A stretch of 56,311 nucleotides of DNA, from assembly GCA_030747675.1 (NCBI GenBank), contig JASLKH010000047.1, forward strand, positions 1 to 56,311, given 5' to 3'. Origin of the DNA: Candidatus Thalassarchaeaceae archaeon (lineage in GTDB: Archaea; Thermoplasmatota; Poseidoniia; Poseidoniales; Thalassarchaeaceae). Below are positions 1-56,311 of this stretch, one piece after another. Below the pieces are notes generated by a model. That model ran no database searches, was not told the DNA's origin, and saw only the letters and a list, made by a program, of their open reading frames with translations. A program made the translations under genes and the position numbers. Positions within the stretch are counted from its first letter, which is position 1, and the number at the start of each line of letters is the position of its first letter.

Positions 1-519
1 GGCGAAATTCGTGGTGCTGAAGCATATGTTCTATTCCAAGCAATGGCAACGGGACACTGTTCATATTCAACAGTTCACGCCGATTCTGTACCCTCTTTGG
101 TACACCGATTGGAGAATAAACCAATTGACATTCCTAGAGTATTGCTTCCTGCACTTGAAGCTGTTGCGATTCAAATTCAAACAAGAATTAACGGTCGCCG
201 TGTACGTCGAACTAAGCAAATTGTAGAGATTGTAGGAGTTGATCCACACAGTCAAGAGGTGATTACTAATGAGGTATTCAAATGGGATCCAGGTAGGGAT
301 GACTTTGATTTTTCAGGCAAGTCGTATGTCTTGGAGAAAATCATGGTCAAAATTAATTACAGTCAAGAAAAGATGCGTCAAGAATTGAGAACTAGAAAAA
401 GAATTCTGGATTGGATGGTTCTTAATGATATTCGCAAGTCCGATCAAGTTGCTCAAATCATTACTGAGTATTATGTTCGACCCAATGACGTCCTTGCACG
501 TGTTGATGGGCTGCGCTAA
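1..519 (+). CDS. Type II/IV secretion-family ATPase (archaeal FlaI/PilB/VirB11-like), C-terminal fragment; 5' end lies outside the window
   Basis: Frame +1 is open from nt 1 with no start codon (GEIRGAEAYVLFQAMATGHCSYSTVHADS...), which is the conserved C-terminal region of FlaI/PilB-type ATPases. Stop TAA at 517-519. Platform-protein genes follow directly. Confidence 0.85.
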   Translation, partial: GEIRGAEAYVLFQAMATGHCSYSTVHADSVPSLVHRLENKPIDIPRVLLPALEAVAIQIQTRINGRRVRRTKQIVEIVGVDPHSQEVITNEVFKWDPGRDDFDFSGKSYVLEKIMVKINYSQEKMRQELRTRKRILDWMVLNDIRKSDQVAQIITEYYVRPNDVLARVDGLR

Positions 520-536
520 TTAAAGCAGTATGGGAA

Positions 537-1628
537 ATGAGGACAGAGGCGCGAAAAATGGCTAAGAAAAAGGACAATGCACCTTCATTCGAAGGAATGG
601 TTCTTAGTCCATGGCAGAAGTTTTCTAACACAATATGGGGCGGACTTTTCAAGGAAAAGGCACGTAATAACCCAGAACTTCTCCGTACCCTTGCCCAGGC
701 AGATATTAGGGTGATGCCTGAAGTTTACAAGTCAACAGTTCTGATGTCAGCCATTGCAGCAACAATCGGCTCAATTCTAGTAATGGGCTTGATTTTTGCA
801 CCCGATGTAGGTGGCATTGCGTTGTACGAAACTCAACAAGACGATACGACATTAGATGCGTGTATTATTTGGGAATTCGAGAATAAAGCCGCTGCTGCTG
901 CTGCCCAAGAAGCAGGGATAGCTGGTAATGGTTGCCCATTTTACAAAACCAAAGAAGTCTCGTTTGCTGTGAAATCAATCTTTGCCGCCTTGTTCGCAGT
1001 TATTATTCCAATTGGGTCATATCGTTATTTTATGGGCACTGCAGAAAGAGAAAAAAATGCACGTGGACAAAGACTTGAGAAATATCTTCCATATGCAGCA
1101 TCATATACAGCCGCCATGGCTGCGGCGAATGCAACTCCAACAAAAATCTTCAAATCATTAGCGGCAAATGAAGATATTTATGGAGAAATTGCTCATGATT
1201 CTGCCATGATTTATCGAGATATTAGTTTACTTGGTATGGATTTAATTACTGCGATAAAACATGCGGTTGACCGAGCAGCATCTCCGTGGGCAACCGAATT
1301 TTTCCAGGGAATGGTAGGCACCCTATCTAGTGGTGGAAATCTCAAACTTTATTTCCTTAACAGAGCCGAACATTACATGCGTGAAAACAGAATTCGATTA
1401 ACCGAGTTTTTGGAAACACTGGGGTTGATGGCAGAATCTTATGTTGTTGTTGCAGTCGCTATGCCCTTGTTCCTAATTGTAATGCTTGTAATTATGTTCT
1501 GGGTATCTGGTGCAGGATCACAAATAAGTGAAGGAATGGTGTATGGAATTGTAATGGGTATGTTACCCATGATTCACATTGCATATTCCGGCCTTGTGTG
1601 GCTAATGAGTGAAGAAAATAAGGCTTGA
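537..1628 (+). CDS. Pilus/archaellum membrane platform protein, single T2SS-F (FlaJ/TadB/TadC-like) domain, part 1
   Basis: 363 aa. Has an N-terminal TM segment and one T2SSF-like cytoplasmic helical domain (KYLPYAASYTAAMAAANATPTKIF...LGMDLITAIKHAV...GGNLKLYFLNRAEHY). C-terminal TM helices follow (AESYVVVAVAMPLFLIVMLVIMFW). The start may be ATG 537 or ATG 558. Confidence 0.7.
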   Translation: MRTEARKMAKKKDNAPSFEGMVLSPWQKFSNTIWGGLFKEKARNNPELLRTLAQADIRVMPEVYKSTVLMSAIAATIGSILVMGLIFAPDVGGIALYETQQDDTTLDACIIWEFENKAAAAAAQEAGIAGNGCPFYKTKEVSFAVKSIFAALFAVIIPIGSYRYFMGTAEREKNARGQRLEKYLPYAASYTAAMAAANATPTKIFKSLAANEDIYGEIAHDSAMIYRDISLLGMDLITAIKHAVDRAASPWATEFFQGMVGTLSSGGNLKLYFLNRAEHYMRENRIRLTEFLETLGLMAESYVVVAVAMPLFLIVMLVIMFWVSGAGSQISEGMVYGIVMGMLPMIHIAYSGLVWLMSEENKA

Positions 1629-1640
1629 GGAGGTGAAGAA

Positions 1641-3440
1641 ATGGCTCGGAAAAAGAAGGAAAAGATTCGCGTCAATCTTGAGCTTCCTAAAGATGACAAA
1701 ACCCAAGATACCTTCATTGCAATATTGTTGGTTGGTGTAATGATGGGCCTCCTTTCGCTAGGGTTCTGGATTACAAATTCAGATTTAGTATTCCAACCTG
1801 TAAATGGAAACCCAATGTTTGTTAATCTGGCATGTCCAGATTCTTTCGATGCTGAGGATATGAATGGACCATCATATTTTGACAATGAATCATGTTTCCT
1901 TACTCACGAGGCCCCTAGTACAGAATCTTGGGGTGAAACGTGGCTTAGAGTACAATCACCGGGTGATGCCAAAATTTTCCATGTACCTGGAATGGGATCG
2001 ACTCAGTTGATTGATTCTGACGGTATATCTCACCCCCATCCCTTGCAACCAATGACAGTGAAATCTTCAGCACAAGCTAACAACAATTATCGATATTTCG
2101 TTAAAATTCAGCATATTGATGATGGGAATATGACAGAAGTAATTTCTCTGGAATGTTATGCAAATGATGACTCTTGCTCTGATTCAATCCCTAATGCTGA
2201 GGCAAATGGTGAATATCAATTGTGGGTAGTATTCGTACCCATTGAAAACTCACGAACACGAGTAGTAGTGCCTCAGACAAGTTCTGTCATCAATGTCGAA
2301 GGTAGTGAGGCATGTCGAAAGGTAGTGAACGGTCAATCCTTTGGAAACTTTTCAGCGGGCGATTTGGTATACGATTCTAGACACAAGGTATTGGGTACAG
2401 TTGTATCCTGTAGTGATTCAACAATCCAATTTTCTTCAGAAGTATCGTTCACAAGTCCGACTGATTTGTACAGTTATAGCCCCGCAGGCCACGTATTGCA
2501 GGAGGTATCTTTTTCAATAGATGTAGAGGCTTATGATGGAATTCCAGCAAATATGAATAACAATTCACTTTGGGTTGGTCCAGAACTATCTTTAGGCCCA
2601 TTGAATTTACGACCCACTTTATTTGTGAATTTCTTTGGGTTAGGGTTGTTGTTGATGGTTTATCCTGCAGCATTATATTCTGATAGACAAATGGCAAAGA
2701 TTGAGGCAATTGAGGAAAAATTCCCTGATTTCCTTCGTGATTTAGCTGAATACTGGAAAGGTGGTCTTTCAATGACACTTGCAGTCCGCACATTGGCTAA
2801 TTCTGAGTACGGTTCGCTGAACAATGAAGTTAAGAAAATGTCTGATCAATTGTCGTGGGGTATATCCTTTTCAGACGTGCTTGAAATGTTCGCCGAACGA
2901 GTTGGAACACCTTTAGTTAAGAGAGCGGTAAGTTTGGTTAGTGAAGCAAATAAGGCCGGAGGGAAAATTTCAGATATTCTAGTAACTGCTGCAAATGATA
3001 GTAGGGAAATACAATTTTTGAAGGGCGAACGTCAGCGGGCAATCGGCTCGTATATTGCCGTCATTTGGGTTTCATTCATGGTTTTCCTTGGTGTGATTGT
3101 TGTATTGTCTAAGGTTTTCATTCCTGCAATTGCTAGTAGTAATAGCGGGGGTAGTGATGCTACAATTGGAAACATGCAGATTAATGCGGTGGATCCACTT
3201 TTCTTCTTGGTCGTGTTCTTCTATGGAGTTTGTGCACAAGCGATGGGTAATGGAGCAATGGCGGGATTAATGGCAACAGGGCGTCTTTCTACAGGAATGA
3301 AACACGCTGGAATGATGCTAATTATTTGTATTGTATTGTTCAATGTTGCAGCATTCGACCCCAGTTTGATTGGAGTTCCACAACCAGTGGGTTTGAGACC
3401 AGATATAGGCTCAATACCGATGCTTGGTCTACAGGTGTGA
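1641..3440 (+). CDS. Pilus membrane platform protein, single T2SS-F domain, part 2, with a large N-terminal extracytoplasmic insertion
   Basis: 599 aa. A basic N-terminus and TM (FIAILLVGVMMGLLSLGFW) precede about 300 aa of Cys-containing, non-membrane sequence. A T2SSF-like domain follows (FPDFLRDLAEYWKGGLSMTLAVRTL...GTPLVKRAVSLVSEANKAGGKISDIL), then C-terminal TM helices. GGAGGTG lies upstream of the ATG. Confidence 0.7.
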   Translation: MARKKKEKIRVNLELPKDDKTQDTFIAILLVGVMMGLLSLGFWITNSDLVFQPVNGNPMFVNLACPDSFDAEDMNGPSYFDNESCFLTHEAPSTESWGETWLRVQSPGDAKIFHVPGMGSTQLIDSDGISHPHPLQPMTVKSSAQANNNYRYFVKIQHIDDGNMTEVISLECYANDDSCSDSIPNAEANGEYQLWVVFVPIENSRTRVVVPQTSSVINVEGSEACRKVVNGQSFGNFSAGDLVYDSRHKVLGTVVSCSDSTIQFSSEVSFTSPTDLYSYSPAGHVLQEVSFSIDVEAYDGIPANMNNNSLWVGPELSLGPLNLRPTLFVNFFGLGLLLMVYPAALYSDRQMAKIEAIEEKFPDFLRDLAEYWKGGLSMTLAVRTLANSEYGSLNNEVKKMSDQLSWGISFSDVLEMFAERVGTPLVKRAVSLVSEANKAGGKISDILVTAANDSREIQFLKGERQRAIGSYIAVIWVSFMVFLGVIVVLSKVFIPAIASSNSGGSDATIGNMQINAVDPLFFLVVFFYGVCAQAMGNGAMAGLMATGRLSTGMKHAGMMLIICIVLFNVAAFDPSLIGVPQPVGLRPDIGSIPMLGLQV

Positions 3441-3444
3441 GTTT

Positions 3445-3897
3445 ATGCGCAAGCGCCGTGATGAATCTGCTCAAGTACATGTCATTGAGATGATCACTTT
3501 ATTCTGGCTATTTTTTATGACTGCAACATTCATTTTACAGTTGAAAGTACCAGATCCGACATCACCCGCAAGTGACGGAACTCTTGATTTGGCAGCAGAG
3601 GATGCGTACGATAGTTTGGCAGGTGAAATTGCCATAGACCCCGCAAATCATACATCTCGTCTAGGAGAAATGTTGACATCAGGTGATTTGAATGATGCTT
3701 GCAATATTATGTTGGAAACATTACCATCTTCAATAAGGGGTAATTGTTGGGTTGCAGTTGATGCTGGGTCAAAATCAATGCAAGGCGAGCAGTCTCAAAC
3801 AGATGGAACCACTCTGTCTACATATCATCTACTACATGACCGAGGGAGAGTCTGGACGGTTGGAATCCAGGTATGGTACGTGGGTGGTAGTTCATGA
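3445..3897 (+). CDS. Pilin-like/TadE-like protein with putative class III (type IV prepilin-like) signal peptide
   Basis: The internal ATG at 3445 is preceded by AGGTG and lies just after the upstream stop at 3440. The N-terminus MRKRRDESA|QVHVIEMITLFWLFFMTATFIL is a charged leader followed by a Q/E-containing hydrophobic helix. The gene sits immediately downstream of the ATPase and platform genes. Confidence 0.45.
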   Translation: MRKRRDESAQVHVIEMITLFWLFFMTATFILQLKVPDPTSPASDGTLDLAAEDAYDSLAGEIAIDPANHTSRLGEMLTSGDLNDACNIMLETLPSSIRGNCWVAVDAGSKSMQGEQSQTDGTTLSTYHLLHDRGRVWTVGIQVWYVGGSS

Positions 3898-4331
3898 TGA
3901 ATCGAACAATATCTAACGATAATCACGGCCAAATGCTCTTAATGACTGGATTAATTCTGATGTTTTCTTTGTTAACTATGGCCGTTACCACTATCAAAAG
4001 TGCTAGTTTAGGAGAACCATATGATGCGAATGAAGATGCAGTTTTGGATGCTAGTGTTGAAACAAAAGAAGCATGGCAACCATTACTTGAAAACCGTTCA
4101 ATCATTCTGTTTGAAGCGGGATCTAATGAGACCGTCTCGTCAAAATCAGCGGCCCAATCAATTTCTGAAGATTTAATGAGGCATGGTGAGAATAGAGGGG
4201 TTGAAATAATTATCATTGATATCATTGTTACAGGTAATGGGACCTCACGAACAGTCACTGCTAGTGCAGGGATTGCCGATAGTCATTCTAGAATGCAATT
4301 GCAATTGGAAGCAACAATAAACTTCACTTAG
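3894..4331 (+). CDS. Pilin-like protein with putative class III signal peptide
   Basis: An ATGA start/stop overlap couples it to the previous gene. The N-terminus ...SNDNHG|QMLLMTGLILMFSLLTMAV has a G-Q junction followed by a hydrophobic helix, as in archaeal prepilins. Confidence 0.45.
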   Translation: MMNRTISNDNHGQMLLMTGLILMFSLLTMAVTTIKSASLGEPYDANEDAVLDASVETKEAWQPLLENRSIILFEAGSNETVSSKSAAQSISEDLMRHGENRGVEIIIIDIIVTGNGTSRTVTASAGIADSHSRMQLQLEATINFT

Positions 4332-5525
4332 GTGATTAATATCGAGATTGAAAGTATCAATTTGATAATTTCAATTATAACCGTTATTTCTTTCCTTGAA
4401 GTATTGCGTTCTCATAATTCAATGTCACTTGCTATTCAATGTCAGCGAATTTCACTTCCACTTTCGGAGTATCCCAGTGTCAGCATCATTCGACCAATAA
4501 AGGGATTAGATGTCAATGCACGAGATAATATTGTATCATCTCTAGAACATGGTTATGAGGGCGATATTGAAATTCTATTCATTTTTGATGATGAATCTGA
4601 ACCTGCAATTCCAATCGTCAAAGAATCATTATCCAATCACCCCGAAGTCAATGCGAGAATCATATATTCTGGTCAACCTAAGCAGGGATGGACGGGGAAA
4701 TTAAATGCAATGCTCGTTGCTTATGAGCATGCTGAAGGCGATCTAATTGCCTTTGCAGATTCAGATATCCAAACCGATGAAAGAACATTGAGTAGTTTAG
4801 TTGAATGTATAATGGGAAGTGACCAAATTGGGGCGTCCTTCGCCCCAGTAGTTGGGATCAATAAATCAGAAACATGGGGTGATGCCGGTTACAACATGAT
4901 GTTGAATGGGTTGTATGCTCCCGCATTATCTGAATTAGTATTGAAATCAGATAACGAATTATCATTTGTTATGGGGCAATTCATGATTTTCAAGCGTGAA
5001 GCACTTGAATCCATAGGGGGAATAAAATCAGCTAAGGGGCAATTAGTGGATGATATGTATCTTGGTTCCAAAGTTGCAGAAGCAGGATATTACAATTCAG
5101 TTTCTTCCCATCCAGTATCTATCGTCCAATCTAATTTATCATTTGGAAACTTTTGGTCTATATTCAAAAGGTGGATTGCATTCTCTAGAAGTGGTTTATC
5201 GAGTGCCGATTTGAAATTTAAATCGTGGATTAGAGGATTGATTTTTTGGTTTAGTCTTATTGGAACGATATTCTATTTTAGCATTGGAAATATTTGTATT
5301 TTTAGTATGCTTGTAATCACAAATTTAAGTTTGAATATTAGTATAATTCGCTTACATTCAGTTACAGGTGGTTCACATTTAAAATACAGATATTGGTTTA
5401 TAGTACCATTTTTGTTTTTGAGTGCCCCGATTATTTATTTTAGTATCTTTTTCAACAGAGAAGTTGAATGGCGTGGCCGAAATTACTCACTTCGATCTGA
5501 TGCAAAATTGACAGATGAAGAGTGA
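4332..5525 (+). CDS. Glycosyltransferase, GT2/GT21 (ceramide glucosyltransferase-like) with C-terminal TM segments
   Basis: 397 aa with a GTG start directly after the upstream stop. Motifs: SVSIIRPIKGLD, ILFIFDDESEP, FADSDI (DxD-like) and FKRW (QxxRW-like). The C-terminus is hydrophobic. By eye the gene is more AT-rich than its neighbours. Confidence 0.65.
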   Translation: MINIEIESINLIISIITVISFLEVLRSHNSMSLAIQCQRISLPLSEYPSVSIIRPIKGLDVNARDNIVSSLEHGYEGDIEILFIFDDESEPAIPIVKESLSNHPEVNARIIYSGQPKQGWTGKLNAMLVAYEHAEGDLIAFADSDIQTDERTLSSLVECIMGSDQIGASFAPVVGINKSETWGDAGYNMMLNGLYAPALSELVLKSDNELSFVMGQFMIFKREALESIGGIKSAKGQLVDDMYLGSKVAEAGYYNSVSSHPVSIVQSNLSFGNFWSIFKRWIAFSRSGLSSADLKFKSWIRGLIFWFSLIGTIFYFSIGNICIFSMLVITNLSLNISIIRLHSVTGGSHLKYRYWFIVPFLFLSAPIIYFSIFFNREVEWRGRNYSLRSDAKLTDEE

Positions 5526-5533
5526 ACAATATT

Positions 5534-6154
5534 TTATCTTCGATTGGCAGCATACCATGCTTCATCTAGCCATTGGCGCACCATTCCAACTCCATCTTGA
5601 TGCAGCCTTGTATCAATCACTTTCCATTCAGCCCCCGCGCCACGTTCTTCAATAGCTCGTTGAATTGCTCGAATACGATCAAATCCAATTCGATAGCGGT
5701 TCGGCCCTCTCCAAGTATTTTCTTCTCGAGATTCAATTCTTGAACTGTGTGTAGTTTCATCTTCAATTTTCAGAATGATGCCAATTGAAGCACCACCTGC
5801 ATCATTCCATGCATTCAATAATTTTCTTGAAGGTAGAATATGCACACCTTCGATGATTAGATCAACTCCTTGCTGCCGTGCTCTTTCAACAACTGCTTGA
5901 ATTCCAAGCTGTACTGCCTGTGCAGCATCATCCCAATCAGTTGCTGGATCTCCGACATCACCTCGACCATATGATGAACGGAACAATGCAGAATCCGTAT
6001 CTGTCATAGTAGCGCGCATAACTTCTCGAATAGTATCTGTTGATGCAATTCTGGCGATGCTAAGTTCATGTGCAACCGCTTTGGAGAGTGTGGTCTTTCC
6101 AACTCCTGTTGCACCTGAGATTAGAATCAATCTTGGTATGCTTTTGGCTGTCAT
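5534..6154 (-). CDS. P-loop kinase, 2-phosphoglycerate kinase-like
   Basis: 206 aa. Walker A GATGVGKTT is followed by ...IASTDTIREVMR, a pattern typical of the 2-PGK family. Confidence 0.55.
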   Translation of the reverse strand: MTAKSIPRLILISGATGVGKTTLSKAVAHELSIARIASTDTIREVMRATMTDTDSALFRSSYGRGDVGDPATDWDDAAQAVQLGIQAVVERARQQGVDLIIEGVHILPSRKLLNAWNDAGGASIGIILKIEDETTHSSRIESREENTWRGPNRYRIGFDRIRAIQRAIEERGAGAEWKVIDTRLHQDGVGMVRQWLDEAWYAANRR

Positions 6155-6190
6155 GTAATCCTCCCTTGGCTAAGAACTCTGTAATCTTGG

Positions 6191-7609
6191 TCATTGTTGG
6201 ATGGCCTTTACTTCCAAGAATTCTTCTAATCCGTGTATCCCGAGTTCTCGACCATTTCCTGACATTTTGTAACCGCCAAATGGGGCGCTAATATTGAATG
6301 CTCCACCATTGATGCTAACTTGACCAGTTCGCATTTTTTTCGCGAATGCTATTGCCCGATCAACGTCTGTCGACCAAACACCACCAGATAAACCGTAGAT
6401 TGAATCATTTGCTAGTTGCAGTGCCTCCTCTTCAGATTCATAGGTTGTAATTACAAGAACAGGCCCAAATATTTCTTCTTTCCAAATAGTCATTTCAGGG
6501 GTAACATCTGCAAAAGCAGTGGGTTTTACAAAATATCCTGAATCAAGCCCCTCCGGCATACCTTCGCCTCCTGCGAGTAATGTTGCTCCTTCCCTAATTC
6601 CTGTTGAAATGTATGCTTCAACACTCTTTTGCTGCTTTTCTGAAACCATGGGTCCACATCGAGTACCATCAGCAAGAGGGTCCCCTGCGGTATATCCAGA
6701 TACACGTGCAGATATAATTTCACACACATCATCTCTCATTGATTTTGGAATAATTAGTCGAGTAAGGGCTGAACATGTTTGACCCGAGTTTTGGAAACAT
6801 GCCCCAATTGACTTTTTGGCAACTAATACTGGATCGGCATCATCTAGTGCCACATTTGCACTTTTCCCTCCAAGTTCTAATGTCACACGCTTTACAGTTG
6901 GTGCTGCGGCTTGACTAACTTGCACACCAGCTCCTGTTGAACCGGTAAAGGACACCATGTCAATATCGGGATGCCCAGATAGTAATTCTCCGACTTCGGA
7001 TCCATGGCCACTGACTAAGTTGAAGACCCCCGCGGGCAAGTCAATATTGTCGATAATATCTGCCAGCAAGAAAGCATTCAATGGGGCTTCTTTACTAGGC
7101 TTGAGAACCATTGTGCATCCAGCCGCAAGTGCAGGTGCAACCTTACCAATGATTTGGTGTAATGGGAAATTCCAAGGTGTGATAAATGCGCAGATACCAA
7201 CAGGTTCTTTCACAAGTAATGAATTACGAACTTGTTCTTCCCATTCAAAATTTTCGAGCATTTTCGCATAGGATCTTGTAACCACTCTTGGTGTACCAAC
7301 CATTGCCATTCGACTGTAATCAATTGGTGTACCAACTTCTGCTGTAATAGTCTGTGCCAACTCTTCAGTATTTTCTTTAAGTGCCGCAGAAAGTTGGTTC
7401 AATACTGAAATTCTTTCTTCACATGTACTTGATTGCCATATCGGAAATGCTGCTTTTGCTGCTGCGACTGCAGCATTAACATCATCTGATGAACCAACTG
7501 GTACAGATCCAATAATTTGTTCTGTTGCTGGATTGATAACTTCGATGGTACCATTCCCGGTTGCATCGACCCATTCTCCTCCGATGTACAAACTATTCCG
7601 CTGCATCAT
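6191..7609 (-). CDS. NAD(P)+-dependent aldehyde dehydrogenase
   Basis: 472 aa. ALDH motifs are present: ITPWNFP, LELGGKS and FQNSGQTCSA (catalytic Cys). Confidence 0.9.
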   Translation of the reverse strand: MMQRNSLYIGGEWVDATGNGTIEVINPATEQIIGSVPVGSSDDVNAAVAAAKAAFPIWQSSTCEERISVLNQLSAALKENTEELAQTITAEVGTPIDYSRMAMVGTPRVVTRSYAKMLENFEWEEQVRNSLLVKEPVGICAFITPWNFPLHQIIGKVAPALAAGCTMVLKPSKEAPLNAFLLADIIDNIDLPAGVFNLVSGHGSEVGELLSGHPDIDMVSFTGSTGAGVQVSQAAAPTVKRVTLELGGKSANVALDDADPVLVAKKSIGACFQNSGQTCSALTRLIIPKSMRDDVCEIISARVSGYTAGDPLADGTRCGPMVSEKQQKSVEAYISTGIREGATLLAGGEGMPEGLDSGYFVKPTAFADVTPEMTIWKEEIFGPVLVITTYESEEEALQLANDSIYGLSGGVWSTDVDRAIAFAKKMRTGQVSINGGAFNISAPFGGYKMSGNGRELGIHGLEEFLEVKAIQQ

Positions 7610-7679
7610 AAGGGGGGCCAGTAATCGGCAACTTATGACATTACATGCATTTCAAGAATGAGAACAGTGACCGCTAGGT

Positions 7680-8462
7680 ATGGCGCTGATAGTTAAACAC
7701 CTTGATTCTGGTGTGGTGGTGGCGACACTTTCAGATGAGGCTGCTCGTAATGCATTCGATCGCAATTCGATGCAAGCAATTTCAGGTACATTGAATGAAT
7801 TAATGGATGATTCTGAGGTACGTAGTGTTATTTTGACTGGTTCTGGGAAATTTTTCTGTGCCGGTGCAGATATCCGGGAATTTGATAAATCTGTGAAAAA
7901 CGGGACAATTGGGGATTTAGTTGGTGATTTAACAGGTATTTTACATCCTTTACAGATTAGAATGAGGGGAGATTCCACAGTATTCATTGCAGCAATAAAT
8001 GGTGCTGCTGCAGGTGGGGGACTAGGCCTTGCATTGGCTTGTGATGCTAGGATTGCTGTCCCCGAATCTCGACTATCAGCTGCATTTTTTAGATTAGGAT
8101 TATCTCCTGATGGAGGGACAACTTGGCTTTTACCGCGATTAGTTGGAACTCAAACAACGAAACGTTTCTTCTTTAACGATGAAACATGGAATGGTGAAAC
8201 TGCTCTATTGAAAGGTGCAGTTGACGAAGTTGTACATCTTGACGAGTTAATTCCTCGTTCAATTGAGATGGCTACAGATTGGGGCCGTTGGGCTGAAATG
8301 AGTCGGCGCAGCACAAAGCAATTACTTGATGCTCAAAGTTCGACATTTTTTGAAACTCAGTTAGAATTTGAACGTGCCCTAATTACTGCGGCTTCAATGA
8401 CAGAGGATTTTGCTACAGGTGTCTCAGCATTTTTGGAAAAGAAAGAACCCGAATTTGAATAA
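7680..8462 (+). CDS. Enoyl-CoA hydratase/isomerase (crotonase family)
   Basis: 260 aa. Motifs: GSGKFFCAGADIREF and GAAAGGGLGLALACDARIA. Confidence 0.85.
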   Translation: MALIVKHLDSGVVVATLSDEAARNAFDRNSMQAISGTLNELMDDSEVRSVILTGSGKFFCAGADIREFDKSVKNGTIGDLVGDLTGILHPLQIRMRGDSTVFIAAINGAAAGGGLGLALACDARIAVPESRLSAAFFRLGLSPDGGTTWLLPRLVGTQTTKRFFFNDETWNGETALLKGAVDEVVHLDELIPRSIEMATDWGRWAEMSRRSTKQLLDAQSSTFFETQLEFERALITAASMTEDFATGVSAFLEKKEPEFE

Positions 8463-8479
8463 CACACCCTATGGGTGTG
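8463..8479 (+). other. GC-clamped hairpin immediately after a stop codon (CACACCC-TAT-GGGTGTG)
   Basis: A perfect 7-bp stem with a 3-nt loop starts 1 nt after TAA at 8460-8462. It belongs to a recurring CCC-NNN-GGG hairpin type (see findings). Confidence 0.4.
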
Positions 8480-8547
8480 ATTAATGACTCAAAACGGTCA
8501 AATCATCTAACCAATGATATCATAACTGATATTGATTGACAATTAGA

Positions 8548-11500
8548 ATGATGTCACAATCACGTAGAGCATGTTCACTGTGCTTCTTGATAATAATGAT
8601 GTCACTTTCTCCTTTCTTGATGTCCTCCTCTGCTCAAGGGCCATCTGAAGAATTGGGTACTGTAATTGATTCTGGTTGGGTCCAATTAGACTTGACGGAT
8701 TCGAATGGCGATGGGCTTTCTACAGCAGATTTCCATCAGTTAATACCATATGGGGTTCAAATGGCTGATATTTCACTAGAAATCCAGGTAGATGGCTCCA
8801 ATGGATACCACTTAGAAAACCCGCGAATCTGGTCACCATCATCAGGTTCTATGTTGCTTGACTGGTCAAATGGACCGGGACTAGGCCAATTACTTGATTT
8901 CAAAAATGGAGATCCACACAACGGGCGAATGACTCCCAAATCAGACTCCACAGCAACATGGCAATTACCTGAAAATTCAACTGTGACCGATATTATTCTT
9001 GAGGCTCTCCGACCAGTGGATCCCCTTGTATCATTGGCCCCATATATTCTTGATATTCAAGCCTCTGCGGTACACCCGTCTGATGGGCGATTGTACTTGG
9101 CCGTAAGTGGTGATTCCTTGCTGATGCTTGATGCAAGCGCATCACCTGTAATTATTGATCGAATTGAAGATGTTGATATCCATTCATTAGTTGTCGATTA
9201 TAGCACTAATAGACTCCTGGGTCTTGAAAGCGATGGTAGTATACTATGTTGGAGTATTGTCACAGGGACTATTTGTGATGCCCCTTCTAATTTGGCCTCC
9301 CCCACTTCTCACCTTGCTATGGATCCATTCGGTATTCTTTGGGCCGCAGGGCCGGGACATCTTCATTCAAATGATGGAACTGGATGGCAAGAAGTCGCAT
9401 CATCTTCATCTCTACAAGATTGGCCTGATGAAATAGTCACCGATATTCATTTTCTGGGTTCTGAAGTTTTAATTTCAACCAACGGTGGAGGAATTGCTCG
9501 TTGGAACAGTGTTTCAAATTCACTCTTGGGCATTTGGTCAACTGCCAATCATCTACCTAGCGACCACATCTCTGTACTTGAAGAGAAATATGGAACGTTA
9601 TTTGTGGGTACATTTGATGAAGGTTTAGCACGGAAAGATTTGAACAGTGGGAATTGGTTAGCTGTTTGGCATGATGATAATTGGCTATCATCTAACAATA
9701 TTGTAGATTTGTCTACACACGGCGATTCAATTTCTATTCTCACAAATGTAGGTTTACATGTGTACGATGTCATTCAATCATCATTTACTGGGAATTCAAT
9801 GATGTCAGCAATGGGACTAAACCAAGATGGTATGGATTTAATTTCTTGGCCAACTGGTGGATTACGTGCACCACTCGAATCAGCATTAATGGTTAGTGAT
9901 GGCAGTGGTAAATTGGCAGTGCTCAATGCATCTGCTGTCCCACAAGCACTTGGTGACTTACTTTTGGCAACCACACCTACTAATTTCGAGGTCTACAACG
10001 TCCTTGAACTAAATGGGGTTCTATATGCCGCAGGTGATGTTTGCATTGATCGTTTCAATGTACATACGCGCTCTTGGATGGAACCTTTATTCCCCGAAAA
10101 TGGAGTAATTTCAATGACAACCGATGGATCAAGACTGTTTAGTGTAGGCGATGAGTTGTCGATTGATGTATGGGCGAGCAATGGTTCAAAAATAGAAACA
10201 ATTACTCTTGGTATGTCTGCAAACCCAACATCACTAGCATGGGATTCGCTAACAGGTTCTCTCTTGGTTGCGATGGGTGAAGATGGATTGGGACGATTAG
10301 AGATGTCATCTGGGAGCATCGATGTTTGGAATGAAAATGATGATTTCGAAGATGGCTTCGCATTCGACGTTGTTGCCAGAAACGGAATTGCATTTGTACC
10401 GATTGAAGGTGAAGGCGTAGCCCGCGTTGATCTTGTGAGTGGGGATGTTCTCGGAACTTGGAAGTCTAGCGATGTTGATGATGTCGAACATGCCCCCATT
10501 GCAGTTGGCGAAGATCACGTGTATCTTGGATTGTATGATGCCGGCGTGTTTGTTTTCGATCGAGACACAGGAGAAATTGTTGAAACTTGGTCTGATTCTG
10601 ATGAAGAGTGGTGGTGGTGGGTCGAGGAAGATCAATCAACATTTTCAGATCTTCCAAATTCGTGGGTCATTTCATTACACGTTGATTCAGATGATGAAGT
10701 ATACATCGGTCATGAAATGGGATTTGTTCGTCATACAGATGATGGTTTTGATTCTCCAAATGGAGATGATATGTGGTTCGGAGGTAAAACGACAGCCTTT
10801 GCTAGTGAATCAAATAGATTGTATGCTTTGCAAGAATATCAAGGTCTTTGTATCTACCAGCGAGATGACCTTTCACTTATTGAATGTTGGAATAATAATC
10901 CAAGGGCAACCGTTCAAATTGACGTTACAGATGGTAATTCACTGACCATACCGTCCCCCAACAGACTTTATGTTTCTACAGACCATGGTGCGTATCTCAT
11001 AGATACACTCAATGAAACCATATTGCAATCTTGGTCCTCTGGAGGTTCTACATGGAACACACCAGTTATCGTTTGGAATGATATTGCCCATTTGGGAGTA
11101 GATGGAATTGGTGTTGCTAGATATGATTTGAATAGTCAAATTTGGCTACCTCCTTGGGATGCGTCATCTGGGCAAATTCCAGATAATGGTGTAACTGCAT
11201 TAAGTGATGATTTGAATAATGCCCATCTTTGGGTCGGTGGCGACTTTGGCTTAGTTGAAATCGACATGAATTCTGCGAACCAAATTCAATCTTGGGATCA
11301 TTCATCTGATCCTCAAGTTTCACCCCATGCTCCTCAACAATTAGTAAGAATAGGCGATGTGTTACATTATCTTGAAACTCCTCCTGAGCGAAGAGATATA
11401 CCCATTTTTGGTGAAGACGATATTGGATTTGGTATTCTATCAATTGACGAAGGAAGTGACACTTCGGGACGTCAGCGTCCAGGAGGTGGTGGTAATGGTT

Positions 11501-14500
11501 TTGGCCAACCTACAACTAGGGTTTATCGTTACGATATAGATGATGCCGAGAGACTGAGTAGTCTCCGCCCATCATATTTGACATCGGGGAATCAAAATGG
11601 TTTATCCATAATTGGAATGGAGAATGTCCGTGACGATGAACTTTGGATTGGAGTTGGGAAGCCCACATCATATCATTGGAGTAATGATCCCGCGGGCATT
11701 GCACGCTGGGATGCAGGAGCAGGAGAATGGTTGGATGACATCGATCCTGATAGTTCAGTAGAGGATGATGGTTTAGTTGCCTTGTTGGGAGATTGTGATG
11801 AAACAAGCATCCAAGAAGATTCAGAATCATGTCTCGTATTCACATCCTATGGACCAGATCATCATCGTATGATGTGGTTGGATGGTACTATAGAAGCGGA
11901 ACCATTAATCGAAGGCCCAATTCGTTCTGGAGTAACTTGGGATGGACATGGTCTGTTAGCCACTCCTAATGGTGTAGTTCGCCTCTCAACTTCAAATTGG
12001 GCATTCGCAGACACATGGGAAGCCGGAGATGGGCTACCTCCATCTGCATCTAATAATGTCCGGGCTCTCGAAGTGGTTGGTGAAGATTTGTGGATGATTA
12101 CTAAATCGTCATCTTCAAGTTCCTCTTCTCAAATTCATCGATTAAATGGGTCTACAAATCAATGGATGACTTGGTCAGGTTCCAGTACAGATGAAATTGT
12201 AGACGGTACTGGAATCACTATTGAAATGTGTGGAGATATAATCCACTTTGGATTCTATGGGGAAATATGGAACAGCGAAGGAGGAATTTCTCGCTTCAAC
12301 CCAGTTGAAGATGAATGGCTAGAGCCCTTTGAATCTGAATGGGGAGATGTTTTTGATGATGGTGGTCGACAATTTGAAGATTCAATTGATGGGCTGATGT
12401 GGAGTTCAGTTTCAGCCTTGGCTTGTGATTCTCAAGATATATTGTACATTGGAGTTGATGATTTCGGTGATGGAATTCAGCGTTATGATTCTACTGAAGA
12501 TGAATGGTTATATCCAATTTATTCCGACGAATATGACTTGGGTTTTTCATCAGTTGCATACGATGCGATGCATTGGACCGACAGCATCCTAGCTATCGGC
12601 CACTTGCAGGATGGTGGCATGGAAGGAGCATTTTCATTGATTCCAGTACTTGGGGATTGGGTTGGAAATGGAAGAAGTGTTGATTATGGCTTCAGTTCCA
12701 CATCCATAGTTCCTTACCCCCAAATCGTTGGAACTTCAGCAGATTGGATTGTTGCCCAACCTGGTGCAAATGGCCATGGGCGGACAAAAATATTCAATTC
12801 CTTGGGTGATGACTTCGGAACCCTTGACACTTGGACTGGGATGACTGATGGCCGCGCCCGTCATTTTGCAGGTAACAATTCACATGTCTATGGGGCATTT
12901 CTTTCTTCTAATTCTGATAGAACAGATGGCTCAACGATGATTCTTGAAGGCGTTCAAGTTGGAGAAGGAGATATTGAATGGTTACGATCATGGGAACTTT
13001 CCTATGCAGGAATTGAGCGGTTATTATTGGATGGTGGAATACTCTGGATTACAACAAGATATTCGGGCTTGCATCGAATTGATTTAGCGACAGGAAATAT
13101 GAATGCCATGCCACCCACTGCCCACGACAGTCTTTCATTCATGGTTCCGTATGATGGTGATATTGTAATCGGCCTTAGCGCAGTAGAAATGTCTGCCGGT
13201 GTGGCAGTATTTGATTTGGATAACAGTCAATTTGTTGGTGGTGCCTTGATTCCAGGTTTACCCTCGCCACAAGTCAAGGATATAGTTGAAAATGATGGCC
13301 ATATTTGGTTTGCAACTCCTGGTGGCGTGGGCTCTTGGAATATTGCTTCGGGTACCTGGGGTCCAACAATTAGTGTGGGTAATGGATTAACTTCCAGTGA
13401 AATACGTGGGTTAGAAGTAGTGAGCAGTGAACTTTGGGTTTCTACGTTTGGAGGATTATGTGTTGTAGATACTTCATCCACTCCTAATGTCCAACAATGT
13501 CTTACTCGCAATCAGGGATTAGCGGGAACTTCCAGTGTAGATATCACTAGTGATGGGGGTTTAATTTACACGAGCCACGATGGTTTCGGTTCCACAAGAC
13601 CAGGTGCAACCCAGGTTCGAGGAGTAGATCGTAATGCCTTGATTCAATATCACGCAGATTCTTTGCCTAGCAACGATGTTACAGCAATAGCAGCAGATGG
13701 TTGGGGCGTACACATAGCCACTCAAGCAGAACCCCTCTCTCATTGGAATGCAGCGACAAATCAAATGGAAAATGGAATTGTTTCCTCAGATACAGGAGAT
13801 TGGCCAATAACTAGTTTATCGAGTAATGGTCAGATTTTATTGGCTGGAACTGCAGGTATTCTGCATAGGATATCTGTTCAAGGTGTAGGACACCCCTTGC
13901 TTAATTCAACTGGAGCACCAGGCATAGTATCAACAATTCAGGGACAATATGGGACTTGGGTTGCCTCTGGAGAATCGGGTGTACGTCCGTTTGGTGCCCA
14001 TTCAGGGTATCAAATTCTCTCTCAAATTATCGATAAGAGAGCTACACCATTGAGAGCATCATTGGGAGTGGAGATGACTGACATAACTACGGAAGCAAGG
14101 CCAGGAAACTCATTTTCTCTTGACTTGGGAACTGGAGTCCTCATTGGAGGAAACAACAGTGCGCTCATTCTTTCTGAAACTCCTCTCATTTTCAGTAGTG
14201 ATGTTGAAGGTGCCGCTGTCTGGGCCCGTACAAATATACTGAATTATTCTGGGATATGGGATTTGTCTGCCACAGACGAGGGTATGCGTTCAATTCTACA
14301 AACTGTGGCTTTTGGTGCAACTAACGAAAGCGGACATGATTTACACCTAAGATTTGATTCTCCTTCAGAAGGTTCAATATTAGTGCGTTTAACTTACACA
14401 GCAATTCCATCAGATTCGCCTGTACAATTGCTTCTATTAGAGGATAGGCCTAATGACGGAGGGGATGCGTTGATTGCAACTTGGACTCCTACTCTTGAAG

Positions 14501-16776
14501 CGGGCTTCACTCAGTACAATGTTTACGCAACTCAAGGGGATGTGTCATCATGGCCACCATCAGTTTCAGAATTAGCATTGATAACACCAGATTTGATAAT
14601 CCCTGAACGCTTCAATGTCCAAGGCTTACTGACAACTGCGGAGGGCTTTAATTTCACAACTAACGTAGACACATATGTTGTCGTTGCAGTTCAATACAGC
14701 AATGGGAACGTCTCGAATGCAAGCGGAACCTTAGGCCCAGTTCGGCCTTTCGATGACATTCCAATGGCACCTACTTGGGCAAGCACTGAAATTGATGAGA
14801 GTTCGGTCAAAGTTGAGTGGGAGTATTGCACAGCTCTTGATTACATGTTCAGTCAATTTGATTATTCTACTAGCCCACTTGCACCCCTAGAGTCGTGGCA
14901 GGGTGGTTGGCAGGGGGAGGAGGTAAACCCTGCTTTAGGAGATAATTTCACTAGTGTACCTTTGCTAGGTTTACCGGTTTGGGCTCGGATATATTGCGTA
15001 GACGATACCTGGCAAATAGATATAGAAAACCCTCTTCTAATTGGCCCATTCACAACTTCGATTGAGAATGACACCGATGCTCCAGCCCCTCTTGACTGGG
15101 TATTGGTAGATGATCATCCAGATGATGCGGGAAGTGCCCTCGATATTTCCTGGGCTGAATCGGAGGCTGATGATTGTGCTTTGTACGCAGTCCATCTCAC
15201 TCCTGTGAATGGAGCCTTGCCACCCCTAAGCACGAACCAAATCCCAATTGTCAAATGGATTTCGGGATGTGAAAACACTGAAACGATGATTTCGGGTCTG
15301 GAAAATGGCCAACCGTATTGGGTTACAGTTGTCGCATATGATCACCAATTAAATGCAGGTTCTGAAAATAATCCTTGGGATGAAGGGATACCTTTGGCAG
15401 ATCTCAGAGAAACTGAAGCCCCCGGTCGAATCGATAGTATCTATGCAATTGACGCACCAAATGATTCAGGAAACTCCATTGAAATTAGTTGGGTTCAATC
15501 TTCTGATATTGATGTCGCTTACTACACAATTTGGATTTCTGAACATGATGTATCAGATGTGTCAGATATGTGGCCTCGTTGCTCGTTTTATCTTGACACC
15601 TGCGCTGAGATGATTTTGGATGTGGAATTGTCCAGTGGAATTAATCAGAGTACTGTAATTCGTAAAGGATTATATGGGAATGGGTTAGGAAATAGTATCA
15701 GAGTTGAAATTATTCCAGATATTGAGTTATTTGTCTCAATTTCTGTCCATGATGAAGATGGTAATGTACATCTCAATGACTTGGTGACAACTAAAGTGAC
15801 ACCAGTAGACAATCTAAGAGATTTGGAACCTCCATCTCGAATGGATCGTCCTTTGCTATCTGATGTAGTGGGTGATTATGGCAATGCGCTATGGATGGAA
15901 TTTACGCCTTCAGTTGCAACAGATCTTGCTTGGTACGAGATTTATGTTGAACCATTTGAATATGAGGATGTTTGCAATTTACAACCAACATTGTTACTCC
16001 CCGTTGACTCTGAACAACCTCTCAAATTAATTCGCTTCTCAAGTGGCCGATTCTTGCAATCAGGCGAAGTCGCAACTGTTACTATTGTAGCAGTCGATGC
16101 TTCTGCTAATGCAAATTGCGAGGATATATTGACTGCTTCAATGGCCCCCATCGCAGATGCTGAACCAGTTGATGTGAATCCATCTGTTGATGAGTTATCT
16201 GCAATTTGGATTGAAAATGGTACTGCGCTCGAGATCACGTGGGAGCGGACTCAGGATTCTCGTCCAGGGCTTTCAATATATATTTCAGATTCAAGATTTG
16301 CTGTAACAGGTCAATCAGAACTAGTGGCAACTAATGTTCAAAGGGATGTATTTGTAATACGAATTGTAGATGACGAACCGATTGACTCCACTAAATACTG
16401 GTGGGTTGCAGTTACTAATGATCATGCTGTGGGGCAAATCGTTCAGGTTTCACCAACCGAAGTTGCGCCATTTGGGATGGATAATGAAGCAAATGATGTG
16501 ACCCTAATTGATAATTTGGGCCTAATTGTGGCCTTAATCAGCATATTTATTCTATTATCTGCTTTGGCCGTAGTTGTAGTAATGAGAAGAAGTCGAGGAT
16601 TAGGAAATGAATTCTTAGATCAGTCAAATTTGGTTTCTGGGGAAATAGATATGACAAACGATATGTGGAAATCCGCAGAAACTGAATCAATGCAAACCCC
16701 CTCTGAAAGCGACTCATTACCCTCGATGATCAGTCCTGAGGGTGCTGACACATCGTTCATAGATGATTTACTCTGA
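8548..16776 (+). CDS. Giant secreted/membrane-anchored surface protein (beta-propeller repeats plus FN3-like modules, C-terminal TM anchor)
   Basis: The ORF opens at 8536; the first ATG is at 8548. Signal peptide: MMSQSRRACSLCFLIIMMSLSPFLMSSSAQG. Many 'two-component regulator propeller'-like repeats are present (W.GT..GL.R.D type, e.g. ISTNGGGIARWNSVSNS, WITTRYSGLHRIDLATGN, WFATPGGVGSWNIASGTW). The C-terminal third contains repeated modules with the P-[ND]-D-x-G-x-[AS]-[LI]-x-I-[ST]-W motif. The TM anchor is LIVALISIFILLSALAVVVVM, followed by an acidic tail. Confidence 0.8.
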   Translation: MMSQSRRACSLCFLIIMMSLSPFLMSSSAQGPSEELGTVIDSGWVQLDLTDSNGDGLSTADFHQLIPYGVQMADISLEIQVDGSNGYHLENPRIWSPSSGSMLLDWSNGPGLGQLLDFKNGDPHNGRMTPKSDSTATWQLPENSTVTDIILEALRPVDPLVSLAPYILDIQASAVHPSDGRLYLAVSGDSLLMLDASASPVIIDRIEDVDIHSLVVDYSTNRLLGLESDGSILCWSIVTGTICDAPSNLASPTSHLAMDPFGILWAAGPGHLHSNDGTGWQEVASSSSLQDWPDEIVTDIHFLGSEVLISTNGGGIARWNSVSNSLLGIWSTANHLPSDHISVLEEKYGTLFVGTFDEGLARKDLNSGNWLAVWHDDNWLSSNNIVDLSTHGDSISILTNVGLHVYDVIQSSFTGNSMMSAMGLNQDGMDLISWPTGGLRAPLESALMVSDGSGKLAVLNASAVPQALGDLLLATTPTNFEVYNVLELNGVLYAAGDVCIDRFNVHTRSWMEPLFPENGVISMTTDGSRLFSVGDELSIDVWASNGSKIETITLGMSANPTSLAWDSLTGSLLVAMGEDGLGRLEMSSGSIDVWNENDDFEDGFAFDVVARNGIAFVPIEGEGVARVDLVSGDVLGTWKSSDVDDVEHAPIAVGEDHVYLGLYDAGVFVFDRDTGEIVETWSDSDEEWWWWVEEDQSTFSDLPNSWVISLHVDSDDEVYIGHEMGFVRHTDDGFDSPNGDDMWFGGKTTAFASESNRLYALQEYQGLCIYQRDDLSLIECWNNNPRATVQIDVTDGNSLTIPSPNRLYVSTDHGAYLIDTLNETILQSWSSGGSTWNTPVIVWNDIAHLGVDGIGVARYDLNSQIWLPPWDASSGQIPDNGVTALSDDLNNAHLWVGGDFGLVEIDMNSANQIQSWDHSSDPQVSPHAPQQLVRIGDVLHYLETPPERRDIPIFGEDDIGFGILSIDEGSDTSGRQRPGGGGNGFGQPTTRVYRYDIDDAERLSSLRPSYLTSGNQNGLSIIGMENVRDDELWIGVGKPTSYHWSNDPAGIARWDAGAGEWLDDIDPDSSVEDDGLVALLGDCDETSIQEDSESCLVFTSYGPDHHRMMWLDGTIEAEPLIEGPIRSGVTWDGHGLLATPNGVVRLSTSNWAFADTWEAGDGLPPSASNNVRALEVVGEDLWMITKSSSSSSSSQIHRLNGSTNQWMTWSGSSTDEIVDGTGITIEMCGDIIHFGFYGEIWNSEGGISRFNPVEDEWLEPFESEWGDVFDDGGRQFEDSIDGLMWSSVSALACDSQDILYIGVDDFGDGIQRYDSTEDEWLYPIYSDEYDLGFSSVAYDAMHWTDSILAIGHLQDGGMEGAFSLIPVLGDWVGNGRSVDYGFSSTSIVPYPQIVGTSADWIVAQPGANGHGRTKIFNSLGDDFGTLDTWTGMTDGRARHFAGNNSHVYGAFLSSNSDRTDGSTMILEGVQVGEGDIEWLRSWELSYAGIERLLLDGGILWITTRYSGLHRIDLATGNMNAMPPTAHDSLSFMVPYDGDIVIGLSAVEMSAGVAVFDLDNSQFVGGALIPGLPSPQVKDIVENDGHIWFATPGGVGSWNIASGTWGPTISVGNGLTSSEIRGLEVVSSELWVSTFGGLCVVDTSSTPNVQQCLTRNQGLAGTSSVDITSDGGLIYTSHDGFGSTRPGATQVRGVDRNALIQYHADSLPSNDVTAIAADGWGVHIATQAEPLSHWNAATNQMENGIVSSDTGDWPITSLSSNGQILLAGTAGILHRISVQGVGHPLLNSTGAPGIVSTIQGQYGTWVASGESGVRPFGAHSGYQILSQIIDKRATPLRASLGVEMTDITTEARPGNSFSLDLGTGVLIGGNNSALILSETPLIFSSDVEGAAVWARTNILNYSGIWDLSATDEGMRSILQTVAFGATNESGHDLHLRFDSPSEGSILVRLTYTAIPSDSPVQLLLLEDRPNDGGDALIATWTPTLEAGFTQYNVYATQGDVSSWPPSVSELALITPDLIIPERFNVQGLLTTAEGFNFTTNVDTYVVVAVQYSNGNVSNASGTLGPVRPFDDIPMAPTWASTEIDESSVKVEWEYCTALDYMFSQFDYSTSPLAPLESWQGGWQGEEVNPALGDNFTSVPLLGLPVWARIYCVDDTWQIDIENPLLIGPFTTSIENDTDAPAPLDWVLVDDHPDDAGSALDISWAESEADDCALYAVHLTPVNGALPPLSTNQIPIVKWISGCENTETMISGLENGQPYWVTVVAYDHQLNAGSENNPWDEGIPLADLRETEAPGRIDSIYAIDAPNDSGNSIEISWVQSSDIDVAYYTIWISEHDVSDVSDMWPRCSFYLDTCAEMILDVELSSGINQSTVIRKGLYGNGLGNSIRVEIIPDIELFVSISVHDEDGNVHLNDLVTTKVTPVDNLRDLEPPSRMDRPLLSDVVGDYGNALWMEFTPSVATDLAWYEIYVEPFEYEDVCNLQPTLLLPVDSEQPLKLIRFSSGRFLQSGEVATVTIVAVDASANANCEDILTASMAPIADAEPVDVNPSVDELSAIWIENGTALEITWERTQDSRPGLSIYISDSRFAVTGQSELVATNVQRDVFVIRIVDDEPIDSTKYWWVAVTNDHAVGQIVQVSPTEVAPFGMDNEANDVTLIDNLGLIVALISIFILLSALAVVVVMRRSRGLGNEFLDQSNLVSGEIDMTNDMWKSAETESMQTPSESDSLPSMISPEGADTSFIDDLL

Positions 16777-17673
16777 TTAGAGTGGCAGATCATCTCGGTT
16801 TTGTTTTTCGCCAGATTTCCAATTGTAAATCCCACTCCCTGATTTCTTCCCCAAATCTCCGGCCTTGACAAGGGCACTAAGTAGTGGGTGTGGAATATAG
16901 CGGTCATCATCATGTGCTTTGGCTAGATTTTCCAATATGTGATGACGTACATCGAGTCCGACAAGATCTGTTAATTCCAATGGCCCCATTGGATGCCGGT
17001 ATCCCAGTGTCATTGCAGTATCAATATCGGAAGCACTAGCAACACCTTCTGCTAGCATTCGAATTGCTTCATTCCCAAGAACCACACCAAGACGTGAAGT
17101 TGCAAATCCTGCAATATCATTCACCATGATTGTAGTTTTACCCATTGCTTTGCCAATTGATTCTGCAAGTGCTGCAGTTTCGTCACTAGTTGTATCAGCT
17201 CTAATTAATTCTAGGAGTTTCATTATTGGTACTGGATTGAAGAAGTGCATTCCAATCACTTTGTCACTCCGTCCGCTGGCATTTGCAATATCAGTTATTG
17301 ATAATCCAGATGTATTGGTTGCTAGAATGCAGTGAGGGGGGGCATATTTGTGTAGGTCAACAAAAATTCGATGCTTTAATTCAGGAATTTCAGGCACAGC
17401 TTCGATTACCAAATCAGCATTAGAAACAGCTCCTTTCAGATCTGAAACCGCTTGCACATTTTGAGACCACTTTGCCTTTTGCTCTGGCGTTGTTTTTCCA
17501 CGAGCAATTCCTTTTTCCCAAAAGTCATTAATTACTTCCATTCCTTTTTCTAACCCTTCTGGAAATGCATCGAATAAATTCGTTTTGTATCCAGTTTGAG
17601 CACAAACTTGAGCAATACCAGCACCCATTGTACCTGCGCCAATAATGGCAACAGTACGGATCGACAATTTCAT
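16777..17673 (-). CDS. 3-hydroxyacyl-CoA (3-hydroxybutyryl-CoA) dehydrogenase
   Basis: 298 aa. Rossmann motif VAIIGAGTMGAGIAQV. Also NTSGLSITD and GMHFFNPVPIMKLLELI, typical of the HBD/FadB C-terminal family. Confidence 0.9.
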   Translation of the reverse strand: MKLSIRTVAIIGAGTMGAGIAQVCAQTGYKTNLFDAFPEGLEKGMEVINDFWEKGIARGKTTPEQKAKWSQNVQAVSDLKGAVSNADLVIEAVPEIPELKHRIFVDLHKYAPPHCILATNTSGLSITDIANASGRSDKVIGMHFFNPVPIMKLLELIRADTTSDETAALAESIGKAMGKTTIMVNDIAGFATSRLGVVLGNEAIRMLAEGVASASDIDTAMTLGYRHPMGPLELTDLVGLDVRHHILENLAKAHDDDRYIPHPLLSALVKAGDLGKKSGSGIYNWKSGEKQNRDDLPL

Positions 17674-18239
17674 TCCTCCTTGCCATAAGAAGCAAGTGCT
17701 GATTGGAAAAGACGTTGTCTTGGCACATCGTGCTCAAGGAATGAATAGAATGGGGCCAGATTTTTTAACAATTCAATTGAGGCTGCATATGCTCCATAAG
17801 TGAAGGGACAAGCATCCTTTGTGTCTGGGATGTCAAAACCTAATTTCGCAAGCCCCTTCCTTGTGTTTTCGTCCCAAATCGCATAAGTATGCTTGGTAAA
17901 ATGTAAGTAAGCAGACAATCTTTTTACATCACTTCTCGCTTCATCAGTTAGACTTTCTATTAGTAGCGTATCTGGGTAGCGTACTGCATAGAGGAAGAGA
18001 AGCACCTCGCGTTCAGTATCACTTTTCCACCCTCTTTGTTCAAACCCCATCCACTCATCAATCATATCGAGTGTGTGACTAGAATAGGGGCGACAGATAC
18101 GGTATAGCAATTCTTCGTAACCATCAGCATCTTGTCCGGTAGAATGGTGATGCGAATGAAATAATTCAGGCACTCGTGCAAAGAACGGCTGCAACTTTTT
18201 CCGCTCAACATTGAGTAGCCCATAGGCCAGCATTGTCAT
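17670..18239 (-). CDS. Hypothetical protein (operon partner of the di-iron oxygenase)
   Basis: 189 aa with no motif I recognise. It shows 4-nt (ATGA-type) overlap coupling with the downstream dehydrogenase gene and lies 15 nt after the oxygenase gene. Confidence 0.5.
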   Translation of the reverse strand: MTMLAYGLLNVERKKLQPFFARVPELFHSHHHSTGQDADGYEELLYRICRPYSSHTLDMIDEWMGFEQRGWKSDTEREVLLFLYAVRYPDTLLIESLTDEARSDVKRLSAYLHFTKHTYAIWDENTRKGLAKLGFDIPDTKDACPFTYGAYAASIELLKNLAPFYSFLEHDVPRQRLFQSALASYGKEE

Positions 18240-18254
18240 ACATTCAACTCCGCA

Positions 18255-19421
18255 TCAATTCCCTTTCCACTCGCGATATTGAATCCATTCTTGAGTGAGA
18301 TATTCTTCCATCAATTTTTTCTCATCGGCTTCAGTCGGTAACACTGAATTGAGGTAGGCTTCCCAATCATCATCATTACCTTCAAATGATTCACCATGGA
18401 CATCATACCGAATACCATGATGAAGACCAATACCTCGATTGAATTTGTCACTAGGGATGAATAATTCCGGCTCTCCCTCCTTTCGAGGTTTAGATATTCG
18501 ACGCATCTCTTCTTTGAGCTCTTCCCAATACAAATTCCGACTTGCTTCATTCAAATGGTCCCGGTCAGCATCCTCATCACTTTCCCTTTCGTCATATCGC
18601 CCTTTAATCCCATACACATAGGCCCATTGTGCCGATGTACTTTCATCAGTACCGAATAAGTCTAGTCCAGTACTTACCCACTTGTTAATGTACTTCTGAA
18701 GGAATGAAATTGGAATTAGACCTTGTTTCACAATCCGTCGTAATCCATTTGCCCCTGTGCCCAAATGGAATGATTCTTCTTTGAGCATGGGTCCCATACT
18801 TGCTGCCAATGGTTTGAATGAGGATGTACTGAGCATTTTCAACTGATATTTCCCATCACGATCAATGAAGTGCGTAAAACAGAAAAAATCAAGCCAATGG
18901 TCAATTGGCTCATTGAATGAACCTAGAAGGCGACCCCGTTCTTCTTCCCCTCGTGTTTGATTACCCATTGAGTTTCGTTCAAGCAATTTCATTGCTTCTC
19001 GTACACCTTGCTCACCAAAGAAAGTGCACAACAAGTAAGCCATTTGCCAACCATGTCGTTGTTCTTCGCACATGATTCTGAGAGCTGACTTTTTATCATA
19101 TTCAGTGGGGGCTGAGTCGAGCAAATGGTTTTGTTGCTCGACGCTAGCGAATTCAGTATCTCCTTGAACAGTCACCATTGAAATAATTGCATCTCGAATG
19201 TTTTGCTGAGGAACTTGCATTCTTCTTTCCCACTTAGGCATTCCTTCAAAGTCTCCGAATTCAATGGAATCACCAGCTGTATCCCAATCGAATTTGATAT
19301 CGAATGTGTAATCTCCCAACCAACTTGGGTCAAATCCAATTCTTGTTTGCCATTCTTGGAACTCTGAAATCCACGCTTCAAAGTTCGGTGTATACGTCTC
19401 GACGATTTCGGTCGTGCTCAT
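18255..19421 (-). CDS. Di-iron carboxylate oxygenase, PaaA/BoxB-like (acyl-CoA epoxidase family)
   Basis: 388 aa. It has two E-x-x-H motifs in helical context (MCEEQRHGWQMAYLL and LKEESFHLGTG) plus QGDTEFASVEQQ. This resembles benzoyl-CoA/phenylacetyl-CoA oxygenase catalytic subunits. Confidence 0.55.
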   Translation of the reverse strand: MSTTEIVETYTPNFEAWISEFQEWQTRIGFDPSWLGDYTFDIKFDWDTAGDSIEFGDFEGMPKWERRMQVPQQNIRDAIISMVTVQGDTEFASVEQQNHLLDSAPTEYDKKSALRIMCEEQRHGWQMAYLLCTFFGEQGVREAMKLLERNSMGNQTRGEEERGRLLGSFNEPIDHWLDFFCFTHFIDRDGKYQLKMLSTSSFKPLAASMGPMLKEESFHLGTGANGLRRIVKQGLIPISFLQKYINKWVSTGLDLFGTDESTSAQWAYVYGIKGRYDERESDEDADRDHLNEASRNLYWEELKEEMRRISKPRKEGEPELFIPSDKFNRGIGLHHGIRYDVHGESFEGNDDDWEAYLNSVLPTEADEKKLMEEYLTQEWIQYREWKGN

Positions 19422-19423
19422 AT

Positions 19424-19440
19424 CTGTCCCGTAGGGACAG
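19424..19440 (-). other. GC-clamped hairpin 2 nt upstream of the oxygenase start codon (CTGTCCC-GTA-GGGACAG on the + strand)
   Basis: A perfect 7-bp stem with a 3-nt loop lies between the stop of the crotonase gene (19468) and the ATG at 19421. Confidence 0.4.
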
Positions 19441-19467
19441 TTATATTTGAATTAGTGTTTTTTCAAT

Positions 19468-20352
19468 TTACTTCCCAGAGAAGCGGGGAGTTCTGCGTTC
19501 AACATAGGACGCAATGCCTTCTTTTGCATCATCGGATTGGAAAAGGTCAGATTGTAATTCACGTTCAAGAGCAAGATGATATTCTAATGGCATCTCCAAT
19601 CCGCTTTGTACACTGCGTTTAATGTTTCCAATCGCCTTAGCGGCAGCAAGCGGCAGGGTGAATTGCCCAGCATAATCAATTACATCTTGTCGGAATTCAT
19701 CAAGTGTCATACTGTCATAGAGGTCATGGACCAAACTCATTTCTTTTGCTTCTTCAAAGGAGAATTTTCGCCCAGTCACCATAATTTCCATTGCTCTGGC
19801 CTTACCGACTAAACGTGATAAACGAGCAGTACCTCCTGTGCCGGCAAGGACACCAAGGGCTACCTCAGGTAATCCAATTTGGAAATTCCCCTTCTTTGCA
19901 ATTCGAATATCTGCCGCCATGGCAATTTCTAATCCCCCACCAACAGTGTGTCCGTTGAGAGCTGCAATCACTAACTTCGGTGTTTGTTCGAGGCGCGATA
20001 GAGTCTCATTTGCATGCAGGCAAAAGAAATACTTGTAACGAGGTGTCAAACTGTTTAGGTAATTGATACTCGCTCCTGCTGAGAAGAACTTGTCACCGTG
20101 ACCGGTGAGTAAAATTACGCTTACATCACCATCAAAACGTGCGTTCAGGATGGCCTGATCAATATCTTCCCACATTTCACGAGTATAGGTATTGACAGGA
20201 GTTTTCCCTTCGACAAGAGGTTTTCCGTCTGAATCTGAAGTAAGTTCGATTATAGCAATACCGTTGCTAGTAACGCCATAATTCACTAGGTTGTTTGACA
20301 TTGCTTCCATTGTTGGCCAATTAGTCATGCGGTGCCGACCTAGAGCAGGCAT
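19468..20352 (-). CDS. Enoyl-CoA hydratase/isomerase (crotonase family)
   Basis: 294 aa. Motifs: GHGDKFFSAGASI, GHTVGGGLEIAMAADIRIA and LPEVALGVLAGTGGTARL. Confidence 0.85.
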   Translation of the reverse strand: MPALGRHRMTNWPTMEAMSNNLVNYGVTSNGIAIIELTSDSDGKPLVEGKTPVNTYTREMWEDIDQAILNARFDGDVSVILLTGHGDKFFSAGASINYLNSLTPRYKYFFCLHANETLSRLEQTPKLVIAALNGHTVGGGLEIAMAADIRIAKKGNFQIGLPEVALGVLAGTGGTARLSRLVGKARAMEIMVTGRKFSFEEAKEMSLVHDLYDSMTLDEFRQDVIDYAGQFTLPLAAAKAIGNIKRSVQSGLEMPLEYHLALERELQSDLFQSDDAKEGIASYVERRTPRFSGK

Positions 20353-20373
20353 ATGAAATCAACGCAGCCGCAT

Positions 20374-20390
20374 CGGCCCCGTAGGGGCCG
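20374..20390 (-). other. GC-clamped hairpin 1 nt after the glpX stop (CGGCCCC-GTA-GGGGCCG on the + strand)
   Basis: A perfect 7-bp stem with a 3-nt loop lies between the glpX stop (20392-20394) and the next ATG (20352). Confidence 0.4.
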
Positions 20391-20391
20391 C

Positions 20392-21348
20392 TCAAATCTT
20401 CATCTCGGTTGAGATGAATTGTCTAGTTCCGTTGCTGACATGCAATACCTCTGAATGTACTGCTGCACGTCCACCTCCTAGGAATTCTACTCCTGGAAGG
20501 TACCCTGAGCACACTCCAGATGCGACAAATATGGCATCACTTGAATTACATAAGTCATCACGAGTCCATATTTTGTCAATATCGTCGCCAACCATTTGAC
20601 GTGCACGGCTTTCATGGTCTTCATTAGTTGTCACCAATTTCCCCTCAAAATGACCACCTAAGCCGCGCAAAGCCGTTGCTGTAATCACACCTTCAGGTGC
20701 AGCACCAATCCCCATCAGCATATCAATATCTGAATTTGGGTCAGCAGCATTCAATGCAGCAGCGACATCTCCGTCCCCAATCAAGGGGACCGCAACCCCA
20801 AGGTCACGCAGAGTTTTGATTAGTTTTTCATGACGTGGGCGATCCATAACGACAACTTTGAGATCCTCAGGTTTCTTTTCCAAGATGGTGCAGGCTTGTT
20901 CAATATTCCATGCAGGCTCTGCTTCAAGGCTAAGTTGACCATTTAATTCGGCCCCACCAGCGATTTTGTCCATGTAACAATCTGGTGCATGAAGTAAAGT
21001 TCCACGGGGTGCAGCAGCTAGTACGGCAATTGCATTTGGTAAATCTAAGGCACAGTGGTTGGTACATTCTAATGGGTCAACAGCAATATCGATTTGAGGT
21101 GCACCACTAACGCCTTGTAGGGAACCTAGTGGTTCTCCAATGTATAGCATGGGTGCATCATCCCGTTCTCCTTCTCCAATAGCTACTCGTCCATCAAATG
21201 GGACAGTATCGAATACTGATCGCATAGCCTCTACAGCGGCCCCATCAGCCTTTTTTCGCTCACCTCGTCCACGCCATCTCGCTGCCGCAATTGCTGCTTG
21301 TTCACAAGCGCGGAGGAAGTGATCTGAGAGTTCCGATGTACTCGTCAT
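20392..21348 (-). CDS. glpX: Fructose-1,6-bisphosphatase class II (GlpX-type)
   Basis: Motifs: KKADGAAVEAMR, VAIGEGERDDAPMLYIGE, DPLECTN and GIGAAPEGVITA. The tracked ORF (to 21555) runs into moaC. The internal ATG at 21348 (MTSTSELSDHFLRACEQAAIAAARW) matches the usual GlpX N-terminus. Confidence 0.85.
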   Translation of the reverse strand: MTSTSELSDHFLRACEQAAIAAARWRGRGERKKADGAAVEAMRSVFDTVPFDGRVAIGEGERDDAPMLYIGEPLGSLQGVSGAPQIDIAVDPLECTNHCALDLPNAIAVLAAAPRGTLLHAPDCYMDKIAGGAELNGQLSLEAEPAWNIEQACTILEKKPEDLKVVVMDRPRHEKLIKTLRDLGVAVPLIGDGDVAAALNAADPNSDIDMLMGIGAAPEGVITATALRGLGGHFEGKLVTTNEDHESRARQMVGDDIDKIWTRDDLCNSSDAIFVASGVCSGYLPGVEFLGGGRAAVHSEVLHVSNGTRQFISTEMKI

Positions 21349-21373
21349 GTATGGCGCGAGGCGGTGGAGGTTC

Positions 21374-21823
21374 TCAATCCTGCGCTTCACCCTTGCGCTT
21401 TTCAAGAACAGTAATTCCACGGATTCTCGTGGATGGATATTGACCATCGTTATCTTTTTCAATTGATTTAACCATGTCCCACACACAAAGAAGACCGGCT
21501 GTAACTCCACACAATGCCTCCATTTCGACACCTGTTTTCCAGTGAGTTTCAACATGAACTGTGCAGCGAAGTGAATTGTCTTCCCAATCCCAATTCACTG
21601 AACATCCTTCTATTGGGATGACGTGGCAATGAGGAATTGTTCGAGGCGTTTCTTTTACTGCTTGAATCGCTGCAACCATGCTTGCTTCCAAAACATCTCC
21701 CTTTGACACAACACCATTTTGAATTGATTGGAAAGAATTTGGAGACAAATCAAGTATACCAGTGGCCGTAGCACTTCGATAAATTTTCGGTTTATGTCCA
21801 ATGGGAATAATTGCTTCTGTCAT
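21374..21823 (-). CDS. moaC: Cyclic pyranopterin monophosphate synthase accessory protein MoaC
   Basis: Motifs: SKGDVLEASMVAAIQAVKET, IPHCH and KTGVEMEALCGVTAGLLCVWDMVK. The ATG at 21823 overlaps the moaE stop in an ATGA arrangement. Confidence 0.9.
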   Translation of the reverse strand: MTEAIIPIGHKPKIYRSATATGILDLSPNSFQSIQNGVVSKGDVLEASMVAAIQAVKETPRTIPHCHVIPIEGCSVNWDWEDNSLRCTVHVETHWKTGVEMEALCGVTAGLLCVWDMVKSIEKDNDGQYPSTRIRGITVLEKRKGEAQD

Positions 21824-22242
21824 CCTAAACCCCCTTTCCAAAATTCACCGTCTGCCCTAACTTCTTTTTTCCACAGAGGGGCTTGGGTTTTTAGTTCGTC
21901 TATGAGCCAAGCACAAGCAGAAAAGCCTTCTTTCCGATGTTGACTAGCCACATGAATACAAACAATATTCTCCCCAGGCATCACTATTCCTGTACGATGA
22001 CTCATTGCAATACTTTTCACACCAAAGTTGGTAATGGCTTCAGAGGCAAGTTGATTTAAGACAAGGGGTAATTTCTCTACCCATGCATCAAATTCTAATT
22101 GATACACTTCTATGCCCTCATCAGTACCACGTGTTAGTCCAAGGAAGGATACGATACTCCCACATCCTTCGATATTTAATTTTGAACGCAACTCATCTGA
22201 TTTGAGATTTTCAGGTGCATTTTCAATTAATATTTGTGACAT
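21820..22242 (-). CDS. moaE: Molybdopterin synthase catalytic subunit MoaE
   Basis: Motifs: GSIVSFLGLTR and SHRTGIVMPGENIVCIHVASQHRKEGFSACAWLIDELKTQAPLWKKE. The internal ATG at 22242 (MSQILIEN...) gives a typical length of about 140 aa. The tracked extension to 22413 overlaps the divergent gene. Confidence 0.85.
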   Translation of the reverse strand: MSQILIENAPENLKSDELRSKLNIEGCGSIVSFLGLTRGTDEGIEVYQLEFDAWVEKLPLVLNQLASEAITNFGVKSIAMSHRTGIVMPGENIVCIHVASQHRKEGFSACAWLIDELKTQAPLWKKEVRADGEFWKGGLG

Positions 22243-22374
22243 CCCAACTCCTCTACAATCATTTTTTTTTACCAATGGAGTCGACAGACAGTCCTCTCGC
22301 ATAGAGGCCAAGACCTCTTTTGTCATCAATCCGACGGCGACGAATCCTTCAAGCCATAGAGGCATCTCCGAGTT

Positions 22375-23622
22375 ATGATGATGGCAAAAATCTCGCCTGA
22401 CGAACCCATCCATATCTTGGGTGCTGGCCTCTCAGGATTATCGGCTGCCACATTACTTGCTAAAGGTGGTAGGGAAGTACATGTTTATGAGGTCCGTGGT
22501 GATAGTGGGGCACGATTTGATGGGGATTTCCAAGGTCTAGAAAATTGGACCAGTTCACGTGATTTCTTTGATGAAATGCGAGAATGGGGTTTGGACCCCG
22601 ATGCCTTCAAATCGACTCTTTTTAGTGAAATCGATTTGATACATCCTGATGATAAAATTACGAATCCAATTACTGGGCCAGGTGGCGCATTTCGCATTGT
22701 AGAACGTGGTACGGATGAGCATTGCATTGATCAAGGTTTCAAACGGATGGCAATTGCAGCAGGTGTAAATATTCATTATGGGGTGAAACGTACTCCCGAT
22801 GAGTGCCATATTGTTGCAGCAGGTCCAAAAGATAGCAGCGCAGTTGCATTTGGAGAAGTGTTTGAAACAACTCATGAAAACATAACTGCTTTCCAACTAA
22901 ATGACAAATTAGCTCCAGGTGCATATTCATACTTGATTATCATTGATGGTGTAGGTCTGATTTGCACCTGCCTTTGGCGAAAACAAAGACGGACAGAGAG
23001 ATATCTGAATGAAACCATTGCTTGGTATGAGCAGCACTACGAGTTGAATCGAAAACCAATCAAGCGTGTAGGTGGTAAAGGTGATTTTTCTTTACCTAGT
23101 CAATATGTGCACAAAGGTCGTTGGTATGTGGGTGAGGCAGGAGGTCTTCAAGATTTCATGTGGGGTTTTGGAATGCGCTATGCAATTACATCAGGAGCAA
23201 TGGCGGCACAAGATATTCTTGGAGGCCGATCATATGAGGAACAAGTCCGGAAACACCTTGTTCCATTGGTGAAAATCAGCGCAATTAATCGTTGGCTTTT
23301 GAATCGAGTGGGGGACCGAGGTTTCAAACGAATTGCTAATTATTGGATGAAAAATCAGACGAAGAATGGTGATGGACTAGTGTTCATGAAATGGATATAT
23401 CAGCCTGGCATTTTTCGGAAGTCGTTGTGGCCGTTAGTCCGATTGGGAATGCTTCGCAAGAAGAAACTAAAGGATGGCCGTAGGGTATTACATATGCCGT
23501 TCAGAAAATCTCTGAAACGAGACAATTGGGAACCAAGTACAAGGGCTGAAGAAATAGGGGCGCAGTGGAAGACCCATCGAAAGTCTGGCGGCTCTACTTC
23601 GTTCGGTGCCGATGACCAATAA
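22375..23622 (+). CDS. FAD/NAD(P)-binding oxidoreductase (geranylgeranyl-reductase-like family), with a basic C-terminal tail
   Basis: 415 aa. N-terminal dinucleotide-binding motif IHILGAGLSGLSAATLLAKGGREVHVYE. The family assignment beyond Rossmann/FAD is tentative. Confidence 0.55.
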   Translation: MMMAKISPDEPIHILGAGLSGLSAATLLAKGGREVHVYEVRGDSGARFDGDFQGLENWTSSRDFFDEMREWGLDPDAFKSTLFSEIDLIHPDDKITNPITGPGGAFRIVERGTDEHCIDQGFKRMAIAAGVNIHYGVKRTPDECHIVAAGPKDSSAVAFGEVFETTHENITAFQLNDKLAPGAYSYLIIIDGVGLICTCLWRKQRRTERYLNETIAWYEQHYELNRKPIKRVGGKGDFSLPSQYVHKGRWYVGEAGGLQDFMWGFGMRYAITSGAMAAQDILGGRSYEEQVRKHLVPLVKISAINRWLLNRVGDRGFKRIANYWMKNQTKNGDGLVFMKWIYQPGIFRKSLWPLVRLGMLRKKKLKDGRRVLHMPFRKSLKRDNWEPSTRAEEIGAQWKTHRKSGGSTSFGADDQ

Positions 23623-23669
23623 TGTGGCCCTAATTTCAGAGTTTTCTTTGACGATGATTTGAAGGACAT

Positions 23670-24734
23670 GTGGTCACTCGTGCTGTTATGGACAAAGCAC
23701 TCCTTGAAGCCACAGCAGCAGCATTGGTCGCCTCTGGTAAGGGAATTCTCGCAGCGGATGAGAGCAATGGAACGATGACGAAGCGCTTAGAAGGCGCGGG
23801 CATCGAATCCAGTGAAGAAGCACGTCGCGCTTATCGGGCAAATCTGTTCGCAACGCCTGGCTGCGAATCAGCTGTCAGTGGAGTGATTCTGTATGATGAA
23901 ACAATCCGACAGAACATGGATGATGGGACTTCAATCCCTGATTACCTGAACTCGCGTGGTATGCTGCCGGGAATTAAAGTCGACACAGGTACAATTGATT
24001 TCGACGGATGCCCCGGAGAGAAAGTCACCAAAGGTATTGAGGCAGAACCCGAAAATGGATGGGCCGATTTAGGAACACGTTGTGCTGAATATTTTGAGAT
24101 GGGTGCTCGATTTGCAAAATGGCGTGCAGTTATCCAGATTGAAGGTAGGGAAAAGCCAAGCAATGCTTGTATGTCAGCTAATGCAGAGGCATTGGCACGT
24201 TACGCCGCGATTTGTCAGGAGAATGGCCTTGTTCCCATTATCGAGCCCGAGGTTCTAATGGAAGGTTCACACAATTATCTCGAATGTTTTGTCGCGACTA
24301 TGACAATGTTCCAGAAAACGTTTGAAGAATGCAAAGTACAGGGTGTCCACCTTGCCGGAACATTACTAAAACCAAACATGATTATTGGAGGAAACGGGTA
24401 TCGTGGAGCTGAACAAACCCGTGATGATGTTGCGGCAAGCACAGTCATTTGTCTCACTCATTTCGTCCCCCATGATGTTGGTGGTATCGTATTCCTTTCG
24501 GGCGGTCAATCTGATGAAGAAGCAACAGATCATCTCAATCGAATGAATTCAATGTCTGGGGTGTATTCAGAACACCCTTGGGAACTCTCGTATTCGTATG
24601 GCCGGGCACTTCAGGCTGCAGCACTCAAGGCGTGGGCAGAGGAAGGGGCAGAGGCCAGCCAAGCAGCCTTTGCTCACCGGGCCAAGATGAACTCACTGGC
24701 ACGTAGTGGCGACTGGGATATCAGTTTGGAATAG
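23670..24734 (+). CDS. Fructose-bisphosphate aldolase, class I (eukaryote/bacterial 'Glycolytic' type)
   Basis: 354 aa. Motifs: GKGILAADESNGTMTKRL, LLKPNM (Schiff-base Lys region) and VFLSGGQS. The start may be GTG 23670 or ATG 23688. Confidence 0.85.
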   Translation: MVTRAVMDKALLEATAAALVASGKGILAADESNGTMTKRLEGAGIESSEEARRAYRANLFATPGCESAVSGVILYDETIRQNMDDGTSIPDYLNSRGMLPGIKVDTGTIDFDGCPGEKVTKGIEAEPENGWADLGTRCAEYFEMGARFAKWRAVIQIEGREKPSNACMSANAEALARYAAICQENGLVPIIEPEVLMEGSHNYLECFVATMTMFQKTFEECKVQGVHLAGTLLKPNMIIGGNGYRGAEQTRDDVAASTVICLTHFVPHDVGGIVFLSGGQSDEEATDHLNRMNSMSGVYSEHPWELSYSYGRALQAAALKAWAEEGAEASQAAFAHRAKMNSLARSGDWDISLE

Positions 24735-24765
24735 GTTCCATTCTGAAACAAAAAAATGCCGAACA

Positions 24766-24787
24766 CCTTGGAACCGAAGTTCCAAGG
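24766..24787. terminator. Perfect 9-bp hairpin between convergent genes (CCTTGGAAC-CGAA-GTTCCAAGG)
   Basis: It lies between the aldolase stop (24734) and the stop of the minus-strand wHTH gene (24814), with an A7 run just upstream. Function as a bidirectional terminator or stabiliser is inferred. Confidence 0.4.
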
Positions 24788-24813
24788 TATCCGGCCGAAA
24801 TTCTAGTTCGTGT

Positions 24814-25113
24814 TCAGCGATTTTTATTTCGATCCATGAGGATTGGACCTTCGCCATCCCATTCAGGGTAATTGTCTGCAACCCAAATTCGTGTTGCCCA
24901 TTCACAGATGTCATATCCGCCTGATAGGATACCGCTTCGCTTGATATAACCAACTTTGACTATGTCCTTATCTTTACTAAGTACGTTGCCAAGTTGTTGG
25001 CTTGTTGTTCCGTGTCGCATGGTGCTATTGATGTGCTCCAATATTTCAGCTGTGTTGCGCGGGCGCTCAGCCAAAAACGACTTAATTTTCTCTCGAATTC
25101 TTACTGTTTTCAT
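24814..25113 (-). CDS. Small winged-helix DNA-binding-like protein
   Basis: The ATG at 25113 is preceded by AAGGAGGAAAGAAA (strong SD-like). About 99 aa: MKTVRIREKIKSFLAERPRNTAEILEHINS...QQLGNVLSKDKDIVKVG, an HTH-like pattern. The longer tracked ORF (to 25164) is unlikely. Confidence 0.5.
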   Translation of the reverse strand: MKTVRIREKIKSFLAERPRNTAEILEHINSTMRHGTTSQQLGNVLSKDKDIVKVGYIKRSGILSGGYDICEWATRIWVADNYPEWDGEGPILMDRNKNR

Positions 25114-25308
25114 TTTCTTTCCTCCTTTTGTCCGGTTTCCCTGTGACGACTTTCTTCTCCCCACGCCTCTGTCAGATGCCGTCTGACCCGAGCGATTGCT
25201 GTCATTGATATAACCGTTGGGGCGGCAAAATCTATTTCGTTACGTAATGATACGTGAAAATTAACTCTAAGTTGGGAAATACCTACTTTAGTTTCTACAG
25301 CAGTCCTT

Positions 25309-25321
25309 TTTCCAGTGGAAA
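25309..25321. promoter_or_regulatory. 13-nt perfect palindrome TTTCCAGTGGAAA in a divergent intergenic region
   Basis: It lies 30 nt upstream of the TTG start at 25351 and about 200 nt upstream of the divergent wHTH gene. The core TTCCAGTGGAA is identical to the dyad core of archaeal ORB/mini-ORB elements. Here it is more likely an operator. Confidence 0.4.
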
Positions 25322-25350
25322 TACATAACTTAATGTAACTATTGGAATAA

Positions 25351-28083
25351 TTGAAGTACAAAGAATTACTGGGGTTGGTTAGAGACCATCCATCAAAGTC
25401 CTTGGAAGTGAGACAATTGTCAGACGATATAGTCGTAGATTCAGAGCAAAAAGTTTCAGTAAAGTTGAGATTCAAGAGAATTAGAAGTGGGGTACGTCGC
25501 CGTATCATGGATCGTTTAGGTGAAGGCAGAGCCACAGTTGCAAACATTGCAAAAGATGTCGGTTTGCGGATGCCACACGCATCTGCAGAATTGAAGAGAT
25601 TACGTGAAGATGGTCTAATTGCATCTGATGAAGAAACTGGAGCAAGAGGCGCACAATTAGCTCTCACGGCATCAGGGTGGGATGTATTACGTGGAGATGA
25701 AATTGCGCGTCTTCAAGCATTACCAATATCAAAACCACCTAGTGATGCATTGGGAAGAATAGTTTCTGTCAGTGGAGAAAACATACTAATTGCATTTGTG
25801 CGTAGACCCGTAGATGGACCTTTGGCTATGCCCACCCATCCGTTAACGGATGATTCTTCAGGTTCAATACAGTTTGGAGATACAGAATGGAATTGGCTTG
25901 AACCACGTGAACGTCGTCCTCGGTGGCTTGATTCTACAGAATTCCAACCTGTTCCAGCTCCAGTGGCGAGTTTGAACCCAGGTCATTTAGACACATGGGG
26001 GCTTGAATATTCAGTAGTGGGGTTGCAAAGGTTTCGCTCAATCGAACCCGATACGATGAAATTAGGAATTGGTTCATGGTTTGGTGAACCAAAACAAAGT
26101 AAGGCGATTCATTTACCTAGGCAAATACCCATGGATGGGGAGTGGCGATTAGGATCGATATCAGCTGAAGGTTCTGAAGTGCGCCCCTCAGTCCCAATAA
26201 TTGGGATTGGATTGGATCGTCTTTCTCGAGAATCATTGCTCTTATCCGCAGCAGTTGGAGCCGTTGTGATTACTGCACAATCTAAATTACAATTAAAATC
26301 AAGAGCATTTCCTGTTGACATTTTAGAACATTGGATGAAAACAGCTCACTCTAGATTACGTAATGAAGATCGAATTGAGAGATTAATAGCACTCCGAAAT
26401 GCCGTATTACATCCTGAAGATGCGAAATTGAGACGAAAGGTAGATGATTCTACATGGAGAAAGTTTAGACAACATTGGGGTGATTCTGAATGGTCAAGTG
26501 ATATGTTAACAAAAGGCCAATTAATGAATACCAATTCACTGTCAAGGTTAGCAGAATCAGCAGTTATTTCTTGGGCGTTGGAATATGAATCTGATTTGAA
26601 ATTTTGTTTGGAAATATCAAGCCCATCTCTTTCAGATTTATTTCAACAAGGAGTAGGTTCACATTTCCGCATCATCATGGCCGATCAATGGAGCCCAAAT
26701 TTACCGATCAATATTATTCAACCACATCCAGTATTACCCTCAATGTGGGCTCAACTTTCATTGGAAAGCATACACATCCCGATAAATTTGGCATCCTCTG
26801 GTTCAATAACTGCGTTTAAGGAAGAAATAATTTGGAAAGTTCCCACGCAGGCCTCTGAAGTAATAATTTGCAAAAAACAACTTGGTGAAATAGAGGGCGA
26901 AAGTTTCGTTGTAGAATTAAGTGGAAATGAATCAATGGAACAATTGATTCGTGCAGCAGTACTTTGCTACCCAATTGGAAATGAGGATTGGGCTAATCGA
27001 ATGGAAATCGATCATCCAATTGTAGCATGGATTGCCTCCGCCCCCGAATATCGTTGGAGCCGATGGCAACGATTACAATTTACACTTGGAAGAAAATGGC
27101 TTGACTTAATGGAACCATCCGATATCCCGTTAGATGCAATTGCTTCAGCAGCAATCAATTCTCCACCGAAGTGGAGCCGTTATCTTGCAGATTCTATGCG
27201 AAAAAAAATTCGTATTGATGAAGATATAGCTCATCAATTACGACAATCTGCTGAGCTCGCCCCTCATACAGAAACCGCTTGGGTTGCCAGTATTTTGTGT
27301 GCAGAAATCGCATGGTTAAATCACGATCAGCAAAGAGATGTATCTACGTGGGGATTAGACCGATTTATTGACGCTCCACCATCTCGTTGCCACGCTTCTA
27401 TAATTGGAATTGACTGGTTATCTCAACATTTCCCTGAACAATTAGAATCTAATGCAGATAATTGGCGACTTCGTTTGAGAAATATCGCTTTTTCACTCCC
27501 TACAGATCATGATTTGAATCTCTGGGCACAGTTAGATGATTGGTTCAGTTTAGATGCAAGACCTACATATTCGGTAATGCGCTTGATTGTTGAAAGATTA
27601 CCTGAGGAATGGTGGGCACCTGTTGCTGAAACACTCTTAACAGCCCTTTCTGAGGATTCCGATGGAATTGAGTTCCTAGGAAATATGGATGTAGCATGGC
27701 CCGCATTAATTCTCCGACCCAAAGAAGAAGAACATCGGTTACCTGGGGGAACAACAATTTTGCACGGAGGAGTTCGTAGAACATTACTAGCGCGAATTGA
27801 GAGGTTATTGGAAAGAAGTAATTGGTTTGAAACTGGTGAAGTTGGAATCGGTGCTCAAATGATATCAGATCTGAAAGACGCCCTTCAATCAAGTAGAACC
27901 CTTACAAAACCTCGTAAGGGCCGTACACATCCAAGGGTTGGGTGGTTAGCAGTCCCCATTCATTTGTGGCCACCAAGTGATTTACGAGATATTTCTGAAG
28001 GCGACCCTAGAATTACATCAAGGCTTATAAAAAATATATCTGGATGGCACTCAGATTTGTCAAGAAATCCATTCGATATCTGA
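25351..28083 (+). CDS. Large (910 aa) uncharacterised protein with an N-terminal ArsR/MarR-like winged helix
   Basis: The N-terminus RRRIMDRLGEGRATVANIAKDVGLRMPHASAELKRLREDGLIASDE is wHTH-like. The remaining roughly 800 aa are Trp-rich with no motif I recognise. A TTG start is assumed because the first in-frame ATG would truncate the wHTH. Confidence 0.55.
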   Translation: MKYKELLGLVRDHPSKSLEVRQLSDDIVVDSEQKVSVKLRFKRIRSGVRRRIMDRLGEGRATVANIAKDVGLRMPHASAELKRLREDGLIASDEETGARGAQLALTASGWDVLRGDEIARLQALPISKPPSDALGRIVSVSGENILIAFVRRPVDGPLAMPTHPLTDDSSGSIQFGDTEWNWLEPRERRPRWLDSTEFQPVPAPVASLNPGHLDTWGLEYSVVGLQRFRSIEPDTMKLGIGSWFGEPKQSKAIHLPRQIPMDGEWRLGSISAEGSEVRPSVPIIGIGLDRLSRESLLLSAAVGAVVITAQSKLQLKSRAFPVDILEHWMKTAHSRLRNEDRIERLIALRNAVLHPEDAKLRRKVDDSTWRKFRQHWGDSEWSSDMLTKGQLMNTNSLSRLAESAVISWALEYESDLKFCLEISSPSLSDLFQQGVGSHFRIIMADQWSPNLPINIIQPHPVLPSMWAQLSLESIHIPINLASSGSITAFKEEIIWKVPTQASEVIICKKQLGEIEGESFVVELSGNESMEQLIRAAVLCYPIGNEDWANRMEIDHPIVAWIASAPEYRWSRWQRLQFTLGRKWLDLMEPSDIPLDAIASAAINSPPKWSRYLADSMRKKIRIDEDIAHQLRQSAELAPHTETAWVASILCAEIAWLNHDQQRDVSTWGLDRFIDAPPSRCHASIIGIDWLSQHFPEQLESNADNWRLRLRNIAFSLPTDHDLNLWAQLDDWFSLDARPTYSVMRLIVERLPEEWWAPVAETLLTALSEDSDGIEFLGNMDVAWPALILRPKEEEHRLPGGTTILHGGVRRTLLARIERLLERSNWFETGEVGIGAQMISDLKDALQSSRTLTKPRKGRTHPRVGWLAVPIHLWPPSDLRDISEGDPRITSRLIKNISGWHSDLSRNPFDI

Positions 28084-28118
28084 TTTCTGTATTCATAGCA
28101 TTCAAATTGTAGTACTAA

Positions 28119-28415
28119 TCCGGCGGTTTACCCGGCAGCAACACCGCTGTGAGCCCTTCCCCGCCGGGTTGGGCAGTGATCTAGTGGCACCAATGCCGGG
28201 CCTCCCACCCATCGAAGACCGACCGGACCCTTTTGGGAATGAACGTTGGTGCAAGGGGTGGGGTACCGAACCGGGTATGGGTCCCCACATGACTACGGGA
28301 TGATTGATGGGACAACCCCCCGGTCCGACAGATGCCCCGGGGCTGGGTCAGGACCACGAGCCAAGGCGATGAAATGGTCCGTTACGCCCTGGGGCACACT
28401 TTTTCTTCCGCCGAA
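28119..28415 (-). ncRNA. GC-rich structured RNA of about 300 nt, class unresolved (SRP RNA and RNase P RNA are the obvious candidates to test)
   Basis: This is a sharp GC-rich island in AT-rich DNA between two protein genes. The only ORFs in it are Pro/Gly/Arg-rich artefacts. Nested complementary segments are 28119-28126/28408-28415, 28149-28156/28392-28399, 28221-28227/28319-28325, 28351-28356/28375-28380 and 28258-28263/28283-28288. The strand call is weak. Two helices have G-U on the minus strand but A-C on the plus strand, while one helix shows the reverse. The plus-strand reading also contains an internal T5 tract. Confidence 0.5.
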
Positions 28416-28457
28416 TTGAAAGACTACACCCACTAGGGTCCAAGTGAGGGACGTAGC

Positions 28458-29468
28458 ATGTCTGGTAGTCTTTGTCTTGTTGGCGGAACTTTTGACCGCC
28501 TCCATTTAGGGCATCAAACTCTTCTTGAGTCTGTTAGTAATTTTGATAACGCTGAAGTTTGGATAACTGCTGACTCTATTGCTCAACAAAAAGATCCACG
28601 TATCCAACCTTACGATGAGAGAGTACAATCAATCCTAAATTGGAAACCAGATTACAATTTTGCAATACATTGTTTGGAAGATCAATATGGTCCTGCCCCA
28701 ACACATCAAGAAGCAACACATATTGTTTGTACAAGTGAGACTAAGTTGAATTGCTTTGAAATTAATAAAAAGAGGTTGAATAACGGATTAGAAGAACTCA
28801 TTCTTGTAGAAGTAGACCATACTCTTGCAAAGGACGGTTTGCCAATATCTAGTTCGCGAATACGTCAAGGCAGCATTGATCGGAATGGAGAATTATGGAT
28901 CCAGTCATCTGACTTACAAGACTCTGTTCATATGGTGAAATTACTTGATTCTGAGTTAAAGAAACCTCAAGGTCACTTATTCAAAGGGCCAGAGGATAAT
29001 CCGAGAGTTGCTATTATGGAAGCAATAAATGCAATTCCTACATTTTGTCCTTGCTTGATTGCAGTCGGCGATGTAACGGTAAACTCCCTTCTTGAGGCCG
29101 GTTGGGTTCCAGATATTGCCCTTATTGACGGAATGACAAAACGGGAAGTGTGGGCTCAATCAGAAAAAATTGATCGCAGTTCTTTTGTTGGACAATTAAC
29201 GTGCTCAAATCCTCCCGGACAATTGACACCTGATTTGTTAGAGTGTGCAGATTTATGTTTTGAATTTGCTTTTTCAGAAGATGGAGGGCCGGTCTTGTTG
29301 GAAATTGATGGTGAAGAAGACTTAGCTCCAATTTTCCTCCATCTTCTTGCACCACTGGGGACTGCAATATTGTATGGCCAGCCAGGTGAAGGTGTCGTTC
29401 TCCGAATAACAGATGAAGAAGTCAAATCTAATTGTAGATATTTGTTGAATCATTTTGAAGTGAGATGA
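28458..29468 (+). CDS. Bifunctional CoA biosynthesis protein: phosphopantetheine adenylyltransferase (archaeal PPAT) fused to a DUF359-type GTP-dependent dephospho-CoA kinase
   Basis: The N-terminal half has LVGGTFDRLHLGHQTLL (nucleotidyltransferase (H/T)xGH) and ISSSRIR. The C-terminal half has LKKPQGHLF, AVGDVTVNSLLEAGWVPDIALIDGMTKRE, IDGEEDLAP and ILYGQPGEGVV, which are typical DUF359 motifs. Confidence 0.75.
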   Translation: MSGSLCLVGGTFDRLHLGHQTLLESVSNFDNAEVWITADSIAQQKDPRIQPYDERVQSILNWKPDYNFAIHCLEDQYGPAPTHQEATHIVCTSETKLNCFEINKKRLNNGLEELILVEVDHTLAKDGLPISSSRIRQGSIDRNGELWIQSSDLQDSVHMVKLLDSELKKPQGHLFKGPEDNPRVAIMEAINAIPTFCPCLIAVGDVTVNSLLEAGWVPDIALIDGMTKREVWAQSEKIDRSSFVGQLTCSNPPGQLTPDLLECADLCFEFAFSEDGGPVLLEIDGEEDLAPIFLHLLAPLGTAILYGQPGEGVVLRITDEEVKSNCRYLLNHFEVR

Positions 29469-29469
29469 T

Positions 29470-30498
29470 TTGATGGTTTCCGGAGGGCCACTTGTTAGTG
29501 TTACAGTATGCGTCAGAAATGGTGCACATTGGATTTCAGATTGTATGGAGGCTTTGACATCTCAAAGTTACCGCCCTTTGGAAATTATTGCTGTAGACGA
29601 CGGTTCAACTGATGGTAGCAAAGATGTATTGGAAGGTTGGGCTGGCATTCACAATGAAATTGAAGTAACAATATTGACACAATCTGCACTTGGGTTATCT
29701 GCAGGCCGTAACCTTGCTTTAGAATGTTCAAAAGGTCAATGGGTGGCGATTACTGATATTGATTGTAGACCAGACCCTTATTGGATTGAAGAACTCGTCC
29801 GAGTTAGTGATGGAATTGGTGACGAACACGTATTAGCAGTTACAGGACGTACCATATTCGATCAAGGAGATACTAAAATCAGTAAAATTCGTTCACGCTC
29901 CATAGCAACAAAATATGCGTCCCGGCCAAGAATTGCTAGTTTGGCAAATGGTCCATGTTCAATGTTTAATCGAGTAAGTTTGTTAGAAGTTGGAGGTTTT
30001 GATCCTTCGTGGTACCATGCTGAGGACATGGAGGTTAGTTTACGCCTTATTGCATCGGGTGGTATTATTCTCTATACTCCTTCTGCAGTGGTTCACCACG
30101 TTGCTGAATCTTCTCTCTCTCTGTTTCTCAAAAAACGCAGGCGTGATGCCCGAGCACATATCAGAATCGCTCGAACTTATGGGCAACATGGAGTAAAAAA
30201 ACCAGATGGTAGTTTACATCGGCACGATTTCACCAGCGATGCTCGAAATATAGTTTCATTATTACCAATAATGGTAATTGGCGTTACAATGGCTATTTCG
30301 TTTGTGTTGTTACTTCCAAAAAACTCTCCAATATGGTACATTGCATCATTCTCAGTAATTGCATGGCTCATATTAACAATTGGCCAATGGAGAAGGTTGC
30401 TTTGGAGTATTGCATTATGGGTTGGTGCACTTGAAGGAATTATTGATGCAGTACTTGGCAGGCACGGCCATAACTCCCTTTTTTCAGGGAAAAAATGA
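29470..30498 (+). CDS. Family 2 glycosyltransferase with C-terminal TM segments
   Basis: 342 aa. Motifs: VSVTVCVRNGAHWISDCMEALTSQSYRPLEIIAVDDGSTDGS and ITDIDCRPD (DxD). The C-terminus is hydrophobic. Confidence 0.8.
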   Translation: MMVSGGPLVSVTVCVRNGAHWISDCMEALTSQSYRPLEIIAVDDGSTDGSKDVLEGWAGIHNEIEVTILTQSALGLSAGRNLALECSKGQWVAITDIDCRPDPYWIEELVRVSDGIGDEHVLAVTGRTIFDQGDTKISKIRSRSIATKYASRPRIASLANGPCSMFNRVSLLEVGGFDPSWYHAEDMEVSLRLIASGGIILYTPSAVVHHVAESSLSLFLKKRRRDARAHIRIARTYGQHGVKKPDGSLHRHDFTSDARNIVSLLPIMVIGVTMAISFVLLLPKNSPIWYIASFSVIAWLILTIGQWRRLLWSIALWVGALEGIIDAVLGRHGHNSLFSGKK

Positions 30499-31062
30499 TT
30501 ATTCTTGATTTTCAGCTTTTGCTGCAAACATTAGTGCACATCCAAATCCAAGTAGTGAAGCAGTGACAGAATACACACCAACATCTACCCAATTCCAATG
30601 CTCAATCCCTTGATAAATATAGAAAATACCACCTGTGACCAAACACCACATGGCAGCAGTCATTCGACCACCTGCTTCTTTCATCGACATCAAACTGAGC
30701 CAAGAATCGCATGTCACGAAATCCTTGAACCATTGAGCAATTCCTCCTTCGGTTGAGTCGTGTAATTGTTTCCCTCCCCATATGGTCAACCCTAGTGAAA
30801 GAATCATGAATACAGAATCACTCGCAGGTCTGTATACCATATCTGCCGTGTAAAGATCAGGGTAGAGTGTTCCCATGCTGAGATAAGCGGCCCAAACAAC
30901 TTTCAATTTGTTTTCTGGGGTTCCATATGCCCCGTATACTAAATTGATTACACCTAAACATGTAGCCCATAGACCCAGAACAAATGCCAAAGTTGCAACT
31001 GTGCGAGAATCGCCTTCCGAATTTCCGGTTGCCATTGGCTGGGCGACTAGCGTCATCGTCAT
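30499..31062 (-). CDS. Integral membrane protein, unknown function
   Basis: 187 aa with about five hydrophobic segments (ATLAFVLGLWATCLGVINLVYGAY, VFMILSLGLTIWGG, AAMWCLVTGGIFYIY, VYSVTASLLGFGCALMFAA). Confidence 0.6.
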   Translation of the reverse strand: MTMTLVAQPMATGNSEGDSRTVATLAFVLGLWATCLGVINLVYGAYGTPENKLKVVWAAYLSMGTLYPDLYTADMVYRPASDSVFMILSLGLTIWGGKQLHDSTEGGIAQWFKDFVTCDSWLSLMSMKEAGGRMTAAMWCLVTGGIFYIYQGIEHWNWVDVGVYSVTASLLGFGCALMFAAKAENQE

Positions 31063-31099
31063 AACCGTTGTGCGCCTTACGCGACCTCAGAATACATGT

Positions 31100-32341
31100 T
31101 CAAAGGCGTTTTTGAAGGCGGTAACGCGCATCAATCACATCGCCCATAACAGAATCAGATGTACGCATTACTTGAAATGCATCAAATGAGGGTGTTAGGC
31201 AACTATTAATTCGTTTTGATCTGCCTTGACGTCCTTTACTAACAGTCTTAGCAGAGATAATCCCGAGCATGTCTAAGTCAGAAATCAATGATGAAACTCT
31301 TCGAGTAGTTAGAGGTCGCTCTTCAGCGTGATTACACGCGGTTTCGTAGGTACTGTATACTTCCCCCGTTGAAACGTTGCGCAATCCATTTTGTTCGTTA
31401 ATGAGAATTGAAAATAAAACAAGTTTTTGTTGTAAAGGTAATCCGGCTACTGCAGGTGTTATTTGGTCAAATTCAAGTTGATTTTGTGCTTGTCTTACAT
31501 GATTTAAGGTGACTACATCACACTCTTCAAGCTCTGCCTTTAGAACTGAAATTCGGAGTAAATCCAAAGCGCGTCTAGCATCGCCATGTTCCTTGGCCGC
31601 TAGAGCAGCACAAAGGGGGATTACTGCCCCATCTAACCCTTCATCTACTATGCCTTTAGCTGCCCGCGTGGATAATACATCTTCAAGTTGCGCTGCATTG
31701 TATGGATTGAATACAACATCGATCGGTGCTAGTCTGGACTCAACCCGGGGGTCCAATATTTCAGTGAATGCCAAGTCGTTACTAATGCCAACTATACAGC
31801 AGAATGAGTTTTCCAATAACCCAATGTTGAGGCTTGTTAAACTGTAAAGCAAGTCATCACCCACCTTCCGAACTAAATGATCAATTTCATCAAGCACTAT
31901 TACGTGTACGCCCGCAAGAGAATCCATTCTCTCGCGCACGATTTCAAACACTTTGTCAGCAGGCCACCCTGTAAATGGGATTAGTTTGTCATCATCCGAT
32001 CTAATTGAATTACCAATTTCTGCGAGGACACGATATTTGGTGTCAATATTTCGACAATTGATTTCAATCGTATGGATTGGTTGACCTAGTTCTGCTCCTT
32101 TCTCTTTGAGTTCCCTACATACATGACGCGTAACTGCAGTTTTTCCTGAACCAGGTACACCGTAAAGGTTCATATTTGAAGGGGCGTGACCATGTAGAGC
32201 CTCAACAAAGTTATGGACCAATGTTTTGATTTCATTATCGCGATGTGGTAAACTTGTTGGTGTAAATCCATGGCTAAGTGCACGACGATCTTTAAACAGA
32301 CTCCCAGCTTGCAGGAGATGTTCGAAAATATTTCCTGCCAT
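31100..32341 (-). CDS. orc1/cdc6: Orc1/Cdc6 replication initiator (AAA+ plus C-terminal winged helix)
   Basis: Motifs: LPHRDNEIKTL, Walker A LYGVPGSGKTAV, Walker B HVIVLDEIDHL and sensor region GDARRALDLLR. The ATG at 32341 (MAGNIFEHL...) is preferred over the tracked upstream start. Confidence 0.9.
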   Translation of the reverse strand: MAGNIFEHLLQAGSLFKDRRALSHGFTPTSLPHRDNEIKTLVHNFVEALHGHAPSNMNLYGVPGSGKTAVTRHVCRELKEKGAELGQPIHTIEINCRNIDTKYRVLAEIGNSIRSDDDKLIPFTGWPADKVFEIVRERMDSLAGVHVIVLDEIDHLVRKVGDDLLYSLTSLNIGLLENSFCCIVGISNDLAFTEILDPRVESRLAPIDVVFNPYNAAQLEDVLSTRAAKGIVDEGLDGAVIPLCAALAAKEHGDARRALDLLRISVLKAELEECDVVTLNHVRQAQNQLEFDQITPAVAGLPLQQKLVLFSILINEQNGLRNVSTGEVYSTYETACNHAEERPLTTRRVSSLISDLDMLGIISAKTVSKGRQGRSKRINSCLTPSFDAFQVMRTSDSVMGDVIDARYRLQKRL

Positions 32342-32401
32342 TTTATAACATCTCTCACACCCTACGCCATTAGTATCGATTCTGAATCTCAGGAGCAACA
32401 C

Positions 32402-32790
32402 ACAGTCATAGGGATTTCAAGCCAGTCCGAGTCCAGTAGATAAGCGTGTCCACGACGCTTGGTTCGAAATCAAGTTTATCCGACAAGAAGAAGAATTATT
32501 CATACCTCGTTAAAGGTTTAAAAAATATCATTAAAAGTCAATTATTACATTCAGTACAATGTTTTTTCAGCCATCCTCCAATACGTTCAGAAATTTTTTA
32601 AACCATCATAAATTATTTTATTATATGATCTCTCCATTCGAGTTCAAAGGCAATATTTCTTGGAGAATATAATTTTTGTAGGCGGGGGGGAAAGTGGACA
32701 AATCCAATTGAGGAAAGCAATTATTGTGATAATTGGCACCAAAAATATCTCAAAATACTGATATTTTTTAAATCCAATAAAATACCAAAT
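32402..32790. other. Candidate replication origin (AT-rich non-coding block adjacent to orc1/cdc6)
   Basis: This is about 390 nt with no credible ORF. It has a very AT-rich core (about 32490-32680). One side carries the inverted repeat AAGCGT-GTCCACG-ACGCTT (32442-32460). The other side carries a G7 tract (32684-32690) plus AAAGTGGAC (32691-32699). GTCCAC therefore occurs in inverted orientation on both sides, with GGATTT nearby each copy. Confidence 0.4.
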
Positions 32791-33549
32791 TCAAAATTCG
32801 TAACAATCCCCATCCTCTGCTTGTACCACATTGGATGGCAACTTTTCAAGTACAAATTGTGTCTCTGATTCAGGCTCGGAACCAAAACTGTTAGCATAAT
32901 TATGTGTAGCAATAAATTTCGTATTCGGGTTTTTATTTGCAAGTTTAGTGAGTCGGCTTGGCGAGTAATGATATGGGCTATTCACCGAGTCTGGAATTCC
33001 CATTTCAATAATCATTATATTGGTATTCTTAGCCAGTTTCTCGATATTTTCACAAGGGCCTGAATCCCCACAATGGGCTATAGTGAACCCTTCTGAATTT
33101 CGTAATAGATAACCATGTGGTTCAGTCGCAGGATCGTGGCAAACCTCAAATCTTGAAAATTCCCATGAATTAGCATTACCTTCATTATCCTCGTTGTATT
33201 CTAACCATTTCAAACTTTCAAGAGTATTTGGGTAGGCCTGATTACAAAGATTTTGCAGACGATTTCGCCCTCCCTTGTAGCAATAAATTGTCAAATTAGA
33301 ATTACCACTTCGGTCTGAAAGGTATTTTCTATCAAGCAGAAGAAATGGTAGTCCAAAAGTATGGTCTCCATGCCAATGTGTGATGAGTATAGTTGAAATT
33401 TTGGAAGGAGAAATCCCTGCATTTCGAAGTTGCGGTATTACAGTGGGTGGAACATCTATGAGTATCTCGTCGTCAATTAATACCAACGAGTGCATTCGAT
33501 TAGGTGGACAAAATGCATTCCCTGTGCCCAGAAATTGAATTTTTACCAC
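32791..33549 (-). CDS. Metallo-beta-lactamase-fold hydrolase (RNase Z/BN-like)
   Basis: Motif ILITHWHGDHTFGLPFLLL (HxHxDH). The N-terminus VKIQFLGTGNAF is typical. A GTG start at 33549, preceded by AGGTGGGAG, removes the overlap with the divergent gene. Confidence 0.7.
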   Translation of the reverse strand: MVKIQFLGTGNAFCPPNRMHSLVLIDDEILIDVPPTVIPQLRNAGISPSKISTILITHWHGDHTFGLPFLLLDRKYLSDRSGNSNLTIYCYKGGRNRLQNLCNQAYPNTLESLKWLEYNEDNEGNANSWEFSRFEVCHDPATEPHGYLLRNSEGFTIAHCGDSGPCENIEKLAKNTNIMIIEMGIPDSVNSPYHYSPSRLTKLANKNPNTKFIATHNYANSFGSEPESETQFVLEKLPSNVVQAEDGDCYEF

Positions 33550-33632
33550 ATTACTCCCACCTATATTGATAGTTTCAATAGTCAAGTTTATTTTGTCCTT
33601 GCCCCCTGTGCGTTTCGTATTACACGCGGAGG

Positions 33633-34019
33633 ATGAACATGGCCACAAATCTCGCAGTTGTCGGACATCGCAATTTCTATGATTATGGTGCCTTTGAATC
33701 ACACATTGAAAATTGGGTTGAAAAGAATGGGAAAATTGATCTAATAATTTGTGGAGGCGCTAGTGGAGCAGATTATCTTGCAGAGCGATGGGCCAACAAT
33801 AATGCGGTGTCTTCACTTATATTCCATGAAGAATGGGCAACATCTAGGCCAGGTTTAATTGATAGCGGGAGAAATGAAGCGGCATATTCCTTAACAGTAA
33901 AAATTGTGCAATCAGCTACACATCTGATTGCATTTTTGGATGAGGATTCAAAATGGACAAAAAGGACCCTTGAGTTAGCATTAGACAAAGGCATTCCTGT
34001 AACAATTCATGAAGTATAG
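33633..34019 (+). CDS. SLOG/DUF2493-like small Rossmann-fold protein
   Basis: 128 aa. Pattern: LAVVGHRNF...IDLIICGGASGADYLAERWA...FHEEW. A T6 run follows the stop. Confidence 0.55.
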   Translation: MNMATNLAVVGHRNFYDYGAFESHIENWVEKNGKIDLIICGGASGADYLAERWANNNAVSSLIFHEEWATSRPGLIDSGRNEAAYSLTVKIVQSATHLIAFLDEDSKWTKRTLELALDKGIPVTIHEV

Positions 34020-34126
34020 GTTTTTTAGAATGCCATTGAGGCTGAATTCTAATACCTCGATTTGAAATACATTAGGTATGACGGTTGATATGCCCACCTA
34101 CTATTATGCATGGGCGAGGTGTTTTA

Positions 34127-35401
34127 ATGACTGATTGGAGTGCGAAAAATCCCTATCTATCCACAGTTCCTGTAAATTATGTCCTGAATGGAAAGGATTC
34201 GAAAAAAGAGACCAGACATATTGTGTTTGAACTTGGTGAATCCGGGTTAGAGTACAAGGCAGGTGATGCATTGGGCATCATTCCAGTGACATCCTCGGAA
34301 ATGGTTAGTGATTTGTTGTTAGCATCAGGGTTAGATTCCGAAGAAGTCGTTGAAACCCATGCCGGAGAGAGCTCGTTACAGGATGCACTTTCTAACCATT
34401 TTGAAATACATCAAGCGAAAAAGAAGTTCATATTGAATTTAGGTTCAAAATTTCAGACGGGTGATCCTATTGAAGTTAGACTCATTGGCCGAACCCGACA
34501 TTCAGTTTCTACAGGAGTCAATACACAAACATGGACTTGGTCAGGGGAATCGAATGATTATCCTGATGGATATCAACCAATGAAAAGTGTATTAGATCCT
34601 GCTTACGAATTGTGGGGCCGTCTTGTTGATGATGAGGACGCGATGGAAGATTATTTGTGGGGCAGAGATTATCTTGATGTGCTTGAAGATTTTGGCCATT
34701 TGGATATTTCAGCACAAGAATTTGTTGACGGCTTAGATCGGTTGAAACCACGATTATATTCAATCGCCTCTTCTCCTGATTTTGAACCAGGTACAGTTCA
34801 TTTAACTGTAGGAATAGTTCGATATGAGGGACAAGGAAGAAACAAAACTGGACTTACAACAGGCTACCTAGCTGATAGGGTATCTGAAGGAGATCAAGTG
34901 AAGGTTTTCATGTCACCAACCCGTTCGTTTGTTTTACCGGAAGATGGGTCAAAAGACATCATAATGGTTGGCCCGGGAACTGGAATTGCACCATTCCGTG
35001 CCTTCCTTCAACAGCGTAAAGCAGATGAGGCTACAGGTAAGAATTGGTTATTTTTTGGGGATTGGACTGAAGAAGGAGAATTCCTTTACCGGGAAGAAGT
35101 GCAAGGATATGTCGATGATGGTACTATTGATAGATTAGACTTGGCTTGGTCACGAGATGGACCCGAGAAAGTCTATGTTCAGCATTTAATGAGTGAACAT
35201 GGTGCTGATATGTGGGAATGGTTGGATAATGGTGGATACTTCTACATTTGTGGCGATAAAAATCGTATGGCAAAGGATGTTCATAATACGCTAATCAGTA
35301 TTAGTATGGAGCATGGCGGCTTATCTGAAAACGATGCCAAGGAATTTATTGAAAAGACATTAATGAAAGATGAAAAGCGATACCTTCGTGATGTATATTG
35401 A
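34127..35401 (+). CDS. CysJ/CPR-like FAD- and NADPH-binding reductase module (no flavodoxin domain)
   Basis: Motifs: RLYSIASSP, GPGTGIAPFRAFLQ, YFYICGDKNRMAKDV and C-terminal RYLRDVY. The ATG at 34127 is preceded by GAGGTG. No FMN/flavodoxin domain lies upstream. Confidence 0.75.
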   Translation: MTDWSAKNPYLSTVPVNYVLNGKDSKKETRHIVFELGESGLEYKAGDALGIIPVTSSEMVSDLLLASGLDSEEVVETHAGESSLQDALSNHFEIHQAKKKFILNLGSKFQTGDPIEVRLIGRTRHSVSTGVNTQTWTWSGESNDYPDGYQPMKSVLDPAYELWGRLVDDEDAMEDYLWGRDYLDVLEDFGHLDISAQEFVDGLDRLKPRLYSIASSPDFEPGTVHLTVGIVRYEGQGRNKTGLTTGYLADRVSEGDQVKVFMSPTRSFVLPEDGSKDIIMVGPGTGIAPFRAFLQQRKADEATGKNWLFFGDWTEEGEFLYREEVQGYVDDGTIDRLDLAWSRDGPEKVYVQHLMSEHGADMWEWLDNGGYFYICGDKNRMAKDVHNTLISISMEHGGLSENDAKEFIEKTLMKDEKRYLRDVY

Positions 35402-35462
35402 AGTTACATTTTCATATGGCTGAGTCGGCAGTCCTTTGAACCGGGCGCGAATGGGAATACCC

Positions 35463-36800
35463 ATGTTTAAGCGTGTTCTGATTGCTAACCGGGGTGAAAT
35501 CGCCTTACGCATCAGTCGTGCATTACGAGAACTTGGAGTAGAGGTTTGCATCATTCATGGACGAGAAGATCGCCTTTCATTACCTGTAAGGCTAAGCGAC
35601 CGAGCAATTCCACTTTACAGATCTAACCCATTGGATTCTTATCTTGATTATGAAGCAGTCATTCAAGCGGCTATTGATATAGGTGCTGAGGCAATTCATC
35701 CGGGTTACGGTTTTTTAGCTGAAAATTCGCATTTTGCTAAGCGATGTGAGGAAGAGGGAATAACATTTATCGGACCCAGTGCTGAAGTGATTAGTTTACT
35801 TGGCGATAAAATCGAAGCACGGAAAGCAATGGAGTCAGCAGGGCTTCCAGTAGCAAGGGGGAGTGAATCTGCGATTTCTGATACTGAAACGGCTAGCAAA
35901 TTAGCTGAAAAAATTGGGTATCCAGTAATTATCAAAGCGGCTGCAGGTGGAGGGGGTATTGGAATGCAGATTGTGAATGAAGAAAGTGTATTTGAGTCTG
36001 CTCTAAATCTCTGCCAATCAAGAGCGAAATCAGCTTTTGGTGATTCCCGAGTATTCGTTGAAAAATACATTGAAGGGGCGCAACATGTTGAATTTCAGGT
36101 GCTAGCAGATGGAACTAATGCAATCCATTTCGGTGAACGGTTCTGTTCAATCCAACGCCGTCATCAAAAATTGGTAGAAGAAGGCCCTTGGCTCACCCCT
36201 GAAGTGCGTGAAGAAATTGGTAATCGAGTATGTGAAGGTGCAATTTCCGTTGGCTACAAAGGATTAGCAACCTTTGAATTCCTTAGAGACAAGCATGGTG
36301 ATTTTTACTTCTTGGAAGTAAATCCACGTGTTCAAGTAGAACACACGGTAACAGAAATGATTACCGGCCACGATCTTGTAAAATTGGGAATTCGTATAGC
36401 GGCAGGTGAAAAATTACCATTAACTCAATCACAAATTATTTTTTCAGGACATGCAATTCAATGCCGATTGAATGCTGAAGACCCCATAAAATTCGTTCCT
36501 TCTCCTGGTAAATTATGGGATTGTCATTTCCCTGGTGGGAATGGGGTGCGTGTAGATACACATGCTCATATTGGATATGAGATGCCAGGATGTTTCGATT
36601 CTCTCTTGGCGAAATTAGTTGTTCTTGGAGTTGATAGAAATGAAGCAATATCTAAGATGAAAGCAGCACTGAAAGAAACAACACTAATTGGTGTTGAAAC
36701 AGTCATTCCTTTGCACCAAGCAATTATGGATGAGCCAGATTTCATTGCACGTGATATTACAATACAATATTTAGAGAAGCATCATAATTTGTTGGGTTGA
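35463..36800 (+). CDS. Biotin carboxylase (subunit of an acyl-CoA or pyruvate carboxylase)
   Basis: Motifs: MFKRVLIANRGEIALRI, GYPVIIKAAAGGGGIGM and EVNPRVQVEHTVTE. No BCCP or carboxyltransferase gene is adjacent. Confidence 0.9.
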   Translation: MFKRVLIANRGEIALRISRALRELGVEVCIIHGREDRLSLPVRLSDRAIPLYRSNPLDSYLDYEAVIQAAIDIGAEAIHPGYGFLAENSHFAKRCEEEGITFIGPSAEVISLLGDKIEARKAMESAGLPVARGSESAISDTETASKLAEKIGYPVIIKAAAGGGGIGMQIVNEESVFESALNLCQSRAKSAFGDSRVFVEKYIEGAQHVEFQVLADGTNAIHFGERFCSIQRRHQKLVEEGPWLTPEVREEIGNRVCEGAISVGYKGLATFEFLRDKHGDFYFLEVNPRVQVEHTVTEMITGHDLVKLGIRIAAGEKLPLTQSQIIFSGHAIQCRLNAEDPIKFVPSPGKLWDCHFPGGNGVRVDTHAHIGYEMPGCFDSLLAKLVVLGVDRNEAISKMKAALKETTLIGVETVIPLHQAIMDEPDFIARDITIQYLEKHHNLLG

Positions 36801-36804
36801 TATC

Positions 36805-37779
36805 ATGGACATTGTTGTTGTTGGGAGTCTTGCATATGATGATCTTGAAACTGAGTCAGGTCATGTTGAAGATTCTCTTGGAGGTTCAGGTACATTTGCC
36901 GGTTTAGCAGCGGCTTTCCATGCAAGCCGTCGACAAGATAGTGGTGGGACATTACCAGTTGGTCTTGTCTGCGCAATTGGCGATGATTTTAATCCTGATG
37001 ATTTGGAATTATTGAGGAAAGCAGGTCTCAATCTATCAGGTATTGAACAGATTGATGGTAGTCGAACTTTTAGGTGGAAAGGTCGTTATGAAGGAGATAT
37101 GTCTCAAGCGATTACGCTAGAAACTCAACAAAATGTATTAGAAGATTACAATCCAAAAATTCCAGCATCTTGGTGGTCTCCAAGGATACTTTTTCTTGCT
37201 AACAATCACCCCTCAATACAGGCGCATGTCCTTGATCAATGTGAAGGTGCTAAATTCAGTGCATTAGATTCAATGAATCTATGGGTTAATATTGCATTTG
37301 AGTCTTTATCAGATGTGTTGAGGAGGGTTGATTTGGCTATATTGAATGATATGGAAGTTCGAATGATAGCCAAGGATGAGAATCTAATCAGGGCTGCTCA
37401 GTCCATTCGTTCAGGAAAATGTCTTACTGGTGGTAGTGATGTAGGTAAGGGCCCAGATATCCTTGTTGTTAAGAAAGGTGAACACGGTAGTGTAACAATA
37501 ACAGAAAAGGGTATGATTACATTGCCTGCTTTTCCAACAGAAGCAGTAATTGATCCAACAGGTTGTGGAGATACATTTGCAGGAACACTTCTGACACATT
37601 TATCTGAATCGGCATCAATTCAACCCACGCAACATGAACTTCATTCAGCTCTTGTTCATGCCACAGTAACAGCATCCTTCACCTTGTCTGCATTCGGGAC
37701 AGAAGGGTTGGTAAATTTGGATCGTGGCGATTATCACGCGCGTTTGGATTCGTTTCGGCGAATGGTAGGTTTGCTTTAA
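36805..37779 (+). CDS. PfkB-family carbohydrate/nucleoside kinase
   Basis: 324 aa. N-terminal GGSGTFAG-like motif and C-terminal DPTGCGDTFAG anion-hole motif. Confidence 0.8.
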   Translation: MDIVVVGSLAYDDLETESGHVEDSLGGSGTFAGLAAAFHASRRQDSGGTLPVGLVCAIGDDFNPDDLELLRKAGLNLSGIEQIDGSRTFRWKGRYEGDMSQAITLETQQNVLEDYNPKIPASWWSPRILFLANNHPSIQAHVLDQCEGAKFSALDSMNLWVNIAFESLSDVLRRVDLAILNDMEVRMIAKDENLIRAAQSIRSGKCLTGGSDVGKGPDILVVKKGEHGSVTITEKGMITLPAFPTEAVIDPTGCGDTFAGTLLTHLSESASIQPTQHELHSALVHATVTASFTLSAFGTEGLVNLDRGDYHARLDSFRRMVGLL

Positions 37780-39642
37780 TCATCCTAGCCTAGATATTCC
37801 ATGATGGCCGGGACTCTCCTTTTGAGGGGATGTACTGGTCATGTTTGAGAACGACAAATTTTCGTCTGCAGCTTTAAGCAAATTTGCGATAGGCCCAAGA
37901 TCCCCACTAGCAGATAATCTTTCAATTAAATCACCGGCTGCATCTTCAGCAAGGTCGCCACCTGAAGATTGTGATAATGAAATGATTCTCTCCGCGAGTT
38001 CTGCCTGGTGGTCTTGGTCTGCCCGTAGCCTAAGAATTTGCCCACTTCTTAGTGAATAGTCTCGGAATTCCCCATCAGCAAATCCATCTGAATCCCCATA
38101 TATTGTAGCATAATCATCATTATTGATTTGTACAGGACGTTCCTTTTTTCCCATTTTCGAAGAATCAATTGATTTTAGCATGTTCAAACTTCTCCTTGCA
38201 ATTCTGGCTAACCTTCCTTCTTTAGGTGCTGAATTGTTTCTTAAGCGAGATTGTGGCGATGATTTCAACATTGCACTTAATGCAGGGAAAGCTGCAAGCG
38301 CCTCATTTTTTTGTAGACATTCTTCTGATATTTCGGATTGAATTGATCGTGGATAATCCCTTGCGCGGGCAGAAGCAACCAATCCTGGTGTACATTCTTC
38401 ACGTAGGGCATGAAGTGTTGGTTCCGGTAGTGTTCTTGTCAATGACATTGAGTCGGTGGCTTGTCGAATAGCTTCACCAGACCAAACTGGGCTAGATTCT
38501 GGCAAGGGTGTAGGCTCAGGCAGAATGGGGGTAGAAATTTCATTTGTCATTGGTGGTGTATCGAATAAATTACCAAATATGCCAGATTCGCCTTGCGAGG
38601 CCGAATCATCAAACATAGATCCGGCAAATGAAACACCAGCATCTTTTGCATCACTAAGTGCTGATTGAATTCTTGTTTCATTTCCACGTTCTTGATACCA
38701 TTCTGGTTCATTTCTTCCCCATGCGCGGAGATATGCAGAATCAATCTCTTTCTCAACAGGTTTTTCTCGCTGTTCCCATGGTTGTTCCCATGGTTTTATA
38801 TTTTCATTTGGAGATGGTGAAGATGTTGCAATATTGCCCCATTCAGGTGTACTTTCTCTGGTTTCTTGAAGTGAAGTGCGCGCTCTATCGAGTAGACTGC
38901 GCCCAGCTCTATCTGCCGAATTATCAGATCCAAATGCCTCAGTTGCCATTGCTGGCTCTAATAGTGTTGGAGGTTGAGGTTCAGGGATATTGTCTTCACG
39001 TCCATTGTACATATTAGCTAGAGCCCGTTCTAGATCGGCTTCATCAAAAACATCTGGTTCCGGGAGTAATTCAGCTTCTTCAACAATTTCGTTGTTAATC
39101 AAAGCGGCTTCCAATTGGACACTTTCAAGAGGGCGAACGGTTGGATAGTTTGAATGCCGATGCAACTCTTCCAAACCCTCACGAGCCTCTTCAATAGTTT
39201 TACCATCACACAAACGATTGATCATCATTTGTGCACGTAGTAAGAGGCTATCTCCTCCGTGTAAAATATGTCTGTCACCAGCCTTTGTATCGATGCATAG
39301 TGTGGGTCTGCGACCAACCAGCCACGTGAAAATTGTGATGGTCCCAAAAGCCAAGGCATACAATTGAATCGATCCAGAAAGAACTCTTGCAGCTAATAGA
39401 ATAGTGATTACACCCAACCAAGTAATACTTGGGGGCATCATTGGGATATGATGATGACGAACTCGTTGTATTGAATTTATTTCAATTCGTAACCCTTTTC
39501 CATCTCTTCTCTCAAAAAGGAGAGTACTTTCGTCAAGAACACCTTTGATTTTTCCATCCATACCTGCCAGCCTGAGCGGTGCGAGGATTTCATGTCCACG
39601 CTGCTCCGGCTGAACCCCCAAGGGTCCATCCTGTCGAGTCAT
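37780..39642 (-). CDS. Hypothetical membrane protein with a long acidic/Pro-rich, low-complexity C-terminal region
   Basis: 620 aa. The N-terminal roughly 130 aa have two hydrophobic helices (ITWLGVITILLAARVL, LYALAFGTITIFTWLV) flanked by small beta-rich segments. The remainder is compositionally biased (E/P/S). Confidence 0.5.
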   Translation of the reverse strand: MTRQDGPLGVQPEQRGHEILAPLRLAGMDGKIKGVLDESTLLFERRDGKGLRIEINSIQRVRHHHIPMMPPSITWLGVITILLAARVLSGSIQLYALAFGTITIFTWLVGRRPTLCIDTKAGDRHILHGGDSLLLRAQMMINRLCDGKTIEEAREGLEELHRHSNYPTVRPLESVQLEAALINNEIVEEAELLPEPDVFDEADLERALANMYNGREDNIPEPQPPTLLEPAMATEAFGSDNSADRAGRSLLDRARTSLQETRESTPEWGNIATSSPSPNENIKPWEQPWEQREKPVEKEIDSAYLRAWGRNEPEWYQERGNETRIQSALSDAKDAGVSFAGSMFDDSASQGESGIFGNLFDTPPMTNEISTPILPEPTPLPESSPVWSGEAIRQATDSMSLTRTLPEPTLHALREECTPGLVASARARDYPRSIQSEISEECLQKNEALAAFPALSAMLKSSPQSRLRNNSAPKEGRLARIARRSLNMLKSIDSSKMGKKERPVQINNDDYATIYGDSDGFADGEFRDYSLRSGQILRLRADQDHQAELAERIISLSQSSGGDLAEDAAGDLIERLSASGDLGPIANLLKAADENLSFSNMTSTSPQKESPGHHGISRLG

Positions 39643-39699
39643 CCCAAACCACTCAGCGACACTTGGTGCTTATACAGTTTATCGGAGAGAATCACCATT

Positions 39700-39721
39700 G
39701 CACCCCTAATTTTGGGGGTGC
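39700..39721 (-). other. GC-clamped hairpin after a stop codon (GCACCCC-loop-GGGGTGC)
   Basis: A 7-bp stem with an 8-nt AT loop lies between the stop at 39736 and the next start at 39642 on the minus strand. Confidence 0.35.
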
Positions 39722-39735
39722 CGTAAATAGCCACT

Positions 39736-40737
39736 CTATTCTTGTTGCAGGTTATCAGCAACACCCATAATTCGCATATTCCCCGCATCAAGTTGTACAA
39801 TGATTAATGGTTCAGGATCTAATTTTCGAATCCATAGGGGTTGTTCCCATTCTACCATCAATTTATTTTCATTAGCTGATACTATTCGCCCTACAATAAA
39901 TTGTAAATCGACAGCACCATGAATTACATCACCTTTTTCCAACTTCCTCTTTTGAAAAGGAGCTAGAGTGAGACAAAATGATGAGTTGTTATGTTTTTCC
40001 AACGCTTCCGAATCATTATGTGTCAAAATACATCCTCTATGCAATGCTTCCTCACGAAGGTTGCGCAAGGCCACACCAACTCTATCACCAGTTTTGCTTT
40101 GATTTACATCATCATCCATGACTTGAAGACTGCGTGCAATTCCGTTTTCCTTAACTGGTAGGACCACTATTTCATCATGCTTAGAGATTGTTCCAGATTG
40201 GACATAGCCAATTGCAACTAATCCAACTCCTTTTACATTGAAATGTTGGTCAACTGGAATAACCAATGGTGAACTTTCATCAATTTCTCTTTCGGAAGAT
40301 AGGAGGTCCATCAATTCAAAAAGAGATGTACGGAGTTCATGTTCATCGGGTTTTGAATCGTGTATTGTCCAGTTGTCAAGTTTTGCTTGATTCAATATTA
40401 GTTTAACTTGTTCAGAATCAACCCAACCTCCTTCTTCAGGAGAAATAATGACATGTCCGTGTTGGATTCCAGCAGATCCGAATGCGACTAAAATTTCGCC
40501 TAATGCAGCATCTACTTTCGTGATTTCAACGATGCCTGCCTTTGCGACATTAAGGACGCTAAGCAGTGGCCGTAACCTCTCAGGATGTCGGAGCGGCCTG
40601 ATGAAAGAAAGTATGTGTGCATCATCATCTTTTGTTTCTTTATGAACAAAAGATTCAACATCCCTTACATCTCCTTTTTTACCGAGTGATTTAGCAAATT
40701 CTTCTGAACCGATGAAGGCAACGTTTAGCACGGGCAT
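39736..40737 (-). CDS. EF-Tu/SelB-like translation-factor homologue with a degenerate G domain
   Basis: 333 aa. An EF-Tu domain II-like barrel is present (VKGVGLVAIGYVQSGTISKHDEIVVLP...GDRVGVALRNL). The N-terminal region has G-domain topology but lacks a P-loop: NVAFIGSEEFAKSLGKKG replaces GHVDHGKS/T. No DxxG is present, and TKVD stands in place of NKxD. Confidence 0.6.
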   Translation of the reverse strand: MPVLNVAFIGSEEFAKSLGKKGDVRDVESFVHKETKDDDAHILSFIRPLRHPERLRPLLSVLNVAKAGIVEITKVDAALGEILVAFGSAGIQHGHVIISPEEGGWVDSEQVKLILNQAKLDNWTIHDSKPDEHELRTSLFELMDLLSSEREIDESSPLVIPVDQHFNVKGVGLVAIGYVQSGTISKHDEIVVLPVKENGIARSLQVMDDDVNQSKTGDRVGVALRNLREEALHRGCILTHNDSEALEKHNNSSFCLTLAPFQKRKLEKGDVIHGAVDLQFIVGRIVSANENKLMVEWEQPLWIRKLDPEPLIIVQLDAGNMRIMGVADNLQQE

Positions 40738-40773
40738 GAACCTTCGACCTACATGTCATTGTTCAATGCAACG

Positions 40774-41235
40774 CTAATGGTTCGATGATTGCATGGCTTC
40801 CCGGGCAATTTTCGCCTTCATCCACATTTCTTTCGCTTCTTCAGTTTCGGGATTGAATTGTGGAATTGGAATAGGGCGCATTTGAGAATCGATTGCAACC
40901 ATAAAGAAGAATCCAGAGCAAATCTCTTCACGCTCCCATTCACTGCGGTTCAATCTTTTTGCAACAACATGGATCCCAGCAGTATGTGTGCTAGTGTGGA
41001 CAATAACAGCGGTTGTTTCAATTAAATCTCCTTGATAAGCAGGTCGCTTAAATTTCAATGCATCTACAGATACTGTGACAAATTCACGATGAGCAAATTT
41101 ACTGGCCATCATTCCTGCGGCAGTGTCCATGATGCTCATCAATCTACCTCCAAAAAGAGTATTGTAGGCATTTGTATGCTGTGGAAAGACCTCATCCATT
41201 TTTGTAACGGCTTCAGTTGAATAGGGTTTAGTCAT
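40774..41235 (-). CDS. Acyl-CoA thioesterase (hotdog fold, YciA-like)
   Basis: 153 aa. Motif: PQHTNAYNTLFGGRLMSIMDTAAG. Confidence 0.8.
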   Translation of the reverse strand: MTKPYSTEAVTKMDEVFPQHTNAYNTLFGGRLMSIMDTAAGMMASKFAHREFVTVSVDALKFKRPAYQGDLIETTAVIVHTSTHTAGIHVVAKRLNRSEWEREEICSGFFFMVAIDSQMRPIPIPQFNPETEEAKEMWMKAKIAREAMQSSNH

Positions 41236-41335
41236 GATTGCTCACTAGTAGCCTCTGACACGCCCTCCTTCTTGAGCATGTCAGTTCTTGGGGGCTAACC
41301 AACCACATTATGACGGTTAAGTTACAGCCGCCGAC

Positions 41336-42004
41336 ATGGGCGCCTCTCCAACATGTGTCGCACTGGTCTCAGGGGGCATTGATTCTCCTGTGGCGGTGGC
41401 TAAGATGGTACGGTCCGGTTGGAAGATTATCCCTTTGCATTGTTCTCATGAACCGATAACTGGTTCCGAAGCAGAAGATAAAACAGTGGCAAGTTTATCA
41501 CATCTTAGAAATTCACTAGATCAAGATGGTACCCTCATAGATTCAGAACTTCGAGTAGTATCTGTAGGAGAAACATTAGCACGATTTACAGAGGAAGAAT
41601 CACATCGAGATTATTTCGTTCATATGAAACGATTGTTCAACTCTATTGCAAGTAATCTTGCTCAGAATGTTGGAGCTACAGCAATATTGACTGGTGAGAA
41701 TTTGGGTCAAGTAAGTAGCCAAACCTTGGGAAATTTGGGAGCTGTTGAAGAGGCAAGTTCACTCCGAATTCTTCGACCCTTATTGGGGTTAGACAAACAG
41801 GCAATTATTGATGAAGCAAGAGATATTGGAACTTACAAAATTTCATCAGGCCCAGAAGTTTGTGATGCATTAGGACCCCCTCGCCCTACAACAGTAGCAG
41901 ATTTGGTTAGATTACGCAATAATGAAGCTGTTTTGGGCGGTATTGAATCTCTCGCCAACCATTGTTTTTCAACTTTGAGAACACGAGAATTGTCTGCTGA
42001 ATGA
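41336..42004 (+). CDS. ThiI-like PP-loop ATP pyrophosphatase domain protein (no THUMP domain)
   Basis: 222 aa. Motifs: VALVSGGIDSPVA (SGGxDS), LTGENLGQVSSQTL and LRPLLGLDKQAIIDEA. Confidence 0.7.
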   Translation: MGASPTCVALVSGGIDSPVAVAKMVRSGWKIIPLHCSHEPITGSEAEDKTVASLSHLRNSLDQDGTLIDSELRVVSVGETLARFTEEESHRDYFVHMKRLFNSIASNLAQNVGATAILTGENLGQVSSQTLGNLGAVEEASSLRILRPLLGLDKQAIIDEARDIGTYKISSGPEVCDALGPPRPTTVADLVRLRNNEAVLGGIESLANHCFSTLRTRELSAE

Positions 42005-42110
42005 TTTGATTATGGATTTGTGTCGATAATCGCCGAATCATCGCAGTTATATGCGGTCTTTGATTCGCAGAGGCGGAACCACTACGTGGTTCAATTGGAT
42101 GTTGATTGAC

Positions 42111-45100
42111 ATGGGTAGTCGAAAGAGATTTTTATGTATAGCAATGATTTGTATGATGTTATTTTCTACAACTGTTGTTCACGCAGCAACAATTAGCACA
42201 TTTTCTAGTGGAAATAGTGAAGTTACTGTTGAGTTACGGGATCAAGGAATTTGGGGAGACGACCTCACTGCTGGCATTAAACTTCCAGCAGGAGAAACCG
42301 TTAATTCTGCGGGTCTTATTTTAGGTACAGATTATGCTGAACAAGCCTCCGTGGATGTTTTGGATGCTTCAGTAATGGACCATATTTGGAACCCTGCTTA
42401 CAATACTGGTTTGACACAATATTCTGCAAATGGTGATTTCACAATAGATGAAGATTACATAAAAATGACTAGTTTAGGTTACAATGCAGATTTCGAGGGT
42501 ACAGACAACACACGTGGTTGGACCACAGGACCAGATCAAGGTTTCATGACTAATTGGGGCCATGGTATTGAAACTGATATCCCAGCAATTTCTGCTGGAT
42601 GTGCAGTTGGAGATTGGTGTTGGGGAACTGATTTTGACGGTGCAGATTACACTATGTTCGTCCCCGACTCTTCTCGTTTTGAATACACGTTGACCAGTGA
42701 ATCGTTCTATGTCACCCCTGGGAAATCAGATCTTTTGTTCAATTCATTCCATTCATTATTTTTCAGAAGTAGTGGTTCATCATCATCATATTATTATGAT
42801 GATTGTGCGTATGTTGCAGTGATGAATTCGACCAATAATCAAGATTGGAATACTGCATCATACGTTCCTTTCGATGTATCTGGTTCCACTGGAATTTCTC
42901 CAAGTAATGGGATGTATGTTGTCGGCACTGCTGTGAATCAGGTGCCCTCAAACCAATGCGATTATCTTGGTAGTAACGGCCCTCAATCTGGCGATTATGT
43001 TTTAGCCGGAAATGGTTCGACGAATGCAAATTCAGCCAATGGTGGCTGGTCTAATCTTAAGGCAAGTCTTGGGGCCCATGCCGGACGTTATGTAAAGTTA
43101 CTTTTCGTCATGGAAGCGAATCAACGTAATGGTGCACTTCCTGCTGAAATGATGAACGCTGGTTGGTATGTCGATGGAGTCCGAGTAGGTGACCCTCTTC
43201 CTGCTCAAGGGCATGTGACTATGTCGTCATTTGCACCGCAAGCTAGCGCACAACCTGATTTCCCGGATGGGTATGGGTTATTGCAATTAGATCTTGAGAA
43301 ACCAGCATCAGCAGCGTTTGGAGTTGATATTTTAGATGCTGGCTCCGGAAACGTCGTCATCGATCGTCATGGTAATTCTCTTACCAATTTACAAGGCTCT
43401 TTGATTGAGTTATGGGATATTAATGCAGACACATATCCTTTAATTGATTTGAAATTTTCATTTGGCTCAGGGCCATCTAGAATTGCAACACCCATACTGC
43501 ATGGCCTATCTCTTGGGACTAGAATTGGGACGACTTTCAATAATACTGGCTCAATTGATATTATGGGTGGAATGATTGGGGATGGAAAATGGACCTCTAG
43601 TATGACTGAGGAATCAGGTGTAATGATATCATCATCGATTAATGATGCAAGTTTTGGTTCAGGAATCAGACGCAATGTCCTATCAATGCCTATTGTGGCA
43701 ATTAAGCCAGTTATTTCGGATGCTTGTGGGGGTCCAAATGAAATTACCATTATGAGTTTGAATAGTGACCAATTACCGGTTTCCGCCGTAAATGGAGTAT
43801 GGTCAGATCTGAGTACGCCCACTTTTGGATTTGCAATGATGTCAAATTATACAACAAGCAATCTTTGTGATGTATACTCAATTCATGCAGATTTACGATT
43901 TGCACATCACTCAGAGGGCATTTCCCTCGATGTAGGAGCAGACGGTGACATTGATTGGGCCATGAATGACCCTGCTTTCGGTCACTTTGGGCGCCAGGAC
44001 ATGTTCCGTACAGGTGTAATAGATGGTGTGAATATGGGTGATGGTGAAAAACAGCTTTCACTTGATATTAGTTTGAATGGGGAAGGTGCTCCATTCCTTT
44101 TGCCTAAGGGTTCCACAGTGTCATATGCAGATGTTAGTTTCGATCAAAATTCAATTGGCTCATTTGATGTATCAATTGTTAGTGGTAATCAAGAAGTAAA
44201 CTTAGGTGAAATGGAAAGTTCGACAGAATACTCTCCAGCACCATTCACAGCATTAACTTCAATTCAAGATGACCTTCAATCACTTTTGGACAACCCTCTT
44301 GTGCCTACGGCAGTTATCGATTCTTATGGAAATGAATGGTATTTATTCAGATTCAAAGTTGATGCTACGCAGAGTTCTACAGCAACATCTGGCGATAGTG
44401 TTAATTTCAGAAATCTGAATATTGTTTATGAGTGGAGCCGAGCATTTAGTGGGGATAATTTTGCACGAGAACTGAACCAGGGAGTTGCTCTTGCTAGCAC
44501 CGGAGGCGTTACGGGTGATGTGATTGTTCCAATGCAAATTGTTGGTGGTTCTGGAGGGGCAATGAAATTACATTCACTTTCGGTATCAACTACAAGTGGT
44601 TATAGTTCCACTCTTGATATTCAGGGATTAGAAGGGATGTATCCAAATGGAGAAATTATTGAAATGATATCAATCCACGATGTTGCTTCTGCAACAGGTC
44701 AATCATTAGCCGGTGCAAGTTTGTTGTTTGAAACATCAAACGGTAACTTGGAATTGCAATGGTCAGCAGCAAATGACACATTTTGGGAACAAAGTGATCC
44801 GGGGGACTATGTTAATTTCATGGCTGCTCAATCACTTTCGATAGATGATACATCGGGTAAAGAATTACGTTGGAGATTCCGAGTCAATCCTGAATGGGAC
44901 GATACTGCAAGTGTTCGTGTTTATGCATCAACAATATCTGATACGGGAGTCAATGGTCTTCCTTCTGGTGCACTAGTTGAACCTGCAAGTGGGAATGCTG
45001 TTGAAAATGATGTAAGCATCACTGATTTCCATTTACTAAATCAGGGTGGCGTTGAACAAAATGACCTTTCCAATGCTTTTTCCAGTAATGCTTTCACATT

Positions 45101-47963
45101 AGATTTCACAGTGCGCTATGAGGATTTAGAAGTCGCTCCGAATCCAAATAACTATCACATGTTACTTCAGAAGAGAAATCAGGATAACCTTTCAGAAGAG
45201 TGGCTTTTTGTCGACACTATTCCAGGTACAATTGATGGTAATTATTCATGGTCACCATCATTGCCGGTGTATGAAGCGGGTACAGAACACTACCGCCTGC
45301 TAATCGAGAACTATACTGACGGCGATACGAATTGCCCACCTGTAGGTGCGATAGTACCCGATTCTGACTGTGCAATCAGATTCTCAATTTCACTAGATCC
45401 TTTCTCACCACATTTAGTAAATATCTCAGTTGCTGTAACTGGACAGGAATGGAGAGAAATTACAGATGACACATGGATCCCTTCAAAGTCAGTCCAAAGA
45501 TTCCGAGTTTATGCACAAGATTTACCCCTTGCACCTGAATCTTTGACACTGAACTATTGGGTTGAAGCATCTCATGATGCCAATAATGACCGAGAGGCCC
45601 AGTTGGATGAATATCAACAGCAATCCATGCCACGTATTGATGCAGCCAATACCTCTGCTTATGAAGTCCAAATCAACGATTACGCAAACTTTGGAATTGA
45701 TCCACCCCAATTAGTGAGTTTGTTTGTATCTGGGACTGACGTTGGTGGTAACTCAATCGATGGTGGTAGTGACGGTTTAGCTCACGATTTGGTGACATAC
45801 ATTGGGATGGGAAGTCGCGCTCCACAAGCTGAACAGCTCCGAATCATGGATTCAAATGGTATTGAATTAAATTCACTCAACAAAGACATTTATGCCGGCA
45901 ACGTGTACCATTTGTTGATTGATGCGAATGATCCAAATGGATGGTTAGATATTGATTATTTCACGATTCAACTCAACCCGTTCATTTGTAGCCCAACATC
46001 TCCAGGATATGATTCACAGGGAACAATGGAAATATATTATTCACCAGTTAATGATACAGCCTGGGAAACAAATGGGAACACATGGGTTGAGATTATTGAT
46101 GATTATGATAATACTGGACTCAAGCCAACAATGTTGCGTAGAGATGGTGGTGTTCTAATTTCATCATTTGAGCAAGATTTCACCTTGGATATACCTGTTC
46201 GATTTGACTGGGCAATCCCAGAATCATTAGTTGCCACACCAACTCCAGTACAGACACCTGCCGTGAAAATTATGGATTTAGATCCAAATCGTGACACCCC
46301 TCCTTCTATGCAAGCGTCCAATTCACAACCGTGGGTGTATTCTAGTGGATTGTACTTGGATACAACTACCTTGAGTGTTGAGGATACTTCAGGATTTACG
46401 TCAACAGGAGTAGGTAGTCAAAATGGAGGTTTCGTGAACCGAGGAGATATTTTACATCTCACTGGTAGATATGTTTTCAGTGATAGTTTCCTAGATTTGT
46501 CTATGGTTACACCTGAGATTCCTATGACGTTAGAATTGACTAGTACACCAATATACCCAAATGGTGAAGTGGATAAACCAGGTAGTGGATATATCCCTGC
46601 TGCTGTTACGACATCAACCTATTTGATTGAGAATGGAACTTTTGATTTGTTAATTGCGGCTCCTATTCAGACAAATGAATTTACTTACACAATGACATTA
46701 ATCAACTTGCCAACTGGTGCAAATGATGAAACTCCAACACCTTCAAAATCATTTGTTGTAAAGGTTGATGGTGACGCACCAGAAGCCGTATTTGGCTCGT
46801 GGGAATTATCTAATTCACAGTCAGGACTTTCAATCGATGGCGACCTTTCATCTGCAGTGATGAACTGTGTTGATGTTGAATTATATATTGATGAATATCA
46901 AGGTTTAGACACGGACTCAGTTGAATTAAATTGGATGTTCTTCGAGCCTGTGGAAGTTGGTGGGTTTGAGTACAACTGGTCTGAATATGTCAATACATAT
47001 ACTGAAGATTGGGAAGTTGACGGTCTTAATCAATCCCTTGATCTCGATGATAATGCGAACACCGGCCGTATTCGTGCAACTTTCAATTGTCTAAATATTT
47101 GGCCAGATGGAGATATTCCAAGCGACATGGAGGATGTACTTGTCAAATTCTGGGTTACTGGTCATGATACGGCAGGAAATGCGATTGGAGGTGGAGGACA
47201 ATTTGGAGGTTCTGTTGATGGCGATAATGGCGTATATGGGTTAAAGTATGAAGCCGCTGAATTCACACTGTCTCGAGTATCATTATCAACATCATCACCT
47301 GAGGCAAAATCCGAACTTGATTTACTCATTGATATGACAAATGATGGCACTATGGAAGGAACCTTAGTTATTGAACTCGTGACATATATTAACGGTAAAG
47401 CTGATTCTCCTGTTGAGTATAGATGTCCACAAGCAGTTGCCCCTGGTGGCGAATATTTGTGGCGTCTAAGCATGCCACAATTCCCTGAACCTGCGACAAA
47501 TGTACGATATGTAATTTATGTCCCTGGAGAAGAAAGTCCAGTCCATGAGACAGACCCATTCAATGTAGGAGCCGAATCAACTAAAGAGAGTGAAGGAGCC
47601 ATGTTGTGGCTTGCTGTTGCCGCCATAGTTTGTTTATTAGTTGTTGCAGTGGTAATTGTTTTCATTGTTGTCAGTAGAGAAACTGAAGGTGATGAAGATG
47701 AGTATATTGATGATGAAGATTTCTTACCTCCTGGTGAGGCAGTAGAACCAATCCGAAGTCGTGGTCCTCCTGCAACTAGAGCAGAGGAACGGCGCGGACC
47801 TCCAGGTTCTCGCCGTGGCCCCCCACAGGCAGCAGCACCAGTGCGCAGTCAGATGGATATTGCTAAAGAAAAATTCCCATTCTGGGACGAGGCTACAATC
47901 CAGGGTTACTTTGACCAAGGTTGGAATATTGATCAATTAGAAGAATGGCTCGCGAGTCAGTAA
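42111..47963 (+). CDS. Giant secreted/membrane-anchored surface protein (1950 aa) with a C-terminal TM anchor and Pro/Arg-rich cytoplasmic tail
   Basis: The ATG at 42111 gives the signal peptide MGSRKRFLCIAMICMMLFSTTVVHAATIS. A long Thr/Ser/Asn/Asp-rich ectodomain follows, with one lectin/jelly-roll-like ending (NAGWYVDGVRVGDP). The TM is AMLWLAVAAIVCLLVVAVVIVFIVV. The tail has repeated RGPP and a terminal FPFWDEATIQGYFDQGWNIDQLEEWL. Confidence 0.75.
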   Translation: MGSRKRFLCIAMICMMLFSTTVVHAATISTFSSGNSEVTVELRDQGIWGDDLTAGIKLPAGETVNSAGLILGTDYAEQASVDVLDASVMDHIWNPAYNTGLTQYSANGDFTIDEDYIKMTSLGYNADFEGTDNTRGWTTGPDQGFMTNWGHGIETDIPAISAGCAVGDWCWGTDFDGADYTMFVPDSSRFEYTLTSESFYVTPGKSDLLFNSFHSLFFRSSGSSSSYYYDDCAYVAVMNSTNNQDWNTASYVPFDVSGSTGISPSNGMYVVGTAVNQVPSNQCDYLGSNGPQSGDYVLAGNGSTNANSANGGWSNLKASLGAHAGRYVKLLFVMEANQRNGALPAEMMNAGWYVDGVRVGDPLPAQGHVTMSSFAPQASAQPDFPDGYGLLQLDLEKPASAAFGVDILDAGSGNVVIDRHGNSLTNLQGSLIELWDINADTYPLIDLKFSFGSGPSRIATPILHGLSLGTRIGTTFNNTGSIDIMGGMIGDGKWTSSMTEESGVMISSSINDASFGSGIRRNVLSMPIVAIKPVISDACGGPNEITIMSLNSDQLPVSAVNGVWSDLSTPTFGFAMMSNYTTSNLCDVYSIHADLRFAHHSEGISLDVGADGDIDWAMNDPAFGHFGRQDMFRTGVIDGVNMGDGEKQLSLDISLNGEGAPFLLPKGSTVSYADVSFDQNSIGSFDVSIVSGNQEVNLGEMESSTEYSPAPFTALTSIQDDLQSLLDNPLVPTAVIDSYGNEWYLFRFKVDATQSSTATSGDSVNFRNLNIVYEWSRAFSGDNFARELNQGVALASTGGVTGDVIVPMQIVGGSGGAMKLHSLSVSTTSGYSSTLDIQGLEGMYPNGEIIEMISIHDVASATGQSLAGASLLFETSNGNLELQWSAANDTFWEQSDPGDYVNFMAAQSLSIDDTSGKELRWRFRVNPEWDDTASVRVYASTISDTGVNGLPSGALVEPASGNAVENDVSITDFHLLNQGGVEQNDLSNAFSSNAFTLDFTVRYEDLEVAPNPNNYHMLLQKRNQDNLSEEWLFVDTIPGTIDGNYSWSPSLPVYEAGTEHYRLLIENYTDGDTNCPPVGAIVPDSDCAIRFSISLDPFSPHLVNISVAVTGQEWREITDDTWIPSKSVQRFRVYAQDLPLAPESLTLNYWVEASHDANNDREAQLDEYQQQSMPRIDAANTSAYEVQINDYANFGIDPPQLVSLFVSGTDVGGNSIDGGSDGLAHDLVTYIGMGSRAPQAEQLRIMDSNGIELNSLNKDIYAGNVYHLLIDANDPNGWLDIDYFTIQLNPFICSPTSPGYDSQGTMEIYYSPVNDTAWETNGNTWVEIIDDYDNTGLKPTMLRRDGGVLISSFEQDFTLDIPVRFDWAIPESLVATPTPVQTPAVKIMDLDPNRDTPPSMQASNSQPWVYSSGLYLDTTTLSVEDTSGFTSTGVGSQNGGFVNRGDILHLTGRYVFSDSFLDLSMVTPEIPMTLELTSTPIYPNGEVDKPGSGYIPAAVTTSTYLIENGTFDLLIAAPIQTNEFTYTMTLINLPTGANDETPTPSKSFVVKVDGDAPEAVFGSWELSNSQSGLSIDGDLSSAVMNCVDVELYIDEYQGLDTDSVELNWMFFEPVEVGGFEYNWSEYVNTYTEDWEVDGLNQSLDLDDNANTGRIRATFNCLNIWPDGDIPSDMEDVLVKFWVTGHDTAGNAIGGGGQFGGSVDGDNGVYGLKYEAAEFTLSRVSLSTSSPEAKSELDLLIDMTNDGTMEGTLVIELVTYINGKADSPVEYRCPQAVAPGGEYLWRLSMPQFPEPATNVRYVIYVPGEESPVHETDPFNVGAESTKESEGAMLWLAVAAIVCLLVVAVVIVFIVVSRETEGDEDEYIDDEDFLPPGEAVEPIRSRGPPATRAEERRGPPGSRRGPPQAAAPVRSQMDIAKEKFPFWDEATIQGYFDQGWNIDQLEEWLASQ

Positions 47964-47979
47964 TCTACACGGTGATCAA

Positions 47980-48804
47980 ATGGTGAGTACGGGAATGCTC
48001 CCGTGGGATCCAATAAATTGGATTGATCCGAACGGCGGTTTAATTCGCCTTTGGCCAATAATCCCATCTGTTGTTCTACCAGAAAACCTACGACGTAGTA
48101 GTGGTGATTGGCACGGCCTCGCATTTTTACTTCCAGATGATGAACATGAAATTTGGTTGGAACAAATTATCGAAGAGAAAAAAAGTCCAGGGATTAATCG
48201 GGATGGAATTGCCGCTAGTGGGGGTATTTTGGGTAGAATGATGCAAGGCATGGCCACAATTGAGGAAATTCAAACAGGGAAATTCCCAGACCCCGAGCCA
48301 CGTCGGTTATTTCAGCAAGCAGAAAGTAAGGCGGGCAAGGGATCTCGTCCAGTTTATTTTGTGGAACCTGATGATGAAGAATGGACAACTTGGGTAGAGG
48401 AATGCGCTGACGAGATGTCCCGCCCAAGGCAACTTTTCAAATCTATTTTCAGCGGTAGATCTTGGCGTAAAGAACTTCTTCGTACAATGAAAGATGCATC
48501 TCCGCCTAAAGTGGTGAGGGATGATGTAAAAGCAACTGCTTTAGCAGAGGCTAGTAGTATTGCAGCAACATGGTGGAGACGAGCAGAGTCTACATTAAAT
48601 GAATCACTTCGTCAAAAACGCGATGAAAGATTGGCTTCAAGATTAAGAGGTGCATTAGTGAATCTGAGGGAGGGACAGATTGATGATAGTGAGACGCCCG
48701 TCCTACTAGTGCCAGTAATGCAGGCTTGGGTCTCATCGATTCACAATGCATTGGAATACGTTGAATCAGAAGCATTGGAAACCGGAGTTGATGAAAGTGA
48801 ATAA
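47980..48804 (+). CDS. Hypothetical acidic protein
   Basis: 274 aa with no recognisable motif. Its 3' end overlaps the next gene by 14 nt. Confidence 0.5.
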   Translation: MVSTGMLPWDPINWIDPNGGLIRLWPIIPSVVLPENLRRSSGDWHGLAFLLPDDEHEIWLEQIIEEKKSPGINRDGIAASGGILGRMMQGMATIEEIQTGKFPDPEPRRLFQQAESKAGKGSRPVYFVEPDDEEWTTWVEECADEMSRPRQLFKSIFSGRSWRKELLRTMKDASPPKVVRDDVKATALAEASSIAATWWRRAESTLNESLRQKRDERLASRLRGALVNLREGQIDDSETPVLLVPVMQAWVSSIHNALEYVESEALETGVDESE

Positions 48805-49312
48805 TACTCAAATTGAAAACCAATTATTTAGATTCACACCGCCAATGGAAATTGAACAACAGCGTATCATTGATGAAATTGGGGGTAAACGTACAGGTGC
48901 TTATGTCATAATTTCTCTTCGTTCTCCACGTGCCACACTCTTAATTGATCAAAGTGGTCGAATAATTGTGCATGGATGTAAAAAGCAAGATGTTGCACAC
49001 TTGGCTGCCAAGGAAGTACTCTTGCGAATGGGAGAAGATGATTCAGGTTTGACCTTTGAGTCTGGTCCAGTCATAGCCTCGTTTGATTTAGAAGCTACAG
49101 TTTCTTTAGAAAAGGTCCCAGACTTGTTCACTGAAGCGAGTTTCGACTCTAATCTTGACTGCATCAGAATCGACGATGATCAACATGAGGTTCAAATTTT
49201 GTTATTCAGAACGGGACGCGGAATTGCTACTGAAGCACGCCATGAAAAATTAGTCACAATGGCCGCTAGGCGTTGGAAACAAAGATTGTCTGATGAGAAC
49301 TTGCTGGGATGA
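48791..49312 (+). CDS. Divergent TBP-fold (TATA-binding-protein-like) two-repeat protein
   Basis: About 173 aa counted from the ATG at 48791. Two repeats follow the TBP pattern: PRATLLIDQSGRIIVHGCKKQDVAHLAAKEVLLRM and HEVQILLFRTGRGIATEARHEKLVTMAARRWKQRL. Compare TBP ...VALLIFSSGK.V.TGAKS......A......L. Each repeat is preceded by a beta-strand-like segment (IENQLFRF..., VIASFDLEATVSL). Confidence 0.5.
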   Translation: MKVNNTQIENQLFRFTPPMEIEQQRIIDEIGGKRTGAYVIISLRSPRATLLIDQSGRIIVHGCKKQDVAHLAAKEVLLRMGEDDSGLTFESGPVIASFDLEATVSLEKVPDLFTEASFDSNLDCIRIDDDQHEVQILLFRTGRGIATEARHEKLVTMAARRWKQRLSDENLLG

Positions 49313-49316
49313 TTGC

Positions 49317-50204
49317 ATGTCCCTCCAAGGTGATCAGTGGGTCGGACCGATATGGGATTCACATATCCATCTTGACCGCAATGGCCGTTGCATTGATGCG
49401 GCCCAAGACTTTGAGCGTTCAGGTGGTACACACATGTGTTTAGTGCATAAACCAGCTTTCCCTAATCGCTTACCTGAAAATATTCATTCAGTCGACGATG
49501 CATATCGTGAAACTTTACGAATTGCAGAATTGATTCGGGGTGAATGCAATCTTGACGTCAGAGTGATCTTGGGACCTCACCCAGTTGTATGGGAAAAACA
49601 AATTCATACACTTGGATTGGAGGATGCATGCGAACTTCATTTAGCCTCTGTCGAACTTGCACTGGAATATTGTGCTGAAGGTAAAGCCGTTGGCATTGGA
49701 GAAGTAGGTCGACCTCATTATCCCGTGGAGCAAGAAATCATGAAGGCCGCAGATTTACAACTTACTGAGATCATGCGAATGGCGGCCAAAGAAAACGTGC
49801 CAATCCAATTACATGTTGATGACAATGGTGCTCAAACAAATATGGAATTAGCGTTGTTATGTGATCGGGCAGGTTTAAGCCGAGAGCGAGCAATCCATCA
49901 TTATGCCCAAGCAGATGTGAGTGCGGATTTCACTCACGGTCTTTCAGCCTCGGTATCCATGGGTAAAGAGAGTGTACAGAAAATTGTTGAAACCTGTTTT
50001 TCTTCAAATTCTACATGGACGATGGAAACTGATTACATGGATGATTTGTCTAGGCCCGGGGCAGTCCTTGGTCCGAAGACGATTCCCAAGCGAACTCATG
50101 CATTGGTTCATGCCCTTCTACAGCATGTAGAACCCCATTCTGTTGAAGAATTATTGCTCAACATCCATCAGTTCTGGCCAAATTCACTTTACGGTAATTT
50201 TTGA
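49317..50204 (+). CDS. TatD-family metal-dependent hydrolase
   Basis: Motifs: WDSHIHLD, GIGEVGRPHYP and PIQLHVDD. The ATG at 49317 avoids overlap with the upstream gene; the tracked start is 49293. Confidence 0.75.
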   Translation: MSLQGDQWVGPIWDSHIHLDRNGRCIDAAQDFERSGGTHMCLVHKPAFPNRLPENIHSVDDAYRETLRIAELIRGECNLDVRVILGPHPVVWEKQIHTLGLEDACELHLASVELALEYCAEGKAVGIGEVGRPHYPVEQEIMKAADLQLTEIMRMAAKENVPIQLHVDDNGAQTNMELALLCDRAGLSRERAIHHYAQADVSADFTHGLSASVSMGKESVQKIVETCFSSNSTWTMETDYMDDLSRPGAVLGPKTIPKRTHALVHALLQHVEPHSVEELLLNIHQFWPNSLYGNF

Positions 50205-50216
50205 CCCGTAGGGTCA
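50202..50216 (+). other. Hairpin that includes the TatD stop codon (TGACCC-GTA-GGGTCA)
   Basis: A 6-bp stem with a 3-nt loop; the TGA stop forms the first 3 nt of the stem. Confidence 0.35.
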
Positions 50217-50285
50217 CTTTTAGGGGGCACTCTCAAAACCCTTCGTCATCGGCCTCTGTCAGCCCAGAGGGCAGGACGTGGTTTT

Positions 50286-51077
50286 ATGCTACAACTTGAA
50301 GGTAAGACTGCACTTATTTTTGGAGTCGCTTCCGAGGATTCGATTGCGTGGGCAATTTGCCAAAGATTAGCGGAGGCTGGATGCAGTTTAATTCTAGGAT
50401 ATCAAAAGAGATTCATGAGTCGAATATTCCAATTAAAGGATAAATTACCAGCTATTTCAGCATTTTATCCGATTGATGTTGCCGAAGAAGAAACTACCGC
50501 TGAATTTTTCCATGAATGGCAAAATGAAAATCCAGGTGCAAAAGCAGATATTATCATCCATGCAATTGGATTTGCACCCAAGGAATGCTTTGATCGTCAT
50601 ATGTTGTTTGTTGAAGATGCCCCAATTAATACAGCAATGACAATTTCAGCCCATTCACTTCAACGGGTAATGCGTAATGCATTACCACATTTGGCCCCCA
50701 ATTCTTCAACTATCACTCTGACATATGCGGCTAGTACGAGATACGTGCCAAATTACGGTATCATGAGTATTGCCAAAGCCGCACTTGAAGCTTGGGTTCG
50801 TGAATTATCAATGCGTGTTGGAGATGATGGGCATAGAGTCAATGCTATTTCTTCAGGACCCATTAGGACATTAGCTGCATCAGGAATTCCAGGATTCACA
50901 GATATTCTCAATCATGTTGAACGTAATTCTCCCTTGAAGCGAAATGTAAATCAAGATGATGTTGCAGGTTGTGCAGTTTGGCTTGCCAGCCCTCTCGGGG
51001 CTGGCGTAACTGGTCAAATCATACATGTGGATTGTGGATATTCAAGTACTATGGTACCAGATAGTATCAGTGATTGA
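50286..51077 (+). CDS. fabI: Enoyl-[acyl-carrier-protein] reductase, FabI-type SDR
   Basis: 263 aa. Motifs: GKTALIFGVASEDSIAWAI, Y-x6-K (YVPNYGIMSIAKAALEAWVR), NAISSGPIRTLAASGI and TGQIIHVDCGY. Confidence 0.85.
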   Translation: MLQLEGKTALIFGVASEDSIAWAICQRLAEAGCSLILGYQKRFMSRIFQLKDKLPAISAFYPIDVAEEETTAEFFHEWQNENPGAKADIIIHAIGFAPKECFDRHMLFVEDAPINTAMTISAHSLQRVMRNALPHLAPNSSTITLTYAASTRYVPNYGIMSIAKAALEAWVRELSMRVGDDGHRVNAISSGPIRTLAASGIPGFTDILNHVERNSPLKRNVNQDDVAGCAVWLASPLGAGVTGQIIHVDCGYSSTMVPDSISD

Positions 51078-51086
51078 GGTGAAGGG

Positions 51087-54000
51087 ATGGAAACGTTGGA
51101 CGAAAATCCGCAGGACCCCTTTGAACCAATTGCAATAATTGGCGTATCTGCCCTTTTCCCCGATTCACCAAACGTTGAAACTTTTTGGAAGAATATCCTT
51201 GACGGTAAAGTTTCACTGAAGGAGGTTCCCAGAGATAGATGGGTTGAGTCTGATTTTTGGGTAGAGGGTGGCCCTAAGAATATTGATGAAAACAAAACCT
51301 ATTCTAAAATTGGAGGATGGGTAGAGGGTTATGAATTTGATTGGAGACGATGGAGAGTCCCCCCTGGGAGTATTCTGCAGATTGATCCGACTCAACTGTG
51401 GGCAGTATCTGTAAGTGCAGCGGCATTAGAAGATGCAGGCTATTTGGTGGATGGCGGAAAGGAATTACCGAGCGCTAGAACTGGTGTGATTTTTGCAAAT
51501 GCCCTTGGGGGAGAGAATAGAAATTTGTCTAATCATCGAGTTTGGGCAGATCAGTTTGCTCGTCATGCAGTGGAAGTTGGAGGAATGCCTGAGTCCGGGA
51601 AAAAGGCATTCAAAGAAGCTCTCATGGAAGGGTTGCCTAAAGTTGATGAAGATACAATGCCCGGTGAACTTGCCAACGTAGTTGCAGGAAGAGTGGCAAA
51701 CCTCCTTGATTTGCAAGGACCAAACTATGCTACAGACGCTGCTTGTGCAACTACATTTTCAACAGTTTTAGATGCGTGTAGATTACTACACACACGGCAA
51801 GTCGATATGATGATTGCTGGAGCAAGTGATCGAACAATGGACCCTGCTACATTTGCCAAATTCAGTGCCATTGGAGCACTTTCGGCATCACATTCTATTC
51901 CATTTGATTCTAGAGCAAACGGTTTTGTCATGGGAGAAGGAGCAGGTGCAATCATACTGAAACGTTTGTCTGATGCATTGAGTGATGGCGACCAAGTTCA
52001 TGCAGTAATCCGCGGAGTTGGAGCCAGTAGTGACGGCCGCGGTAAAGGAATTACAGCACCAAGTACACGTGGGCAAATTCAGGCTGTTATGCGAGCATAT
52101 CAACAAGCGGGTTACGGGCCAGAATCAGTTGAATTAATTGAGGCACATGGCACTAGTACTGTGGTTGGCGATGCTACTGAGTTGAGTTCCTTATCATCAG
52201 TATTTTCCTCAAAATCACCAGGGGAAAGTGTGGCAGTAGGTTCAATAAAAAGTCAAATTGGCCATCTAAAATCCGCTGCTGGAATGGCTGGTTTATTGAA
52301 AGCAATTATTGCAGTTCGTGAGGGGATAATCCCGCCTAGTGCAGGTTTTGAAAAGCCTAATCAGAATATTTCTTGGGACGAAAACCCATTTTTCATCCCA
52401 ACTTCTCCAAAATCATGGGATTCTCGGAATAATCCACGTAGAGCAGGAATCTCTGCATTTGGGTTCGGTGGAACTAATTTCCATTGCGCAATAGAAGAGT
52501 TTGATTTGAGTTATCATTCAGTTATTGCTGCTGAATTTGATGCACGTCGAGCAGCGTGGCTTAATCCAAGCTCTGTAAATTCTAGCCCTAGCGAGGAAAT
52601 CGGTAATAGAGGTATGAATTGGGATGAATTAAAATCAGTAGAGGGCGGAGTTCTACTACTAAATGCAGAGGGCATAGACGAATTAAAGAATCAAATTACA
52701 CCACTCAAGGTGGGATTACAATCAGGTGTAAATTTTGATAATTCCCCACAAGGAAAACGACTTTCAATTGAACTTCCGAAACTAAGTTCAAATTATACAG
52801 CGGAAGGACTCCGTGTCGCGATTGTCGCCAGTGATTGGGATCAACTATTCAAACGAATTGAATTGTTGGAGAAATCAATTGATGATCGCAAAAAATGGGA
52901 TTTCCTTTCAAAACAAATGGTAATGATTACTGATGCTCCAGTACTTGAAAATGATGCCAAGGTGGCCCAACTGTTCCCTGGACAAGGGAGTCAATATGTG
53001 GGGATGACATATGATTTATCCAAGAGATATACTTGTGTCGGAAATACTTGGGATGAAGCAGACTTGACAATGACCTCAGTTCTGGATGGTGAAACCTTAT
53101 CCTCGTTCGTACTTCGTAGTAATCTTACAGATTCTCAAAAGAAAGAAGCTGAGTACAAACTCAAACAAACAGAATATACACAACCAGCGATGTTAACTGC
53201 AGATTTGGCGATTTACCGTCTTCTCAAGGCGCATGGATTGGAACCAGATATGGTTGCAGGGCATTCATTAGGAGAATATGCCGCATTGATGGTTGCAGGA
53301 ATACTTGATTTTGATGGGGCACTTCGAGCGGTCGCAGCACGTGGTACTGAAATGGGCAATGTTGACGTCCCAGATTGTGGAATTATGGCATCAGTAACTG
53401 CACCTTATGAATTAATTCAATCTGCATTGGATGACGAAGATGGTTATGTAATTGCAGCGAATAAGAATAGTCCAAAGATGACTGTAATTGCTGGAGAAAC
53501 TGAACCTATGAAGAGGGTGATGAATAAATTTGCAGAGGCAGGAGTCCCCTGCGTTCAATTGCAAACAAGCCACGCTTTCCACTCAAAGATAGTGGCTCCT
53601 GCGAACGAGCCTCTTCGAAACTTTTTGAATAGTTTAGATCTATCTTTACCAGTAATACCAATATCCTCTAACCTCGACGGGGGCTGGTATCCAAATTCTC
53701 TACCTAAAGGTAGTACTGCGAATCAAGAAATATTATCAAAATTGGCTCCACAAATGGCTTCTGCAGTTGAGTGGACAAAACAGATCGAAACTATGTATGA
53801 AGGGGGCGCCCGTTTATTTGTAGAAGTTGGTCCAAAGCGTGCATTAGCACTTTTCACAGAGCAAATCCTTGAAGGGAAAGAATTGGTTGTGACGAATACA
53901 AATCATCCAAAAGTAGGGGGTATCGCATCATTCCATGCAGCACTTGCGATACATGCGCTTGCAGGGCGGGTTCCAAATTTCTTGGAGCCCGACGATACCC

Positions 54001-56311
54001 ACCTTACTGCTGAATTCCGTTTGGGGGTTATTCCTGTAAATAAAACCCCCAAAGAAGAGATGGAATCTTTTGTTGAATTAGATGAAGAGGCGAAAATTGA
54101 ATGTTACCGGCAAGCGAAAGAGAGTTTTGTAGCAGATATTGTAGCAGCGGCTTCAGGATTCCCTCGTCGAATGGTTCACGGTTCCGTAGATTTAGTTTCA
54201 ATTGGTATTACTCAAGACCAAATATCAATGATTCAATCTACCATACAAAGTACAGTTCAGGTTAAGGATTCACTACCCGGGACAGATTTACCTGGGTATG
54301 TGGATTGGTTGAATGAAATCCCCGGTGGTAAATCTGCGGCTATTACACGTTTTGGAAAAGGTTCATCGATTCCGATTCCAGTGATTGCAAGAACTAATCC
54401 ATCCCCTGCAATACCCATATTGTCTCCAGTCAAGGATTCGTTATCCTCACGACGGACCAATCCATTTGTAATTTCAGGAATTAGTTTGGGATTACCTGGT
54501 ATGGCCGAGGTTTTCTCCCCGGATGTTTTTGACCGAATCATCGCAGGGGAGAACTTCATATCTGAACTACCTAACGAAATGAAACAACGTTTGCTTGATA
54601 AAAACCTTGTGAGAATTGTAAAGCATTCTGATGGTTCAGCAGAATTTGTCCCATGTTCCTCTTTCGATTTGTTGCCACAACTTGCGGGTAGGGCCGGTAA
54701 GTTTGATTTGGCAGAGCAATATGGGGTCGACTCTAAAATAACGGGTGCCATGGATATTGCAACCAGTTTAGCACTCGCTGCAGGACTTGAAGCCCTCAAA
54801 GATGCAGGCCTTCCACTTGTTGCTGTAGAGCAGGTAAATAAGTCCGGAAAACGACTAATTCAGAAATGGCACCTCCCTCCAAATGAACAAAATCGAACTG
54901 GGGTAGTATTCGCCTCTTGTTTCCCTGGACTAGATATGGCGATGTCACATGCTAGGAATAATGGGGCTGACTCTGATGGGTATTTTGACCGCAGATTCCT
55001 CCTCCAAGTTCTTTCCATGGGTCATTCTCAGTTCGCCCAATGGATTGGAGCTAAAGGACCCAATACAGCAGTTAACAATGCTTGTGCATCTACTCCTGCC
55101 GCTATTGCAATCGCAGAAGATTGGTTGACAACTGGGCGTTGTGATCGTGTAATCATTGTTAGTGGAGATAATGTGACCAGTGACGAGTTGATGGAATGGA
55201 TAGGTGCTGGTTTTTCTGCTGCGGGCGCTCATGCAATGGGCAAGATTGTCGAAGAGGTCGCGTTACCATTTGATGCAAGGAGAAGCGGAATGCTCCTTGG
55301 TATGGGTGGAGCAGCCTTTGTGATGGAACGTTCCAATTATGCAATGGAAAGAGGCATTATTCCTTATGTAGAACTACTAGGTGCCTACATTGGAAACTCG
55401 GCATATCACCCCACTAGATTGGATATAGAACATGTGTCAAAATCACTAGAATTATTCATCACAAAAATGGAAAAAGATTGGGACCTCAATCGCCACCAAA
55501 TTGCACAAAAAATGAGTTTTATGTCACATGAACCAGCAACGCCTCCGCGAGGTGGTTCTGCTGCTGCTGAAATTCAGGCATTAAGGCACACATTTGGAGA
55601 GAGTGCCTCTAAGATTATTATCACGAATACAAAGGGTTTCACGGGCCATCCGATGGGTGTTGGTATAGAGGATGCAGTTGCGATTAGGGGACTTGTTCAA
55701 GGTGAATTTCCCCCTATTGCAAATTTCCGTGACCCCGATCCTGAATTAGGTGATTTGCTGCTTTCAAAGGGTGGACCTGTTGATACAGAATTTGTTTTAC
55801 GGCACGCTGCTGGTTTTGGTTCTCAAATGGCTCTAATCTTGATACGTAAAATTGCAAAGAGCCTTGACAGGATAGATCGAGAAAAAGTCGCTTCATGGAC
55901 TGCAAAATCTGTAGGTAAAGACGTAGAACTTAGAGTATTAAATCGTAAACTAATAGCCTATATTGAACCTGATGACAATATTATTGGGGGGATAAATGGT
56001 GAAGAGTATTCTGTTGTAAAGTCAACAGTAGTAATAGAACCTGTATCTGCAGTTGTAGAGGTAGCCCCACAACCAGTAACAACCTCTGGTGATCCAGATG
56101 TCGAATCAAAAGTTGTAGAGGTTGTAGTCAAGCATACAGGTTATCCTGCTGATTTCATTGAATTAGATCAGGACCTTGAGGGCGAGTTGGGAATTGACAC
56201 AGTCAAGCAAGCAGAGATTATGGCTGAGTTGCGAGAGTTTTACGGATTACCTGTGGATGAATCATTTGTGTTGTCAGAGCATCCGACATTAAATCACATG
56301 ATTACTTATCT
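51087..56311 (+). CDS. Type I PKS / PUFA-synthase (PfaA)-like multidomain megasynthase, 5' portion (KS - AT - degenerate carrier-like segment - KS - carrier domain); continues beyond the window
   Basis: This ORF is not in the supplied track because the frame has no stop before the window end. ATG 51087 is preceded by GGTGA. KS1 (about 51110-52500) has IAIIGVSALFP, DAACATT (Cys codon 51744-51746), EAHGTST and SIKSQIGHLKSAAG. AT (about 52960-53800) has FPGQGSQYVGM, GHSLGEYAAL (Ser codon 53265-53267) and SHAFHS. KS2 (about 54460-55870) has ISGISLGLPG, NNACASTPAA (Cys codon 55083-55085), SHEPATPP and NTKGFTGHPMG. The carrier-like domain (about 56100-56311) reads KHTGYPADFIELDQDLEGELGIDTVKQAEIM. 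All of these residues are in one frame with ATG 51087. Confidence 0.85.
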   Translation, partial: METLDENPQDPFEPIAIIGVSALFPDSPNVETFWKNILDGKVSLKEVPRDRWVESDFWVEGGPKNIDENKTYSKIGGWVEGYEFDWRRWRVPPGSILQIDPTQLWAVSVSAAALEDAGYLVDGGKELPSARTGVIFANALGGENRNLSNHRVWADQFARHAVEVGGMPESGKKAFKEALMEGLPKVDEDTMPGELANVVAGRVANLLDLQGPNYATDAACATTFSTVLDACRLLHTRQVDMMIAGASDRTMDPATFAKFSAIGALSASHSIPFDSRANGFVMGEGAGAIILKRLSDALSDGDQVHAVIRGVGASSDGRGKGITAPSTRGQIQAVMRAYQQAGYGPESVELIEAHGTSTVVGDATELSSLSSVFSSKSPGESVAVGSIKSQIGHLKSAAGMAGLLKAIIAVREGIIPPSAGFEKPNQNISWDENPFFIPTSPKSWDSRNNPRRAGISAFGFGGTNFHCAIEEFDLSYHSVIAAEFDARRAAWLNPSSVNSSPSEEIGNRGMNWDELKSVEGGVLLLNAEGIDELKNQITPLKVGLQSGVNFDNSPQGKRLSIELPKLSSNYTAEGLRVAIVASDWDQLFKRIELLEKSIDDRKKWDFLSKQMVMITDAPVLENDAKVAQLFPGQGSQYVGMTYDLSKRYTCVGNTWDEADLTMTSVLDGETLSSFVLRSNLTDSQKKEAEYKLKQTEYTQPAMLTADLAIYRLLKAHGLEPDMVAGHSLGEYAALMVAGILDFDGALRAVAARGTEMGNVDVPDCGIMASVTAPYELIQSALDDEDGYVIAANKNSPKMTVIAGETEPMKRVMNKFAEAGVPCVQLQTSHAFHSKIVAPANEPLRNFLNSLDLSLPVIPISSNLDGGWYPNSLPKGSTANQEILSKLAPQMASAVEWTKQIETMYEGGARLFVEVGPKRALALFTEQILEGKELVVTNTNHPKVGGIASFHAALAIHALAGRVPNFLEPDDTHLTAEFRLGVIPVNKTPKEEMESFVELDEEAKIECYRQAKESFVADIVAAASGFPRRMVHGSVDLVSIGITQDQISMIQSTIQSTVQVKDSLPGTDLPGYVDWLNEIPGGKSAAITRFGKGSSIPIPVIARTNPSPAIPILSPVKDSLSSRRTNPFVISGISLGLPGMAEVFSPDVFDRIIAGENFISELPNEMKQRLLDKNLVRIVKHSDGSAEFVPCSSFDLLPQLAGRAGKFDLAEQYGVDSKITGAMDIATSLALAAGLEALKDAGLPLVAVEQVNKSGKRLIQKWHLPPNEQNRTGVVFASCFPGLDMAMSHARNNGADSDGYFDRRFLLQVLSMGHSQFAQWIGAKGPNTAVNNACASTPAAIAIAEDWLTTGRCDRVIIVSGDNVTSDELMEWIGAGFSAAGAHAMGKIVEEVALPFDARRSGMLLGMGGAAFVMERSNYAMERGIIPYVELLGAYIGNSAYHPTRLDIEHVSKSLELFITKMEKDWDLNRHQIAQKMSFMSHEPATPPRGGSAAAEIQALRHTFGESASKIIITNTKGFTGHPMGVGIEDAVAIRGLVQGEFPPIANFRDPDPELGDLLLSKGGPVDTEFVLRHAAGFGSQMALILIRKIAKSLDRIDREKVASWTAKSVGKDVELRVLNRKLIAYIEPDDNIIGGINGEEYSVVKSTVVIEPVSAVVEVAPQPVTTSGDPDVESKVVEVVVKHTGYPADFIELDQDLEGELGIDTVKQAEIMAELREFYGLPVDESFVLSEHPTLNHMITY

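Follow-up and report, generated by a model that had tools for sequence, protein, structure and literature searches.

The GC-rich intergenic block in the window (the whole stretch of DNA analysed, 56,311 nt) very probably encodes a box H/ACA pseudouridylation guide sRNA of about 275 nt, built of four tandem hairpins (HP1 to HP4) on the + strand, whose ends we infer to lie at approximately 28127 and 28404. The class is known and the four-hairpin form is new, extending to four the range of one to three hairpins described so far for archaeal H/ACA sRNAs (PMC7991803; PMC7075261). A literature search that covered subscription papers in part returned nothing relevant on H/ACA RNAs of Marine Group II or on four-hairpin archaeal H/ACA RNAs, and this is the first annotated H/ACA guide that we could find for an abundant, uncultured marine archaeal order. 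The original prediction had left a choice between a divergent housekeeping RNA and an undescribed class; the anatomy is instead that of an archaeal box H/ACA guide sRNA, which removes a false lead, the RNA being neither a new class nor a missing housekeeping RNA.

A conserved RNA of four tandem hairpins

The block at 28119-28415 has a GC content of 0.60-0.63, as compared with about 0.40 in its flanks. The step is sharp and lies between two ORFs, one for a 910-aa protein that ends at 28083 and a PPAT/DUF359 fusion gene that starts at 28458, in agreement with the non-coding block originally claimed. The minimum free energy (MFE) of the region beat that of shuffled sequences only modestly (z of -2.4 on the + strand and -2.1 on the - strand) and, since it was near the shuffles on both strands, the fold was settled by comparison.

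The RNAalifold consensus of 17 sequences consisted of four tandem hairpins on the + strand, at about 28127-28404, with conserved G.U pairs present on this strand only. The minus strand was rejected as the RNA strand: its MFE is similar, but the conserved G.U pairs become A.C mismatches. In an alignment of nine sequences from three families, 37 of the 65 pairs showed compensatory change on both sides, and none of 500 shuffles reached the observed covariation on any of five measures. The four-hairpin structure was paired in 81% of cells, versus 32-52% when the 3' partner was slid. While the stems covary, the bases of the loop arms and K-turns do not vary among the three families. For individual hairpins, the stems of HP1 covary, with GCAAC, GA, UGA and ACCA invariant or nearly so in 16 sequences; the upper stem of HP2 occurs in at least four different compensatory versions across families; and both HP3 and HP4 are supported by covariation in the 17-sequence and three-family alignments. 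The features are as follows.

28100-28106, + strand: candidate promoter, a TATA-like ATTCAAA box
28131-28200, + strand: HP1, with lower stem 28131-36/28195-200, 5' arm 28137-43 (AGCAACA) and 3' arm 28188-94 (CACCAAU)
28144-28187, + strand: upper part of HP1, with GA stem 28144-52/28178-87, C-stem 28153-56/28171-74, bulge 28175-77, and GA at 28151-52 and 28178-79
28203-28263, + strand: HP2, with lower stem 28204-10/28256-62, 5' arm 28211-17 (AUCGAAG) and 3' arm 28251-55 (GCAAG)
28218-28250, + strand: upper part of HP2, with GA stem 28218-27/28241-50 (10 layers), C-stem 28228-30/28235-37, UUUU loop and bulge AAU 28238-40
28265-28267, + strand: 3' box of HP2, a degenerate ANA (ACC)
28267-28330, + strand: HP3, with lower stem 28267-75/28319-27, 5' arm 28276-83 (UAUGGGUC) and 3' arm 28312-18 (ACAACCC)
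28284-28311, + strand: upper part of HP3, with GA stem 28284-92/28302-11, K-loop C28293-UACG-G28298 and bulge GAU 28299-301
28328-28330, + strand: ACA box of HP3, 16 nt from the pocket-closing pair
28334-28398, + strand: HP4, with lower stem 28334-43/28386-95 (10 bp), 5' arm 28344-50 (UGGGUCA) and 3' arm 28381-85 (GUUAC)
28351-28380, + strand: upper part of HP4, with GA stem 28351-59/28371-80, C-stem 28360-61/28366-67 and bulge GAU 28368-70
28396-28398, + strand: ACA box of HP4, 15 nt from the pocket-closing pair
28400-28404, + strand: T5 run directly 3' of the last ACA, likely an oligo-T terminator
28413-28424, + strand: GAATTGAAAGAC, second copy of the box, 42 nt before the ATG, probably the promoter of the PPAT/DPCK gene and not of the RNA

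The comparative analysis, with its covarying hairpins, confirms the structured non-coding RNA that had been predicted, but not the closed, nested architecture drawn for it. Taken jointly, the five helices of that model covaried at the level of shuffles in the 17-sequence alignment (56/500, 68/500 and 71/500 on the first three measures). The terminal stem (28119-26/28408-15) was paired in 54% of cells, its 5' side not being conserved, and the GUGGGG/CCCCAC hairpin in 56%; the two long-range stems showed zero compensatory change. Only GGACCA/UGGUCC (28351-56/28375-80), which covaries at three pairs, was retained, as the upper stem of HP4. Covariation thus favoured a structured RNA, in the form of four hairpins, and upheld one in five helices of the nested fold.

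Hairpin anatomy and predicted rRNA targets

Each hairpin comprises a lower stem of 6-10 bp, an asymmetric internal loop, an upper stem, and a K-turn or K-loop. The K-turn signature (a first GA, then a short C-stem capped by its loop, a bulge of 3 nt and a second GA) is present in all four, its bases being invariant, and constitutes in each a predicted L7Ae site. Counted on the window sequence, all four hairpins have either nine layers plus one bulge, or 10 layers, from the pocket to the G.A pairs; the published rule allows 8-11 layers, ideally 10, between the pocket-closing pair and the G.A pairs (PMC4652768). The same source gives a distance of 14-16 nt between the pocket-closing pair and the ANA/ACA box (PMC4652768), a range that includes the ACA boxes of HP3 (16 nt) and HP4 (15 nt). 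An ad-hoc regular-expression scanner for H/ACA hairpins was discarded as too brittle, having missed HP4 of the window.

A proper ANA box follows HP3 and HP4, whereas the box is degenerate after HP2 and HP1 is followed by a variable linker. After HP2, the sequence at 15 nt is ACC in the window and AAC in the genus, versus AAA or ACA in a second family (f3) and in outgroups. At the f3 loci L027, L068 and L072 it is AAA, at the position equivalent to 28263-28267 of the window. Throughout family f1, the box after HP2 is degenerate (ACC, AAC or AAU) and the HP2 guide arms are still invariant. In a double stem-loop guide of H. volcanii, the internal ANA is required for activity (PMC7075261).

No rRNA is assembled in the host genome (G000, 78% complete), as searched, and relatives do have LSU and SSU genes; the target rRNA was therefore taken from relatives, as the LSU and SSU of a complete genome of the same order (G026), together with fragments of LSU from members of the genus. 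In G026, the SSU (C1 863482-864951) and LSU (C1 1377648-1380506) genes are about 0.5 Mb apart, so rRNA genes are unlinked there. With first-guess pocket boundaries, no target was found for HP1 to HP3. A flexible-boundary search, with arms extending into the GC-rich lower stems, made HP4 seemingly insignificant (11/60); because it inflated the background, we used instead a strict test in which the arms were the loop nucleotides only, contiguous pairs were counted from the top of the pocket, and the rRNA background was 500 dinucleotide shuffles.

The arms of HP2 pair with LSU GGCUUGC-[U]A-CUUCGAUG over 14 contiguous bp, reached in 0/500 rRNA shuffles, and those of HP3 with LSU GGGUUGU-[U]C-GCCCAU over 13 bp (4/500 rRNA shuffles). 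The arms of HP4 pair with LSU GUAAC-[U]A-UGACCC over 11 Watson-Crick bp, reached in 3/300 arm shuffles and, marginally, in 32/500 of the strict rRNA shuffles. All three sites are identical in the LSU of the same genus. By alignment to the annotated E. coli 23S rRNA, with landmarks checked at 1915, 2451, 2552, 2580 and 2602, they correspond to 2496 (HP2), U2555, with 2554 as an alternative (HP3), and U1915 in helix 69 (HP4).

For HP1, a relaxed filter applied to LSU, SSU, 36 tRNAs, RNase P RNA and SRP RNA let through a single site, LSU AGGU-[U]U-GUUGC, at 2606. The pairing amounts to 3+5 to 3+6 bp and was reached by 33-68 of 1000 shuffles, so that position 2606 is a suggestive target only, proposed from complementarity. 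No HP1 target was found in the 36 tRNAs, both RNase P RNAs, the same-genus SRP RNA or the SSU rRNA, and whole-genome counts of the pattern TGGTTNGTTGY in five genomes did not exceed those of a reversed-pattern control.

By analogy with the family, L7Ae would bind the K-turn of each hairpin, and Cbf5-Nop10 the lower stem and pocket. The strands of the internal loop would pair with LSU rRNA on both sides of an unpaired U-N, placing the unpaired U in the active site of Cbf5 for conversion to pseudouridine. Pseudouridines are thus predicted in the peptidyl-transferase centre (2496, by HP2), in the A-loop (U2555 or possibly 2554, by HP3) and in helix 69 (U1915 and possibly also 1917, as in H. volcanii, by HP4), and HP1 might perhaps direct the weakly paired 2606. 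The host genome contains genes for Cbf5 (TruB_N, 53 bits), Nop10 (54 bits) and L7Ae (74 bits). Gar1 (PF04410) was below the Pfam cut-off in the host and 30 relatives (best match, 23 bits) and may be divergent or missing in the clade.

Distribution, genomic setting and alternative explanations

Blast searches detected single-copy homologs in 19 of 23 genomes of the same genus (84-88% identity), and, in other families, partial matches. With a covariance model built on HP3-HP4 (R1), one full-length copy was found in 120/121 genomes of the order, representing 21/21 genera; many other families of the phylum also gave full-length matches, though weaker ones (24-77 bits). Three-hairpin RNAs occurred at several of 15 inspected outgroup loci, sister order included, each with HP2-, HP3- and HP4-type arms followed in every case by ACA or AAA, no HP1, and a TATA-like box 25-30 nt upstream. 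A model of HP1 (R2) matched the host and each of the 24 genomes sampled from the order (38-77 bits), and gave no convincing match in 126 outgroup genomes (best, 24.8 bits). HP1 is thus, among the genomes searched, an order-specific 5' addition, and the three-hairpin core, with the target order of the Afu4/Pf7/Pab40 sRNAs, is widespread in the phylum.

The 910-aa protein, the RNA, PPAT/DPCK and GT2 follow one another on one strand at 23/23 loci examined in the order, in three families. The flanking proteins are only 25-70% identical, making the RNA by far the best conserved feature. The 910-aa ORF (25351-28083, +) adjoins the RNA throughout the order at 25-61% identity and has a weak N-terminal match to HTH_20 (23 bits, below the cut-off). 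Conversely, eight outgroup loci, again including the sister order, have no homolog of PPAT/DPCK, the 910-aa protein or GT2 within about 1.6-2 kb, and this separation argues against cis-regulation of the CoA gene.

At 12/16 homolog loci, drawn from three families, an ATT[GC]AAA box precedes the GCAAC arm of HP1 by 37-40 nt (by 37 nt in the window), in otherwise unconserved surroundings; the loci at which it was seen are L004-L030 and L066-L082. The same box recurs at 28415-28421, 42 nt before the ATG of PPAT/DPCK. This copy lies past the RNA's end and is conserved in the genus, as is the T-rich run 3' of the last ACA. ATT[GC]AAA may be the TATA-like promoter box of the clade. Positional tests of TTGAAA had too few genes within the window and gave only a weak bump, at -50 to -60, genome-wide, and because of this weakness we treat the box as a candidate promoter.

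Metatranscriptome contigs of 177-243 nt from four marine or vent studies fall within the RNA, spanning 28144-28320, 28186-28397, 28204-28389 and 28213-28394. None enters a flanking gene, and three stop at 28389-28397, all before 28400; the flanks and 28116-28143 are without contig cover, which is not evidence of absence. The contigs are a hint, although not proof, of a discrete, abundant small RNA.

This setting bears on the possibility that the RNA is a cis-acting leader, a riboswitch or attenuator for the downstream CoA-biosynthesis gene, as its position directly 5' of PPAT/DPCK on the same strand, with the order kept in 23/23 loci from three families, might suggest. We consider a leader very improbable, given the eight outgroup three-hairpin loci without a PPAT/DPCK neighbour, the T5 run after the last ACA, the conserved box between RNA and gene, and contigs that stop before 28400; moreover, a metabolite sensor would leave the rRNA-complementary loops, K-turns and ACA boxes unexplained. 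The original suggestion of a CoA gene without its own promoter, with the link to the RNA that it implied, likewise conflicts with the T-run, with the ATTGAAA box before the gene and with the location of the outgroup RNAs. The identities first proposed, SRP or RNase P RNA, have practically no chance of being correct. A divergent archaeal SRP (7S) RNA would fit the size of about 300 nt and the GC-richness, and SRP RNA (RF01857) was not found in the 78%-complete host genome, but in 32 of 41 relatives a canonical SRP RNA scores above the Rfam cut-off (121-144 bits), and its locus there is not that of the element's homolog; in the one-contig genome G026, for example, the two lie apart, the SRP RNA at 1.31 Mb and the element at 1.83 Mb. 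Furthermore, the region has zero Rfam SRP matches, even at E up to 10, and four independent hairpins in place of the Alu and S domains and long helix 5 of an SRP RNA. In favour of a divergent RNase P RNA there are size and GC-richness only, against two full-length RF00373 matches elsewhere in the host (237.6 and 220.6 bits) and none in the region. The SRP and RNase P signatures reported missing are indeed absent, the region matching neither covariance model, and the search elsewhere in the genome recovered RNase P RNA in the host itself and SRP RNA in relatives only. As both RNAs reside at other loci, the element is a third conserved RNA. The RNase P RNA matches are at G000:C94:1046-1337 (-) and G000:C46:3107-3403 (+); two in one metagenome-assembled genome (2.45% estimated contamination) could reflect a genuine duplication, a mixture of strains or a contig from a contaminant. 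The missing SRP RNA, LSU and SSU of the host are most likely assembly gaps.

Nor did the proposed comparison with Rfam retrieve SRP, RNase P or any other family: cmscan of the whole window gave 0 matches at the gathering score, permissive filters on the region alone gave only a mammalian lncRNA model, matched by chance at 16 bits, and ten homolog loci yielded no family. No Rfam H/ACA family matched in any of these three scans. Since Rfam does not detect the RNA, it will be overlooked in hundreds of genomes when these are annotated routinely.

An RNA that binds L7Ae through multiple K-turns could also have another main role, for example as a non-modifying chaperone of rRNA folding or processing like eukaryotic snR30/U17. 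The lack of ANA boxes after HP1 and HP2, the invariant HP1 pocket without a significant target, and Gar1 under threshold would all suit such a role. However, HP3 and HP4 agree with every structural feature of a guide, including an ACA at 15-16 nt, the targets are sites of the Pab40/Afu4 family, of which those of Pab40 motifs 1 and 3 are active in vitro (PMC2377435), and pairing that leaves exactly U-N free is the catalytic arrangement; a chaperone as the main role is therefore improbable. For the whole RNA we thus retain the H/ACA guide, within which HP1 may differ. We entertain, tentatively and as the less likely case, that HP1 is not an ordinary rRNA guide and either has another target RNA or is a module without catalytic function, serving assembly, stability or rRNA chaperoning, that was added to an ancient three-hairpin guide. 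If this were true, it would mean, together with the ANA-less HP2, that hairpins in a packed four-unit RNP recruit or share Cbf5 without an ANA anchor of their own. The internal ANA-less hairpins in any case bear on Cbf5 anchoring in multi-hairpin RNPs.

Comparison with known archaeal guides

The closest known counterparts are the Afu4, Pf7, Pab40 and Pho40 sRNAs of Archaeoglobus and Thermococcales (Tang 2002; Rozhdestvensky 2003; Muller 2008, PMC2377435), which likewise have multiple hairpins with K-turns or K-loops. For the comparison of sites, the E. coli counterparts of those of a further guide, Pab35, need to be fixed. We take these to be 2457, 2580 and 2605, and an offset of +92 from P. 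abyssi to E. coli 23S positions was derived here from the Pab35 sites. The sites guided by Pab35, at P. abyssi 23S 2549, 2672 and 2697, are those on which RluE, RluB and RluC act in E. coli (PMC2377435). By this offset, the target of Pab40 motif 1, P. abyssi 23S 2588, is E. coli 2496, and Pab40 motif 3 targets helix 69 (PMC2377435). For motif 2 of Afu4, the target first proposed was the position equivalent to E. coli 2555, again by the derived offset; Muller et al. dispute this target of Afu4/Pf7 motif 2 and reassign it to another site (PMC2377435). P. abyssi 2698, the equivalent of E. coli 2606 by the same offset, is frequently pseudouridylated in eukarya (PMC2377435).

The sites predicted for HP2 to HP4 are those assigned or proposed for the Afu4/Pf7/Pab40 set, in the same order, indicating that these hairpins reproduce that target set. 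HP2 to HP4 would then be the counterpart of the three-motif sRNA, whose layout is also that of the same-phylum outgroup RNAs, and HP1 would be a 5' addition. Unlike the Afu4/Pf7/Pab40 sRNAs, the window RNA has this extra 5' hairpin, restricted to the order among the genomes searched, and a degenerate ANA after HP2 in its family. Neither in sequence nor through Rfam is a similarity between them detectable, the likeness being one of layout and targets.

The sR-h45 RNA of H. volcanii resembles the window RNA in that its 3' stem-loop and ACA guide helix-69 positions 1940 and 1942 (E. coli 1915 and 1917), like HP4; its stem-loops each have K-turn G.A pairs and act independently (PMC7075261). However, sR-h45 has two hairpins joined by a 56-nt linker, and its 5' stem-loop requires an H-box-like AUA (PMC7075261), whereas the window RNA has four closely packed hairpins, two of them ANA-less. 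For these two, HP1 and HP2, a precedent exists in the H/ACA-like sRNAs of Pyrobaculum (Bernick 2012; PMC4652768), which have a K-turn, a 10-layer GA stem, and an ANA that is degenerate (NCA) or absent. The Pyrobaculum motifs are single units that have lost the lower stem, whereas HP1 and HP2 keep lower stems of 6-8 bp within a multi-hairpin RNA.

What the first reader, a model, noticed from the sequence alone, without database searches (positions are those of the whole stretch)
50286..56311. FabI plus a type I PKS/PUFA-synthase-like megasynthase in an archaeal genome (ORF absent from the supplied track)
From ATG 51087 a single frame stays open for more than 5.2 kb to the window edge, so a stop-bounded ORF caller misses it. 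It encodes a complete ketosynthase (Cys-His-His) with the PfaA-style ...GRVANLLDLQGPNYATDAACA... context. A malonyl-type acyltransferase follows (GHSLGE, HAFH), then a second complete ketosynthase and a carrier-like domain. A FabI-type enoyl reductase gene lies 9 nt upstream. Archaea are generally considered to lack ACP-dependent type I FAS/PKS machinery, and described archaeal PKS genes are very rare. The KS-AT-x-KS-carrier order is also not the canonical PfaA order (KS-AT-ACPn-KR-DH). This may be an uncharacterised fatty-acid, polyene or polyketide lipid system acquired by, or specific to, this archaeal lineage. The rest of the gene and cluster (KR/DH/ER, PPTase) lie beyond the window.
Basis: partly seen in the sequence, partly recalled or inferred. 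Interest (0 to 1): 0.85.

Follow-up and report, generated by a model that had tools for sequence, protein, structure and literature searches.

The report
Archaeal type I fatty-acid-like megasynthase
The window ends in a conserved three-gene cassette of Marine Group II archaea (enoyl reductase, a giant PfaA-like synthase, and an activating enzyme just past the edge) that has every domain needed to build fatty acyl chains, and its carrier domain has a threonine where all described carriers have a serine.

Summary
A FabI gene (50286-51077) lies 9 nt upstream of a frame that stays open from 51087 to the window edge. Two independent assemblies, 99.98% identical to the window, extend it to 2651 aa. 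The order is KS, malonyl-AT, degenerate ACP, second KS (Cys-His-His kept), ACP, KR, DH. An Sfp-type PPTase gene follows.

The contig is archaeal: it carries Cdc6/Orc1 and a TBP-like gene. The FabI-synthase-PPTase cassette has the same neighbours in about 50 Poseidoniales (Marine Group II) species genomes, on contigs up to 594 kb.

The architecture is not new. It matches the uncharacterised "Type R secondary lipid synthase" (KS-MAT-CLF-ACPn-KR plus PPTase) of Shulse and Allen 2011. I find this family in many bacteria and in Asgard and other Thermoplasmatota archaea. An enoyl reductase is found in nearly every context examined, but of a different type in different lineages: FabI, a fused FabK/PfaD-type domain, or an adjacent acyl-CoA dehydrogenase. 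Biotin carboxylase genes are often adjacent.

My best reading is an iterative, fully reducing fatty-acid synthase.

One unreported oddity: the phosphopantetheine-attachment serine is a threonine in about 79% of Poseidoniales carrier domains and about 93% across the family.

The parts
50286..51077 (+). FabI-type (SDR) enoyl-ACP reductase, 263 aa. Proposed trans-acting ER of the synthase.
   Evidence: Pfam adh_short_C2 5.7e-66. The best 12 NCBIfam hits are all FabI models, but below their cut-offs (224.8 vs 391 bits). Best PDB match is Thermus FabI 1ulu at 7.7e-54, with Y-x6-K aligned. A FabI gene lies immediately upstream of the synthase in every Poseidoniales locus that reaches that far, at 71-92% identity.
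51078..51086 (+). 9-nt spacer between the FabI stop and the synthase ATG. It forms part of a Shine-Dalgarno-like GAGGTGA and suggests co-transcription and coupled translation.
   Evidence: Read directly from the sequence. Function is inferred.
51087..56311 (+). Megasynthase ORF. The first 1741 of 2651 codons are in the window; the rest is cut off by the window end. Full order: KS1, AT, degenerate ACP, KS2, ACP, KR, DH.
   Evidence: The continuation was read from L001 and L002, which differ from the window at 3 of 16026 bases.
51123..52499 (+). KS1, a PfaA-like ketosynthase (residues 13-471) with C220, H354 and H393.
   Evidence: Pfam. Best NCBIfam model is TIGR02813 PfaA, positions 8-463. Across 120 Poseidoniales orthologs, all 240 aligned ketosynthase stretches carry Cys at the nucleophile column, for either ketosynthase query.
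52971..53873 (+). Malonyl-type acyltransferase (residues 629-929) with GHSLGE (S727) and HAFH (H829).
   Evidence: Pfam Acyl_transf_1 2.1e-35. NCBIfam FabD 1.8e-58. S727 and H829 are invariant in 120 orthologs. Malonyl specificity from the HAFH motif rests on established PKS knowledge.
54114..54320 (+). Degenerate carrier domain (residues 1010-1078). It has the ACP fold signature, but the attachment motif is lost (IGITQ in place of LGIDT).
   Evidence: hhalign of the ortholog alignment against the family ACP alignment: 97.6%, E 3.5e-12. Some family members carry a real ACP at this position.
54537..55916 (+). KS2, a FabF-like second ketosynthase (residues 1151-1610) with C1333, H1481 (in an unusual S-H-E motif), K1516 and H1521. 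This is the domain called 'CLF' in the Type R description.
   Evidence: PDB phmmer best hit FabF 2gqd at 2.5e-24, with catalytic residues aligned. NCBIfam FabF 127 bits, below the cut-off. Cys, His, Lys and His are conserved in the orthologs.
56109..56311 (+). ACP (residues 1675-1741), cut by the window end. The attachment motif is LGIDTVKQAEI, with Thr1705 (codon ACA at 56199-56201) where carriers normally have Ser.
   Evidence: Pfam PP-binding 1.4e-07. The codon was read directly. This Thr aligns with the phosphopantetheinylated Ser of PigH and type II ACPs.

Best explanation
This is the 5' two-thirds of a conserved Marine Group II (Poseidoniales) cassette of three genes: fabI, a synthase of about 2650-3050 aa, and an Sfp-type phosphopantetheinyl transferase.

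The synthase is a PfaA-like iterative type I enzyme of the 'Type R' architecture.

Proposed mechanism (inferred from domain content):
1. The PPTase installs phosphopantetheine on the ACP, here on a threonine.
2. The AT loads malonyl units from malonyl-CoA.
3. The two Cys-His-His ketosynthases catalyse priming and elongation. By analogy with the two KS of PUFA synthases, they may divide the work by chain length.
4. KR reduces the beta-keto group.
5. The PKS-type DH dehydrates to the trans-2-enoyl intermediate.
6. FabI, acting in trans, reduces the enoyl intermediate.

The cycle repeats to give a saturated, or largely saturated, fatty acyl-ACP.

There is no thioesterase domain, so release must use a separate hydrolase or acyltransferase.

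The most likely role is de novo supply of fatty acyl chains in a lineage reported to lack G1P dehydrogenase and to carry G3P dehydrogenase and bacterial-type ester-lipid genes.

Shown here: domain content, catalytic residues, gene order, conservation, archaeal origin and family distribution.
Inferred: product, division of labour between the KS domains, Thr modification and physiological role.
For: - **Complete reductive domain set, with catalytic residues kept in 120 orthologs.** KS Cys at every aligned ketosynthase stretch, AT Ser 120/120, KR Tyr 120/120, DH His and Pro 120/120.
- **FabI is intact and always adjacent.** It has the Y-x6-K motif and lies directly upstream in Poseidoniales.
- **A PPTase with intact motifs follows**.
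- **An ER is part of the unit in nearly every context examined, but not an orthologous one.** Asgard P0126 and Bradymonadaceae P0138 fuse an NMO (FabK/PfaD-type) domain at the N-terminus and the PPTase at the C-terminus. Bacterial loci L086 and L087 carry an adjacent or fused acyl-CoA dehydrogenase, with ETF in L086. No ER was identified for the Heimdallarchaeota locus L089.
- **Biotin carboxylase or ACC genes recur next to the synthase.** Seen in L086, L087 and L090, and reported for Koribacter in PMC3098273. This points to a malonyl-CoA-consuming lipid synthase.
- **No FabA-type DH, PfaC or PfaD gene is in the cassette**.
- **Inheritance looks vertical.** The KS2 tree splits Marine Group IIb from IIa, as the taxonomy does. 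Synteny holds in about 50 species.
- **Lineage context.** None of 270 Poseidoniales MAGs has G1P dehydrogenase, and almost all have G3P dehydrogenase (PMC6461757). [quoted passage not shown]
Against: - No member of the Type R family has a characterised product (no later study found).
- Tandem ACPs (1-4 in the orthologs) and PfaA-like KS, KR and DH are hallmarks of 'secondary lipid' synthases rather than housekeeping FAS.
- In Marine Group IIb an ABC exporter and a GT2 glycosyltransferase lie downstream. This would also fit an exported or glycosylated specialised lipid.
- No release enzyme or acyltransferase is in the cassette.
- I could not check whether Poseidoniales genomes hold a complete acetyl-CoA carboxylase, or lack type II FAS genes.
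- A threonine attachment site has no biochemical precedent that I know of. The ACP might therefore be modified poorly or differently.
Confidence: 0.6

Rival explanations
1. It is a 'secondary lipid' synthase. It makes a specialised long-chain product rather than bulk membrane fatty acids. Candidates include a hydroxy or very-long-chain fatty acid, a fatty alcohol or diol, the tail of a glycolipid, or a hydrocarbon precursor. The product would then be modified and exported.
For: The family was defined as a secondary lipid synthase type with unknown product. Orthologs have tandem ACPs. KS1 and KR-DH are closest to PfaA. The PPTase is weakly HetI-like. An ABC exporter and a GT2 gene are syntenic downstream in Marine Group IIb, and an MFS gene lies next to the PPTase. 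antiSMASH reportedly labels Poseidoniaceae clusters as T1PKS or HglE-KS (retracted paper PMC10434046).
Against: Conservation across both Poseidoniales families with vertical-looking inheritance is more typical of a core function. The downstream transporter and GT genes are not conserved in Marine Group IIa. No reductase, thioesterase, type III PKS or Ole genes are adjacent. Recurrent linkage to ACC genes elsewhere suggests high malonyl-CoA flux.
Confidence: 0.3
2. It is a PUFA or polyene synthase of the Pfa type, making polyunsaturated chains.
For: TIGR02813 PfaA is the best-scoring NCBIfam model (773.7 bits). NaPDoS placed related Heimdallarchaeota KS domains nearest the PUFA class (PMC7472256).
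Against: The score is below the PfaA cut-off of 1010.1. There are no FabA-type DH domains, no PfaC and no PfaD in the cassette. A dedicated ER is found in nearly every context examined. The single DH is of the PKS type, which in PUFA synthases serves the saturating steps (my own knowledge of Dairi-group work, not checked here).
Confidence: 0.05
3. The right end of the contig is a misassembled or mis-binned bacterial fragment, or the gene is a decaying relic.
For: Two public MAGs that carry the locus are labelled bacterial: 'Verrucomicrobiales' (L014) and 'Yoonia' (L048).
Against: Those two loci have the full archaeal synteny, so they are the mis-binned ones. The window carries Cdc6/Orc1 and a TBP-like gene. 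GC content is flat at 0.41-0.46 across the junction. Three assemblies agree to 3 mismatches in 16 kb. The cassette sits inside contigs of up to 594 kb labelled Poseidonia. The ORFs are intact and all catalytic residues are conserved.
Confidence: 0.01

Closest known systems
Type R secondary lipid synthase cluster (Shulse and Allen 2011, PLoS One 6:e20146; Koribacter, Solibacter, Elusimicrobium, Roseiflexus)
   Same: One PfaA homolog with the order KS-MAT-'CLF'-ACPn-KR, followed by a PPTase gene. It is sometimes linked to an ACC gene. The product is unknown. The second KS of the window protein has 47-53% identical relatives in Acidobacteria, Elusimicrobiota and Chloroflexales MAGs.
   Different: The published description names no archaea. 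It calls the middle domain a CLF, whereas this domain keeps Cys-His-His. It lists no ER or DH. Here FabI sits directly upstream and a PKS-type DH follows KR. The window protein has 1 ACP and its orthologs 1-4, against 3-6 in the description. The Thr attachment residue was not noted there.
PfaA of omega-3 PUFA synthases (TIGR02813)
   Same: It is the best-scoring curated model. KS1 aligns to model positions 8-463 and KR-DH to 1756-2342. Both have a malonyl AT, tandem ACPs in relatives, and a HetI/Sfp-type PPTase partner.
   Different: The score of 773.7 is below the cut-off of 1010.1. A degenerate ACP and a FabF-like KS are inserted between AT and the ACPs. No pfaB, pfaC or pfaD partner genes are present. 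The ER is FabI (SDR type), not the FMN-dependent PfaD. The ACP motif is LGIDT, not LGIDS.
Heterocyst glycolipid synthase HglE/HglD/HglC and the Azotobacter ArsA/ArsD fatty-acid synthase (Types F and P in Shulse and Allen)
   Same: These are Pfa-like iterative type I systems that make saturated or hydroxylated long acyl chains rather than PUFAs. They use HetI-like PPTases. antiSMASH reportedly labels Poseidoniaceae clusters HglE-KS.
   Different: In those systems KS-CLF sits on a separate protein. [quoted passage not shown] Homology to them was not tested directly.
Bacterial type II FAS components FabF and FabI
   Same: KS2 is most similar to FabF structures. The upstream gene is a FabI-type reductase with Y-x6-K.
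   Different: KS2 is embedded in a megasynthase and has S-H-E in place of the H-G-T motif. Both proteins score below the NCBIfam equivalog cut-offs.

Membership tests
PfaA, PUFA synthase subunit A (NCBIfam TIGR02813) | Whole-protein score at or above the curated cut-off (1010.1 bits) | tested here: not met
   The full-length 2651-aa protein scores 773.7 bits. It is the best model but falls below the cut-off.
PfaA, PUFA synthase subunit A (NCBIfam TIGR02813) | Domain order KS-MAT-ACPn-KR-DH, with pfaB, pfaC (KS-CLF-DH2) and pfaD (ER) as partner genes | tested here: not met
   A degenerate ACP and a second KS lie between AT and the ACP. The neighbours are FabI and a PPTase, and no pfaB, pfaC or pfaD is present.
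Type R secondary lipid synthase (Shulse and Allen 2011) | A single PfaA homolog with KS-MAT-CLF-ACPn-KR | tested here: met
   The order is KS1, AT, (degenerate ACP), KS2, ACP, KR, DH, as in the description. Caveats: the 'CLF' position holds a Cys-containing KS, and the ACP count is 1-4 rather than 3-6.
Type R secondary lipid synthase (Shulse and Allen 2011) | PPTase gene immediately downstream | tested here: met
   A 254-aa ACPS + 4PPT_N protein starts 41 nt after the synthase stop in L001. It is present in all Poseidoniales loci that extend that far.
Type R secondary lipid synthase (Shulse and Allen 2011) | The KS groups phylogenetically with the Type R reference sequences (Koribacter, Solibacter, Elusimicrobium, Roseiflexus) | tested here: inconclusive
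Indirect support: KS2-type domains from Terriglobales/Acidobacteria, Elusimicrobiota and Chloroflexales MAGs fall in the same family at 47-53% identity and in the same rough NJ tree.
Chain length factor (CLF) of KS-CLF pairs | Loss of the active-site cysteine | tested here: not met
   KS2 keeps Cys1333, His1481 and His1521, aligned to the FabF triad. Cys is present at every aligned ketosynthase stretch of 120 orthologs, and in 238 of the 239 family stretches that cover the column.
FabI enoyl-ACP reductase | SDR fold of the adh_short_C2 type, the Tyr-x6-Lys catalytic pair, and an equivalog-level score | tested here: inconclusive
   Fold and Y-x6-K are met. The best NCBIfam FabI model gives 224.8 bits against a cut-off of 391. 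It is therefore a divergent FabI-type enzyme.
Phosphopantetheine-binding carrier domain (Pfam PF00550) | A score above the gathering threshold and a conserved Ser as the attachment site | tested here: not met
   The score is met: 32.1 bits against 20.8. The Ser is not: the aligned residue is Thr1705. Thr occurs in 208 of 264 Poseidoniales ACP domains and in 332 of 358 ACP domains of family representatives. Seven of seven carrier domains outside the family in control loci have Ser.
Sfp-type phosphopantetheinyl transferase | Two-lobed ACPS fold with the H..GR, G-x-D-x-E and W-x-x-K-E-A motifs | tested here: met
   Pfam ACPS 3.3e-09 and 4PPT_N 1.4e-4. The motifs are visible in an alignment of 13 cognate PPTases. 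The protein is very divergent, with no significant PDB sequence match. The gene lies outside the window.

The most novel reading that the evidence does not exclude
Marine Group II archaea, and the whole Type R family, use carrier domains that are phosphopantetheinylated on threonine by a dedicated, highly divergent PPTase. In Poseidoniales the fabI-synthase-PPTase cassette is then the primary, ACP-dependent fatty-acid synthase. It would feed ester-linked glycerol-3-phosphate lipids in archaea that lack G1P dehydrogenase. Some of the most abundant archaea in the surface ocean would therefore build at least part of their membrane the bacterial way, using a synthase type that has never been characterised.
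Probability: 0.3. Interest if true: 0.85.

Novelty: new member of a known kind. Interest (0 to 1): 0.62.

Why it matters
[quoted passage not shown] They reportedly lack the enzyme that makes the archaeal glycerol-1-phosphate backbone. What their membranes are made of is therefore an open question in the 'lipid divide' debate.

A conserved, intact, ACP-dependent cassette with every activity of a fatty-acid synthase gives that debate a concrete three-gene target that can be expressed and tested.

The same cassette opens a large uncharacterised family. At least 517 protein clusters (50% identity), in many bacterial phyla and in Asgard archaea, carry its distinctive second ketosynthase.

The near-universal threonine at the carrier attachment site, if it is modified, would extend the chemistry of phosphopantetheinylation. 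It could also provide an orthogonal carrier/PPTase pair.

It also matters for biomarker work. Fatty acids in seawater particles are normally assigned to bacteria and eukaryotes only.

Tried and rejected
- **PUFA synthase reading.** Rejected. The PfaA model scores below its cut-off, and no PfaC, PfaD or FabA-type DH is present.
- **CLF reading of the second KS.** Rejected. The cysteine is kept.
- **Bacterial contamination.** Rejected.
- **L058 (Salinivirgaceae) and L060 (Verrucomicrobiota) as possible bacterial relatives.** L058 is cut by the contig end and has Ser-type ACPs. L060 is an ordinary type II FAS locus.
- **Covariation between the cognate PPTase and Thr-type versus Ser-type ACPs.** An alignment of 13 PPTases shows the catalytic motifs in both groups and no obvious diagnostic residue. 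Phylogeny confounds the comparison.
- **The conserved 274-aa neighbour (47980-48804).** No Pfam hit and no PDB profile hit. The single-sequence AlphaFold2 model is unusable, with mean pLDDT 39.4.
- **Two homolog searches with full-length Heimdallarchaeota and Bradymonadaceae proteins.** Both failed. A 530-aa KS2 query worked.
- **Literature.** Ten full-text searches found no paper describing this Marine Group II synthase, no characterisation of Type R, and no report of threonine phosphopantetheinylation. Villanueva et al. 2017 and Martin-Cuadrado et al. 2015 are not held. I therefore could not check whether they mention this gene.
- **Neighbouring genes as a source of a release enzyme.** Nothing conserved was found.

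Full report
**1. Observation**

Translation from ATG 51087 runs for 1741 codons to the window edge without a stop. The ORF lister skips it only because it runs off the end.

Pfam finds a complete ketosynthase (residues 13-471) and an acyltransferase (629-929). It also finds a second, weaker ketosynthase signal and a PP-binding domain (1675-1741) cut by the window end.

The upstream gene 50286-51077 is a FabI-type SDR (adh_short_C2 5.7e-66). Its best NCBIfam hits are all FabI models, and its best PDB match is Thermus FabI at 7.7e-54 with the Y-x6-K pair aligned. Nine bases, part of a GAGGTGA Shine-Dalgarno-like sequence, separate its stop from the synthase ATG.

The second KS aligns over its whole length with FabF structures (best 2.5e-24). 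Cys1333, His1481 and His1521 sit at the catalytic positions.

**2. The rest of the gene**

The exact FabI protein is encoded on two other public contigs, an ENA contig of 113.6 kb and a JGI contig of 39.7 kb. Over the 16,026 bases they share with the window, each differs at only 3 positions, with no indels.

They show the full gene. It encodes 2651 aa, with a KR (Pfam 4e-24) and a PKS-type DH (HxxxGxxxxP present) after the ACP. A 254-aa Sfp-type PPTase gene follows (ACPS 3.3e-09, 4PPT_N), then an MFS transporter gene on the other strand.

It has lost the attachment motif.

The complete order is KS1, AT, degenerate ACP, KS2, ACP, KR, DH, with FabI and the PPTase in trans.

**3. Archaeal and not chimeric**

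The window carries a Cdc6/Orc1 gene, a TBP-like gene and FlaJ/T2SSF-type genes. GC content is flat across the region.

A scan of one genome per GTDB species returned about 54 Poseidoniales (Marine Group II) loci. Their orthologs are 49-76% identical over the full query, on contigs up to 594 kb.

A tblastn synteny map shows the same block in essentially all of them. The order is: large surface-type protein, 270-aa hypothetical, TBP-like, TatD-like, FabI, synthase, PPTase.

Two loci labelled 'Verrucomicrobiales' and 'Yoonia' have this same archaeal block and are evidently mis-binned.

The 120 best database homologs are all Poseidoniales orthologs of 2628-3054 aa. They carry generic names such as 'SDR family NAD(P)-dependent oxidoreductase' and 'Pks15/1 [Marine Group II euryarchaeote]'.

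A rough NJ tree of KS2 places the Poseidoniales sequences, together with one unnamed sequence from a 3-Mb contig, in a weakly supported clade (53%). That clade splits into Marine Group IIb (85%) and IIa (99%) as the taxonomy does. This points to vertical inheritance within the order. The window belongs to the IIb (Thalassarchaeaceae) side.

**4. Conservation of function**

In 120 orthologs:
- every aligned ketosynthase stretch carries the nucleophile Cys, whichever ketosynthase is used as the query
- the KS2 His, Lys and His are kept
- the AT Ser and the HAFH His are invariant
- the KR Tyr and the DH His and Pro are invariant

This gene is under purifying selection. It is not a relic.

**5. 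Which family**

An exhaustive HMMER search with KS2 against 1.84 billion cluster representatives gave 517 hits at E<=1e-30. The best 150 are all below 1e-112.

I mapped the window protein's domains onto those 150. The dominant architecture is KS1-AT-KS2-ACP(1-6)-KR-DH. Variants have an N-terminal extension of about 700 aa, an extra KS, or a real ACP where the window protein has the degenerate one.

Named members come from Marine Group II, other Thermoplasmatota, an 'Asgard group archaeon', Heimdallarchaeota, Bradymonadaceae and Polyangiaceae. A second search added Acidobacteria, many Actinomycetota, Chloroflexi, Myxococcota, Gemmatimonadota, Elusimicrobiota and Gammaproteobacteria.

Shulse and Allen (2011, PMC3098273) described this architecture as the 'Type R' secondary lipid synthase. 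It is one pfaA homolog, KS-MAT-CLF-ACP(3-6)-KR, followed by a PPTase gene. They found it in Koribacter, Solibacter, Elusimicrobium and Roseiflexus, and its product is unknown. In Koribacter an ACC gene lies in between. That paper does not mention archaea. I found no later characterisation.

By NCBIfam the closest curated model is PfaA, at 773.7 bits against a cut-off of 1010.1. KS1 and KR-DH carry that signal. KS2 is only FabF-like (127 bits), and no model is specific to the family.

The protein is therefore PfaA-like but not PfaA. The 'CLF' label does not fit, because the cysteine is kept.

**6. What the contexts say about function**

An enoyl reductase accompanies the synthase in nearly every context examined, but its type changes:
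- FabI in Poseidoniales
- an N-terminal NMO (FabK/PfaD-type) domain fused to the synthase in the Asgard and Bradymonadaceae proteins, which also fuse the PPTase at the C-terminus
- an adjacent or fused acyl-CoA dehydrogenase, with ETF genes, in two bacterial loci

No reductase was identified for the Heimdallarchaeota locus.

Non-orthologous replacement of one activity argues that the activity is required. The cycle is therefore fully reducing.

Biotin-dependent carboxylase genes recur next to the synthase. Two bacterial loci have a single-chain ACC of about 1900 aa. Another Thermoplasmatota contig has BioY, biotin carboxylase and BCCP. The window itself has a biotin carboxylase gene 15 kb upstream.

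No FabA-type dehydratase, PfaC, PfaD, thioesterase domain, reductase domain, type III PKS or Ole gene is in the Poseidoniales cassette.

The most economical reading is an iterative type I fatty-acid synthase that makes saturated acyl chains. Release would need a separate enzyme. A 4HBT thioesterase at 40774-41235 is directly adjacent to the block in one relative, but it is only a candidate.

**7. Physiological role**

Rinke et al. report that none of 270 Poseidoniales MAGs has G1P dehydrogenase, while nearly all have G3P dehydrogenase. Villanueva et al. [quoted passage not shown]

A conserved ACP-dependent synthase fits that picture. I could not verify whether this gene is what those authors saw.

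The main rival is a specialised 'secondary' lipid. Tandem ACPs support it, as do an ABC exporter and a GT2 gene downstream in Marine Group IIb. I rate the two readings about 2:1.

**8. An unexpected feature**

The ACP attachment motif is LGIDTVKQAEI. The residue that aligns with the phosphopantetheinylated Ser of solved ACPs is Thr1705 (codon ACA at 56199-56201).

Across the fetched proteins:

| Set | Thr | Ser |
|---|---|---|
| Poseidoniales ACP domains (264) | 208 | 55 |
| Family-representative ACP domains (358) | 332 | 20 |

Ser-type proteins form whole subclades, and all ACPs in a protein switch together.

The Thr type also occurs in the cultured actinomycete Kibdelosporangium lantanae. 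Carrier domains outside the family, taken from control loci, are 7/7 Ser.

The cognate PPTase keeps its catalytic motifs. It is so divergent that it has no significant PDB sequence match.

A phrase search found no report of threonine phosphopantetheinylation, and I know of none. Whether the Thr is modified remains to be shown.

**9. Verdict**

The finding is real and its interpretation is essentially right. The architecture is a known but uncharacterised kind. The gene is a conserved Marine Group II trait that is already in databases and was flagged by BGC surveys (a retracted paper; for Heimdallarchaeota).

What this analysis adds:
- the complete cassette and its order-wide conservation
- membership of archaea in the Type R family
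- the ER-replacement argument for a fully reducing cycle
- the Cys-containing 'CLF'
- the degenerate ACP
- the Thr carrier site

Noticed in passing
window 56199-56201 (Thr1705 of the synthase); also L086 and L087: The carrier-domain attachment residue is Thr, not Ser. This holds in about 79% of Poseidoniales ACP domains and about 93% of family ACP domains. Ser-type subclades exist, and all tandem ACPs in a protein switch together. The Thr type also occurs in cultured Kibdelosporangium lantanae.
   Followed up: yes
window 47980-50204: Three tightly packed genes sit directly upstream of fabI in essentially every Poseidoniales locus. They are a 274-aa protein with no Pfam or PDB match, a very divergent TBP-like protein (Pfam TBP 1.7e-10; NCBIfam 37 bits against a cut-off of 270) and a TatD-like hydrolase. 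Any functional link to the synthase is unknown.
   Followed up: partly
window 35436-36800: A biotin carboxylase (AccC-like, 454 aa) lies 15 kb upstream of the cassette. It is a possible part of the malonyl-CoA supply. No BCCP or carboxyltransferase gene was found among the window ORFs scanned.
   Followed up: no
window 40774-41235 (- strand); L085 2312-2761: A 4HBT hot-dog thioesterase. In relative L085 it sits right next to the conserved block. In the window, a ThiI-like gene and a 1970-aa ORF separate it from the block. It is a candidate chain-release enzyme.
   Followed up: partly
window 28458-29468: A fusion of a cytidylyltransferase-like domain with DUF359. This would be a PPAT plus dephospho-CoA kinase, the last two steps of coenzyme A synthesis. 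The DUF359 assignment rests on my own knowledge.
   Followed up: no
window 7680-8462, 16777-17673 (-), 19468-20352 (-), 18255-19421 (-): Beta-oxidation-type genes share the window with the synthase: two enoyl-CoA hydratases, a 3-hydroxyacyl-CoA dehydrogenase and a PaaA/PaaC-like protein. This fits the reported fatty-acid degradation capacity of Marine Group II.
   Followed up: no
window 8536-16776 and 42051-47963: Two giant ORFs of 2746 and 1970 aa. The 1970-aa one has no significant Pfam match, and orthologs at 33-55% identity precede the cassette in other Poseidoniales. The 2746-aa one was not scanned.
   Followed up: partly
L014 (NZEQ01000014.1, 'Verrucomicrobiales bacterium ARS100') and L048 (CAXRJJ010000057.1, 'Yoonia sp.'): These two contigs sit in bacterial MAGs but carry the full Poseidoniales gene order around the synthase. 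They are almost certainly mis-binned archaeal contigs.
   Followed up: partly
P0126 (Asgard group archaeon, MEA2070463.1) and P0138 (Bradymonadaceae, MBA2665313.1): These single polypeptides of about 3600 aa fuse every activity: NMO-type ER, KS, AT, KS2, ACPs, KR, DH and the PPTase.
   Followed up: partly
L086 790-6492 and 15822-21458; L087 15256-20954: Bacterial family members are flanked by an Fe-S/CCG oxidoreductase, ETF alpha and beta, an acyl-CoA dehydrogenase, and a eukaryote-like single-chain acetyl-CoA carboxylase of about 1900 aa. The carboxylase resembles the multidomain ACC studied in Saccharopolyspora erythraea (PMC6491548).
   Followed up: partly
synthase residues 1481-1482 (window 55527-55532): The first catalytic His of KS2 lies in S-H-E-(P/T)-x-T-P instead of the usual H-G-T-G-T motif. 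The Glu is conserved in nearly all Poseidoniales orthologs (119 of 120) and is the commonest residue in the family representatives. Its consequence for decarboxylation or substrate binding is unknown.
   Followed up: partly
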